Positions 1 to 64,000 of a stretch of DNA of 64,000 bases are shown piece by piece. Position 1 is the stretch's first letter, and each line of letters opens with the position of its first letter. Made by a program: the position numbers and the translations under genes. A model generated the notes under the pieces. The model did not search any database, was not told where the DNA came from, and was given only the letters and a program-made list of their open reading frames with translations. Source of the stretch: Octopus sinensis (Eukaryota); assembly GCF_006345805.1 (NCBI RefSeq), contig NC_043001.1, positions 134,354,001-134,418,000 of the forward strand. Direction: 5' to 3'.

Positions 1-613
1 ATTCAAAACTTTTAAACTGTCATACACATTATATATTTATACTTATACATATCTACATATATTTTTATACATATTTCTATTTCTATTTATTTATTTATAT
101 ATTTTTAATACAACAATTATTTTTCACACGTGTATATCTTTCTGAGGAGTTTTGATATTGATTTCCTAATATTAATAATAATATATTATTAAAAAATATA
201 TATGTATATAATTGCTTGTATTAAATAGTATTAATACTTTGATACAATTAAGCACTCAATATAAATTCAGTATATAATATTCTCATTGAATATATTTAAC
301 TAAAGATTTATGCTTCTGTTTAGACAGAAATACACATAAAAGTGTGTCTAACGTTTTACTATAAATAGTTAATGTGTACACTATTATCAATGTCAATTTT
401 GTGAGACTTATGTCTCACAAAATTATATTTTTAGGAAACAAGTGGGAATTTAAGTGTTTCAATTACAGCTGATTTTAACAGTGTGGCAATAATTAAACAA
501 CAATGTAAAGTAACATTAAGCACATATTAACAAATTGATCGTTTCCAGATTCAGTCAGATTTTATATTTGCCAAATTCAATTAAAACTTAGAAAATATAT
601 TTTCAATGTACAT

Positions 614-1017
614 AGGCGCAGGAGTGGCTGTGTGGTAAGTAGCTTGCTAACCAACCACATGGTTCCGGGTTCAGTCCCACTGCGTGACATCTTGAGCAAG
701 TGTCTTCTGCTATAGCCCCGGGCTGACCAAAGCCTTGTGAGTAGATTTGGTAGACGGAAACTGAAAGAAGCCCGTATATATATATATATATATATATGCG
801 AGTGTGTGTATATGTTTGTGTTTGTCCCCCTAGCATTGCCTGACAACCGATGCTGGTGTGTTTACGTCCCCGTCACTTAGCGATTCGGCAAAAAAAGACC
901 GATAGAATAAGTACTGGGCTTACAAAGAATAAGTCCCGGGGTCGATTTGCTCGACTAAAGGTGGTGCTCCAGCATGGCCGCAGTCAAATGACTGAAACAA
1001 GTAAAAGAGTAAAAGAG
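614..1017 (+). mobile_element. tRNA-derived SINE, family A (octopus OK/OR-like), with internal (TA)n/(TG)n tract
   Basis: A-box-like TGGCTGTGTGG and B-box-like GGTTCAGTCC head; core CTTGAGCAAGTGTCTT; tail ending AAAAGAGTAAAAGAG; near-identical copies at 14874 (+) and 18410 (-). Confidence 0.85.
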
Positions 1018-2269
1018 TTCCTGTTTAGAAATGCTAACAGTTCATGTTTCAGACACTGAAAAAGTGTAATGTAAGTCAGTTTCACTATCGTCTGCGTCAA
1101 ACAGACACCATTTATGTTATCGACATAAGGAACAGTTCTAGTCAGCAAATGTGACCTGTTATAGCAATCCCACGTCCACCTCACCAGCCACAGGTTTTGC
1201 TTGATGTACAATACTACATGAATAGCTTAATAGTGATATCCAGTGTTTGTAGGGGAAAAGTCATCCCACCAGAAATGATGGCAAGATCTGTTTTTCTGAA
1301 TTTCATTACAACCATGAACACCTATAAAAATGTATCCCCAACAGCTTTCAATACAACCACTTATTATCTCTGCATAAAACTACTATTCAGAAATGTTTCC
1401 ATTGCTGTAAAATGATTCTTCTTGTTAGTGGTCATGATAGTAACTGTTTCATGGCTGTTCAAATCAACTGGCCATGGGCAGGAGATGTCTAAGGTCACTA
1501 GGGTCCTGTTTGTGATTGGCTGTACTCCATGGTTTCCTATCATCTAATGAAGACACAGAAACACCTAAATCTACAACAGTTTTTGTGACCAGTAACATGA
1601 ATTTGGACTTGCTTTTGTATCAGAGTTAGCTACTGGACCTAGAACATCCAAAATGATAACCAAGACTAAATTTAATTTCATATGTATGGCATTCCTTAGA
1701 TGTCATGGTCAACAATAACTTTTTTTATTATGTAAAAAACATGGGTTCATACATAAAAACACTATCTTCACTTAACGAAGATAAACACTGTTCTCTCTGG
1801 ACAACACAACCATGAGGGTATTGCAGTATAAACTTATATAAAACTAGGTTATTGAAATGAAACTAAATTCCAGAATTTACAACAGATGCACTTTTATAGC
1901 ATACACCAATAAAGTTCAAAGGTCACGTTCAAATTTGCTTTTTGTTTTGTTTAGGATGCATCCGCTTTTTCAATGTAACAAGGTTAAGTTGTTTATGATG
2001 CAAATATGATTTTTATACAGTAATCATAATAAATCTGATTAAACACACTTTTTTCTTTGCATCATGACATAGCTTGCCACTAAGATCTCAACATCTGTCA
2101 GCTTCAAATGATACTAAAAGTCAAAGAAAATTATATGCATGTAATTTAGGAGAGCACATTGCCCCGCAACTGTGGTATATATTATATACAACTGCTTATT
2201 ATACTAAAATATGGAAGCAAAAAAAACAAACAACTAAGCTACATTCAAAAGACTTGAACGCTTATTTTT

Positions 2270-2572
2270 AGCACCATCCGAACATGGCCGATGCCAGCGC
2301 CACCCCGACTGGCTTCTGTGCCGGTGGCACATAGAAAGCACCATCCGAACGTGGCCGTTGCCAGCGCCGCCAATGCCGGACCCCCCCTGGCACCTGTGCA
2401 GGTGGCACGTAAAAAGCACCCACTACACTCGCGGAGTGGTTGGCGTTAGGAAGGGCATCCAGTGTAGAAACTCTGCCAGATCAGACTGGAGCAGTACCTG
2501 GCTTCCCAGACCCCGGTTGAACCGTCCAACCTGTGCTAGCGCAGAAAACAGACGTTAAATGATGATGATGAT
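2270..2572 (+). mobile_element. 5'-truncated 3' UTR of RTE-clade LINE (family C)
   Basis: GGTGGCACGTAAAAAGCACC subrepeats, TGGCGTTAGGAAGGGCATCCAG motif and (GAT)n tail; the same tail follows the RT at 39975-40165. Confidence 0.85.
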
Positions 2573-3554
2573 TAAAGATATTTTGTACATCTAATGTTTA
2601 ATTCAGATTATTGCAGGTAAGTAGATGGAAACTCAAGAGGAATGTCATTTGATGGTGAGACCAAGTAAAAGTGTATTTTTGTAGGAAAAGTAGAATAGAG
2701 CAGAGACAACTGAAGCAGCACAAAAGGATCAATAGTTGTAAACTGCTAGTTGAAAAGTTTGCCTATGAAATAAGGGACTTTGATAGTTAGAAGAAAATGA
2801 AGAGGCTACTATGATGCAGGACAAAAGAAAATCAGTTTGCAGATGTTCGACACTACATTTTCCAACCTTGAAGAAACACAGCACAGACAAAAGCAAATTT
2901 AGCTACATGAAAACATGCACCATTATAGTATAGGGTTACTATTAGAGATCAATTGGCCAGTATTTGTAGCAGATGAGATATTTTAATCTGTAATCAAAAG
3001 GCAGGAACAGTACAACTGAACCATAAGTCTCTTGTTGAACAGTCCTGTTCAAGTTCACTTCCCTGCCTTACCTGTGTTTGCCAATTTCTTACTGAAGAAC
3101 TAATTTGAGATGTCAATTTACTAAATAACAGATTATCACTTTCATTATCTTTCTTCAGGTAAATCATCTTCATTATCTTTCTTAAGGTAAAGACTTCGCT
3201 AATATTGAAAAGTAAAACTTATTAAAAACCAGCCTAATAATTGCCAATGTAATGAAGTATCAAATTGCAAATTTTAGAACAGAAATAAGAAAAGCAGTAA
3301 TAGAGTAAGAATAGGCAAAATGATGCATGTAAGCAATTTAAACAGGGAGTGAGAAAATGACATTTAAATTAGAAATATATGAGTAATGTGATATGAGTAG
3401 CTATTGCATTGAGTAAATGACAGGCTACAAGTTGTCATTGATTTTTTAAAAAACTGTTAAAATAATATTCAGAAATGGACAAAGGCATAAGTAACGTGGT
3501 TAACCACACTATGATGAAGTGCCATCGATTCCTGGACCACAGTACAGTAGTATA

Positions 3555-3783
3555 TATTTCTTTACTGCCCACAAGGGGCTAAACATAAAGGGGACAAACA
3601 AGGACAGACAAACAGATTAAGTCAATTACATCGACCCCAGTGCAAAACTGGTACTTAATTTATCGACCCCGAAAGGATGAAAGGCAAAGTCGACCTCGGC
3701 GGAATTTGAACTCAGAACGTAACGACAGACGAAATACCATTAAGCATTTCGCCCGGCGCGCTAGCGTGTCTGCCAGCTCACCG
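3555..3783 (-). mobile_element. tRNA-derived SINE, family B, Deu/Nin-like core
   Basis: Minus strand reads GCGGTGAGCTGGCAG...GAGTTCAAATTCC (B box)...GCCTTTCATCCTTTCGGGGTCGATAAATTAAGTACCAG; 10-bp TSD CAGTAGTATA at 3545-3554 and 3784-3793. Confidence 0.88.
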
Positions 3784-4261
3784 CAGTAGTATAGTTAACC
3801 TTATTACTGTGGTGTGGTTCTAGGTTTGATCTCCTTAAGAAAGATTGTCTTCTATCATTGTATCTAGGTAACCAATATGAGAACTGAAGAGAATCCTACT
3901 ATTAAATGCCCAGTAAGGCATTTTGAAGAATATCACCTTCATAAGTTTCTTCAACTCATGCCATCATGGAAGAAGTGGATGGGGGAAAAGAAAAACTGAT
4001 GAACAATAAGTCCCCTGCAATATTAGTTCTATACTGAGTTCACACAGTTCTTCAACACTCTCACCATCAGAAATAGAACAAACCAGAGACATTGAAAACT
4101 TGCAATTAATGACTATTGCCCACCAACTGTGATTAGCAATAAGAAGTTTTCATCATAATGAAATTATATTTCATTAGGATTTAAAGGAATTATTACATAA
4201 CATGCTAATGACATTTCAAAAGAACAAAAAAGAGAGACTCATAAAATGTCAACTGTGTAAT

Positions 4262-4452
4262 ATCATCATCATCATCGTTTAACGTCCGTTCTCCATGCTA
4301 GCATGGGTTGGACGGTTCGACCGGGGATCTGGGAAGCCAGAAGGCTGTACCAGGCTCCAGTCTTATCTGGCAATGTTTCTACAGCTGGATGCCCTTCCTA
4401 ACGCCAACCACTCCGCGAGTGTAGTGGGTGCTTTTTACGTGCCACCCGCACA
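4262..4452 (-). mobile_element. RTE 3' UTR fragment (family C)
   Basis: (CAT)n then GTTTAACGTCCGTTCTCCATGCTAGCATGGG...GGATGCCCTTCCTAACGCCAACC on the plus strand. Confidence 0.85.
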
Positions 4453-7032
4453 GATATATCAATTTTATTTTTAATTCTACAGTACAATTAAAAAGTTGTA
4501 ATTGGTTCAATTTTAAAATGCTCTAGATCAATGATTCTCAACATCTTATGGCTCAGTGCTCCCTTTCATGAAGGTGTTTTAGTAACAAATACCTCATCAG
4601 GTTTTGAAAAAACAAAAAAAGAAACGCACACGCAAACACAGTAGATTTATTTTAATCAAACAGAAACTACTTTTTTTTACCTGATATGTATCATTTCTTA
4701 GATATCTGTAGACTAGTACCCTGCTGTGTTAAATTTCTATGGAAATTACTAAAGGAGAAAAATTGTGTAACAAAATTATATTGGACTTGATGCATCAGTT
4801 ATTTTCTATTCACATATATTACAATGTTCTCTTTGTATTTTATTCCCAGCAAAGATTCTTGTAAATGTTTAAGAAACAGTGTATCTGGTTTAAATACTGT
4901 CTAAGAAAAATTACAACATATCTAAAACCCAGCACCCCACCCTCCATAGTGCTACCTTATGTCTTTACAACACTCCAATGGAAGAAATGTTACCCAGGTT
5001 AAGAACCACAGCTCTAAATTATATCAATAACAAACAGGACACTATTCTTTATCATAAAAAAAACCTAACATCTATCAAATGTCTAATGTACCTGTAGTGT
5101 AAAAAAATCTGTCACACAATGGAAATGAAACAATAAAAGTATGTGTACAACAGGTAGACAGAGAGGGAGGGAGAAATTAAAACAAACACCATGGGAACAT
5201 TCACACACATGACAATCAGGTGCATGTGAAAGGATAGGGTTATGTATATACGAGTGCACGCTATTAGCATTTGTGTGCATGCACATGCCAGCAGCATTTT
5301 TCCGACTTTACCTGATGATTTAACACATGCATCTTAGAGCAAATCATTATTGTGAATGAACATTCATCTATCCTATTATCTATATGTTCTTAATCTCCAT
5401 TGTGAAACGGATGAAATGGTACGTCCAAATAACGGTGTTTTTCCAACTATCTTATATGCTAATTACCATATTCCTAACTTCATAAAAGATGTGTAATGAT
5501 ATATCATGGACACAGGTGTTACCAACCATATCAAATAATTCTTTAATTATCTTATAACCAAAACAGAGTTTGGTGTACAACAGAAAACAATGATCATAGA
5601 GCACACCAGCAAATTGAATAGAGAGGCAGAGAAGACACAGGGAAAGATTGAGGAAAGGGCGAAGAGAAGAAATAAGTATTAGAAATAAAGAGAGGAGAAC
5701 CAGGAATGATGAAAAGCATTATTTAAAGAAGAATGAAATTAATGCAAGATACGGTGACAGAATGTGTCATATGATGAACAATGAAGCTGGAACTAATAGG
5801 GTAAGAATGAGAAAGAATGAAGAAAGGCAACATCATCATCATCCTCCTTTAACATGTTTTCCATGCTGGCAAGCAGGAGAGCTGCACCAGATTCCAGTCT
5901 GATTTGGCTTAATCTCTATGGCCATATGCCCTTTCTAATGCCAACCACTTTACAGTGTGTACTGGGTGCTTTTAACATGGCACCAGCATAGGACTATTGT
6001 AGGCCAATTCTCTCTACCAGAGGATGCAGCCTCAACACTTCTGCTGTGGAGGACAGGTCTTCTTGAGTACAGCAAGACACCAAGTATCTTGGTCTTTTGT
6101 CAGAAAATCACCAGCAGGGAGATAGATCCCTGCCACCTCTAGTGCTGAGGCCACCAAATCATGTGATTTTGACCTACCTTGGTCTTATCAATGATGGACA
6201 TTCAACTGCTCTTCCGCACAAGCCAGAATGAGAAAATATGGTCAAAGAGAATAGACAAGATTTCCTAAGGATTACCAAAGAAATAATAATATTATTACTA
6301 AGTGGGGAAAATATTTATGCCCAACACTGTACCACAAAATAGGCCATAGAATTTTCTTATGTACTAGCTACAAAATACACTCCTTACTGTTGTCCACACT
6401 GTCAAAACCATTTCAAGACCAGAATTTTTTCTTCTTCTTCAGACTTCAGGAATATCTCAGTATTTTAAACAACTGTCTGAAAATTCCTATCTTTCATCAA
6501 CAGTATCTTAAAAAGTGTGCACAAGAAATACATCTGCAAAATCCTTTCTCTCAATATTTTATCAAATTTATAACATTAAGCACCAATGTATTTAAGGATA
6601 ATTTTCATTTATGTTACTAAAATACACGGATGCTTCTGTAGCTATTTTATTATATGTGATGTGCTGTAGTCTTCAGTTTTTGTTTTCGTCCTCTAGTCAA
6701 AAAAGCACCAATATGCTATTTCTTAAGTCAAAGAATAAGGTTTTTCTCAGTATTGAAATATGAGTGTAATAGAGAAAATCCCAGGCACCATTTGTAATTA
6801 AAGATAACTTGGTATCAGCATGTATCAAGCTTTTGCTAATGGTTTCACACGCCAATGTAGTTGAGAGCAGACACATATGCACTCTTGATGTTACTGACTC
6901 GTCCATTCCACAAAATTTCAGGTCATGTGCCTTTAGTAGAAAGGATTATTAAACACTTTTCCAGTTATCAAAGCTACATGCATAGGGTCACAATTAAGTA
7001 AAGAAACTACTGTGCCATAAGAAGCAACATTA

Positions 7033-7339
7033 CTTCCGTGCTGGTGGCACGTAAAAAGCACCATCTGAATCGTGGCCGAAGCCAGTGCCGCCTCGACTGG
7101 CTTCCGTGCTGGTGGCACGTAAAATGCACCAATCCGACCATGGCCGTTGCCAGCCTCGCCTGGCACGTAAAAAGCACCCACTACACTCATGGAGTGGTTG
7201 GCGTTAGGAAGGGCATCCAGCTGTAGAAACATTGCCAGATAAGACTGGAGCCTGGTGCAGCCTTCTGGCTTCCCAGATCCCCGGTTGAACCGTCCAACCC
7301 ATGCTAGCATGGAGAACAGACGTTAAACGATGATGATGA
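7033..7339 (+). mobile_element. RTE 3' UTR fragment (family C)
   Basis: Three GGTGGCACGTAAAA subrepeats, conserved core and (GAT)n tail. Confidence 0.85.
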
Positions 7340-7863
7340 TACATCTGAAACAGTAAGAATAAAAAAAAAATACCATCACCTATAAAAGTTTTTAGTAATT
7401 TCTACCAAAAATCACAAATTCATACCTAGTCGATAAAAGTGCAGTGAATTTTTAAAAAAATGAAAGCTTAATCCAGAGTTTTTCCACTAGCTAGAGGCTG
7501 AAATATTCTATAAAAAAATGTACTGACCTTACCAACAACAGGGCATTTAAACTTCCCACAGAGTATTACATGGCTTCTTTAACCAAAATATTTATAATGT
7601 CTTATTATAAACATTAGCAAAGAGCTCAACTTTGCCCTCCATTATCATCTTAAAAATATAACTACATCTCTACATAATTCCAAAATATCAATCAGTCTCA
7701 GACTTGTGGTGGTAGGGCTTGTAAAAGACAGAAGAGGAGGAATGGTTCTAACCAAGACATTCCTAAGAGTCATTCACTCACAAAACCTCAACCTCTACAT
7801 TGCAGATAATGCACCCACACCAAGCTACTCTGATAACATAACCACACATTAAAAATCATCACC

Positions 7864-7928
7864 GGAGCAGGGGATAGTGCGCTGGACTTCTAATCCAGAG
7901 GTCGTGGGTTCGAATCCCACCAGGGATG
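7864..7928 (+). pseudogene. tRNA-Arg(TCT) copy lacking the 5' acceptor strand
   Basis: Perfect anticodon arm CTGGA-CTTCTAA-TCCAG; variable loop AGGTC; perfect T arm GTGGG-TTCGAAT-CCCAC; 3' acceptor CAGGGAT+G; D arm GAGC-AGGGGATA-GTGC is imperfect; no complementary 5' acceptor strand; followed by a short trailer and T6. Confidence 0.8.
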
Positions 7929-7940
7929 ATTAGACTTTTT

Positions 7941-8075
7941 TGGCGTTAGGAAGGGCATCCAGCTGTAGAAACACTGCCAGATCAGACTGGAACAGCCTTC
8001 TGGCTTCCCAGATCCCCGGTCGAACCGTCCAACCCATGCTAGCATGGAGAACGAACGTTAAACGATGATGATGAT
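7941..8075 (+). mobile_element. RTE 3' tail (family C) fused directly to the tRNA-Arg trailer
   Basis: TGGCGTTAGGAAGGGCATCCAGCTGTAG...AACGATGATGATGAT starts within the T-run after the tRNA. Confidence 0.85.
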
Positions 8076-8396
8076 TGTATGTCTACTTTCCATGCTGGTA
8101 TGGGTAAGATACTGTAATGGTCTCCCCTGTTAGGCTTGTATGTTTTATTTTGGCATGGCTTCTATAACAGAGTGCTTTTAATACCAAATGTTTTACAAAG
8201 TACTGAGAGCAGTTTATCATGGCACAATGAGAAGTTGCCTTCTCCTCAATAAGGCAATTGTATGTTGTCTGTCATTCACCAATTACTTTACAGAGTGTAC
8301 TGGGTGTATTTCATCATGGCACCAACTCTTGTGCAGTTACTTTGTACTCTGCAGAACAAAAATATGGTCTTCTCTAGATTTTCTGTTTGGAGTTAT

Positions 8397-9004
8397 CACT
8401 TTCACTTTGACCGACCAGTCCGTCAGGCGTCCATTTGACACCGCTGGTCACAGCACGCTGTCCACTCCTCTCTGGATCGCGCCTTTCTCATTCACGTGAT
8501 CCCAATCGTCCTCTTGAAATCGTCACTCCACCGTCGTGGAGGTTTTCCGGGTGGTCTTTTCCGCTCACGCGGGTACCACTCGACAACTACGTGCGTCCAC
8601 CGATTATCGGTGAGCCGGGCAACGTGTCCATCCCATCTATACTTGCTGCGAGTATACTCTGCGATGACATCTCTCATGCCGGACTTCTTTCTGATGATGT
8701 TGCTATTTATGTGCTCTCTCAACGAGATACCAAGCATTGACCTTTCCATGGCTCTTTGAGCCGTTATCAGTCTTTGCTCTTCTCTCTTTGTGGTAGCCCA
8801 TGTTTCACTACCATATAACATTGCAGGCAGAACTGCACTGTTAATGAGGTTGGCGCGGGTGATCGGCAGTGATGAAATAAAGGAGGTGAGAGAATATGTC
8901 TACCTGGGACAGGAAGTAAATATGTGCCGGGATATCAAAAAGGAGATCTCACAGAGAGTAAGGGCCAGATGGAAGGCGTTCAATGGCATAAGGGATGTGC
9001 TCAA
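8397..9004 (-). mobile_element. RTE-clade (RTE-1-like) LINE 3' fragment with inverted 5' segment
   Basis: Minus 8861->8492 encodes TRANLINSAVLPAMLYGSETWATTKREEQRL...RWDGHVAR...RPPGKPPRRW; plus 8862-9004 encodes the upstream IGSDEIKEVREYVYLGQ...WKAFNGIRDVLK; (AAAGTG)2 tail; 12-bp TSD GTTTGGAGTTAT at 8385-8396 and 9005-9016. Confidence 0.9.
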
Positions 9005-10943
9005 GTTTGGAGTTATGTGAGTAATAATTAGGACAGATGAGCCTAATTGGGAGGGGAGAGAAAAGAGAGAATAGTGGGGGAAACAGTGATCAAGTGACAG
9101 TGTAAAGGGAGAAATAGGAATGAAGAAGGATGTAATAAGCAACAGTAATTGGTAGTGGAAGGGAGAGTAAGTGGTGGAGAGTTGGAGAAACAGATTGTCA
9201 ATATCCCAAAGCAACACAAGAGAAAACCTTTCTTTTCATATCCAACAATACCTTCAATACTATCATCATCCCATACAGAGGACATAACTGAAGCTAAAAG
9301 ACACATACACAATCACAACATTCAGCCAAGATAAAAACAAGCCATGAACATGCCAAACTTGCCTGAATCTTCAACTTTTCAGTTGCAAACAACTATTTTA
9401 CATTTTCACTCCATACACTATACACACAAACAACTATACTCAAAGACTATTCACAAATTAAAACCACTCAGATACGACATGATACCCAAATACATTTCTA
9501 ACCACTCTAAATCACTTAGGTATCAACAATCCTCAATCACAAAATGTCATCAATTGGATTAAATTATATTGGATTGTCAACATTAAAGCTATTGATTGAG
9601 GCATCACTTGAATAGTATCTCAAAGTCTTCAGTTGGTTACACAACCACACCTTATCTAATCAACAATGATCTTAACTATGACCACCCCCTACCACTGTCT
9701 ACTGTAAACTGAAAATCTTCAAACTTTGGTTTAGTATCTTGCATTATCTCCACTCCTATTACAACTAAACTAGATTCTGCTCTTCTAAATTTGTCACTGT
9801 CCCATATCCATTAAAACCTACATTTTTCATCTATTTCTAGCTCCTGCCACATGTGCTACCCACCCACAAATATTACATTCTAACCACTTCAAACCCTAAT
9901 AATCTCTCAAATGTGTTCTCACTACAGAAAAAAACCCAAGACACTTCAAGAAACAATTTTATTACAACAGTCTCTCTAGTTTTACTCCAAATAATCTCAC
10001 ACCTTATCTTGGACATGGAACAACAATCTGTAATAAATCCACCATATAATCATCACGTGGAAAATATTTTTTTAAATCTCACAGATATGATAAAACCTAG
10101 TAGTGTTATTCTCATAACATTCTAGGTACTCTCTTCTAGTCTCTGCTGGTAACAGTGGAAATAAGAAAGCCACTAATAGACTAACATACAAGACTTTCAA
10201 AATTTACATGTTTAATATAACAAACCAAGACACAATTGAAAAATAGAATGCAAGCTCACTCAGCCTTTGAGATGAAACAGATTATTAAATGCTGTAACCA
10301 TATTTCAGCATCTACAATTTTATTAGTTGAATTTAAATCAGAACCTTTTACTTTTGAAAAAGAAATCAATTTCCCCTCAAAAAAATCTTTAACAAACCAT
10401 ACCATGCTAATAGGTGGAAAATTAGTAGACAAATCACCTTCAACTCACACATTCCCATCTTTAGAAAAGTGCACAATTAGTAATGTATTTCAAGATACAA
10501 AATGGCTAGAATACCTTTGGTTAGAAAGCCTATTCAAATAGAGGTCACCTAAGGCTTAACAACAAATTCAATTATAATACTTGACAAATCATTTGATCTG
10601 ACATTTTTAAACAGTAAATTTTTCACATCCCTATTGAGAGGCTATGAAGTGAGTGTGACTTGAACTATTAATCCATACTTATTTCACAATCAAATATTTA
10701 ATAAAAGAAAAGTCATCTATTGGAAAAACAATGGTTGCAACAATTCTTACAAGCCAAATACATTCAGGCAGAAAATGATGTAAAGAAGGACATGTTTTAA
10801 ATCTTGCATGTTAACAATTTTTGTGAATACTGGCCCCAAGAAAATAAGTTGCAACAAAGAAAGTCAAATACTTTTCTCTATTGAAAATGGACAAAATCAA
10901 AAGCAAACTCGATGAACATTAATGGAATTTGTAGTTTTGTGGT

Positions 10944-11260
10944 ACCAGTGCCGGTGGCACATACGAAAACCATCCGAACGTAGCCGTAGCCAGTACCGCA
11001 TTGACTGGCCTCCGTGCCGGTGGCACGTAAAAAACACCATCCGAGCGTGGCCGTTCGCCAGCCTCGTCTGGCACCTGTGTCGGTGGCACATAAAATCACC
11101 CACTACACTTACGGAGTGGTTGGCGTTAGGAAGGGCATCCAGCTGTAGAAACATTGCCAGATAAGACTGGAGCCTGGTGCAGCCTTCGGGCTTCCCAGAC
11201 CCCAGTTGAACCGTCCAACCCATGCTAGCATGGAAAGCGGACGTTAAACGATGATGATGA
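10944..11260 (+). mobile_element. RTE 3' UTR fragment (family C)
   Basis: Subrepeat array, core and (GAT)n tail. Confidence 0.85.
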
Positions 11261-13183
11261 TTGAAAGTAATTTCCATGGGATTTGATTTCAACAGATTTG
11301 TCAATTATGGTGTCACCATTATTAACTACAAGTATCAACAGTTTTGCCTATTTAGTCAACTTGTCATTCATAAGGTTTAATTTAGATCATTATATCTCTA
11401 ATGAGGTCTCTCAGATTAATTTCACTTTTTTTTTTTTAAAGTGAAAATATAAATTATTTCATAACTAAATAGTAAGAAATAAAAGATGACTATTGCTCTC
11501 TGGGTACGATAAAATTATATATGTAAGCATTCATGTAGTAAAGAACATGGTGGCAATGGTGGTTGTAATAGTCTTTAAAGCAACAGATATTTGATGGGAG
11601 TTCTAGTTGTTTTATTATCAAGTCCACTAACTAAAAAGAGTGTTTGACTGGTCATAAAATAACTTTAGCTAAAACTTTCTGCCTGTAACAACAACAACAA
11701 TCATTAAGTTCTCGCTAATGATAATGAAACAACACAAATACTATCAGTCAGATTAGTGGAAGTCGTCAGATCTGTACTCACAGATTCCAAAAGCTACCAA
11801 TCAATTATTTATCTATGCCATCTCCTCCTCAACATATTATTTACAAGGATTACATGGAACATTTTCAAAGTTCAGACACAAAATCTGTACACTTGTAAGA
11901 AGAAAAGAAACCGAGACTAATTGTCTTTGTGGAAGAAAATAGAGAAAATTTGTGGCACTACTCTTATTAGAGAAAAATTTCAAAACTGCAAAAACATCAG
12001 TTTTCTTCTAAGTGCTTGAGAAGCTTAATATATAAATTAATATGAGATTAGATTACATACACACAGGCTTGCTTGATCAATAATGTGAATATAAAACATT
12101 CATTATACACTTTGGTCCTTCATAATCAGCTGTATTAGGCATTTCTCAGCTACATATATTGCATAAACAAAAATTATCAATACATGAAACTAATGAATAT
12201 CATTTCTATCATCCGATTAATTTAAGGAGCAATCAAATATGAAAAGTTGTTTCTTATAATCCTGTCCAAACAATTTTTAATTTCACCACTGTTACTATGT
12301 CAATTTACCACAGGCAAAAAATTTCTGAATAGTCAATTCCATTTTTTACCGAGTGGATTGGCTTTTCTATTTTTAAATTTCATTTATAACTTGCTGTCTC
12401 TAAATTAGGCACAATGCCAATAATTTTGAGAAGTTAATTACATTGACCCCCAGTACTAAATTGGTATTTTATTTTATTGACCCCAGATGGATGAAAGGCC
12501 AAGGTGACCTCAACAAGATCTGAATATAGAGCTGGACCAAATACCTCAAAGGCATCCTACCCATTGCTCTAACTTGCTAATCAATAATCTAGTATATAAT
12601 AAAATATCTAAGCACAGTAATAAAATCTATTTCAGCAAATAAGGTTGATATAAATTTTGAGTCAATTCATTTTAGAATGCTTACTTATATATAACGAAGA
12701 AAACAAAAAGTATATTCAGACATATTACAGGTACTATTATACTTGAAAAAATGTAAAACTTCTACATTAGTCTATGGTACAATAATTAGGATAATAAACA
12801 AGCTGCATTTGGAATTTGACACGAAAAAAGAAATAATACTAAATAGCAAGTACAGATAACTAATAGCAACAAGAACGAATGGATATTTTTGAATTATATT
12901 CAGTCAGTGATGAAATCAACTTCGCTATCAAATTTTTACCATTCCTTCACGTTTAAGCCATTTAAAAGTGTGCGCGTGCACACACACACACACACAACCA
13001 CCACCAACAACATTCACAAAATCTGTTGTGAACAAGTGAATACTAATAGTCTGAACAGAAGGCCTTCTTTGAAGAAACAACAAAGCGTATTGGAAGGCCT
13101 TTCAGTAATGTTCTTTATGAAAGGGAATTAGCTTAAATGTTAGAATTCATCTCAACAAATATTGACAATTCATAAATATTTAA

Positions 13184-13397
13184 CATGGTAGCATCCAGAT
13201 TATGTGTAAAATGAGTACTTATTTATTCACCTTGTTTTGAATTAATTATGCAGTATCTCATGGCTTTTTCAATGATGTGAGCATATATTTTTTTTTAAAT
13301 GACATTGTAGGGTAGTTACAAGAGGCTGGATATGGTTGGTTCAAACATAAAACAGGTATATTTGGGGCCAGATATGGCCAGTTTAAATGCTCAAGGA
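13184..13397. mobile_element. Degenerate TTAA-flanked MITE (same family as 47856 and 49105)
   Basis: Shares GACATTGTAGGGTAG and CAGATATGGCCAGTTTAAATGC with 47856-48068; TTAA on both sides; TIRs decayed. Confidence 0.6.
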
Positions 13398-13885
13398 TTA
13401 AACTGTCTTTTGCCAATGCAGACCAACACTAGTTTCCTCAATTAAGGTTTTTTTTTAAAATCTTAGTTACAATGGAACAGTTTTCAATAAAATACCTTCA
13501 AGACATCTATAATTTTTGCCATTTTACATACACAGCACTGAGTCCATATGCGTTATTTTACCAAGTAAAATAGCTCTTGGATTTTATATATTTCTCAGTA
13601 GGGCACTCTGGAAGCATTCTTAATACCTCCTAAAACAGAATTTTTTTCCAGTTATAAATAAAAGTATACATTTTATTCCCTTTGCTTATCCCAGGTTACT
13701 TTATATATTTACTCCTCATGGCCAATAAACTTCAACTTACAATATGATAAAAGAACAAGAATCTGTTATTACCAACAACAGCTAAAGAAACAGTTGTCAA
13801 AACATTCTATTCCACAAAGCAAACATCCAGATTTTCTTTATAAGGTATATTAAATGCACCTTTCATTTAATTTGTTCATATATAT

Positions 13886-14244
13886 CGGTGGCACGTAAAA
13901 AGCACCATCCGAACGTGGCTGATGCCAGCGCCACCTAGACTGGCTTCCGTGCCGGTGGCACGTACAAAAGCACCATCTGAACGTGGCCGATGCCAGCGCT
14001 GCCTGGCTTCCATGCCGGTGGCACGTAAATTGCACCAATCCAATTGTGGCCGTTTCCAGCCTCACCTGGCACATAAAAAGCACCCACTACACTCACGGAG
14101 TGGTTAGCGTTAGGAAGAGCATCCAGCTGTAGAAACACTGCCAGATCAGACAGGAGCCTGGTGCAGCCTTCTGGCTTCCCAGATACCCGGTCGAACCATC
14201 CAACCCATGCTAGCATGGAAAACGGATGTTAAACGATGATGATG
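13886..14244 (+). mobile_element. RTE 3' UTR fragment (family C) between (TA)n tracts
   Basis: Three GGTGGCACGT subrepeats plus a partial fourth, core and (GAT)n tail; flanked by ATATATA on both sides. Confidence 0.85.
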
Positions 14245-14873
14245 ATATATATAGTCGTCAAAGACCATATTCAGATGAATCACAGAATACTGCCAGTGAA
14301 TAAACACTTTTATATAAACGGTGCCTGAGCATGTGTATATACACACACACAAACATTAGTCATCCAATACGCTATTTATTGATCAAACACAAATTTTTAC
14401 TCAGTTGTGAAATCTACAACTTGGTCGTGTTAAATCACTTGCCAAATAAGAACATGGATATGATTTAAAGCCAACCATACAATGGCATCACACCAATATG
14501 AACCAACAGTGGCAATCCTCAGTGGCAATGTGAAGCCACCTACACAAAGAACACTACAGAGATTAGCAAAGAGAATCAAACAGTTACACACATATCATCA
14601 TTTAAACATTTATGGACAGATGTGCTTCCTGTCACTGACCTTCACCTTTTTCCAAGCAAGGCAATATTTTGCACTATTCCCAGAAACATTAACAGCTTCA
14701 TGGCTAGACAGGTTCTCACCAAAGATTGTAGAAAAATGGATTTGTTTTCTATGCAATGTGACTTTATTTACAACTAGTGTAAAAGCTGCACTCCATGCGA
14801 ACTCTTCAGCAAGCTCTTGCAGAGGGCTATTTGGGCCTGTGGCCCAAAATTAAAAAGAGCTAAACAGCTAAAT

Positions 14874-15285
14874 AGGCACAGGAGTGGCTGTGTGGTAAGT
14901 AGCTTGCTAACCAACCACATGGTTCCGGGTTCAGTCCCACTGTGTGGCATCTTGGGAAAGTGTCTTCTGCTATAGCCCCGGGCCGACCAATGCCTTGTGA
15001 GTGGATTTGGTAGACGGAAACTGAAAGAAGCCTGTCGTATATATGTATATATATGTATATGTATGTGTGTGTGTTTGGGTGTCTGTGTTTGTCCCCCTAG
15101 CATTGCTTGACAACCGATGCTGGTGTGTTTATGTCCCCGTTACTTAGCGGTTCGGCAAAAGAGACCGATAGAATAAGTACTGGGCTTACAAAGAATAAGC
15201 CCCGGGGTCGAGTTGCTCGATTAAAGGTGGTGCTCCAGCATGGCCGCAGTCAAAATGACTGAAACAAGTAAAAGAGAAAAGAGAG
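14874..15285 (+). mobile_element. tRNA-derived SINE, family A
   Basis: Full-length match to 614-1017. Confidence 0.88.
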
Positions 15286-15744
15286 CACGACTATAATACA
15301 TCTATAATGACTATATGCCCTAGTGGTGTTTGGTCAGAGGTTAAGGACAGATGAGAATTAATTCTGTAATCATTCTATTGTTCCTGTCCCAAGCTGAATT
15401 CCAACTGTTGGGCAATTTGTCCCAAAGTTCTTATCTCAATGTAAAATTAATGAAGTGAATGCCATTTATCTCCCGCTTGATCTCTGACGTCATCAGCCAA
15501 GCTTTCCCTGCTAGAAATGGCAACCCAAATGCTTGTAAATCTGATTCCAATTCTGGATGTTCAAGAACCAAATGAAGGGCAGATTTTCAATCCCAGGATC
15601 ATTCTGATTCCAAAAGGTGTATGTCTATGTAGAGCAAATGTAGACTGAGATACAGGAGTCCAGACGGACAGACATAGTTTGACCTTTTAATATAGTGTAA
15701 ATATTAAAAAGAGGAGATATAAAGAAAACCACACATATGCATAA

Positions 15745-15870
15745 CTGGCACTCTGTTGGTTACGACAACAAGGATTCCAGTTGATCCAATCAATAGAACA
15801 GCCCGCTCATGAAATTAACGTGCAAGTGGCTGAGCATCTACAGACGTGTACCCTTAACATAGTTCACAGT
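15745..15870 (-). mobile_element. Fragment of SINE-like family F
   Basis: Reverse complement of the 3' part of 48237-48557 (GAAATTAACGTGCAAGTGGCTGAGCA). Confidence 0.6.
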
Positions 15871-15952
15871 TGCTACCCATCATCATCTCTTTGGCCACCT
15901 GAGCAAATAAACAAGTCCTAGGTTATTGTATGCTCTCTATGCTTACACTCTT

Positions 15953-16182
15953 ATTTCTTTATTGCCCACAAGGGGCTAAACATAGAGGGGACAAACAAGG
16001 ACAGACAAAGGGATTAAGTCGATTATAACGACCCCAGTGCGTAACTGGTACTTAATTTATTGACTCCGAAAGGATGAAAGGCAAAGTCGACCTCAGCGGA
16101 ATTTGAACTCAGAACATAGTGGCTGACAAAATACCGCTAAGCATTTCACCTGGCGTGCTAACGTTTCTGCCAGCTCGCTCGC
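15953..16182 (-). mobile_element. SINE family B (Deu/Nin-like)
   Basis: Matches 3555-3783; 16-bp TSD CTATGCTTACACTCTT at 15937-15952 and 16183-16198. Confidence 0.9.
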
Positions 16183-16559
16183 CTATGCTTACACTCTTGT
16201 TTTCCCCACCTTTCAGTCATCAATTTGTAACATTTCTGCTACCATTGCCTTCTCTTCTATTCTCCTCTAACACGTCTTATGGTACAGAGTACTCTCTGCA
16301 TTTTGGTACCTTCAAGAAAATAATGAATATGGATTTTTGTGTAAACATTCATTGACCAAAAAATATTTTGTAATCATCATCATTGCTGTCCGTTTCTATA
16401 CTAGCATGGGCTGGACAGGTCAAAGTTCTCTCTTCTTCTGGGCTGGTGCCAGAACTACACTGCCAACACATCTACAGCAATTGGTGAATGAGACAACCTC
16501 TCTAGTGCTGGTATCATGAAAAAATGCACCCAGAACACACTGAGAAGTGGTTGGCAAAT

Positions 16560-16793
16560 TTTAAGGCGGCGAGCTGGCAGAAACGTTAGCACGCCGGGCG
16601 AAATGCTTAGCGGTATTTCGTCTACGTTACGTTGTGAGTTCAAATTCCGCCGAGGTCGACTTTGCCTTTCATCTTTTCAGGGTCAATAAATTAAGTAGCA
16701 GTTACGCACTGGGGTCGATGTAATCGACTTAATACCTATGTCTGTCCTGTTTGTCCCTTCTGTGTTTAGCCCCTTGTGGGTAGTAAAGAAATA
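16560..16793 (+). mobile_element. SINE family B (Deu/Nin-like)
   Basis: GCGGCGAGCTGGCAG head; 11-bp TSD GGTTGGCAAAT at 16549-16559 and 16794-16804; inserted in an old family C copy. Confidence 0.9.
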
Positions 16794-17829
16794 GGTTGGC
16801 AAATGAGCAGAGAAAGCAAAGTGTTGTGATGTCCCTTTAATTTTGTCTAAGAACTACTCAACCTCCCTAATAATGGTGCCATAAGAAAATGCACCTAGTA
16901 CATTATGTAAAACAGCTAGCATTTAGCTGTAGAAACCAAGTCAAATGACAAGAGCCGTAGTCTATAGAAGCAGCAGCTTCCAATGAAAAAATGATTCAGA
17001 CATAATGACCTGTCCAACCCAGACAGCAAATGATGATGATTACAAAATATCATTTTTAGGTCACTGACTGTTTACACAAAAATCCAAACATTATTTTCTT
17101 TTTAAAGATACCGAAACATAAAATACCATTTTTTTTTATCAATTCACCTGCAAAAGTCATTAATATCTCAAAATTTGATTAAAGTGAAAATTTTCTCTTT
17201 TTATGCTAATGAAAAAGCTGTTTACTAGCAAATGAAAAACAGCCTATGGTATTTCCCAGAAAAACTAACATCTCTGTGATAACATATTCATTAATTTACT
17301 ATTGTGCCAGTCCAATAATCAGATTTTAAAATAGAAGTTAGTTCACTTCTTATTTAGCTTGTCAGGTTTAAATGTAGGATTATTGTAAAACAGCTGATAA
17401 TGCAATTAGGAAATTGTGGGTAAGGTCTGCAATATTAGTTAGTTGCTAACTATACAACAATGATGCAAGTACGTTATTTTAATGGGCAGGGCATCATAGC
17501 ATATGACTGCTAGACACAGACTAAGCACTGCCCCAGACTATCTTTTCTACTCTTGATGGTCATCGTTTTAAATTACTTGCCAATATTATAAAATTATTAT
17601 GTTAATGACAGTTTTAAGGTTCAAATCTTATGGGCCTTTTAAGAGTTTCATAAATGCTAGCTACAAGATAAAAGTTATTTGAGGAAATGCAAATATTTCT
17701 TCTGTTCCCACAAAATCTAAACACACATACGCTCCTGTTGATAATCTCATTCTTTTGCATGATTTCTATATCAAGACTAACACAAAGCCATTATCAAAAT
17801 ATTGTTTCAACTGAATAGCTGTGAATAAC

Positions 17830-18145
17830 ATCATCATCATCGTTTAACATCCGTTCTCCATGCTAGCATGGGTTGGACGGTTCGACCGGGGATCTGGGAA
17901 GCCAGAAGGCTGCACCATGCTCCAGTCTTATCTGGCAATGTTTCTACAGCTGGATGCCCTTCCTAACGCCAACCACTCCGTGAGTGTAGTGGGTGCTTTT
18001 TACGTGCCACCTGCACAGGTGCCAGGCGAGGCTGGCAACGGCCACGGTCGGATTGGTGTATTTTACGTGCCACTGGCACGGAAGCCAGTCGAGGTGGCGC
18101 TGGCATCGGCCACGAGTCGGATAGTGCTTTTTACGTACCACCAGA
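17830..18145 (-). mobile_element. RTE 3' UTR fragment (family C)
   Basis: (CAT)n tail, core and subrepeats in reverse orientation. Confidence 0.85.
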
Positions 18146-18409
18146 CATGGGATCCTGGCTGGTTCAATTCGATTTCGATTAAAATAGAATTGAAAATTCC
18201 AATTTAGCAACTTTATTGAAATTTATAAAACTGTTTTTAATTTGTAGCTTTACCTAAGCAACTTTTTCTGAAAAATTTGAGCAATTGCTGAAGTTATTTT
18301 CAGTAACATTGACCAAAAGGTATAACAAAAGAGTCATCAACAATCGCTCCCAATATATTGCTATTTAAATCTTTAAGAAGAAACCCCAAATTAGTCTGCA
18401 AAATACATT

Positions 18410-18768
18410 TACTCTTTTACTCTTTTCAGTCATTTTGACTGCGGCCATGCTGGAGCACCGCCTTTAGTCGAGCAAATCGACCCCAGGACTTATTCTATCG
18501 GTCTCTTTTGCTGAACCGCTAAGTGACGGGGACGTGAACACACCAGCATCGGTTGTCAAGCAATGCTAGGGGGACAAACACAGACACACAAACACACATA
18601 TATACGACTGGGTTCTTTCAGTTTCCGTCTACCAAATCCACTCACAAGGCATTGGTCGGCCCGGGGCTATAGCAGAAGACACTTGCCCAAGATGCCACGC
18701 AGTGGGACTGAACCCGGAACCATGTGGTTGGTTAGCAAGCTACTTACCACACAGCCACTCCTGCGCCT
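18410..18768 (-). mobile_element. tRNA-derived SINE, family A
   Basis: Reverse complement of 614-1017 with a shorter internal microsatellite. Confidence 0.88.
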
Positions 18769-19487
18769 TTGTTTTACTCCTTTGTTTTTGTTATACCTTT
18801 TTTCCTTGTTAGCATAAATGGGATTTTGATCACTTTGCTCCATACTGCTTACCTTTAGTAGTTAAACCTAAGTCAGATTGAAGCTAAAACAGCTGTGTCC
18901 TACCCAGAGGCACAACAATGTCCGTGTTTCAATTCAAATTCACGACAAGGTCAGAAGTTTATTGATATAAACACCAATAAAAATATAAATACACTTAAAA
19001 ATATTTTAAGACATAGTACAAACAGAAAATGTTCACAAAAGTTTAGTTTTCATAAAAGTCTAAAAACAGAAAAATATTTCAAACATTAAAGCTTATAAAC
19101 CAACAATAAAATAAATACACTTGAGATTTCACAGAAAACTAATGTAGTAATCTAAATAAATACAAAAAAGACAATTCAAATCATCTAAATTTTGTCACTA
19201 ATAATTGCAACTGGAAGACTGGGAAAAAAATGTAGTTACAAGAAGAAATTTGATCTGTTTCAGACCATGTTCTCCTTTGAAGAAAGAGCAGTTGTCTTCA
19301 GTCTATGCATCATCTCACTCAGCCCAAAGAGAAAGTTTCTTCTCTCTGAAGGCTTAATCTGAAATGTTAGAACATACAACAACATAGGAACTTAAAACAA
19401 CTTCGTTACTTTATTAATAAAAGCAATTTTTGCTAGTTTCCCTGGCTTCTAGGTTTCTTTCATTTATATATATATATATATATATAT

Positions 19488-20045
19488 CATCATCATCATT
19501 TAACTGGATGCCCTTCCTAACGCCAACCACTCCATGAGTGTAGTGGGTGTTTTTTACATGCCACCGGCACAGGGCCATAGGAGGCTGGCAAATGGCCACG
19601 ATCGGTTGGTGCTTTTACGTGTCACCGACACGGACACCAGTCAGGCGGCGCTGGCATCTGTCACGTTCGGATGGTGCTTTTTACATTTCACCGGCACAGT
19701 GTCTTATATATATATACTGGCTTCCGTGCCGGTGGCACGTAAAAAGCACCATCCGAATCGTGGCCAAAGCCAGTGCCGCCTCGACTGGCTTCCGTGCCGG
19801 TGGCACGTAAAATGCACCAGTCCGACCGTGGCCGATGCCAGCCTTGCCTGGCACCAGTGCAGGTGGCACGTAAAAAGCACCCACTACACTCACGGAGTGG
19901 TTGGCGTTAGGAAGGGCATCCAGCTGTAGAAACATTGCCAGATAAGACCGGAGCCTGGTGCAGCCTTCTGGCTTCCCAGATCCCTGGTCGAACAGTCCAA
20001 CCCATGCTAGCATGGAGAACGGACGTTAAATGATGATGATGATGA
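19488..20045. mobile_element. Two family C copies in inverted head-to-head orientation (19488-19703 -, 19717-20045 +)
   Basis: Left copy starts (CAT)n with an internal deletion; right copy ends (GAT)n; separated and flanked by (TA)n. Confidence 0.8.
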
Positions 20046-20694
20046 TATATATATTCACACACACACACACACCTGTAGATGGCTAAGTTGATACAGTTAG
20101 ACCTACAACCAAAGGATCAGTTATTCATATACAATTATTGAAGTCATACTAAGTCTATGCTAAAAAACAAATGGCTCAGTTTACTCAACCATCTAAAGGT
20201 ACCAACAGTAAAATTAGTAATAATTTTACTTGCTTCTTTATATACTGAATTTTACTTTGCCAGACTATCTTCCCTAGATATATTACATGGACACAAAAGT
20301 CTTGTTCGGCACCTTTCACTAACTACTAAGTTGGTAATGAAGCACTATATTTGCTCTATCATGCTAACTTGAATTATTGAGGTAGAAATTATTATAAGCA
20401 TTGAATCTGTCATGGCATCACACATATACTTGTTACCATAGCTAGTTGATTTCACTGACCCCAGCGCTCTACCTATCAACAGTTATCACTATCATATATC
20501 ATCATGAGTTAATGCTCCTGTTTCACTGCTGGTATGTTGGACAATTTGATAGGAACAAATGAGTCAGAGGGCTGTACCAAACTCCAATGTCTGCTTCGGC
20601 ATGGTTTCTACAGCTAGATGCCTTTCTTAATACCAACCGTTTTACAGAGTGTACTCGGTGACACGAGCAGTGGTGAGGTCACCAAGTATTCACA

Positions 20695-20969
20695 TCATCA
20701 TCATCATCATTGTTCGAACCGTGGTCGAGACAATGGAATTTACCATGCTACGCCAGACTTCACGGTCCATCATGGCATTACGGAGGTCCTGTTGCTGGAT
20801 GCTTGTATCCCTGGAGATTACATCAGGGTAGGAGAGTGTGCGCCCTCTGGTATTGCGAGTAGATGGCTTCCAGAGGAGAAGAGTAGAAATTACTTCTTTT
20901 TCAGCTCTACAACAATGTCCAGCAAACTGGACTCTCCTACCTTTCACAAGGTAGGAGAGTCCAAAGAAA
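20695..20969 (-). mobile_element. 3' fragment of a second RTE-like LINE with (TGA)n tail
   Basis: Encodes ...QFAGHCCRAEKEVISTLLLWKP...RGRTLSYPDVISRDT...AMMDREVWR; 11-bp TSD AAGTATTCACA at 20684-20694 and 20970-20980. Confidence 0.75.
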
Positions 20970-23900
20970 AAGTATTCACAAGACAAGACTCCTGACTGAG
21001 TAGGGTATAATAATGAGGGATGTGAAAATATAATTAAGGGACAGGAACAAGTGTCCTGCTGAAGAGGTAAATACTCGGCTTCCCCCATCTGGAAAGAGAA
21101 AATAGGAATTGCGCATCAGATAAAATGTCTCAGTATTCGTTCAGCCATCTGCACTCTGAATTCAACTTTGTTTTACATTCCTTCAGCACCAATAGATGAA
21201 GTACCAACTGATACATCATCATCTTCCCACCCCTCTCTTTCTCCTTAAAAGAAATTGTCTGTAGTTAAGATCTGGAGAGGGATGGGCTTCACCAGGTTTA
21301 GGTATCACAAAACATATTGTCACAACCAGCATCGAGTGCTACAGTAGTGGAGTTCAGGAGCCTCAATTGCCCCGAAATATAATTTAATTATACAGTTAGA
21401 GAAGTCCACTGGCAGAATTATTAGTATTGGACAAAATGCCTTGTGGATATTTGTTCTTGCTTTTTATGTTGTGAGTTCAAATTCTACTGAAATCAACTTT
21501 ACCTTTCATCCCTCCAAGGTTGATAAATAAAATACTACTTGAGTACTAGGGTTGATTTAATTGATAAACCCTGCTCCTCCCAAATTTCAGGCCTTGTGTT
21601 ATATTTTGACTGGGTGGGGTTGGTGTACCCACTGGCTTGGTACAGCACCCAAGTTTGGAAGCATAAATATGTTGTATATGTATATATATCTATATACAAA
21701 AGATAACATGTATTTTATTTATGACATACATAAAACAAGAGATGTATTACAATTTATAGTAAGAGTTTATACGTCTTAACTTATAACATTATGCTCTACA
21801 ATACATGCTATAGTTTGCTCAGATCTTACGGCTCAACTGATTGCTGATTAGAAAACGATTTATCTCACAGAATCACATTAAAATCAGCATAGCAGAGGAT
21901 TTATTCCTCAGACGTTTCAACGACGAAAGCAATTCGGTCAGACAGATTTGTTGTCGGATATTAAAACATTTTTTTAAAACTAAACATCCTCTTCTAAAAG
22001 GTGAGGATTCTTTAAACCAAATTTATATCTGATTAAAAGTTTTATTCGTGCTACTTGAAAATTTGCTACAGAATATTAAAATCATTTCTACAACAAAACT
22101 GCAGTAATAAAAAATTAGTGAAAAACACTGATTTCACCCTGAATGAAGTCGAGACAGAATTTCTATTTTAAATCCAATTTTTTTTCCAAAGACTTGCCTA
22201 GAAACCTCTAGTCATACATTACATAATATAAAAAATAGATAAATATAGCTAAAATCAAATTAAGATGGTGGTAAAACAGTGAATAACATAGTAACCCAAT
22301 TTTAATCTTAAATTTCAGTCAGTTGAGAAGCTAAAAAGCCAACATTATGTAGATTATGTTCTTGGTATATTTTAATCGACAGCATAGTATCCAAAAAGAT
22401 GTTATAATGCTTAGGTTTTTTGTAACAAAATGTTCATTTCCAGATTCCCATATATCAGATTTTCATTTCTACAATTCTTAATCGTGCTTTCCCTATCGTT
22501 ATCATCATTATTATTATTATTATACGGGCAAGATACACTTTTAGAATTAAAAGTTAACAGAATATATTTGGGGAAAAAAAAAATTGAACACAATTTAAAA
22601 TTCTAGCGACTTCTTTTCGTTACTTTAGATTTAGCAACTTTGGAATAATTCTAACGTAAAGTTTAGAACTATTAAGTTAAACAGCAAATAAGCTATTTTC
22701 GACGAGGGTCCTCATTGTGCTGTCAAAACTGATACAAGAATTTCTCCTCATTCAAACAATGACGTTTTCTCTAGACTTCGTTACACACAGAGACTAATAA
22801 TAAACCAAAAGTAAACCATTTATTTTCTCTCAACAAGAATTCTTTTAAATATATATATATATATTAACCTATATAATTCCTATAATCAAAATTGTTTATT
22901 ATTGCTTCAGTAATTCATTTACGTTAAGTCAAGTTATTGATAAATTTTTAAAAAAATAAAAATAAAAGCAAATGTCAGAATAGTTGTACATTTAGATTTA
23001 ATGGAAATTTCCCTTTGAATCCGTACAAAAATTCATGAATTATATAACATCGACGGAGATCTAGAAGGAGAGAATTCATATCTAAAGAACAAAATGGAAA
23101 TGGTTAATTTTTTTCATTCTCTCCACAACGAAATAATTAATCCCTTTCAAATTATCCTTACAATAATTTTCGAACTCGGCAGCGATATTGAGAAAAATCT
23201 AAACACACACAAGTACCTAATAAATATATTAATAATCATTTCTTTAATCTAATAAAATTATATTTCATAAAATTTAATTTCTCCATTCACGATGTCTTAA
23301 TTAATATTAGAGGTGCTTTTAAATTAAGGAGACTTACCACTTCAAACATAGATCTCTGTCTTAATTAATACGGTTGCTTTTTAAAAAAAAAAAAAATTTT
23401 ACCTACAATCTAATAAATAGTAATAAATATTTGATGATTCAAGATGCAGTTATAATTATTGCAAGCAACGAATATTTAAAAGATTTCTAATTTTACAATA
23501 ATCATTTACATTTGGAAATTAACAAGTCGAGCATGTTTTAACTAGCTCTCATGGTACTCAGTATTTAAGGAAAATACTGACCCCTTCATCTCCCTAATTC
23601 ACTTATATCGCAACCCTTCTGGATTTTTACATACAAAAGAACTTCAAGTCATAGGTGCTAGCTTCTTGATCTCTAATTATAAATGTAGAAAATGGAGAAC
23701 TAAACACTGCCTGGGAGAGAGAGAGACAGACAGACAGTAAATATATATATATATATTATATATATATATATAAACACACACACACACACATACGTATATA
23801 TTTATGTACATACAAAGGCTTAGAATGACCATAAACAAGGTTAATAGAGTAGAGTAGATCATAAGCTATCGGTAGGAGAGACAAGATATTTAAAACAGCT

Positions 23901-24009
23901 GATTATATAAAACTGATCGTTGAAAGACGAGTTTTTTCACAATATGAAGAACGAAGTAGTGCTTTCAGAACAATAAAATGCATTAGAAATATATTCCAAC
24001 AAACACACA

Positions 24010-24298
24010 CGCACATATATATGTATGTATATATATATGTGTGTGTATATATATATATATGTATGTGTATATATATATGTATGTATGTGTATATATATAT
24101 GTATGTGTATATATATATATATGTATGTGTATATATATATGTATGTATGTGTATATATATATGTATGTATGTATGTGTGTATATATATATATATATATAC
24201 TAAGTAATTAAGGGTTTAGCAACGATTTGCCTCACCACACACCGAATTTAGAAATAGCAGTCAGAGTTATGGCTATTCTTTCTACATATATATATATA

Positions 24299-24341
<43 letters not shown>

Positions 24342-24365
24342 GTATATATATATACACACATATGT
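24010..24365. repeat. Compound (TA)n/(TG)n microsatellites
   Basis: Direct observation. Confidence 0.95.
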
Positions 24366-24570
24366 ATAGACGTTGAGAAATCTAAAACTTTTATTTTTTT
24401 TACAAGAGAAAAGATATTCTTTATGCGTATTTGCGTGGTTGGGGAATCGAAACTCCAAACAAAAACGGTTCTTCATAAAAAGAGAGACGAGAGAGATTAG
24501 ATTAGATTAAGAAAAGAAAAGGAATAATAATAATAATAATAAAAGAAAGCACTTAAATGTTTAGACATAC

Positions 24571-24769
24571 CTCGATACATCTGAGCAATAGCAGTGGCCG
24601 AATTCTGAAAAGCCGACCAAAGTTTCTGAGCAGCGTATTCTCTTTCTGTTTGCAATCTCTCCTCCATGTTGGGCTCAGCGTCCAATTCTTGGAGGCACTG
24701 ACTCTCGAAATTGTTCAGCCAGTTCTCTCCCAGCTGATCCGATTGCTGCTGGCCTTCGTCTTGAGCCAT
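24571..24769 (-). CDS. HAPSTR1: HUWE1-associated stress response protein (C16orf72/UPF0472 family), coding exon 1; the rest is not found in the window
   Basis: MAQDEGQQQSDQLGENWLNNFESQCLQELDAEPNMEERLQTEREYAAQKLWSAFQNSATAIAQMYR aligns with human HWFSKWERQCL...QQKLWHLFQNSATAVAQLYK; 199 nt ending at a phase-1 donor G|GTATGT. Confidence 0.88.
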
Positions 24770-26484
24770 GGCAATGAAATGAAATCTGTGCCGCCAGTAT
24801 TCCGGCTTATTGTTTCGTCTCTCTCCCCTACTGTTTTTTGTTTTGTTTTGTTTTTTTTTTTTTTTAAATTATTATTGTTTTTTTTTTTAAATCTTTTTTT
24901 GCAAGCTACAGAAAACTTTGACGAGGAAACAACTCTTTTCTCAACAGCATGATGATGATGGCGTTATATGTGTATATATATATATATATATGTATCAATG
25001 AGAAAAGGGTGAAAGGATGGGGAAAATAAGGGGTAAGCGGGCGGTCGGTCGGTCAAAGAAATATGAAAGAAGGGCGGCGGCGACAACGGAGGAGATGGTG
25101 GCAGAGTAGATAATAGTTTCATACGTAATAAGGAGCGCTGCTTATTTTTTAAACGTTTACATATAAACTGAGCGCTCATCAACTCTAATGAAGAAGAAAA
25201 TAAAAAAAGCTGGAATACCGGTAAAGATTAACCAATACACAAGCGTAGTTATTAACAGTGATACGTCGTTCTTAGCTTCAAATATATAGCAGGGTAACCC
25301 AAGTAGTAGATAGATATTGGTGTATATATATATACATACATGTAGATGTATGTATGTATATGTGTTGTAGGAGACCCCTGCAATAGAAAATAGACAGAGT
25401 TTTAGTGGTGGGTTGCCTTTTTTTTTTCTCCAATTGTTATGAAAAAACTGTATGAAATAATAATAACTAAGTTATCTTTCACGGTGGAACAATATATTGT
25501 ATTATTCTCTCAATTTTTTCCCCTTCATTACACTATCTTCCGTATTGCGTTTCTTCCGTCTCCTCCAACTTTATTCCGGAAGAACTAGCTTACGCACGCG
25601 CATTGCCTCAAAAAAAAACAAAACAAGAACAACAAAAAAAAGAGATATTCGCATATAGAGATACGTATACGTATATACAGATAAACATAAACGTGCTCAC
25701 GCAGAGGCACACACATATACGCACGCATTCACTCCGTACGAACCGGAAACAATCAAAGGAGTTTCACTTCCTTTACAAAACAAAGACTAATGTTGTAAAC
25801 ACTAATAAATTTTTGGTATGAATAAAAAGAATAAACTTAATTACTGACATACGATAAAGATTTATAATTTCTGAGAAGGTAACTGAGAAAATCGATTTTC
25901 CTCATATACATATGTGTATGTGTGTGTATGCATACATTCTCGATTTTATGAACGTCATTTACCGATTTAAATGAAATTGAATATTTAGAGATTACAGCTG
26001 TTTTCCCTAATTTATTTATAGAAATATATCATTTCAAGCATGCTAAAATTGTAACTAATTAACGGTATTTTAGATATCACACGCGTATATATATAATATA
26101 TATATATATATACATATACACACGCACACACAAAACGGAATATTCCGATTAGCTACGATTGTTATAAATGAACAAATGTTTGTATTATTTCTTTAAAAAG
26201 AAAAAAAAAATGATAGAATAAGCTAATATTGTCTCAAGCTTTAATACATAAAATCTGATCTAAATTTTAGCCAATGTGAGAATTGAACAATTAGGCTACT
26301 AGAGCAGGTTATCCGATCTGGTGCGGCGGAATATACCGGGAAAATCCGAAAATAATCGGAGCGAATCCAACCGAAGAACAACGACGCCAAAGCAAAAGAT
26401 TACCGCCACGAAGTTGTGAAAAAATTTTTTTTTTTTTTCGTTTTTACTTGAAACCGAACGACGCTGCCTCTGGCCGCAACAGAC

Positions 26485-26512
26485 ATGACAGCCAAGGTCT
26501 CTCCGTCGGACG
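26485..26512 (+). CDS. Candidate alternative first coding exon of USP7 (MTAKVSPSD+1 nt)
   Basis: ATG ACA GCC AAG GTC TCT CCG TCG GAC G|GTGAGT: consensus phase-1 donor, frame-compatible with USP7 exon 2 at 55040; lies in a CpG-rich patch. Confidence 0.4.
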
Positions 26513-26744
26513 GTGAGTATAGAGGATCGCGTATTACTAAAGCGAGCGGCTTACCCAACCTCCCCAAGCATGGTAGGCGGCCATCTTGTTTATTTTTGTT
26601 CATCTTCGACCTGGAAGTGAAGAAATAGAAGAATCCGACTTCAATCCCTCCATTCGCTTCATTTCTACCAGCTTCCAAATCAACAACAAACCTCACATTG
26701 CCTAAATAACAGTTTTTTTCTTTTTTGCCTTCTGCTATATTTGT

Positions 26745-27030
26745 TTTTTACATATAATAATATATATATATATACACCTGTTCAATTTCAAAAAAAAATT
26801 GTCCAACACACATATATATACATATATATATATATATATTATATATATATATATAATATATATATATATATAATACCCTTAGTTCTCTCTCTCTTTCTCT
26901 CCCTCTCTTTCTTTCTCACTCTCTCTCCCTCTCTTTCTTTCTCACTCTCTCTCTTTCTATCTCTTTCTTTCTTTCTTTCCCTCTCTTTCTCTCTCTTTCT
27001 CTCCCTCTCTCTCCCTCTCAACTATATTTA
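26745..27030. repeat. (TA)n and (CT)n-rich low-complexity tract
   Basis: Direct observation. Confidence 0.9.
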
Positions 27031-28340
27031 TGTATACGAAAATATACATGTTTGTTCTTCCACCGTATGTATATATAGGTTGTCGTCCTAAACTAACAAA
27101 TTACAGAGATCGTATACAACATAGCTGACCAAATTTGAGTTTTACTACGCATCTATATAACCAGTTTTTTTTCCTTTTTTTTTCTCTTCCTCTGCCATTG
27201 ACCAAATTCTTTGCACCGATTCCTTATATTTTTCCTTCTAATCTAATCTTCTCCATACTTACACACCAACCAACCAAAACAAGAAAAAAAAATGCCTACT
27301 TTAACTGTTGTAAGTTTCACCCTTTAATGTGGACATTATTGGCAAAATTAGTTCAGTACCTAACTGTGTGGGAAAAGCAGAAAAATCACAGAAAACATCT
27401 TTCTGATATATATTTACCATTCATTTATTTACATAGGTGTCTTATCTGGAGACATCATCTCACACAGATATCTCCATTTGTTATTAGTTTACACACATAG
27501 CCACATACTTATACACATATATACTATATATACACTATATATATATACTATATATAGCTGTATCTATCTATCTCTATGTGTATTTTATGTGTGGAGCAAT
27601 AATAGTAGGACATTTAAGTTGATATTGCTCTCTCTTCTCTCTTCAAAAGCTTTCCTCTCAAGAACATTCTTACCTTCCATAAGTATTAAGAGAACATTTT
27701 TCCAGCAACGTAGTTTATTATCCAAACTAATTCTAATACATTTGATTTATATTTATATCTTTAACCATTGAGATTATCTCGTCATATTCTTTCCTAATTA
27801 CCGTTGCAACCTGCATTTGTCTGTATTAATATTTAGTATTATTCTATTATATAATAATTATTGACAGTATTAATTAATTTGAAAGCAAGTCATTTCTCAT
27901 TAATTTTACTGTTGTTGACTGAAATTGCAAACATAAACACACCTACACTTTATACACATATTTGCATACCTAAAATAAACACACATAAATTCAAATTTTA
28001 CACACACACACACACATATATATATATATCTACATATATATCCACATATCCACACAAGCACTTTATCTTTTTTCCCCTTTGCTCGGTCGATCGTTTCCCC
28101 CCCTCCCCCTCCACACAGGGGGGAAACCTTTTTCATTAATTTGTTCGCCTACTTAAAAAAAAACTTAGCCGGGAGTGCTTTGTCCCTTCCCCCGTGGTGG
28201 AAGGGGTCTGAAATACTGCAGACATTGGGCGCATCACCAGTAAACACGTCAAAGTGACTGTGTCGCAGAAAAGTCCTTCGACTCCGAGGCGAGAACATCG
28301 CCATAAGACGGTCACTGGAGGCGCTGGCGAGGAGGACACG

Positions 28341-28452
28341 ATGAACCATGTTAATGGCAAGACGACAGACACACAGGAGGCTGAGCAGCCACTACTGCAC
28401 CACCAACAACCACAACAACAACCGCAGGATGTTGAGATGGAATCCAGAGAGG
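28341..28452 (+). CDS. USP7: Ubiquitin carboxyl-terminal hydrolase 7, coding exon 1
   Basis: MNHVNGKTTDTQEAEQPLLHHQQPQQQPQDVEMESRE resembles human MNHQQQQQQQ...EDMEMEA; phase-1 donor G|GTTAGC. Confidence 0.8.
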
Positions 28453-29649
28453 GTTAGCAAATAATATATTTATATATATATATATACACACATACATATA
28501 TACACATATATAAACATATACATCTCATCTCATTCTCATCTCATCTCATAGTATTTTTCATTTTTTTTTTTCAAACCATTTCAGTTTTAATGTTTCAATC
28601 ATTATTGCTACTGTTTCTTTGTTGTTGTTATTCTATCTATTCTTCATATGTAAATATTTTCCAGAATGTTTTTTATATTTTTCCCATTTATTTTAAGAAA
28701 GGAAGGAAGGAGGATCAGTTTTGAAGTGTGAAGTCATCTTTTTTTTCCCCCTTTCCCAAAACTTCTCTTTTTTCCCATCTTTATATAAATCTCTCATCAT
28801 CTCTGTATATTATTTTCATCTTACCCATAATCTCTTCTTTATTAATTTTCCTCCCCATTTAATAGAAACCAAACCAGTAAAAAAATGCATTTGCAATAAA
28901 TAATAAATAAATAATATATGATGGAGTAATCTCATCCAGCCATGGTAGAAGAGAGAAAATAGGGGGGGACGAAATGGTTACAATGTGAGGGACCTGTATT
29001 ACATGAACACAGTATACAAAACCGGTCCCCCACTTTTTAACCAGCTATTAAATAACATTGCACCGGTCATTCCGTTTCCAATTTGCTATTTAATACTCTT
29101 TACATTTTAAAGTATTTTCCCAGTTTATTTCCTTTTTAAAACCTGCATTGTCAATAAAGATCCATTTATTTACTTTTATTTCAAACCCAGCCAAGAACGC
29201 TCCATCTTTTTTCTCCATTATTCGTAGACGTCTCTCTCTTGTAAAATCTCTCTCTCATCTTTTTAGTCCTCCCCATATAATTATTATTACCATTGAATTC
29301 CTTATATATTTCCCCCTCATCGATCGATCAATGGAAACTTTAGTTTCATTGCTCACTTCATTGCACATTGCCCGATGTTTATACGCATACATGTATGCGT
29401 GTATATATATATATACACACATATATATATACATACATACACACCACGTATATATATACGTTAGAAATGAAAACGCCTGTCCTTTTATATTTGAACTAAA
29501 ACCACCGATTCATGTGATGTTAGTGTTTTATTTCGTCGATTTTATCCGTGAAACATTTATATACCATATTTATGTATAACCATTTATTTTGCTTGGACAT
29601 CCTCCCCCCCTCCTCCATCTGGCCTCCATTTTCTATTTAATGTTTGGTT

Positions 29650-29682
29650 AAAGATGCGTAAAGGTGTGTGTGTGTATGTATA

Positions 29683-29721
<39 letters not shown>

Positions 29722-30060
29722 TTATGTTTTCCAGTTTCAGCTCTTGAGCTGTGGCCATGCTGGGGCACCGCCATATATATGTGTGTGTGTATATATATGT
29801 GTGTGTGTGTATATATATGTGTGTGTGTATGTATATATATATATATGTGTGTGTGTGTATGTATATATGTGTGTGTATGTATGTGTGTGTGTGTGTATGT
29901 ATGTATGTGTGTGTATGTATGTGTGTGTGTGTATGTATGTGTGTGTGTGTGTATGTATGTATATGTGTGTGTATGTATGTATATGTGTGTGTATATATAT
30001 ATGTGTGTGAGTGTATATATATGTGTGTGTGTGTGTATATATATATATAAATACACATGC
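29650..30060. repeat. Long (TG)/(TA)/(TATG) microsatellite enclosing a short family A SINE tail (~29725-29772)
   Basis: Direct observation; GCTGTGGCCATGCTGGGGCACCGCC matches the SINE A tail in reverse. Confidence 0.85.
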
Positions 30061-33000
30061 ACACGCAATAAATATGGTTGTTGCTTTAGATAGTGATTTA
30101 ATTAATCCAGCTACATGGTTGTTACCGAGAAGAAACAAGTCTACACAATTATAAGTGACTACCGTTATATGTCTGTACACCATCATTGTACTTACTGTTG
30201 GCCATTTCTCGACAACGAACAGCATATATTTAAAGAATTTAAGATCTGATGTGAGCCAGAAGATGTTGTGAACTTTCTGTATTACTATTATTATTATGAT
30301 TGTATCTGCGACATAACCATCTTTCTCCTTCACCGACCATTGGGGAGGAAACAGTGGAACAGCTTGTTCTTTTTACCAACACAATCCATTTAAATTTCTC
30401 TCTTACATGTTGGTTTTTCTTTACATTGCAATTAAAATAGTTGGTATTTCCAACATTAAGACGTTCCTCCATGCATTCTATTTGTTCATTGCCATGTGGC
30501 AAATGCCCTGAAATGTGCATTTATTTAACAATTATAAACTGAACTTCATATTAAAATAACCACGTTGCTTTTTATTATATTATAAGAGAACAATAGCTTC
30601 CGGACGGTTCAGTATTTACGAAATAAAACCATCCTAGAATAAACATCTCAGCATATCTATATATATATATATATAGATATAAACACGTAACAAACCTTTA
30701 CAATTAAGCTTTTCATAAAAATTAATAGGACATGATTTTTTTTTCATATATATATAGAGAGAGAGATTATGTCGTTGAAAGATATTGTTTCAGTTTTCAT
30801 ACTTCGGATAGAAAATTTGCCTGAAATAGGAGAAAAAAAATTATATCACTTTTACTCTTAATTTCATATTTGAAGATTTTACGAAATCAGTTTACCTGAC
30901 ATTTGTAACTGATCAACTTCAGTTACCTTAATTGAAAAAAATTATAAATCTTGTTTTTGCTATCATAGTTTTGTAAATAAGTTTGTCACTGTTTTCTAAA
31001 CGTAAAATTCAATTCTTTTTCAAATTTATATTTTTATTGTAGTTCTTTAGAAAGCTGTGTTTTATATTATGTAGAGCAGGGTGAAGGCTTATATATATGA
31101 AGCCGTGATTAAATAATGTTATATTAAATGCTATTAACAGCTGTAGATAGTTGACAGATTACCTTTATTTATAGTCACATAAAAAACATAACGAAACTCT
31201 TCATAAAATTTAAGTTGGATAAAGAACACCTTGTACGAATCAGTTGAACTTTCGTCTCCATTTATTTGTAGCTACTAATGTTTCCCCTTGTCTCGTAGGA
31301 TCTTAGAAGTTAATTTAAGAAAGCTATTGCTACATCACAGTAACTTGTGCTCTAGTTGGGTTTTTTTTTTCCATATCTGCAGCATGTATTTGTGTATATA
31401 AAACACCATGATAAATTAGGTATTAGCCAGGCATGTACAGTGGCTCGTGCTGATCTGATATATGCACTCAAAGCCTATCTAGAATATCTTCAGGAAAAAT
31501 AGAAGCAGGGTTCGAATAACACTGAACTCTGTTAAAGGTAGTCAAGAACCACAGTAATATTCACATTCATTTTTCTAGTCTTATATATAGACTTTGAACA
31601 ATCCATGGGAGTTCTCCAATAAAGGTCACCTGTTAGAAATAGCAAACCTCCCTCAAATCACTCTCTATAGCCTTAAATAAAAGGCTAATTTGTTCATAGA
31701 TCACATAAGGACAGCACTATATAAGCCTATTGATTCTTAACTAAACTTAATTTTGTCACAAAAGTTTGTTCGAGTCATTGTTGCTTGGTATTAAGTATTG
31801 AATGAGAATAAAGAAAAAGTTTCCATAAGGTTACTGAACAAAATAATGTGAGCTTAGTTCTGTGTCTGCTCTGTCAACCTGAACAGAGTAGTCATATAGA
31901 ATACGTTTCACAATAGCTAGAGCAAGATTGTTTTCATGAGTTTGGGCCAAATGGTTTTGCTATTGGATGTTTTTGGAACCACTTTAAATAAGAATTTGAA
32001 GTAGAACCTGTTTGTCAACCAGAAGCAATTTTTTTTAACCCAAGTGCAAGTGACTAGTTGTAGTCGAGTTGAAACTCTTGACCATAGTTCAACAGCACTG
32101 TAACCTTACACAAACTATTTGACCTTATTTTACCCAGAATTGATTTTTCAAGGTATTAATTTGGAATATAAAAAGTTCCTCAGAAAGTAAACAAAGGATA
32201 TTGGTTTCTGTATAAATAGACAGTACTAGAATTTTGTTTATTGTTCAGTTATTGCCATGGTTACCTCAAGTTATAAATCATCTAGTGAAACTGCTTGTCT
32301 GAAGTTTTCTGACACTGCTGTGTAGCAGTCTCTCTATTATCAGTTCATTGACCTACTTGCTGCTGTCAACACCTTTCCTCATTCTTTTGCCAGAGCTATT
32401 AAATGCAGAGTGAATATCTACAAAACATCCCATAATGTGAATTTGATCATTTAAGTTTCATTTGACAAAAATACATCAGCTTCATACAAACTTCCGGCAT
32501 TGTCCTCTCAACTAAGTACTCCCACATGCCTCAGCAATACTAAACTTATTCTTTCTGATAACCTTTCATAGAGGCCCTACATTCTTTACATTAGCCAAGC
32601 CAACCATTAAAGACTGCAGACCCTAAATTTACTATACAAGTACAGTCACACATTCAGGATGTCTGTAGCATAGATTCTTCAACCACTGGCTTTACTACAA
32701 TCTGTGTCCTTACATTGTCTTTTCTACTATAGTTATCCCTTCATAGTGTTGTTCATTTGGTAGCTGTTGTTTGTAACCAATTTTCTGATATTCAGCCAAC
32801 GTGTCTTCCCTTTTAATAGGAAACGAGCCAGTTGTTGGTGTCTTTCTCACAAAAATTGAACTGTTTTAATCCAATAGCTCATTTCGTAATTTTACACTGT
32901 AGCTATTTGTTTACAGTAGTGGTACCTTCATAGAGCTAAATAGGTGGGCAATTGAAAAAATAAAATGTTTTGACCACAGCACAGGAGCGATGAAAGACAC

Positions 33001-33219
33001 CAGTTTCTCAGCTGGTTAACTAGTACAATTTTTTTAAATTTTCACTCTCATCATCAGTACTTTCTTCCCCCTCTGTTCATTTAGATTTCATACTAAATCT
33101 CTATAAGAACTGCTTCTTTCTAAAATCAGCTTCATATTCACAAATCTCTCTTTCAAATTGAATATCAGCTACACTCACCTTGCCAAATATCTTACTATCC
33201 CTTTTCTTGTTTTGGGGAT

Positions 33220-33476
33220 TTAAACAGGCTACAACCATAATCTTACTAACCAGTATAGATACATAAAATTGTCAAAATTGACTTAAACAGGCTACAACCA
33301 TAATCTTACTAACCAGTATAGATACATAAAATTGTCAAAATTGACTTAAACAGGCTACAACCATAATCTTACTAACCAGTATAGATACATAAAATTGTCA
33401 AAATTGACTTAAACAGGCTACAACCATAATCTTACTAACCAGTATAGATACATAAAATTGTCAAAATTGACTTAAA
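33220..33476. repeat. Perfect 63-bp tandem repeat, 4 copies
   Basis: Unit TTAAACAGGCTACAACCATAATCTTACTAACCAGTATAGATACATAAAATTGTCAAAATTGAC starts at 33220, 33283, 33346 and 33409. Confidence 0.95.
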
Positions 33477-34908
33477 TTGAATTAGATTACAGCTTCTCTT
33501 TCACAAAAAGTATTTTAGGATTAAAAAATCAAACGATTTTTATTCAGAAGCTGAATTCAATCTAAGATATATTTCTAAATACTCTTGTCTTAACATTTTT
33601 TAAGACAACTCTAATTGAAAATTATTTTTGATACTTAAAAAATTACATGTTGTGAGGTGGTGGTGAGTTTCCAGTAAATTTAGTATATCTTATAAAGCCT
33701 GTTATTATTGTTTTTCAAATTTTATAGTCTTTCCCAAATTCATAACACCTGTAAAATCTGCAACAAAGAATATCCTTGATATCTTGACAAGGGAAAGTTT
33801 TAATTGTGAAGACATAGTGAACCAGTATTAAGTAGGATGTTCTTGTCATTTTTTACTTTCATTCTACACCATTGTTTGTGATGAATGAATTCATATCTTT
33901 AGATTTTTACCAGTGGTCATTTAGCTAGTATCTAAAATTCTGTCCATTTGAATGTTACCAATGTTTACTTAACCATTTTGTTACCATATTCCAGTTTAAA
34001 TGTGATTGCTTTGTTTTGGTTAACTTTGAAAATAATTTAGTGAAATAACTCGTTAATCTGGTGTTTGGAACATAAATTAACGTGAAATTTTGATGGAAGA
34101 TTTCTATTTAGATCACTTAAAAATAATGAATTAGTTTCAGAGAACTAGGGGACAGTTTAAAAAAACAATAAATCATTCGTTCTTAAGGGTTGAGTAATTA
34201 GTATTGAAAAATATCCAAAATTTATTTTTGATATCACTGGCAATTTTATGATAAAGTTTTAGCATAAAACATGAAAAATATACCCTCCTTTGCATCATGT
34301 TCTTTTTTTTTTCTCATTGCAAGCAAACTAAATATTATCAAAATCAGTGGTTTTTAGACATCGTTACCTCATTGATTGATTGTTTGTTTTTTCTTAGAAA
34401 ATTCCTTCTCATTATAACTCCAACCCCCACCTCCCTCCCATACACATACAACTCAATGTTTGTGATTGTTGAGTCTTTTACAAAAAACTCTTCTCTTTTG
34501 CAAGATCTTAAGTTTTTTGTTTTGTTTTATTTTTAGTGCACTTTCTGTTATTGACTACACACCTCACCAACTCTGTTTCTTTGCTGGTTATTGTCAAACA
34601 TTTTATTCTTTCATTGCTTTCTTTGTCTTTTTAAATGTTTTATATCTCCGCTTTAAAGATTGTTACTACCTTATAATTACCTTCTTTGTTCCTTTCTATC
34701 ATATAACTCATTAGGTACAGTAGACATTTGCTTCAAATATTCTGCAAGGATTTAATACCTTTTGTTTCTGCTCGTCAGAAATGTCTTATTTATTTGTATA
34801 TCTGCTTTATGTCATACTCTGCTTTCTCAGATGGACAGATTTTGTTAAATTTGAAAGTCAGATATGTATCTCCTTTATCAGAAAGTGAATGATATGTGAA
34901 ACAAAAAG

Positions 34909-35200
34909 TAGGCATGACTGTATGGTTAAGAGGCTTGCTTTGCAACCATATGGTTTCAAGTTCAGTCCTACTTCACAGATAACTCTAGACTGACTCATGC
35001 CTTGCATGTATATATATGTGTGTGAATGTGTTTGTCTTTGTCCCCCAACTACTTGGCTTGTTGATGCTTCCATGACTTAGCAATTTGGCTGTAAAAACCA
35101 ATAGAATAAGACCATACTTGAAAATATTGGGTTTGGTTTTACTAAAACCTTTTGAAGATGGTGACCCAACATGGCCATAGTCCAATGACTGAAACAAGTA
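34909..35200 (+). mobile_element. Degenerate SINE, family A
   Basis: Diverged head and tail (GGCCATAGTCCAATGACTGAAACAAG). Confidence 0.65.
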
Positions 35201-36330
35201 GAAGAAAAAACGAATTTCTTAGATTACGATGTTTGAAAAGCAGATTTTCTGTATATATCCATACATAAATTTTCTATTTTCATCATGCAAAATCTAAGGA
35301 TATTACTCTATTCTCTTTCTCTAAATATTCCAAATATCTTAATTTCTACATATTTTTTTTTAATATGCCATTTTACAACTCTAATCAGGACTTTGGAACC
35401 AGTACAGTACACAAAACCTTCAACTCTGCATCCTTTATTTGTAATTAAACTAATCATGTTATATTGATTGAAAGCACACCAATTATGCCACTTATTAGCA
35501 CCTTAACCTTTTGAGGTGTAAAGGCTATAGCTATGTTAAGGGTTTTTAATATTTATTGAAGAAGTTACAAATACTTCAGACAAAATTTTTAAAGGGCTAC
35601 TTTTATCAAAAGCCCATAAAAAAAGGATATAATAGAAATAAACTATAAAAATACTATAAAATAGTCTATATCAATTAAATCTGTAATACTAAACATCTAC
35701 AAAAACTTGAGCATTTTAAATTAAACGTAATATTTCTCCCTTCCTTTTCACTATTAACACATTTGAAACCTTGACATGGCAGTTTGCATTTTTATAAACT
35801 CTGCTTCCAAGTTAGCAATCCAGTAATTACTTCCAACTCTACAGCCCTCAGTAATAAACTTTCTTTTCTTGGATTGTCTATTATCATTAGACTGAAATAT
35901 TGTTTCTGACAACCTTAGAATTTCTTTGCAAGATGATTCTCCTTTCCAATATTTTTCATGCACACACACACACCATGCATTTGGTCCACACTATATTTAT
36001 TGCTGTACAGGGATTATTTCTTTTTCTGTCATGTTATGGTGACATGAAATTTGTACATTGCTCTCTTCTCTTTAGTTTTTTTTGTTTTTTTTTTTACCAT
36101 CCAAATTTTTTGTAGTTTTCTTCCCTTTAATAAATCTGTTTTCGATTTATTTACAATTTCATATATAATTTTCATCCCATTTTTTTATTAGAATTTCTAT
36201 TTCATTATGTAAAAAAGTGTTTGTTGAAGAGAAGCAAAATAAGGCAGAATGGTTATTAGTTCATACTTCACACAACCTAACTGGGGAAAAAGTCATTGAA
36301 AATAGGTGTTCTGATGTGTGTGTGTGTGCA

Positions 36331-36672
36331 AGCATGGCTGCGTGGTCAAGTTTGCTTCCCAATCACATGATGTTGGGTTCAGTTTTACTGCATGGCATCT
36401 TGGGCAATTCTTTTATTGTAGCCCCTGGCTGGCCAAAGACTTGCATGAAAATGGTTAATAGAAACTAAAAGAGGCCTGTTATGTGTGTATAAGTGTATAG
36501 TCGTATCTCCTTGTTTATGATATTGTGTGACTATTGTAAAAGAATCGCTCATTTCCAATATACCAAAAATGGTGTGGCTTGGGAGCAGGTAAGGATTGGC
36601 AACAGGAAGGGAGGGCATCCAGCTGTAAGAAAAAAATCTGCTTCAATAAATTCAGCCCAACTCCTGCAATTA
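36331..36672 (+). mobile_element. SINE family E: family A-like tRNA head/core with RTE-type tail
   Basis: Head GCATGGCTGCGTGG...GGTTCAG...CATCTTGGGCAA; tail TTGGCAACAGGAAGG...GCATCCAGCTGTA; related copies at ~41982-42358 (-) and ~47330-47625 (+). Confidence 0.6.
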
Positions 36673-38457
36673 TGGTGAGGGGAGGAAGAGGGGGGCATTA
36701 AGGTGATAAATATATACATAGATGAACTTATATATACTCACTCTAACCTGAAAATTCAGTTCAGCCTATGGAAATCTGTTGTAAATTTGTTAGTTTTTTT
36801 TATCTCAGTATCACATCTGATTGTCTTTGTTATTAAACTGTGAAATTAATTTTCTGTTTGTTATATATTGGAGGTGGAGTAAGTGTAGTAATTTTATTAA
36901 AAGCATGAAAAAGTCTTCTAGGAGCAATTGGTTCCAAATGAAAATGTTTAGTGAACAGATAAGGGACTTTAAAAAATTTAGTGGAGTTTTTTAAATTACC
37001 ATCTTCAATTTTGCAAGTCATATATCCCATACAACAATCTATGTACATCAAGCAATTTTCTTGACTATTATTTTTATGAAGAAAAAAAATGCTTCAAAAA
37101 AATATTGTGTGTTTGTATATATATACATACATACACGCATATATATAATGTATATAAATAATCCAAATTTAAGCAGAACATAGCTCTTACCCTTTCTCTA
37201 GGCTCTCTCTCAATATGAGGACAGTTTGGTAAGTTGGCTAATGTTAACTTAAGATTATTTTCATGTCAGTTGTTGAGGTGGAGTGGTAGTTCTAGGGAGA
37301 AAATATAGAGTAAAGAGTTTACTGAAGTGCGTTGGGTGGCAGGAGGGGGGAGGAAACACTGGTTAAAGTGGAGATTATGTACAATCTGCAGATTATTGTA
37401 GTACACAGTTTAATGTCCATCAAGTAGTTGAAAACTATCAAATTGGTAGTCTGGAATGTAAGAAAGAGACTCATCTAGATATGAGTCCTAGTTTAATATA
37501 GGCAAATTTGTGTCACTCTGGAAATATTAGCTTAGTTCTAATTTGAATTTGCATTGCTTCAGTTTTCAATGTAGATTTGTTTTATTTTTGATAAAACTTT
37601 ATCATATGTGCAGATGTGGTTGTTTCCTTAACACATTCTGGGTTTAGTGTTGCTGCATGGCACCTTGGGCTACTATATAATCCAGGCCAGCCAAAACCTT
37701 GAATGGATTTGGTAGAGAGAATCTGAAAAATCTCTCTCTCTCTCTGTCCCCTTCTACTGCTTGACAACTAGTGTTGGTTTGTTTATATCCCCATTCCTTA
37801 TGGTCAGCGAAAGAGACCAATTGATTAAGTCTCAGGCTTTTAAAAATAAGTCCTGAGAATGATTTGTCTGACTAAACATGGCAAGGTGGCACCCAAGCAA
37901 GGCCACTGCCCAATGACAAGTAAAAAAGGTATTAATTTCACACAACTGTTAGCATAACTCAAACTTGGTTTGCTCTCTCCTTGGTAGGTTTTATTCCATG
38001 ACTTAAATGTTTATTCTTATCTAATTTCTTATTTATTTAATTCCACTAGGCTAAAATCTTTTACACTGACTTTTTAATCTGAGATTTGTTTTTGACTACT
38101 TTTGGAGCTCTGGAGCCAAAAATCCCAGTTTTTGTTCATTATGTCAATTTTTTGTTCTGCACCCATTTTAGACCTAATCTTGAGCATATTTTAGATGCTG
38201 GTTGCAAAAATTTCTAATTTATAAGGTTTTATTCTGATGATAAATCTTGGACAGTGTATTGCATCATTAAAATAACTACATATTACTACTAAATCAGCTT
38301 TTTTTTAGCCAAAAGATTAGAATAAATGTATTGAATAAAAATGGTGTCTACTTTGGTTACTTATGAAATAAGCTCCCTGGACTGAGCATGAAAAAACATG
38401 TTAGGGATTTTTGATGGACCTTAGATAAAACAGCTTTTAAAAGATTCTTATTTTATA

Positions 38458-40165
38458 TAGATAGCTTTTGTGGACTTGAAGAAAGCTTTTGACAGGGTCT
38501 CCCGATTCCTTATCTGGTGGGCAATGCGGAAACTGGAGATTGACGAATGGTTAATAAGGGCTGTACAGCCCCTTTACAGAGAGGCCGTTAGTAAGGTTAG
38601 GATTGACAATGAGTATAGTGAAGAATTCCGGGTAGAAGTAGGGGTCCACCAAGGTTCAGCCCTCAGTACCCTTTTATTCATCATAGTCCTCCAGGCAATA
38701 ACAGAGGAATTCAAGACGGGTTGCCTCTGGGAGCTCCTCTATGCTGATGACCTGACCCTCATAGCAGAATCACTACTGTAACTAGAAAAGAAATTTCGTG
38801 TGTGGAAGCTAGGTTTAGAATCAAAAGGCCTTAGAGTCAATGTAGCAAAAACCAAAGTTCTAGTAAGTAGGAAGGCGAACTCACCACACACCGCCTTAGG
38901 TAGGTGGCCCTGCTCGATCTGTAGAAAAGGTGTAGGTAGAAACTCCATAAGATGTACCCAATGTAAGCTATGGACACATAAATGATGCAGCAACATCAAA
39001 GGAAAATTAGCCGAGAAGATAGCTTTTGTGTGCGGCAGATGCACAGGAGCAATAGACACAACAGATTCCATTATACTCCAGGGGGAGAAACTAGTAGTTG
39101 ATAGTTTCCGCTACCTAGGTGACCAAGTTAGTTGTGGGGGTGGATGCTCAGAAAGTGTTACCACTAGAATAAGAATAGCCTGGGCAAAGTTTAGAAAGCT
39201 CCATCCCCTACTGGCAACAAAAGGTCTCTTGCTCAGAGTGAAAGGTATATTGTACAACTCATGTGTGTGAAGTGCCATGCTTAACAGCAGTGAAACATGG
39301 GCTGTGACTGCGGAGGACATATGTAGGCTTGAAAGAAATGAAGCTAGCATGATCTGCTGGATGTGTAATGTCAGTGTCCCTGTACGACAGAGTGTAAGCG
39401 CCCTGAGAGAAATGTTGAACATAAGAAGCATTGGATGTAGCGTGCAGGAGAGACATTTGTGTTGGTATGGACATGTACTACAGATAGATGAGGAGAGATG
39501 TGCAAAGAAGTGCCACTCCCAAGCTGTTGAAGGTATCCGGGGTAGAGGTAGACCCAGGAAGACATGGGATAAGGTGGTCAAGCATGACTTTCAAACACAG
39601 AGGCTATGATGAAGACTGAGACCTCTGGAGATATGCTGTGACTGCAAAGACCCGACAAATAAAGTGAGTTCATGGCTTGCAGGACGGCCTGCTGTGCTTG
39701 AGGAGACCTATTGAGTCAAGTACATCAAAACAAAAATCAAATAGATATTGTAGTTGTGATACCTGTGCCAGTGGCACGTTGGACCTCACAGAGGGAATGA
39801 CAAAAGACTGAAACCCCTGAGATATGCTGTGACTGCAAAGACCCGACAAATGAAGTGAGTTCATGGCTCTCAGGATGGCCTGCTGTGCTAACCTTGAATC
39901 GTGCTTGAGGAGACCTATTGAGTCGAGTACGTCAACATCAAAATAAAAATCAAATGGAAATTGTAGTTATGATACCTGTGCCGGTGGCACGTAAAAAGCA
40001 CCCACTACACTCACGGAGTGGTTGGCATTAGGAAGGGCATCCAGCTGTAGAAACACTGCCAGATCAGACTGGGGCCTGGCGCAGCCTCCTGGCTTCCCGG
40101 ACCCTGGTCGAACCATCCAACTCATGCTAGCATGGAAAACGGACATTAAACGATGATGATGATGA
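38458..40165 (+). mobile_element. 5'-truncated RTE-clade LINE: RT (stops present) with embedded PHD-like finger, 3' UTR and (GAT)n tail; long version of family C
   Basis: FVDLKKAFDRV, GVHQGSALS, YADD (38740-38751), FRYLG, SETW, WYGHV and RGRGRPRKTW motifs; in-frame stops; UTR ends in the family C sequence. Confidence 0.9.
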
Positions 40166-41382
40166 TTTAATAGACAACAGTCTTTGAACTAGTTGTCAAA
40201 AACTTTCTTGGTAGCCATAAGGACATTCTCTCCCATTCTAATAAACTTGGCTATAACATTGAGCATCATGGTATATTATCTTTAGTTATGGAATCACTTT
40301 CTAGAAAAATTTAAGGAAGCAAAGATTCCATCTGGATATATAAGCAATGGAAGATAGAGATACAAAGGAAAGTGGGGTTACACATTTGATGCCTAATTAC
40401 TGCACCATTCAATGGGATAGTCCTGGTAAGTTTCAAGTGCAACTCTAGTGCTCAATTTCAGTGCTTGAATGGAGACATCAGTATCTAAAAAGGTATGCTG
40501 TATCTTCAAAACTAGAGGTAATAGGGGAAAATGGAACCAGTGCTCCAAATATACTCAACTGTCAAGGCATCAGTCTTTTTTTTTTTTTTGTTTCCTTACC
40601 GGTGTTGTTTCCCACTCAGTCACCAACCCCAGCATTTATAATTCTAAATTTGCCTCTTGAAAATTTATCAAGTGTTACTTTGTATTTCCTTCATTGTAGA
40701 ACAATTCACTTTAAAACACTTATATTCAGTTAGAACCATCATCATCATTTTATGTCTGCTTTCCATGCTGATTTGGGTTGAACAGGTCTTCATGGTCCTA
40801 GTCAGTTCTTATTCAAGAGTTACTGTCCTTTTGAAATAGTTGGAGAGACCACAGCTTGCTCATGTGTTTTTCGGTATGGTTTCTACAGCTGGTTGTTATT
40901 TCTAACACCAACCACTTGGTTGAGTGTACTAGGTGCAATTTATCATAGTACTAGCTCCCTTGATATTATTTTGCACTCTGTAAGACAGAGGCCTTCACTA
41001 CTCTATATTTGTCCCTGTTCATTTAGGGCAATGTAAACAATAGAGCTGAAAGGAGGGAGGTCAATTACAGAAGATGAACTAGAGAGAGAGAAAGAAATAA
41101 TATGATGATGGGAAAACAGTGGTTAGGTTGATGGTGTGGAAGAGTAAGGAAAATGGTGCTCAACAGAATAATAAGCACTTATGGTAGATACACATTTGTA
41201 GTTGAATTTGTCAGTCTTGAGTGTGATAGCTATCAATAACAAATCTGTGGAAGCAGGACTGGTGGGCAGTACAGAAGGTGATAAACTCTTAAATCATTAA
41301 CTTGAAATCTTAGTTATTTTATTGGGGGTATTCAGAAGTTAGAATCTAATCAATGGTTTCTAGATGAGACATAAGTGTTTTA

Positions 41383-41426
<44 letters not shown>

Positions 41427-44400
41427 CATATACACACATACGCACACCTTATCTATTTGCATTGCAATTTCCCAATCTTCAGTTTTTTATTTGAAGCAAA
41501 CTTATAAAACTAGTTATCTTTTAATATAGCAAGTAATAGTTCAAGAATATTTCAAGTTGATTCTGTGATGGGTAATATTTAGCTGAAGAGTCTTTAAACA
41601 AATTTATGTAACCATGTCATAATTTGTGAAAAGCAAGCTTGCCCTGTATGATAATAAAAAATAAAGTTATTTCAGTGGAATAAAGAAGGTGCACTTTCAA
41701 TAGAATTATCAGTGTAGACACCCAATTGAACTTGTGAATACAAAGAAGGCAACAAGACTTCAGAATCTAGTTTCTGAGATGATTGTCTATGTCCTGTTGC
41801 TTTATTTTGTTAATAGTGCAGTGAGAACTTGGTGTAGTGTTGGAGTACAAGAGGACTATAATTGAGAGAAGCAAGGCTGAATTATTTAGTGCTGGGTTTA
41901 AGGATGAGATGAGATTGGTGCATTAGGTAGGCTTGTGCTGAGTAGATTTATTAAGAGTAGGTATGTGTGTGTCTGTATATACATCATCACCATGTCAACT
42001 TCTTTTCCATGCTTGCATGAATCAGATGGAATTTGTTGAGACAAATTTTCTCTGATCTGATGTCCTTCCTTGTCAACAAATCTCTCTGGTTTCCAATAAA
42101 ACTTCTTGACTGAACATATTTTTCCGGAAGGCTGGAGACAAATGACACTGACTGATGGTGATGCATGCACATTGTGTGTGTGTGTGTGTGTGTAGATTTG
42201 ATATTATACATATATGACGGGCTTCTTTCAGCTTCAATCTTCCAAACTGCATTCACTAGGCTTTGGCTGGTCTGAAGCTGTAGTAGAAGGCACTTATGCA
42301 AGGAACTGAACTTGAAGCCTTGTTGTTGAGAAGCAAACTTTTTAAGCATACAGGCATGTCTGTGAACTTATAGTAGTTTAGTAACTGATTGGGAACTATC
42401 GTCCGACTTTGAGGAACTCTAGTCTTGTCTAACACCTGATAAGTTGGGAAGTTTAGTTTTGCTCCTCCACAACCATCTACAGATGTATAAGTAATGTCCT
42501 TGGTTATGGAATTAATGCAGGTCTTGCATAAAATGTCAAGTGTGTGTGTGTGAATCATCCCTATGTGCAAAGCATAAAGGAAGAATTGAGGATGGTGTCA
42601 TTTGGACTTAAAATTAACAAGGATGAAATAAGAGACATGATGATAGCAAGAGGAATCTGAGTTAACATCCATCGCTGATGAGGCAGACCTCAAAGCAAAG
42701 CATCTTCATTTGACAGTTCTTGTGACAGACAATTGACACTTTTGTTAATTGTCAAAGACAACAACCTTGCTTTCATCAAAATTCTCAAGGTCAAAAGATC
42801 AACAATGGGAATTGAGAAAGGGAGTTCAGGTAGTCATTTACCTAATGTAGATTTCCTCCCTATTGACTGACAGTAGCAACAGCTTGAAGTCGGTGTACTA
42901 GAGAAATTACTTGTGATTTAAAGTAATGTCGATACTGTGATGGTAGTAGATGTTGAAGAGTAGGGTCTGTGGAGTCAGAGGTGGAAACAATTTGGGTTAC
43001 TTAAGTTGAAGTTAGTAAAAATGTACCAACTCTGACAAAAAGTACATCAAAATTTCCTATTTTACAGTGACTAATTTGACTATTTTCTGTGCTGAGATTT
43101 CCATAAAGGAAGATCTGGTTGAAGAAATTTCATTTCTATGAGATGTTAGTTGGTTTTTTTTTTTTGGGGGGGGGACATCCTTTGATGCAATGTTCCTTGT
43201 ATAAATATTGTAGAGATAAACTTTCCCATCTTTTGCAATCGTCATTTTAATGTACACTTTCCTTGTTTGCATGGGTTAGATGAGTTTAAGATGGATTTTC
43301 TACAACTGGATGCCCTTCCTGTTGCCAGCCCTCACCTGTTTCCAAGCAAGGTAATCTTCTAAGTCTGTCAAACATTGAACAGTTTGGACAGTTATGAACT
43401 GGAATCAAGTTTGAATGAGCTTTTTGTTCACAAAGGATTGCTCAAATATTAAGAAGCACAGGCATGCTTTGGTGGTTGATTGCAAGCTAAGGACCCTATC
43501 TATATTGACAGTGAAACTGTTATTTAAAATCAGTGAACACATATGTACTTTAGTTTCTGCCTATCAATTTCACTCACTCAATATTGATCATCTTGTGGTT
43601 ATTGTATAGAATGCCAGCCACCAATGTTCATGTGAGTTTGAAATCCTAAACATGTGATTCCAAAGCAAAGTTCTTAATCTCACAGTCATACCTATGATAT
43701 AATTTTTCATATATTCACTTCACTTTTATAATCAGACAATGCTTTGATCTTGAAAAAAAATGGTTATTTATCCAATTGAGTTTATTTCTTTTAAAACAAT
43801 CTTTTAAATTGTTAGTCATTACGAATAAAGGAGTTGCATTTGAAAGTTTGTGTTAACTCCACATCCTTCAAAGTGAGTAGTGATATGTTGTTTAGATTTG
43901 AACTATGCCACGAAATTAATGATGGTTTTCATTTGTCATTTCCAAGAGAAATATTTGACAGTTGTGTCTTGCATTGGTTCCATAAAAGATTTGGATTGAT
44001 TTCTTCCTATAGGAATGTGAAAATTGTGTTTTGACCAAATTGTTTATGAGATTAGAGTTGAATATCTTCTATGGCTGATTACTTCCTTCATTCTTCATCA
44101 ACTCCTTGAAGCCACTCTGAATAATGTAGGAAAATGTCCATTACTTCATCTTCATTCTGGCAACCACATGCAAATGAAATGAAATATAGAAAACTTTATC
44201 CAAAAAATAAAAGGAATTAGAGAGGGCTATCAAAAGACTAGCAGCATATGATTCAGTAAAAATTTATTATGATAGTTACTGCACCCCAAATTGTTACAGT
44301 CTATCAAGAAGATTCTAGGCTGAAATCTGATATATTTATGACAGACTTGATGAAGCTTAGCCAAATTGTAGACCATAGATATTAACCAGTGTTTGTAAAA

Positions 44401-44537
44401 GAGATAATTAAGATTTATGAATATAAAGATGACACATTGAGCTGAGAATGTCCAATAAGTAGATAGTATCAGGCATCCAGATAGATGACACTTATCTTGA
44501 ATTTCATAGAAGGATACTCACCTGTAGACTATTGCTT

Positions 44538-45230
44538 ATTGAAGATATCTCTTCATGATAGCACAGCTTCAGTGAAACAAGCTCTGGCCTTCTCTTTAGA
44601 AAGCTTCATTGAGACCACTATTGAAGTATTGCCTCAATATCTGGGACAGTACTGCTGCTGGGCCAGCCTCGCCTGGCCCCCGTGCCGGTGGTACGTAAAA
44701 GCACCATCTGTTCGTGGCCGTTTGCCAGCTCTGTCTGGCACCTGTGCGGGTGGCACGTAAAAAGCACCCACTACACTCACAGAGTGGTTGGCGTTAGGAA
44801 GGGCATCCAGCCGTAGAAACACTGCCAGATTTGACTGGGCCTGATGAAGCCTTCTGGCTTCACAGACCCCAGTAGAACTGTCCAACCCATGCTAGCATGG
44901 AAAGCGGACGCTAAACAATGATGATGATGATAGACTGCGTTAAAAAACAGGCCACTTGATTGGTCAGTACACATACTGCCTCTTCACTCTGCTTTTCTTA
45001 TTGTCTCTACAATGGCTTCTGCTCCTTGGAACTGGCTGGTCTTGTGTCACTTTAACTAAGGTGCCCATATTGTCCACTATCTCAGGCCTCCTACTATTTC
45101 CTTGCCCTTCCTGCCTAAATATCATCTCTCTGGAATTCTTTTCCTATAGCTGTCAAAAGGAACTTAAATTTTGGTGTGAATGAAAAATCTATAGCCATAA
45201 AAAATGTCCTGCTGTTAATAAATCAGATCT
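44538..45230. repeat. Copy 1 of an old ~430-bp direct repeat, interrupted by a family C insertion
   Basis: Aligns by eye with 46124-46550 (GATATCTCTT.ATGATAGCACA, GAATTCTTTTCCTATAGCTGTC, AAATTTTGGTGTGA). Confidence 0.7.
44660..44930 (+). mobile_element. RTE 3' UTR fragment (family C)
   Basis: Subrepeats, core and (GAT)n tail. Confidence 0.85.
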
Positions 45231-46123
45231 GTTTGTAAGTCATTTCTAAACGCAAAGGTTTGAAATAATTAGGCAGTTGTAGCTATTTTAAATTGGAATG
45301 AAAATATACTTCAGAAGAGCTCAAAAATATGTGTTATACTTCTGTATATTAGCAAACATGAAACTTCACACAGTCTGTCATATAATAGTAACTAGTTTGG
45401 TAAGCAAGCAATCCTACAAAATTGTTGTTTTTCTCTAGCTGCTGAAAATTGGAAGAGTTGGATAAATTGAGATATTAGTAAAATTTTTACCCAGCGTTGA
45501 AGGAGGGAAATGTAGTGCATGTAATTTTATTCTATAAATCTGAAGGCTTGTTGACCTCTTTCAGACTTGTGTTGGTGACTGAGAGTGTAAGGTATGAAAT
45601 TACCTGCTCAAAGTTCACAATTCTGAATCCGCTGCAAGCATTGTATTGTATTTCTGGCTAGTTTTATTGTATTGTTTCACTTCATGCAAATCTCCTCTCT
45701 AAATTATTCACAGATGGAGCCCATCTGCCTCTCATCTATTGTATCATAGGCTTCTTGACAGATTGTACCATCAGTGTGTACTGACAGACCCATACTCTAT
45801 CAACTCTGGTGTACCATAAGGTTCAGTTTTACCTCCTCCTCTCTTTTTATATCAATAACCTACTTGCTGTCTCCTCCAACAACACCTACTCTTATGCAGG
45901 TAATATTGACCGTCATTCTTCCTTTACCTTTCAAAGGTAAACAAGATTTTACACTAAAACTGTACGGTTTTCATGAAAAGGGACTTTGGAAACAGTCTCC
46001 AGTGGGGTCTTTTTTACATCAACTCTACCAAAACATCAAGAAAATGATATAGTACTCCTTCCCCCAAATTCAGGAACAACACATAATTAGAACCCTCTAG
46101 CATACGGCAAAGGCTTCAACATC

Positions 46124-46550
46124 ATTGATGATATCTCTTTATGATAGCACATCTTCAACATAAATTCTGGCCTTTTAACTCTTTAGAAAGTTTTATTGAG
46201 ACCAAAAATGAAGCACTGCCTCCATATCTGAGGTAGTACTGCTGCTGCACATAAACAGACATCCTAGACTACATTCAAACGCAAGCCACTTAGCTGTTTG
46301 GTCAATACATGTGTTGCTTCTTCACTCTGCTTGTCTTGCTGTTCTTACTGGTCTTATGTCACCTTAACTTAGGCACACATATTTTGTCCTCAAGCCTCAT
46401 ACTATTTCACCCAGCTCTTCCTTCCCAAATATCATCTCCCTGAATTCTTTTCCTATAGCTGTCGACAAGCATCTGAACAAGAGGAACCTAAATTTTGGTG
46501 TGATTGAAAAACCTTTTGCCATTAAAAAAATGTTCTGCTGTTGATAAACA
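46124..46550. repeat. Copy 2 of the old ~430-bp direct repeat
   Basis: See 44538-45230. Confidence 0.7.
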
Positions 46551-46559
46551 ATATCTTAA

Positions 46560-46780
46560 CCCTTTCATTACTGTATTTATTTTGAGATGCTCTGTGTTTC
46601 TTTCAATTATTTTAAAATATAACAAAGAATTTAGTAAAATAACTTAGTTATCATCAAGCTAGTGTTAGGAATGTAAATTGTGACTAAGGCTTGGTGGAAT
46701 ATTTTAATTCAAAACTTATGAAAACAAGACATTTTACCACATAGCCAGAGCCGGTTTTGGCCGGGTTAGTAACAAAAGGG
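46560..46780. mobile_element. piggyBac-type MITE
   Basis: TTAA|CCCTTT...AAAGGG|TTAA. Confidence 0.75.
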
Positions 46781-47855
46781 TTAATTGTAAGATGATTTGA
46801 CATTTGCAAAGTTATGAGCAATATCACTCCATCAAATTCCTCAACAGAAATTTCTTGACGTTGTAAAACAACAATGATAGATTATTGACAGTGAATTGTC
46901 TTTGATTCCTGAAGATATTGCAAATATGCTTGATACTAAAATCAAATATTTCAATCCATCTCAGAAGGTGAAATGCATTGGTAGAAACAAGCTTAATATA
47001 ATTGGAAGAAACAATTGCTACTGTGTAAATAAAATTTTATTGTCTGTAAAATATTGGATTCTGCCATATTTGGAATCTTTACATAATTTCAACCACTTCA
47101 GATTGAATTTAAAAGTAAATTTCATCTGACTGTTTCTGTTGCATGTATTGTTCCAAAGTTTTATAACATATTTGATATGTTAAAAATGTCAAATATTCAC
47201 TGGCTCCTTGTTCATCAAAATTACTATAATCAACAAAATCAATTATTAAAATGGGTATCTTTTACAGTCTCACAATACTCAAGGAGTTTACAAATTAACC
47301 ACTAGAACATAGTAGCTATAGAACTTTTATGCATGGTTGGGAAGCAAGCTTCTAGACCACATGGTTTTGAGTTGTTCCTCTGCATAGTACCTTGAGTCAA
47401 CCAGACACTTCTAAAAGGATTTGGTTAACAGAAACTGAAATAAGCCTTGTTGTGTATGTTTGAAATTGTGTGATAGTTGTAAATGAGTATCACTGCCATA
47501 CAAGTGGTGTCCTTTGTTTCCAACCTTCGGTGAAACATGTCTGGCGATGAGGAAGTATAAAATGTACCTTTCAAATTTCATCTGACCCATGCAAGTATGG
47601 AAAAAGTGGATGTTGAAATGTCGATGTAGCAGATAGAATACTCATAGGACTGGAATCACACCTTATGTATTCATCAATCAAAGTGAATGATACAATAGCA
47701 TATGGAAAAGAAAACTTAGGTTATGTCTAATGTGAACATGAAAGGCAATAAAACAAAATGAAGAATTACCTGCTACAGCTTTAAACATGTAATCACTTCA
47801 AAACAAAATTTAAGCTCTACACACCATTCAACACTAGAAAGATTAGACAAGTTAA

Positions 47856-48068
47856 CTCTTTAGCATTCAGATTATTTTGTCAAATATAATGCTTATTTAT
47901 TTACATTATTTTCAATTAATCATTATCATCTTGTAGCTCTGAGATTTTGATGGTGTGATTGTTTGTTTTGAAAATGACATTGTAGGGTAGGTGTGAGGCT
48001 TGATCTGACCAGCTTGGACATAAAACAGAATATTTTGATCAGATATGGCTGGTTTAAATGCTAAAGGG
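47856..48068. mobile_element. piggyBac-type MITE (second family)
   Basis: TTAA|CTCTTTAGCATT...AATGCTAAAGGG|TTAA; reverse complement of 49105-49323. Confidence 0.75.
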
Positions 48069-48236
48069 TTAATGAAAAAAGGTTTCATTATTAGTAATCG
48101 CTTGCTGGTTGAAAAGGTGCAAATGATTGAAATATTCCCTCACAACCACATCTTATTTCAATTTGCCACTACAGAGTATGATGCAGTCTTAAAACATTCA
48201 TTTTGAACCTTTAGATAAGCTACTATTACTAAAATA

Positions 48237-48557
48237 GCCCAGACCGGGCGTTGTGAGTGTTTATTGAGCGAAAACACCTAAAGCTCCACGAGGCTCCGGC
48301 AGGGGATGGTGGTGATCCCTGCTGTACTCTTTCACCACAACTTTCTCTCTCTTACTTCCTGTTTCTGTTGTACCTTTATTTCAAAGGGCCGGCCTTGTCA
48401 CTCTCTGTGTCACGCTGAATATCCACGAGAACTACGTTAAGGGTGCACGTGTCTGTGGAGTGCTCAGCCACTTACACGTTAATTTCACGAGCAGGCTGTT
48501 CCGTTGATCAGATCAAATGGAACCCTCATCGTCGTAACCGACGGAGTGCTTCCACCA
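48237..48557 (+). mobile_element. SINE-like element, family F (head truncated)
   Basis: GC-richer interspersed repeat CCCAGACCGGGCGTTGTGAG...GTCGTAACCGACGGAGTG; partial reverse copy at 15745. Confidence 0.6.
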
Positions 48558-49104
48558 TTACTAAAATTACAACAAATAATCCTAACAAACAAAAAGAGCA
48601 GAAAAAATGTCTGCTTCAATGATTATAACTTGTTCTAATGATAAACAATGACTGTCTTTCTATTAAATTTTGTCGTTAATTTCAAGATTTGTTTTACTCA
48701 CGAATTACTAACTTTTGACATTTCTTCTAAATACTCTTTAGTATATGTTGAATGTAGTATTGGATATTCTGTAACTGTCATTTACTAACAACTGAATTGT
48801 CAGAACATGTCTTACTCATGTGTGTTCACCACTTATATAAAATGAATGAGATAACCTCTGTAGAGTGAAATACATCTAGTGTTGAATATTGACTCATTAA
48901 AATTACAGATTATAAAGGATTCAGCAAAATCTTTATAAAGGATTGAAAATTTGTACAATGGAATATATAAAGACATTTTGTCATGCAAGCAAAATACATT
49001 TTCATTAAGTTTTAGCGTGCATAGTACATCTATTTGAATACTAAATAATTTGATGCACTTTATGTTCAGGAAAATTAACTTTCCTATGCTATTGTTTGCA
49101 TTAA

Positions 49105-49323
49105 CCCTTTAGTATTTAAACCGGCCATATCTGGCCAAAATAGCTGATCTGTTTTATGTTAAAACTGAGCAGATCCAGGCTCTCACACCTACCCTACAAT
49201 GTTATTCTAGATTAAGTAATTACACCATCAAGATCTTGAAGATATGAGATAATGCATGATTAATTCAAATCAATGGGAATCAATAGGCATTATGTTTGAT
49301 TGAATAATCTGAACATTAAAGGG
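49105..49323. mobile_element. piggyBac-type MITE (second family)
   Basis: TTAA|CCCTTTAG...TAAAGGG|TTAA. Confidence 0.8.
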
Positions 49324-50312
49324 TTAAACATATTTAGGACTTATTGTGCTTGGCAGTAAACAATATGCTGTCCATGAAAAAACATTACTTATATGATTGT
49401 AATTAATGACATTGTTAGCCTGATGTTCAAATGGACCTGCTTTTAACCATGTAATGTATATTTCAGTGGTTAAAAAAGGCATCATGTTTTATGAAAATTT
49501 AGTGGATTGCTAAAAGCTAGCAAAGCCTAGTATTGACATACTAGTTAGCCATTTAATCAACATATATTGGAAACTGTGGGGATTCTGTTGGCTGAATGTG
49601 TCTTGTTGACTGTTCCACTTAAATGCGATGTTCTAATTAACCTTGACTTTTATGGAATTAAGCTAGTAAGCTGTAAGTGGTTCTGACAATAGACATGTCA
49701 CAGATAGTATACATACTGTCGTTCCTTGGTTGTTACACTTACTTCTATCAGGTATCTTTGCAACCTGTAGATCTCAGCTAATGAAATGTCCTGATGGTAT
49801 ACTCATTTTCAATCCTTTGGATGGTGGTTTTTTTTTGTTTTTTTTTCTTTCTGGTTCAAATGTTCCTCTTTATTTTTAGCGTAAGGATACTACACATGAA
49901 AAATGATGTATTTCTAACTCTTTTCAGTATTTCTGAATATTTTTACTTGAAGCCTTACTCCGTCTTTCTTGTGTATATTTTTTCTTTTACTTTTCACCTC
50001 TACTCATGTTCCTTCATTATTCTTACTGGTTTGCATACGTCTTTATTTCTTTTCCTTTATGTGTGGTGGATTATCTGTTAGTCTTGATGATTGATTCGGT
50101 TATTTGGCCCACTGATTCATACTTGTAAAATTAACATGTAAGCAGCTAAGTCTTTCGTAGACCCATCACACATTTCTCTAGGCCAAGTCAGTGTGACATG
50201 GTTGAAACTTTGAATTATAGATATAACCTAGAGAGAAAGACTGAAAAGTTGAGATCCCAGTATTGGACTAGTGCTTTATCACCCCTAAAACAGTGAAAGG
50301 CAAAGTTGACTT

Positions 50313-50745
50313 TAATATGGGGTAGGACCACTTTTGGCAGTAATTACAGCTTGAATTCTACGAAGTATGGACTCATACAAAGTTTGAATTGTTTTAAAGG
50401 AATTTTTGTCCATTCTTCAGCTAAAACAGACTCCAGTTCTTGTATTGATGATGGTGGAGGATATTGACTCCTTACTTGTTTTTCTAAAATGCACGATAAA
50501 TGTTCAATAATATTGAGATCTGGGGAGTGTGGTGGCCAGATAAGATGTTCAACTTCACTAGAATGTTCCTTGTGCCATTCAGTAACAACTTTAGCTGTGT
50601 GACTTGGTGCATTATCATCCTGAAAGATTGTGTTTCCCTCCGTAAACTGTTCCGCAACCATAGGATGAATTTGATAAGACAAAATGCTTAAATAGTCTTG
50701 ACTATTAATTCTGCCATTGAAGGGAAAACCATTGGGCCAGCAGAT
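50313..50745 (-). mobile_element. Tc1-like transposase C-terminal relic with D36E spacing
   Basis: IFQDDNAPSHTAKVVTEW...WPPHSPDLNIIEHL; 36 residues between the second D and the E; ends VITAKSGPTPY* after a frameshift. Confidence 0.85.
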
Positions 50746-52657
50746 TTAGTGGTTCAGCAAAAGTGGTTCAGTGCACAAGAAAGAACTAAGTCAACTAAGT
50801 ATTCTATCCAATGCGCTAGCATTTCTCCCAGTTTGCATTATATAGATATAATAAAATGGCTGTCAACTTGAGTAAAGACCAATACTCTCAAGCAACTTTT
50901 AGGTCCAGAATGATTTTTAAAACTTAGTTGCATATTGAGCATGCAAGCTTGTCTTTGTATTTTCATGTGGCATTTGAGGCTTCCAGATATTTTGCAGGCT
51001 TTATTGCTAGTCCTACATTAGAAAGACAGGCTCTCCCACATGGTTTTATACACACACTCCATCACCATTTTTACCTTCTTATGTATGGTCTGGATAAGTT
51101 GTGTGTTTTATAATTGAGTGCTATTTTTTGATGGCTACCCTTTTAATTACTTCATACACACACACACACTGGCCAATTGGCAATCATTAGAGCATTGGCT
51201 AGACTGATTTGTTGTAATTGTCTCAGCTCCTAATCTGAGTTCAAATCCTGCTGAAATTAACCATTAACTTTGCCATTCATCCTTTTGGGTTTGATAAATT
51301 AAGTACCAAACCTATACTTGCATCAGTTCTTCCTTTTCTCATTCTTTCTTTCAGTCAGTCAGTCAGTCTGTCTATCTTTCTACTGGAAGAAAGCTGTGGT
51401 AAGATCTGGAGAAAGATGGACTCCACAAAGTCCAAAAAATGCCCAAGACTTAATCTCATCATCTCGGAATGCCTGAAGTAAGGCACGTGTGTGCATATGC
51501 ATGCACGGGTACAAGCATATTCTCTCCCCACCTCTGCCTCTCTCTAGTGCAGTGTTTGTCAAAAATGTTTATTTCTATCTCCCTTCAGTAATTCTTAAAT
51601 GTTTTTCCTCCATTTTCTTCCTGTTTCATTTTCTCTTTCAATTATTCTTGTTACCTCCATTCATCTCATTATTTCAATCATTTCATTATTTCTTCTATCT
51701 CTTCCTTCATTTTTTTGTTTTTGCAATCAAAATCTTTCTCTATCTCTGCTCTTCATTGTCCAACAAAATTTACATATGCTTTTGTGTTATACATGACTCT
51801 CTTTCTGTTTCTATTATTCTCTCGTTCTCTGTACCTCTGTCATGACACCTCTAATTCCTCCTCCCCATTGTAGTGCTCTATCTTTTCACCTCTTCCTCTT
51901 GTTTTTTTTTTCCATCCTTTCCCATATTTCCGTCTGCTCTCATGACTTACCTTCTCTCATATATAAGCTAGCTCTCTTTATAATACATTTCTCTCTTTTC
52001 ACCACTCTCAGCACTTCCACTGATTTCTCCTTCCAACATGACAGAAAGAGGAAATGTGACAAAATTTGACATGTCACTTGGTATTTTATATATTTAGATG
52101 GTTTTGTTTCTGCTTATTCCTTTATTCGAGTAAAATATTTTTTTTTTTGTCTTTTTTAATCTTATAAAGTTTAACACCAATAAGATTTATTTAAATTTTG
52201 GTACTGATCTTAGAATTGAACTCCTACACTTTCAAATTGTTTGTATTATTTGTGAGTTGACAGAAAGGATTGATTGAAGATGAAAATACTAAGGTGCTAG
52301 GTAATGGTCATACACAGGAATGTGAAATGACCATTTGATATTCAAATGTTCTGTTGAAAACAAAATAGAGTAAATATTTGGAGCAATATTAATGATTCCA
52401 ATTATGGTGATTAAGGCATGAACTTATAGTTTAGGTAAAAAATCTGAATTAGAAGAGATAGAATGGAAACAGTTCCTCCAGGAAAAGAATAAAAGATTTA
52501 GTGAATTTTTTAAGGGTTGATTTATAGTTAGCAAGTCTAATTGCTATCTGAAAGAAAGCAATGGAGAAACATTTCGTTTTACATTCAGAAGTTCAAAAAT
52601 GAAATGAATTACATTGTCATCCTGTTTTGAGTAAAATGGATGATTTCAAGTAGAAAG

Positions 52658-53248
52658 GGATCTTTACCTTTTGACCTACAGGTTTAAAAAATAATTTTTT
52701 GTAACTAAACTCTTTCAAACTTCGGACACTGGTAGAATGTGACATATAAAACATCTTTTACTCTTAGCATTTTTGAGAAAAACTTAGATTTACGAACTTA
52801 TTTCACTTTAAAGTTGTCCTATTTCGGTAATCTCAACCAATCAGTGACATGTATTCAGATGAATAAAATTACTGCTGTTTGTCAACAAGAACTTCTTGGC
52901 CGTGTATATTTTGTTTGTCACTGTTATTTATGATAACTCTAACCCTAACCCCAGTACAAACACACAAACAATCTCATAAATAACTGTGACAAACAAAAAA
53001 TACACCACCGATAGTTGTTGTTGACAAACAACAAGCAGTGATTTTATTCAGCTGAATACACGTCATTGATTGGTTGAAATTACCGAAGAAGGACAACTTT
53101 AAAGTGAAGTTTGTAAATCTAAGTTTTTCTCAAAAATGCTAAGAGTAAAAGATGTTTTATATGACACATTCTACCAGTGTCTGAAGTTTGAAAGTGTTTC
53201 GTTACAAAAAATTATTTTTAAAATCTGTAGGTCAAAAGGTAAAGATCC
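52658..53248. mobile_element. Foldback/MITE-like element with ~275-bp inverted arms and a central telomere-like motif
   Basis: GGATCTTTACCTTTTGACCTACAG...GTTATTTATGA (52658-52933) versus TCATAAATAAC...CTGTAGGTCAAAAGGTAAAGATCC (52974-53248); spacer contains TAACTCTAACCCTAACCC. Confidence 0.8.
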
Positions 53249-55039
53249 ATAGAATGTCTACTTGACATTAAACTGCTATTCAAGTTTTACTTTAATTTTA
53301 GATTTCCAATCAGCTACTTTTGTTATTAGTTCTTTTGTATTTTCTCTTTTTTTTTAATAACATTATTAGATGGATCCGTTTAATTACATCTCATGTTTTT
53401 TGTCATAATTTATATTCTACTGTGTTTTACAAATGAACATTTTCCTTACTAGAAGCGTAGACTGAGAGTCTATTATTATGTTTGATATATGTTAGGTTGA
53501 TATTTAGAATATAATTTTTACAAGATCTTTTTGTAAGACATTTCTGTATTAAATGTCATCTAAATAATTTATAATAAATAAATCTAAAACCTGTAAGAAC
53601 ATGCTGTATCAATTCTCAGTAAGGTTTCACATTTTGCATGAATGTAAACCTTCATAATACCTTGCAGTGGTGACTTGGTGCATAAAATTACTTTGTTTGT
53701 GCATGTAAACTATATGCAGCACATTCTCAATAATTGCTAGCCTAAAATTCCCAATGGAGATCCCTATGCTTTTTTCACGCATCATAGAGACTGTGTTTCG
53801 TCTTTATGACCCCCAAAATGTTTCAACAGTGAACAGCTGCTAACTTAACTCTAAATATGATTTATCCTCACACACAGTCATATTAAAGTGAAAGCCATTT
53901 GGTTGCGAGTACTAGCCTTCTATTAAACAGTCTTTTTGGGAGATAGTGCACTTTACCTCTATCAACTTGCCAGCTGTTACTGTCTCAGCACCTGTATCAA
54001 ACTTATTGTGTCCTACTGAATTTTAACCTAGTTGAAGTGTTACTTGAATTATCTCTAGCAATTCAAGTATTAATCTTGCTAATGTTGCCAGTTAATTCAT
54101 TTTTCAATTTGTGATATTATCATCCATTCTTTTTTATTCTCAAAAATATGCTGCTAGAAATTTTGAGTAACCTTCATAATTGTGTTAATTTCTTTGGAAT
54201 AAATGTTCAAAATTAAATATCTTAGTACCTAACAACTCAATTTTTCTTAGAAATTATCTAAATGATATACAGGATCATTAATGCTGTCTTCAGAATAAAT
54301 TTCTAAACCATAACTGTCTCAAATACCGTGTGTAATTATAACTGTTTCGACAATGTATAAAGTTGCAATTGTCACTTTTATTGATGACTGGTAGTAAACT
54401 GGTTCATAATTCTATGACAGTAAAAGTATTATAAATGCATCATAATAGAGGGCTACTTAAACAACTACTTAATCTTTCTAAAGTTGAACATGATCACAAA
54501 AGATATTTGTCCTTGATGATTGTATTTAAATGTACAAACTAGCTTCAGAAAGTCAGAGAAATGAGATGAAAATAGATTCCACTGTTAGTAATTAACTGAC
54601 TCTACTTCACAACAATTCCATAGATTTCTTGTTACAGTAATTACCATTTTGTATTTCACAATAACTTCATTAAAATATAAGAAATTTTTACTTTTAAAAC
54701 TCTTGTGTTGGTTGTAATTAAAGCTGTATAGTTCCAAGTCATCTCCACTCAAACAAATTTATGACATATAAGAGTGATTCCCAGATCTGTTGTTCCAAAT
54801 GTACCATAACCATTGGTTAACTGAGGACAATGCTACATGCTCTGACATGTAATGATGAATCATATGGGGCACACAGTAACAGTTTAGACATTGTATTCTC
54901 TCTACTGTCGACAGATTCTGGTGATCACCGTGGACATGGACCCTGTGTTTGTGTGCTTGTGGGTTTCATTTTAAACAAAGAAAATGCTAATTTTCTAATG
55001 TTAACTTCTGTCTTTCTCACTGTGATTTTATCTTTGTAG

Positions 55040-55129
55040 AAGAAACTCAACATCACGGTGATACTCCAATGAATATTGTAAATGGTGATATTCAAGATTC
55101 AGGCAATAGAGATGAGGAAATGGAAGAAG
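55040..55129 (+). CDS. USP7: USP7 coding exon 2
   Basis: TTTGTAG|AA...GAAG|GTGAGT; EETQHHGDTPMNIVNGDIQDSGNRDEEMEE corresponds to human ...VINGNV...EEDMED; phase 1-1, 90 nt. Confidence 0.85.
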
Positions 55130-55242
55130 GTGAGTTCATCAGATGTCTCGTTAAGAAATGCAGAAGATTGTGGATACTATATAAACGCTTATTACTATTT
55201 CTCACTCAGAAAGTTAACGTTATTTCCTCAATTTTGGGTCTT

Positions 55243-55560
55243 TCATCATCATCATCATCATTTAACGTCCGTTCTACATGCTAGCATGGGTTGGATGGTT
55301 CGAGCGGGGTCTGGGAAGCCAGGAGGCTGCACCAGGCTCCGGTCTTATCTGGCAGTGTTTCTACAGCTGGATGCCCTTCCTAATGCCAACCACTCCGTGA
55401 GTGTAGTGGGTGCTTTTTACGTGTCACCTGCACTGGAGCCAGGCAAGGCTGGCATCGACCACGGTCGGATTGGTGCAATTTTACGTACCACCTGCACAGA
55501 AGCCAGTTGAAGCAGCACTGGCTTCGGCCACGATTCGGATGGTGCTTTTTACGTGCCACC
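55243..55560 (-). mobile_element. RTE 3' UTR fragment (family C), 113 bp downstream of USP7 exon 2
   Basis: (CAT)n, core and subrepeats in reverse. Confidence 0.85.
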
Positions 55561-55647
55561 GCTTATTCTGTCTACATAAAAATTTATCTGGTTTTTATAT
55601 ACTTAAACTTTGTTTAAATTTCAGAAATTAAAAAAAATTGTGGTGTA

Positions 55648-55862
55648 CAAGGGGGTGCTGAAAATCTCCCGGCTTTGGATAAACGAAAATACAGAAGGAT
55701 GAATTAATTATTTTATTCAACATGTCCCCTTCTCAGATTCACACACTTATTGCAGTGGTCCTTCAGTTTTTCTAAGTGCTGTAAAAGAACTTCGATGGTT
55801 GGGCCTCCAACCAGGCCTTTTGTGATACCCTTAAAGCCAGGAACTTTTCCGCACCTCCCTTG
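55648..55862. mobile_element. Mariner-type MITE
   Basis: TA|CAAGGGGGTGCTGAAAATCTCCCGGCTTT...AAAGCCAGGAACTTTTCCGCACCTCCCTTG|TA; ~30-bp imperfect TIRs, TA target. Confidence 0.8.
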
Positions 55863-56757
55863 TAACTACTATTGAGCATGCCATGTTAATTTGTGAGTAT
55901 ATTCACCAAATTCAATGGAGAGGAATTTTGACACCAGAGCTGATGGTATACATAGATTAAATTGTGAACACTTAGGTAAGAACAACTAAATGGGGGAAAC
56001 CCAAAATGAATGTGGTTTTATTCATATCACACGAGTGTAAGACTATCTTGTGTTTAACTGACAAATTGCGTATTCACATTAAAGAATTAACATTTAGCCT
56101 GTTAAACTTTACAAAGAAATGCTGGTCATTAATTATTGGTATTAAAAGGGTTTTTTTTTTAAAACTATAATTAAATAGTTGTATTTAAATGCATTGTCTC
56201 TTAACTGCTGATCTGCAATCGCATAAACCATAAAAAATCTAAAAAGTTTTGTAAAATGAAGAATAAATATTCAGTCTACTATGACTAGAAATTTTCTTCT
56301 ATGGACTAACTGCAAAAAACATTGTTTTAAAATTCATTGTATTTAACCGTCTCTGAACTAAATTTAGCAATGATATATTTGATTGCATCAGTCTCATTAT
56401 TGAGGTGAAGAAAAAATTATGTTGAATCTATTTCCTTGAAGTGTATTTAAAAAAATGTATTTAACACATCAATTTATTGTTGTAAACTTATATTATCACT
56501 GCCTATTAAATGAAAATGCTAAAAAATTAAGGTTTTGTTGGTTCGTTTTGCATAGATTGTTTTTTCTATGCTATTTAGTGATAATATACAGGCACCCTTT
56601 AATACCAATAATTAATATACAAGAGTTCTTTCCCACTGCATAGACACTATTGGCTAGTATTTTCTGCTGTAGATGCTAGCTGACCAATGCCTTGCAAATG
56701 AATTTGACAGATGGAAGTTGTAAGAAGCCCATTATATATATATATAGTGGTTGGTTC

Positions 56758-56910
56758 TCACGGAGTGGTTGGCGTTAGGAAGGGCATCCAGCTGTAGAAA
56801 CATTGCCAGATAAGACCGGAGCCTGGTGCAGCCTTCTGGCTTCCCAGATCCCCGGTCGAACCGTCCAACCCATGCTAGCATGGAGAACGGACGTTAAACG
56901 ATGATGACGA
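56758..56910 (+). mobile_element. Short family C tail in a (TA)n tract
   Basis: Core and tail, (TA)n on both sides. Confidence 0.85.
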
Positions 56911-56924
56911 TATATATATATATA

Positions 56925-57083
56925 TGAGGGGTGACCACTAAGTGGACATCCATTATGCTAGATGTAGACCCCCATATGGTCTGGCATTTGCTGAATTTTC
57001 TTGAGAACAATCTTTTCTTAGTGGTCAGACCGTATGGGGTCTACATCTAGCATAATGGATATTCACTTAGTGGTCATCCCTCT
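56925..57083. mobile_element. Palindromic mariner-like MITE with ~60-bp TIRs
   Basis: TGAGGGGTGACCACTAAGTGGACATCCATTATGCTAGATGTAGACCCC...GGGGTCTACATCTAGCATAATGGATATTCACTTAGTGGTCATCCCTC in TA context. Confidence 0.8.
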
Positions 57084-57806
57084 TATATATACGTAATATA
57101 ATTTTTCTGAATCTTCAGATTTTTCAATATGCTAGGCCACTGGTTTTAAATTGATATTAATCAAATTAATATTCAATTTTTCACCCTTATTATTTAAATG
57201 TTTATATATATATATAGTGTGTGTGAGAGTGTAGACTGAAAACATTTACATTCTATCACAAAAACATGCCTGGCCATGAAACTGTTTGTTTATTGTTCAA
57301 AGGGTGAGGGAAAATATGACCTTACTTGGAAAAGGTAAGGGTTTAAATAGAAAATCTACCTCAAATTTTGTCTGATCTATGCAAGCAAGGAATTGTAGAT
57401 GTATCAATGATTTATGATGATATGTAATTTTAAATATTGTTTAGCAAAAAATTGAAGGTATTATCACCAGTTTTAAACTATGAAACTCAGTATTCTAAAT
57501 TGAAAATGCAAATGATCCAACTTGACAATATACCAATCTGTAATTTACATATTGTGGACTAAGTATAACTTATACTATAAGCAGCAACAGCATTGAAAAA
57601 TTCTCAATATTGTGATAAAAATTCTGCTGTAAATAGATAGGGATACACACTATATAAAAAACTTAGTTTTGAATCATGCTACATCTCTTTAATAGTTTTC
57701 ATTCTAAATTTCTTATTTCTCTTTTCTTAAATGAATTATAATTTTACTATAATTTTTTAAATGTTAAAAAAAATGTTATCTTTTTTTTTTCCCCCCTTAA
57801 ATATGA

Positions 57807-57917
<111 letters not shown>

Positions 57918-58140
57918 TAAGCTTTTTTAAATGTTAACTACTTTAATCAAGAGATTTCTATTTATCTTGAAATTTGATGGTAACAATCTCATTCACAGAA
58001 AAAAGTCTGACTGGACTGCTTAAATCTATGTATATTAAATTACATAAGTATATAAAAAAATTTCTTTATAGAATTTAGATATTCTTTTTGTCATCAGAAA
58101 ATTTCAAACAGCTATTTTTTTTTTCTTCTCAAATCTGTAG

Positions 58141-58239
58141 GAAAATCATGGCAATGCCTCGCATAAATCAGCAAGCAGATAGAAATAATCAAAGAAGTTT
58201 GGGCTTTTTCTTGCAGTGTAATGCAGATTCAGATTCTGT
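58141..58239 (+). CDS. USP7: USP7 coding exon 4
   Basis: KIMAMPRINQQADRNNQRSLGFFLQCNADSDS; CTGTAG| and GT|GTAAGT. Confidence 0.95.
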
Positions 58240-58375
58240 GTAAGTATAAATATTTAAAATTCGCTACATTGCAGGACTTTTTCATATTTTAATATTTTTC
58301 ATGATCCCTTTGTGTACTTTTCTTTCTTCTATTAGAAACACAGATTCAAGAAAAACTAGATTTTATTACTTACAG

Positions 58376-58449
58376 ATCTTGGTCTTGTAATGCTGCTGCC
58401 GAACTCCGAATTTTGAATTTTTTGCCCGATGGAGAACCATTTCAGAGAA
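58376..58449 (+). CDS. USP7: USP7 coding exon 5
   Basis: SWSCNAAAELRILNFLPDGEPFQR; TTACAG| and A|GTAAAT. Confidence 0.93.
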
Positions 58450-58646
58450 GTAAATGTCTTGTTTTTATTTTATGGTGATGATAAGCAATTTTTAATTTTC
58501 ATGGATCAATTAATCATTTATTGAAGTGTTTGTGGTTAATTTATCTACAAATTTCTGTTATTAATATATTATTAAAAAAACCTTTATATTTATAAATATT
58601 AACTTGAGATTAGTTTATTTGTGTATGTCTAAACTATTATGAATTA

Positions 58647-59690
58647 TCAGGTTGATGCAAAAACTAGTTTTTTAGTATCAATATATCTCAAATTATTTTC
58701 ATGAAAATAAGTTTTTTTCATTCTCAGAATTTTAAGGTTCTAAGCTGGTGTTTTTTGAACAGCTGCTTGGTTGTTGAAGGCCTGCAGGAAGTTAAGATGC
58801 TAGAAAAATGGTAATTGGTCAGAGAGAGGACTGGAGAGTCAGCTGGGTGAAGTAGTTTCATAGGCCAGTCTGTTCAATTTCGTCAGAATCATTTGTCTGA
58901 TGTGATTAGAGACTGCGATAAAGCAGGATCGTTCATTTTCCATTGACTAATATTGGGCGTAACCATTGCAGCTCCTGGTACATTTTGTGGATTTTTCTAG
59001 CAGTATTTCTCTGCTGTAATGGCTTTATCTGGATTCAAGATGTAGTGAATGATAGCACTTGCTGATCATTGGTGATGATTACCTTCTTGTCATGCTTCTT
59101 GGGTTTGATAAGTGCCATGATCCAACCACTGTGCAGAATAGGATTAGTTGTATTCAGTCCATTTCTCATCATATATTGCAATGCAGTCACAAAATGGATT
59201 GGACTTTGTAATAATATATATTTGTTCAACTCATAGTTATCCATTTGTCGTGGTATTTTGACATTCCAGTGTGGTGCAAATATCAAACTGTTGAATGGTC
59301 AATGTTTAGTTCCTCTGGAATTTTTTAATCTTTGGTTTGGCTTTGCTTCGGCCATAAACCTCTGTTGGCCATTGGTTAATTGCAGAAAATCAGGTATGAC
59401 CTTCCTTGTCTTCAAGGTTCTCCTTGCTTGCAGAAATTTTTTAAAACCACTGTTGAACTATATTCATGGACAGTCCCCTGGCCAAATGCTTGGTTGACAT
59501 TGCAAGCTGTTTCTGTTGCTTTTCAATCCTAAAAATAAAATGGGTCCATCTTCAGTTTGACTTGACAAAATGAAAAAGAATAAACAGTGAAACCCAAAAT
59601 CATTAACATAAATCAAATGCGCACTTCAAAATGATATAAGCATCAAGTTTTAAAGTAATCAAAACCACAATTATTTTTGTACCAACCTCA
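58647..59690 (-). mobile_element. Degenerate near-full-length mariner (Hsmar1/cecropia-like) in USP7 intron 5
   Basis: TIRs TCAGGTTGATGCAAAA and TTTTTGTACCAACCTCA resemble the Hsmar1 TIR; minus-strand relics PFCDCIAIYDEKW, QWLD, IIHY.LNPDKAITAEKYC, LLHPADSP.LS.TNYHF; many stops and frameshifts. Confidence 0.8.
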
Positions 59691-60123
59691 CCTGCAATGT
59701 CTTTTTCCATTTTCCAAAGGAAAAAAATGTAATAGTAGAATTTTTGCCTGCAATTGTACTGAGTAATATTAAAATATTTTTTGAGCCTTCTAAATCATTC
59801 TTGCATTGCTACTGATATTAATATCAAATATTTTTCATTGTTTATAGTTGAAGTAGTTTTGAATAGTCTCCTGTGGTTCTTTAGTTTAGCCGGTAGCTAC
59901 TATGTAATTCTGTATAGCACACTCATTCTTAAAAACATTGGGACATCACAATAAGATTCTAAGCTTCTGATTAACATATAATGATAGCTGTGGAACTCTG
60001 TTGAAGCTCAGCAGCTGCAGTAGGTGATCAGAAGCAATTGATCAAAATGAGCAACTTGTCAAAAATTTGATTTGTGATTAATACTTTATATCTCCCTCTC
60101 ACTAAAACTGTTTTCTCTTTTAG

Positions 60124-60188
60124 AAATACAGCATCTCTTCTATACCAAAGAGAATGATTGGGGTTTCAGTCATTTTATATCTTGGAAT
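60124..60188 (+). CDS. USP7: USP7 coding exon 6
   Basis: KIQHLFYTKENDWGFSHFISWN (MATH DWGF motif); CTTTTAG| and |GTAAGT. Confidence 0.95.
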
Positions 60189-60663
60189 GTAAGTATTTTC
60201 AATCTTCACTAGATTAACAAATCTTCATTAATCTTAGTTGTATATCAAATTAAATGCTTAATTTATTATTTATACCACTTAATAATTAATTTCTCTTTTT
60301 GTTTAACTTTGTCTATCATCAACGGGCCTTTTTTTAACCCTCTCCATACCTCTATTTAAGACTGTTTCAGACATTTTTTTTATCACAAAAATCTATGTAT
60401 CTTACCACCAGAAACAACCTGAAAGCTGTAAATATCTTTTCTATTTTTTACCAAGTCTAAATATGTAATCCTCCACTCAGTATTGTGGTCTGTCACAGCA
60501 TAATTGATTTATTGTAGCAGCTAATTTAGGGAAATTGTAGATGTTAATCAGAGCCACTTAATGGACATTTAATATCAACATAGTTAATTTTCATTTGGCA
60601 CTTTTATTGGAAATTATCTAGACAGTTTTTGCTTAGGTTAATCTTGCCATGTTATTTAGTCTT

Positions 60664-60667
<4 letters not shown>

Positions 60668-60727
<60 letters not shown>

Positions 60728-60742
60728 TCTCTCTCTCTCTCT
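60668..60742. repeat. (CT)n microsatellite
   Basis: Direct observation. Confidence 0.95.
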
Positions 60743-60952
60743 CATTGGGTGGTTTCTATGGAGATAAAACTTTAATTAGGTACAGTGTTGAGATTGAAGT
60801 ATTGTTCCATTGATAGACTTAATGTGCAATTAATGCTAGATTGTCATTTGTTGTTCACTTTGAAATTGTTGGACAGCTTCTAGGGTTTCAGTCTATGGTC
60901 AATGCATTTCATTCACAATCTTTGTAGAACTTGTGTATTAATCTATTTCCAG

Positions 60953-61041
60953 GAACTATTAGCACCAGAAAGCGGGTATGTCCAAGATGATAAAGTTATT
61001 ATTGAAGTCAAAATGGTTGCAGATGCCCCTCATGGTGTCAG
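60953..61041 (+). CDS. USP7: USP7 coding exon 7
   Basis: ELLAPESGYVQDDKVIIEVKMVADAPHGV; TTCCAG| and AG|GTAATT. Confidence 0.95.
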
Positions 61042-62088
61042 GTAATTACATTTTAATTCTCTCTCATATGGTTTTGTGTATGTGTGTGTGTGAAAAGGCA
61101 GCAAATTGGCAGTTTTTACAGCATTATATAGAATGTCGTGGCATAATTGCTCTGGCTCTGTGCATTATCAGTTCAATTCCTGGTGAAGTGAATTTTGTCT
61201 GTCATCCTTTTGGGACTGATTTAAAATGAAAACATCTAGAGCAGTGGGTTTTCAGAGTTGCTTAAGCACCATAAAGAATACCTTGTATCTTTCCAGCTCG
61301 TTTCATCCTGGCAGAATTATCTGCAATGATTGTGAATACCAAACTGTATTGGCCCTTAACTTTCCTTTGGACATCATCTGTGATGTACAGAGGAAAGACT
61401 TGGATGATGCTGGTTTTCCACATGAAAAACTTTTCCTCACATATATTAAAGAATTGATATGTAGCAAAAAGGGGGCAATTTTTATACTTCAGTTTAGTTT
61501 TCACAGTATACAAAACAGATTAACCTAACTTCATCAACATTCGTTTTTCATGCTGGCATAGGTTGAACAGCTTGACAAGAGCTAACAAACCGAAGGACTG
61601 CACTAGATTTCACTGTGTTTTGGCATGAATTTTACAGCTGGATGCCCTTGCTAATGCCAACCACTTTAACATTCTTAAATTTTTAAAGATTTTTAAGTGA
61701 TGAAAAAATATTTTATCAAATTATTCAACAATAACATTTAAGTTGTGATACTGTTGTTTTCCATGACTTTTGTGTTCTAACAACTACTAGTTATTGTGTA
61801 ATACAATTAGACTATTTTCCTGCTCTCTAAAATGGTATTTAATCAATGTGTCTTAACTAAAGTGCTCAGTGTAAATCTTTTGGTAATACTTGCCTTAAAC
61901 TAACATACCCAAGAAATAATGTCTCTTAGATTTTAATATTCTGCAAACTGCTATACTCCCAAGCTTGCTCTTCTTTCACTGTCATAATAACAAACATCCT
62001 TCCCAAATGAAAGGGTTTTCTTTTAGCGTATTATGTCTTTCTTTCTTTTTTTAACTGAAAGAACATCTTTCTTTATAATAAAATCTGA

Positions 62089-62283
<195 letters not shown>

Positions 62284-62378
62284 TAAAATCCTATTAATTT
62301 GCTGTAATTACCAAATATTCTAGGGGCCCTCTAAGTTGAAATCAATAAATTCTTTAAATTTTGAGTAAATTCGATTCA

Positions 62379-64000
62379 CCCCTTAATGGATCAATTATTT
62401 TGACATGGCGTTTCATTTCAGGGCATATTTTTTAATTATATACATTGTGTTAATTACAAAAAGTTTTTTTTATCTTGTTTCCTTTATTTTTTATTATAGA
62501 AATTAAAATGTACTTTTACTCATTTGGATTTAAACGAATTAACTCGGACATTGAAAAAATACATATAACTTAATTATCTTATAAAAAATTGAAGATTTCG
62601 ATTTTTTTTATAAGATGTATTGCTTTTAAATCAAAGGAAAATTTTTTTAAAATGAGATACAGTTTATTTAGAATGATAATTTTTAAAACAAGGAGTTACA
62701 CAAAGTTATCTTGCAGACATCACACACGTATCTGCTTTCTCTTTGAATCTTCTTTCCTTTAGCGTCTCTCTTCTCTGCGCATTTTGCATACTGTCTTGTA
62801 GGGTTCTTTTTCTTATCACTTGGTGGTATTTCCATGGGAAAGTGGCCAGCTGGGGCAAATCTTGTTGGATGTGGGATCAATGATGGTCTTCCTGGTTTTG
62901 TGGGAGGCAATAAGGGCCTATATTTTTCAATAATCTTGGTGATTATTTGCATTCTAAATTTCAGCAGTTTCATACCAGAAGCTGAAGTTTCCAAAGATGC
63001 TTTATACAAAACATAAGCATTCCAGATAGCCAAATCCATCAAATGAAAAAATACATTTTTTATATTTTTTCCCACATTTCCTTGTGGTGGGATAATTGAC
63101 GAGATGCTGATCAACTCCCATTGTAGAATTGTAGTCACTGACAACTTTTGGTCGATTCTTCACCCCTCTTCTTGTCTGAACTTATTCTTGGGCTGGATTA
63201 TGAATAGTCAAAAGAAATGAAACCTCTTTCTTATCCTTCCATTTGAGTATCATAGCCTTCCTCGGTGATAAGCACTAACCTGACCGGTCTTCAATTTGCT
63301 TTTCTTTATTCCTTTGGGAACCTCTTTTCTATTTAGTCGCAAGTTCCATAAACATCTGTTTTATTTGCAGTCAATTGGGGGCTGCTGTAATAGTTGTCAA
63401 TGGTCAAGCAATGACCCTTATTTAGTAAGGGCTTCATCAAGGTCATAACTTGTGAAGAAATAGGGAAGTCTTTAAATTCAGGATCAAAACAAGTACCTTC
63501 GCTGACATAAACTATAAAAGACCATACTCAGCCAGTTGTAGATTCACAGAGCATAAAATATTTTATTCCAAATTGTGAACGTTTGATTGGAATAAACTGA
63601 ACCCAGGCAATTCTTCCTTTATAAAGCATAAGAGATTCGTCAATTGTTACATTTTTTCCAAGGTTGTAAAATTTTTGAAACTTCTCTTCTAGGACTTGGT
63701 AAATTTTGTAGATCTTGCAAAGTTTTGGGTTTGGATGAGTTTCTCAATCAAATGAATCATTGTTCGTAAAATGCAAGTATTCTCGAATCTTCTTGTAACG
63801 TCAGTATGACATTGTATTTGCAAATATTGGAGTTTCAAGCAAAGGATCTTTGCCCCAATACATTTCCTCCTCTGGTTTCTTGACAATACCCATCGACGTT
63901 TTCACACCAAGAAACATCATTTCAGATGGAGTAACAGGCTCCCAATTTGATGCTTTACTTTCAGCCATTCAATTCGTTTCTTTGCATGTAAGATCCAAAA
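62379..64000 (-). mobile_element. piggyBac (PGBD4-like) transposase pseudogene, runs off the window end
   Basis: Minus strand YWGKDPLLETPIF, LHFTNN, VTIDESLMLYKGR..VQFIPIKRSQFGIK, FFHLMDLAIWNAYVLY and a C-terminal Cys-rich region (RYVCDVCKITLC); stops and frameshifts; tentative end TTCA|CCCC. Confidence 0.88.

What the first reader, a model, noticed from the sequence alone, without database searches (positions are those of the whole stretch)
24571..28452. HAPSTR1 and its stabilising deubiquitinase USP7 sit head-to-head, as in human
Seen: HAPSTR1 exon 1 (-) and USP7 exon 1 (+) diverge with only 3.57 kb between the ATGs. Established, from memory: human USP7 and C16orf72/HAPSTR1 are divergently oriented neighbours on 16p13.2 (over 100 kb apart), and USP7 has been reported as an upstream regulator of HAPSTR1 stability in the HAPSTR1-HUWE1 stress and p53 pathway. 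Inference: an enzyme-substrate pair has kept its linkage since the mollusc-vertebrate split, although coleoid genomes are known for broken synteny. Here it may share one bidirectional promoter, giving a co-regulated, operon-like stress module.
Basis: partly seen in the sequence, partly recalled or inferred. Interest (0 to 1): 0.75.

Follow-up and report, generated by a model that had tools for sequence, protein, structure and literature searches.

The report
Ancient head-to-head USP7–HAPSTR1 gene pair
The window holds the starts of two genes that work together in human cells, HAPSTR1 and the deubiquitinase USP7, lying back to back across what looks like one shared promoter island; the same arrangement is found in snails, scallops, ribbon worms, lamp shells and sea urchins, so the pairing is ancient.

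Summary
The minus-strand exon 24571-24769 is HAPSTR1 exon 1 (Pfam TAPR1-like, E 2.9e-14; pN/pS 0.03 against Argonauta). The plus-strand exon ending at 28452 belongs to USP7, whose MATH and Cys-box exons follow at 57.8-62.2 kb.

One correction. USP7 has a further upstream coding exon (26485-26512, MTAKVSPSD). It joins in frame to a conserved acceptor at 28222.

USP7 lies head-to-head directly upstream of HAPSTR1 in Argonauta, Patella, Argopecten, Lineus, Lingula and Lytechinus. It is not there in Owenia, amphioxus, Bombus or Priapulus. The linkage therefore appears to predate the protostome-deuterostome split, with several apparent losses.

A shared promoter is supported only indirectly:
- The gap is the one CpG-undepleted stretch in the window (o/e 1.40 against 0.42).
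- It carries an ETS plus NRF1-like module found in all five mollusc loci and an invariant 17-mer (YY1-like core).
- In scallop the two transcription starts must lie within about 180 bp.

Co-expression and the "stress module" idea are untested, and "operon-like" is only a metaphor. This is a new member of a known kind: a conserved bidirectional gene pair.

The parts
1..24570 (-). HAPSTR1 intron 1 (partial). Exon 2 and later exons lie beyond the left edge of the window.
   Evidence: tblastn with 17 full-length HAPSTR1 proteins and with Argonauta P0295 finds only exon 1. Argonauta intron 1 is about 17 kb. The content here is mostly SINE-like repeats.
24571..24769 (-). HAPSTR1 exon 1, coding part: MAQDEGQQQSDQLGENWLNNFESQCLQELDAEPNMEERLQTEREYAAQKLWSAFQNSATAIAQMYR plus one base (phase 1).
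   Evidence: Pfam PF15251, E 2.9e-14. Phmmer against 1.84 billion proteins gave 268 hits at E<=0.001; the full-length ones fetched align as one HAPSTR1-type family and recover named HAPSTR1/C16orf72 orthologues. pN/pS is 0.03 against Argonauta and 0.10 against a second cephalopod.
24903..24963 (.). Block just upstream of the HAPSTR1 ATG that is conserved in all three cephalopods. Candidate HAPSTR1 core promoter or 5'UTR.
   Evidence: Three-way MAFFT alignment. Inference only; no TSS data.
24770..26600 (.). CpG-undepleted island that fills the space between the HAPSTR1 ATG and USP7 exon 1 plus its conserved intron start. Candidate shared promoter region.
   Evidence: 76 CpG, o/e 1.40, against 0.42 for the whole window. 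It is the only stretch with o/e above 1. It is collinear with Argonauta at 71-83% identity although synonymous sites differ at pS 0.455.
25576..25602 (+). ETS/GABP-type site CCGGAAG, 11 nt spacer, then NRF1-like GCACGCGCA. Candidate core of the bidirectional promoter.
   Evidence: Same order, strand and 17-18 nt spacing in Argonauta, the second cephalopod, Patella and Argopecten; an NRF1 palindrome at the same place in Lineus. In scallop the HAPSTR1 mRNA 5' end abuts the ETS site.
26485..26512 (+). USP7 exon 1, coding part: ATG ACA GCC AAG GTC TCT CCG TCG GAC G = MTAKVSPSD plus G, phase 1, donor GTGAGT.
   Evidence: The same exon is the annotated CDS start of USP7 in Patella (MTAKVSSMDG) and Argopecten (MTAKVSRDDG). 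It is also present in Argonauta and the second cephalopod.
26513..26630 (+). Highly conserved first ~120 nt of USP7 intron 1. It holds the invariant 17-mer GCCATCTTGTTTATTTT at 26580-26596 (YY1-like core followed by a TGTTTAT forkhead-like stretch).
   Evidence: About 85% identical overall to the second cephalopod, with a near-invariant core, although synonymous sites are near saturation. The 17-mer occurs exactly once, on the USP7 strand, in the window and in every other lophotrochozoan paired locus that reaches this region. About 4e-5 hits are expected by chance.
28184..28206 (+). Inverted repeat or hairpin (CCCTTCC...GGAAGGG) 15 nt upstream of the exon 2 acceptor.
   Evidence: A CCCC-loop-GGGG hairpin sits at the same position in Argonauta, Patella, Argopecten, Lineus and Lingula, with different loops and stem extensions. 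Fold z-scores are weak (-0.3 to -2.1). Function unknown.
28222..28452 (+). USP7 exon 2. Acceptor ctgcag|ACATTGGGCG. It encodes (D)IGRITSKHVKVTVSQKSPSTPRREHRHKTVTGGAGEEDT, then MNHVNGKTTDTQEAEQPLLHHQQPQQQPQDVEMESRE.
   Evidence: In-frame splice from exon 1. The acceptor and the open frame upstream of MNH are conserved in Argonauta, Patella, Argopecten, Lineus, Lingula and Lytechinus. The MNH...E[VM]EME N-terminus is shared with human, urchin and other USP7 proteins.
28453..57813 (+). USP7 intron 2 (29.4 kb), rich in repeats.
   Evidence: Phase-1 donor and phase-1 acceptor. The junction peptide ...[15 protein letters not shown] resembles P0002 ...EEMEEDESRAEATF. An extra small exon inside this intron cannot be excluded without transcripts.
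57814..62220 (+). USP7 exons 3-8: 57814-57916, 58141-58239, 58376-58449, 60124-60188, 60953-61041, 62112-62220. They encode the MATH domain and the catalytic Cys box [16 protein letters not shown].
   Evidence: tblastn; splice sites read directly; translation; Pfam MATH_2 7e-27, MATH 4e-17, UCH 3e-7. The best database matches are USP7 at up to 79% identity.

Best explanation
The window holds the 5' ends of two divergently transcribed, single-copy housekeeping-type genes: HAPSTR1 on the minus strand and USP7 on the plus strand. They form an ancestral bilaterian head-to-head pair.

In compact lophotrochozoan genomes the two start codons are 285-590 bp apart, so there one short bidirectional promoter must serve both genes. 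In this cephalopod the interval has grown to 1.7 kb. It is still one continuous CpG-undepleted island, and it keeps the same ETS/GABP-type plus NRF1-like module in its middle and the same YY1-like 17-mer just inside USP7.

The most likely reading is that both genes are driven from this shared island. Overlap of their promoter elements would make any breakpoint between them damaging, and that would explain why the pair survived even in a heavily rearranged coleoid genome. Joint control of a deubiquitinase and the protein it stabilises in human cells is a plausible consequence. It is not shown.

Shown here: gene identities, orientation, distances, conservation of adjacency, conserved motifs, the CpG profile, and the scallop mRNA 5' end.

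Inferred: TSS positions in the cephalopod, factor binding, promoter sharing, co-expression, and the reason the pair was retained.
For: Gene identity.

Adjacency. USP7 (MATH + UCH + USP7_ICP0_bdg + USP7_C2, about 1100 aa) is on the opposite strand directly upstream of HAPSTR1, with no gene between them:
- Argonauta: 3.4 kb to the MNH ATG and 1.85 kb to exon 1.
- Patella: 285 bp.
- Argopecten: 287 bp.
- Lineus: 591 bp.
- Lingula: 581 bp.
- Lytechinus: 8.2 kb.
tblastn confirms USP7 exons in four of these loci. The gene coordinates given are CDS starts.

Promoter evidence:
- CpG o/e is 1.40 over 24770-26600 against 0.42 for the whole window.
- The ETS-N11-NRF1-like module has conserved order and spacing in five molluscs.
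- The 17-mer is invariant in all the paired lophotrochozoan loci that reach that region.
- The scallop RNA-seq contig places the HAPSTR1 mRNA 5' end 181 bp from the USP7 ATG, next to the ETS site.
- The intergenic blocks are 80-83% identical to Argonauta, while synonymous sites differ at pS 0.455.
- GABP, NRF-1 and YY1 sites are among the motifs reported as over-represented in human divergent promoters, and a GABP site can confer bidirectional activity (PMC2077898).

Functional link in human cells: PMC10921065, PMC11148184.
Against: - No transcript 5' ends, chromatin data or expression data for any cephalopod were available.
- The ATG-to-ATG distance of 1715 bp exceeds the usual 1 kb limit for a bidirectional promoter, so two separate promoters inside one island are possible.
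- The pair has been broken in Owenia, amphioxus, Bombus and Priapulus, so the constraint is not absolute.
- In human the genes are, from memory, more than 100 kb apart, so a shared core promoter cannot explain their retention there.
- The motif names are consensus resemblances, not binding data.
- Only one species per non-mollusc phylum was sampled, with 10 kb flanks.
Confidence: 0.65

Rival explanations
1. Adaptive co-regulation module. The linkage is kept because selection favours matched expression of the deubiquitinase and its substrate or adaptor in the HUWE1/p53 stress pathway. The shared promoter is the means, not the cause.
For: USP7 stabilises HAPSTR1, the two proteins interact, and they are among each other's top co-essential genes (PMC10921065, PMC11148184). 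Adjacency is kept in protostomes and deuterostomes. It persists in human even without a short shared promoter (adjacency: PMC11148184; spacing from memory).
Against: Where USP7 is gone, HAPSTR1 sits head-to-head with unrelated genes: a Rhomboid gene 100 bp away in Priapulus and a CID/CREPT gene about 950 bp away in Bombus. This suggests the promoter is intrinsically bidirectional whatever the partner. Four of ten sampled non-cephalopod lineages lack the pair within the 10 kb examined. No expression data exist here, and the interaction has been tested only in mammals.
Confidence: 0.3
2. Passive relic with two independent promoters. In the cephalopod each gene has its own promoter: HAPSTR1 near 24.8-25.1 kb and USP7 near 26.4 kb, possibly with another before 28.3 kb. 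The adjacency is simply an ancestral state that has not yet been broken.
For: A separate block near the HAPSTR1 ATG (24903-24963) is conserved in three cephalopods. A separate conserved block surrounds USP7 exon 1. The distance is 1.7 kb. The pair has been lost in several lineages.
Against: The CpG-undepleted state is continuous over the whole 1.8 kb. The best-conserved module lies midway, about 800-880 bp from either ATG. In scallop that same module sits within a 181 bp inter-gene space that must hold both starts. Survival in a coleoid genome known for lost synteny argues for some constraint.
Confidence: 0.25
3. Chance or convergent adjacency, or a mistaken orthology (pseudo-exon or paralogue).
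For: Only 66 codons of HAPSTR1 are in the window. The first word-indexed protein search returned a single hit.
Against: Pfam E 2.9e-14. There are 268 family hits. pN/pS is 0.03. Argonauta has the same exon as exon 1 of a complete four-exon gene next to a complete USP7. The same orientation and the same non-coding 17-mer occur in three phyla, which independent origins cannot produce.
Confidence: 0.02

Closest known systems
Human USP7 - HAPSTR1 (C16orf72/TAPR1) locus at 16p13.2
   Same: The same two orthologous genes are immediate neighbours (PMC11148184). They are co-amplified and co-deleted as a unit (PMC11148184, PMC5417293). Their products interact, and USP7 stabilises HAPSTR1 (PMC10921065).
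   Different: From memory, the human genes are divergent but more than 100 kb apart, so they cannot share a core promoter. Here the coding starts are 1.7 kb apart, and in other lophotrochozoans 0.3-0.6 kb. The upstream MTAKVS exon and the IGRITSKHVKV extension of USP7 were not seen in the vertebrate N-termini sampled.
GABP/NRF-1/YY1-type bidirectional promoters of divergent gene pairs (PMC2077898; ZNF143 study PMC3082894)
   Same: Head-to-head genes, a CpG-rich interval, and ETS/GABP-type CCGGAAG, NRF1-like and YY1-like motifs.
   Different: The standard definition needs TSSs less than 1 kb apart. That is unknown here, and the ATG-to-ATG distance is 1715 bp. Binding and bidirectional activity are untested, and the organism is a mollusc, not a mammal.
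Functionally linked bidirectional pairs such as FOXM1/RHNO1 (PMC8104967)
   Same: Two genes of one pathway arranged head-to-head, with proposed co-regulation from the shared interval.
   Different: For FOXM1/RHNO1, promoter sharing and co-expression were measured. Here both are inferred.
Ancient conserved metazoan microsynteny pairs (concept recalled from the comparative-genomics literature, not read here)
   Same: Adjacency and orientation are kept across phyla on both sides of the protostome-deuterostome split, with secondary losses.
   Different: I found no paper in the searchable library that names this pair as conserved outside vertebrates. It may still sit in supplementary lists that I could not search.

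Membership tests
HAPSTR1 / TAPR1-like (Pfam PF15251) | N-terminal part of the TAPR1-like domain, with the first FQNSATA[IV]AQ[LM]Y motif | tested here: met
   Pfam positions 1-45 of 249, E 2.9e-14, 53.9 bits against a cut-off of 27. Aligns to HAPSTR1 of many phyla.
HAPSTR1 / TAPR1-like (Pfam PF15251) | Rest of the domain: second FQNAA...LYK repeat, RRxIRRE[DE]L motif, the HUWE1-binding residues listed in PMC9834230, and the C-terminal basic tail | not testable with these tools
   These exons lie outside the window. They are present in Argonauta P0295, whose exon 1 is 90% identical to the window's.
HAPSTR1 / TAPR1-like (Pfam PF15251) | A functional, selected coding exon rather than a decayed copy | tested here: met
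   pN/pS is 0.03 against Argonauta and 0.10 against a second cephalopod. The frame is open and the donor is intact.
USP7 / HAUSP | N-terminal MATH (TRAF-like) domain | tested here: met
   MATH_2 7e-27 and MATH 4.3e-17 on the spliced product.
USP7 / HAUSP | USP catalytic Cys box directly after the MATH domain | tested here: met
   [22 protein letters not shown] is 92% identical to human over 38 aa. Pfam UCH positions 1-26.
USP7 / HAUSP | Remainder of the catalytic domain and the C-terminal UBL domains (USP7_ICP0_bdg, USP7_C2) | not testable with these tools
   They lie beyond position 64000. They are present in the syntenic Argonauta gene.
Bidirectional-promoter gene pair | Two protein-coding genes on opposite strands, 5' ends facing, with no gene between them | tested here: met
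   No ORF with a family match lies in 24770-26484.
Bidirectional-promoter gene pair | Transcription start sites less than 1 kb apart | not testable with these tools
   No cephalopod transcript ends were available. The ATG-to-ATG distance is 1715 bp. In scallop the limit is at most 181 bp.
Bidirectional-promoter gene pair | CpG-rich interval and the characteristic motif set (GABP/ETS, NRF-1, YY1) | tested here: met
   CpG o/e 1.40 against 0.42. Motifs. Motif set per PMC2077898. These are sequence matches only.
Bidirectional-promoter gene pair | Correlated expression, and activity in both directions from one fragment | not tested
   Needs RNA-seq, CAGE or reporter assays.
Ancient conserved microsynteny pair | The same two orthologues adjacent in the same relative orientation in several phyla, including protostomes and deuterostomes | tested here: met
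   Mollusca (3 classes), Nemertea, Brachiopoda, Echinodermata. Human adjacency from PMC11148184. Absent in 4 sampled lineages.
Operon | Genes on the same strand transcribed as one polycistronic RNA | tested here: not met
   The genes are on opposite strands and diverge.

The most novel reading that the evidence does not exclude
USP7 and HAPSTR1 form a bilaterian-wide regulatory unit more than 550 million years old. One compact ETS/NRF1/YY1-type bidirectional promoter would set the ratio of a deubiquitinase to the HUWE1 adaptor it stabilises.

The same unit carries two USP7 features I found neither in the USP7/HAPSTR1 papers read here nor in the vertebrate N-termini sampled. One is a tiny first coding exon plus an N-terminal extension (IGRI[TA]SKHVKV...) in frame upstream of the textbook MNH start. 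This extension is conserved from sea urchin to molluscs, with near-invariant nucleotides. The other is an invariant 17-nt intronic element. Together these would give USP7 an ancient alternative N-terminus or translational control element tied to the shared promoter.
Probability: 0.3. Interest if true: 0.65.

Novelty: new member of a known kind. Interest (0 to 1): 0.5.

Why it matters
HAPSTR1 was characterised only recently, and its link to USP7 rests on human-cell data. A head-to-head arrangement that has survived in at least five phyla, including a cephalopod genome that lost much ancestral gene order, is independent evolutionary evidence that the two genes belong together, or at least that their promoters cannot be pulled apart.

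It gives a concrete, small and testable element: a 27-bp ETS/NRF1-like module and an invariant 17-mer. It also provides natural "uncoupled" lineages (amphioxus, Owenia, insects, priapulids) for comparison.

The corrected USP7 5' structure matters for annotation. Several public gene models start USP7 at the MNH codon and miss a conserved upstream coding exon.

Tried and rejected
1. Later HAPSTR1 exons in 1-24570. None was found, so intron 1 is longer than 24.5 kb.

2. The word-indexed protein search with the 67-aa exon gave one hit only. The full HMMER scan was needed.

3. An Rfam scan of 23-30 kb gave only sub-threshold miRNA-family hits on (TA/TG)n microsatellites. Nothing was found in the conserved blocks.

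4. I considered that the conserved block at 26.4-26.6 kb might be a minus-strand 5' exon of HAPSTR1. There is a GTAAGC donor on the minus strand next to the YY1-like site. I rejected this because the donor is not conserved in the second cephalopod and no pyrimidine-rich acceptor precedes the HAPSTR1 ATG.

5. I first placed the exon 2 acceptor at 28119/28120. That splice runs into a stop. The conserved acceptor at 28221|28222 gives an open frame.

6. A consensus RNA structure for the USP7 leader. RNAalifold finds the GTGACYGT/ACGGTCAC stem, but the covariation term is about 0, so no structure is claimed. The hairpins before the acceptor fold in every species, but their z-scores are weak.

7. 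The look-up of Tachypleus HAPSTR1 was not on record.

8. Long ORFs elsewhere in the window gave no Pfam family.

9. Literature searches for prior description of the conserved pair found nothing relevant.
Full report
**What is in the sequence**

The minus strand has an open exon from the ATG at 24769 down to 24571, ending at a GTATGT donor. Its 66 codons read MAQDEGQQQSDQLGENWLNNFESQCLQELDAEPNMEERLQTEREYAAQKLWSAFQNSATAIAQMYR.

- They match Pfam PF15251 (TAPR1-like, the HAPSTR1/C16orf72 family) over profile positions 1-45, with E 2.9e-14 and 53.9 bits against a cut-off of 27.
- A full HMMER scan of 1.84 billion representative proteins gave 268 hits at E<=0.001.
- The full-length hits fetched are 235-292 aa HAPSTR1-type proteins. 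A profile built from them returned named HAPSTR1/C16orf72 orthologues from molluscs to mammals.
- The exon is 90% identical in protein to exon 1 of Argonauta hians HAPSTR1.
- It evolves under strong purifying selection: pN/pS 0.03 against Argonauta and 0.10 against a second, unidentified cephalopod.
- No later HAPSTR1 exon lies in 1-24570, so intron 1 exceeds 24.5 kb. It is about 17 kb in Argonauta.

On the plus strand the exon ending at 28452 encodes MNHVNGKTTDTQEAEQPLLHHQQPQQQPQDVEMESRE.

- The MNH...E[VM]EME N-terminus is shared with human, sea urchin and other USP7 proteins.
- Its phase-1 donor fits the phase-1 acceptor at 57814. The next six exons (57814-62220) encode the MATH domain and the catalytic Cys box.
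- Pfam scores on the spliced product are MATH_2 7e-27, MATH 4e-17 and UCH 3e-7.
- The best database matches are USP7 at up to 79% identity.

They served only to locate exons, and every result was re-checked with database proteins.

**A correction to the USP7 5' end**

Contigs of a second cephalopod (L001-L006, found through protein P0001) share only two blocks with the window in this region. One is HAPSTR1 exon 1. The other is a roughly 200-bp block at 26424-26630.

That block holds ATGACAGCCAAGGTCTCTCCGTCGGACG|GTGAGT, which encodes MTAKVSPSD plus one base.

- The same mini-exon is the annotated start of the USP7 coding sequence in Patella vulgata (MTAKVSSMDG) and Argopecten irradians (MTAKVSRDDG).
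- It is also present in Argonauta.
- Spliced to a conserved acceptor, YAG|ACATTGGGCG (window 28221|28222), it reads through in frame as MTAKVSPSD-D-IGRITSKHVKVTVSQKSPSTPRREHRHKTVTGGAGEEDT-MNHVNG....
- The frame upstream of MNH is open and similar in Argonauta, Patella, Argopecten, Lineus and Lingula. It is also open in the sea urchin Lytechinus, which reads AEIGRIASKHVKV....
- A transcript-derived protein of unknown origin (P0025) carries IGRIASKHAKV as well.

The nearest USP7 start codon is 1715 bp from the HAPSTR1 start codon. MNH may still be an alternative start. I had no cephalopod transcripts with which to decide.

**Is the linkage ancestral?**

I looked up the genomic context of HAPSTR1 orthologues with 10 kb flanks. 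The coordinates returned are coding starts.

USP7 is the immediate upstream neighbour on the opposite strand in these species:

| Species | Group | Gap to HAPSTR1 ATG |
|---|---|---|
| Argonauta hians | cephalopod | 3.4 kb to MNH; 1.85 kb to exon 1 |
| Patella vulgata | gastropod | 285 bp |
| Argopecten irradians | bivalve | 287 bp |
| Lineus longissimus | nemertean | 591 bp |
| Lingula anatina | brachiopod | 581 bp |
| Lytechinus pictus | echinoderm | 8.2 kb, no gene between |

In each case the neighbour is about 1100 aa with MATH, UCH, USP7_ICP0_bdg and USP7_C2 domains. tblastn confirms USP7 exons on that strand in four of the loci.

USP7 is not within 10 kb in these species:

| Species | Upstream neighbour |
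|---|---|
| Owenia fusiformis | INTS15 |
| Branchiostoma lanceolatum | a short-chain dehydrogenase |
| Bombus pascuorum | a CID/CREPT gene |
| Priapulus caudatus | a Rhomboid gene, 100 bp away |

PMC11148184 states that the human genes are directly adjacent. Their divergent orientation and spacing of more than 100 kb are my recollection only.

The simplest history is one origin before the protostome-deuterostome split, followed by several losses. Convergence is excluded by shared non-coding sequence (see the next section).

**Is there a shared promoter?**

Direct evidence is lacking for cephalopods. The indirect evidence is consistent.

1. *CpG profile.* The interval 24770-26600 has CpG o/e 1.40, against 0.42 for the whole window. 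It is the only stretch above 1. The ratio drops sharply after 26650.

2. *Conservation against Argonauta.* The interval aligns in collinear blocks: 24562-25306 at 71%, 25367-25621 at 83% and 26248-26797 at 80%. The exon 2 region, 27999-28522, aligns at 80.5%. Synonymous sites of the adjacent exon differ at pS 0.455, and the introns align only at repeats.

3. *A conserved module in the middle.* CCGGAAG-N11-GCACGCGCA lies at 25576-25602. The same two motifs, in the same order and strand and with 17-18 nt spacing, occur in Argonauta, the second cephalopod, Patella and Argopecten. Lineus has a GCGCATGCGC palindrome at that place. By my estimate, the chance of this pair at fixed spacing in a 300-bp interval is below 1e-6 per species.

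4. *An invariant 17-mer.* GCCATCTTGTTTATTTT has a YY1-like core. It lies about 60 nt past the exon 1 donor. It occurs exactly once, on the USP7 strand, in the window and in every other lophotrochozoan locus with the pair that reaches this region, and nowhere else in the 374 kb examined. About 4e-5 hits are expected by chance.

5. *Scallop transcript end.* An RNA-seq contig (L011) is the spliced HAPSTR1 mRNA of scallop. Its 5' end maps 107 nt upstream of the ATG, next to the ETS site and 181 bp from the USP7 ATG. Both starts must therefore lie inside about 180 bp.

6. *Motif set.* GABP, NRF-1 and YY1 sites are among the motifs reported as over-represented in human divergent promoters, and a single GABP site can confer reverse activity (PMC2077898).

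Against a single promoter in the octopus:
- The interval is 1.7 kb.
- A separate conserved block lies close to the HAPSTR1 ATG at 24903-24963.
- There are no TSS data.

**Why was the pair retained?**

Two readings remain open.

- *Structural constraint.* Overlapping promoters cannot be separated without harming one gene.
- *Selection for joint control* of an enzyme and the protein it stabilises.

Where USP7 has been lost as neighbour, HAPSTR1 is still head-to-head with another gene in Priapulus and Bombus. This favours an intrinsically bidirectional HAPSTR1 promoter and the structural reading. On the other hand, persistence of adjacency in human without a short interval hints at something more. 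"Operon-like" is not apt, because the genes are on opposite strands.

**Comparison with what is known**

Already published:
- the human adjacency (PMC11148184);
- the USP7-HAPSTR1-HUWE1 functional link (PMC10921065, PMC11148184, PMC8045932, PMC9834230);
- the general biology of bidirectional promoters (PMC2077898, PMC3082894, PMC8104967).

Full-text searches found no paper describing conservation of this pair outside vertebrates. Supplementary microsynteny lists could not be searched.

I therefore rate this a new member of a known kind. It is of moderate interest to people working on HAPSTR1/USP7 or on conserved gene order. The unannotated USP7 exon, the N-terminal extension and the invariant 17-mer add value.

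**Limits**

- One species per non-mollusc phylum, with 10 kb flanks.
- Non-bilaterians were not sampled.
- No cephalopod transcripts.
- Motif identities are consensus matches only.
- The window's species was not identified.

Noticed in passing
window 26485-26512 and 28222-28340 (+): Conserved USP7 first coding exon (MTAKVSPSD) and an in-frame N-terminal extension (DIGRITSKHVKVTVSQKSP...) upstream of the usual MNH start. The frame and the acceptor YAG|ACATTGGGCG are conserved from molluscs to sea urchin. Several public models (Argonauta, Lineus, Lingula, Lytechinus) start at MNH and miss it. Nucleotide conservation, including third positions, is higher than coding constraint alone would explain.
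   Followed up: partly
window 26580-26596 (+): Invariant 17-mer GCCATCTTGTTTATTTT in USP7 intron 1, identical in cephalopods, gastropod, bivalve, nemertean and brachiopod. Absent from the urchin locus and from the unpaired loci. Its role is unknown; it could be an intronic enhancer, an alternative TSS element or a splicing element.
   Followed up: partly
window 28184-28206 (+): Hairpin-forming inverted repeat 15 nt before the exon 2 acceptor. A CCCC-loop-GGGG hairpin sits at the same place in five other species, with different loops. Fold z-scores are weak.
   Followed up: partly
window 28254-28261 and 28308-28315 (+): Inverted repeat GTGACTGT...ACGGTCAC inside the N-terminal extension, kept in most species (with a G-U wobble here). 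RNAalifold predicts the stem, but there is almost no covariation, so it may simply reflect the VTV/TVT peptide.
   Followed up: partly
L008/L009 (Patella) 21-26 kb, L015 (Lingula) 16.4-22.7 kb, L017 (Bombus) 16.7-22.2 kb: An ankyrin-repeat gene of about 480 aa, with a SAM domain in Patella and Lingula, lies just downstream of HAPSTR1 in a gastropod, a brachiopod and a bee. It may be a second conserved neighbour. Orientation differs between species.
   Followed up: no
L018 (Priapulus) 1-9900; L017 (Bombus) 6706-9047: Where USP7 is not the neighbour, HAPSTR1 is still head-to-head with another gene: a Rhomboid-domain gene 100 bp away and a CID/CREPT gene about 950 bp away. The partner was swapped rather than the arrangement lost.
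   Followed up: no
window 7857-8076, and copies near 2433, 7186, 11113, 14097, 19894, 40015, 44780, 56762; a second family near 4260, 17824, 55242: Two families of roughly 150-bp interspersed repeats with many copies, also abundant in the Argonauta locus. One copy is directly preceded by a tRNA-Arg(TCT)-like sequence at 7857-7929, suggesting a tRNA-derived SINE.
   Followed up: partly
window 38475-39366: About 900 bp similar (64%) to a stretch in the Argonauta locus (L007 40894-41799). The translated fragments look like the C-terminal part of a LINE reverse transcriptase. Not verified by a family search.
   Followed up: no
window 23990-24370, 26070-26135, 29370-30000: Long (TA)n/(TG)n microsatellites that produce many sub-threshold Rfam miRNA-family hits (mir-297, mir-466 and others). 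These are artefacts of low complexity.
   Followed up: yes
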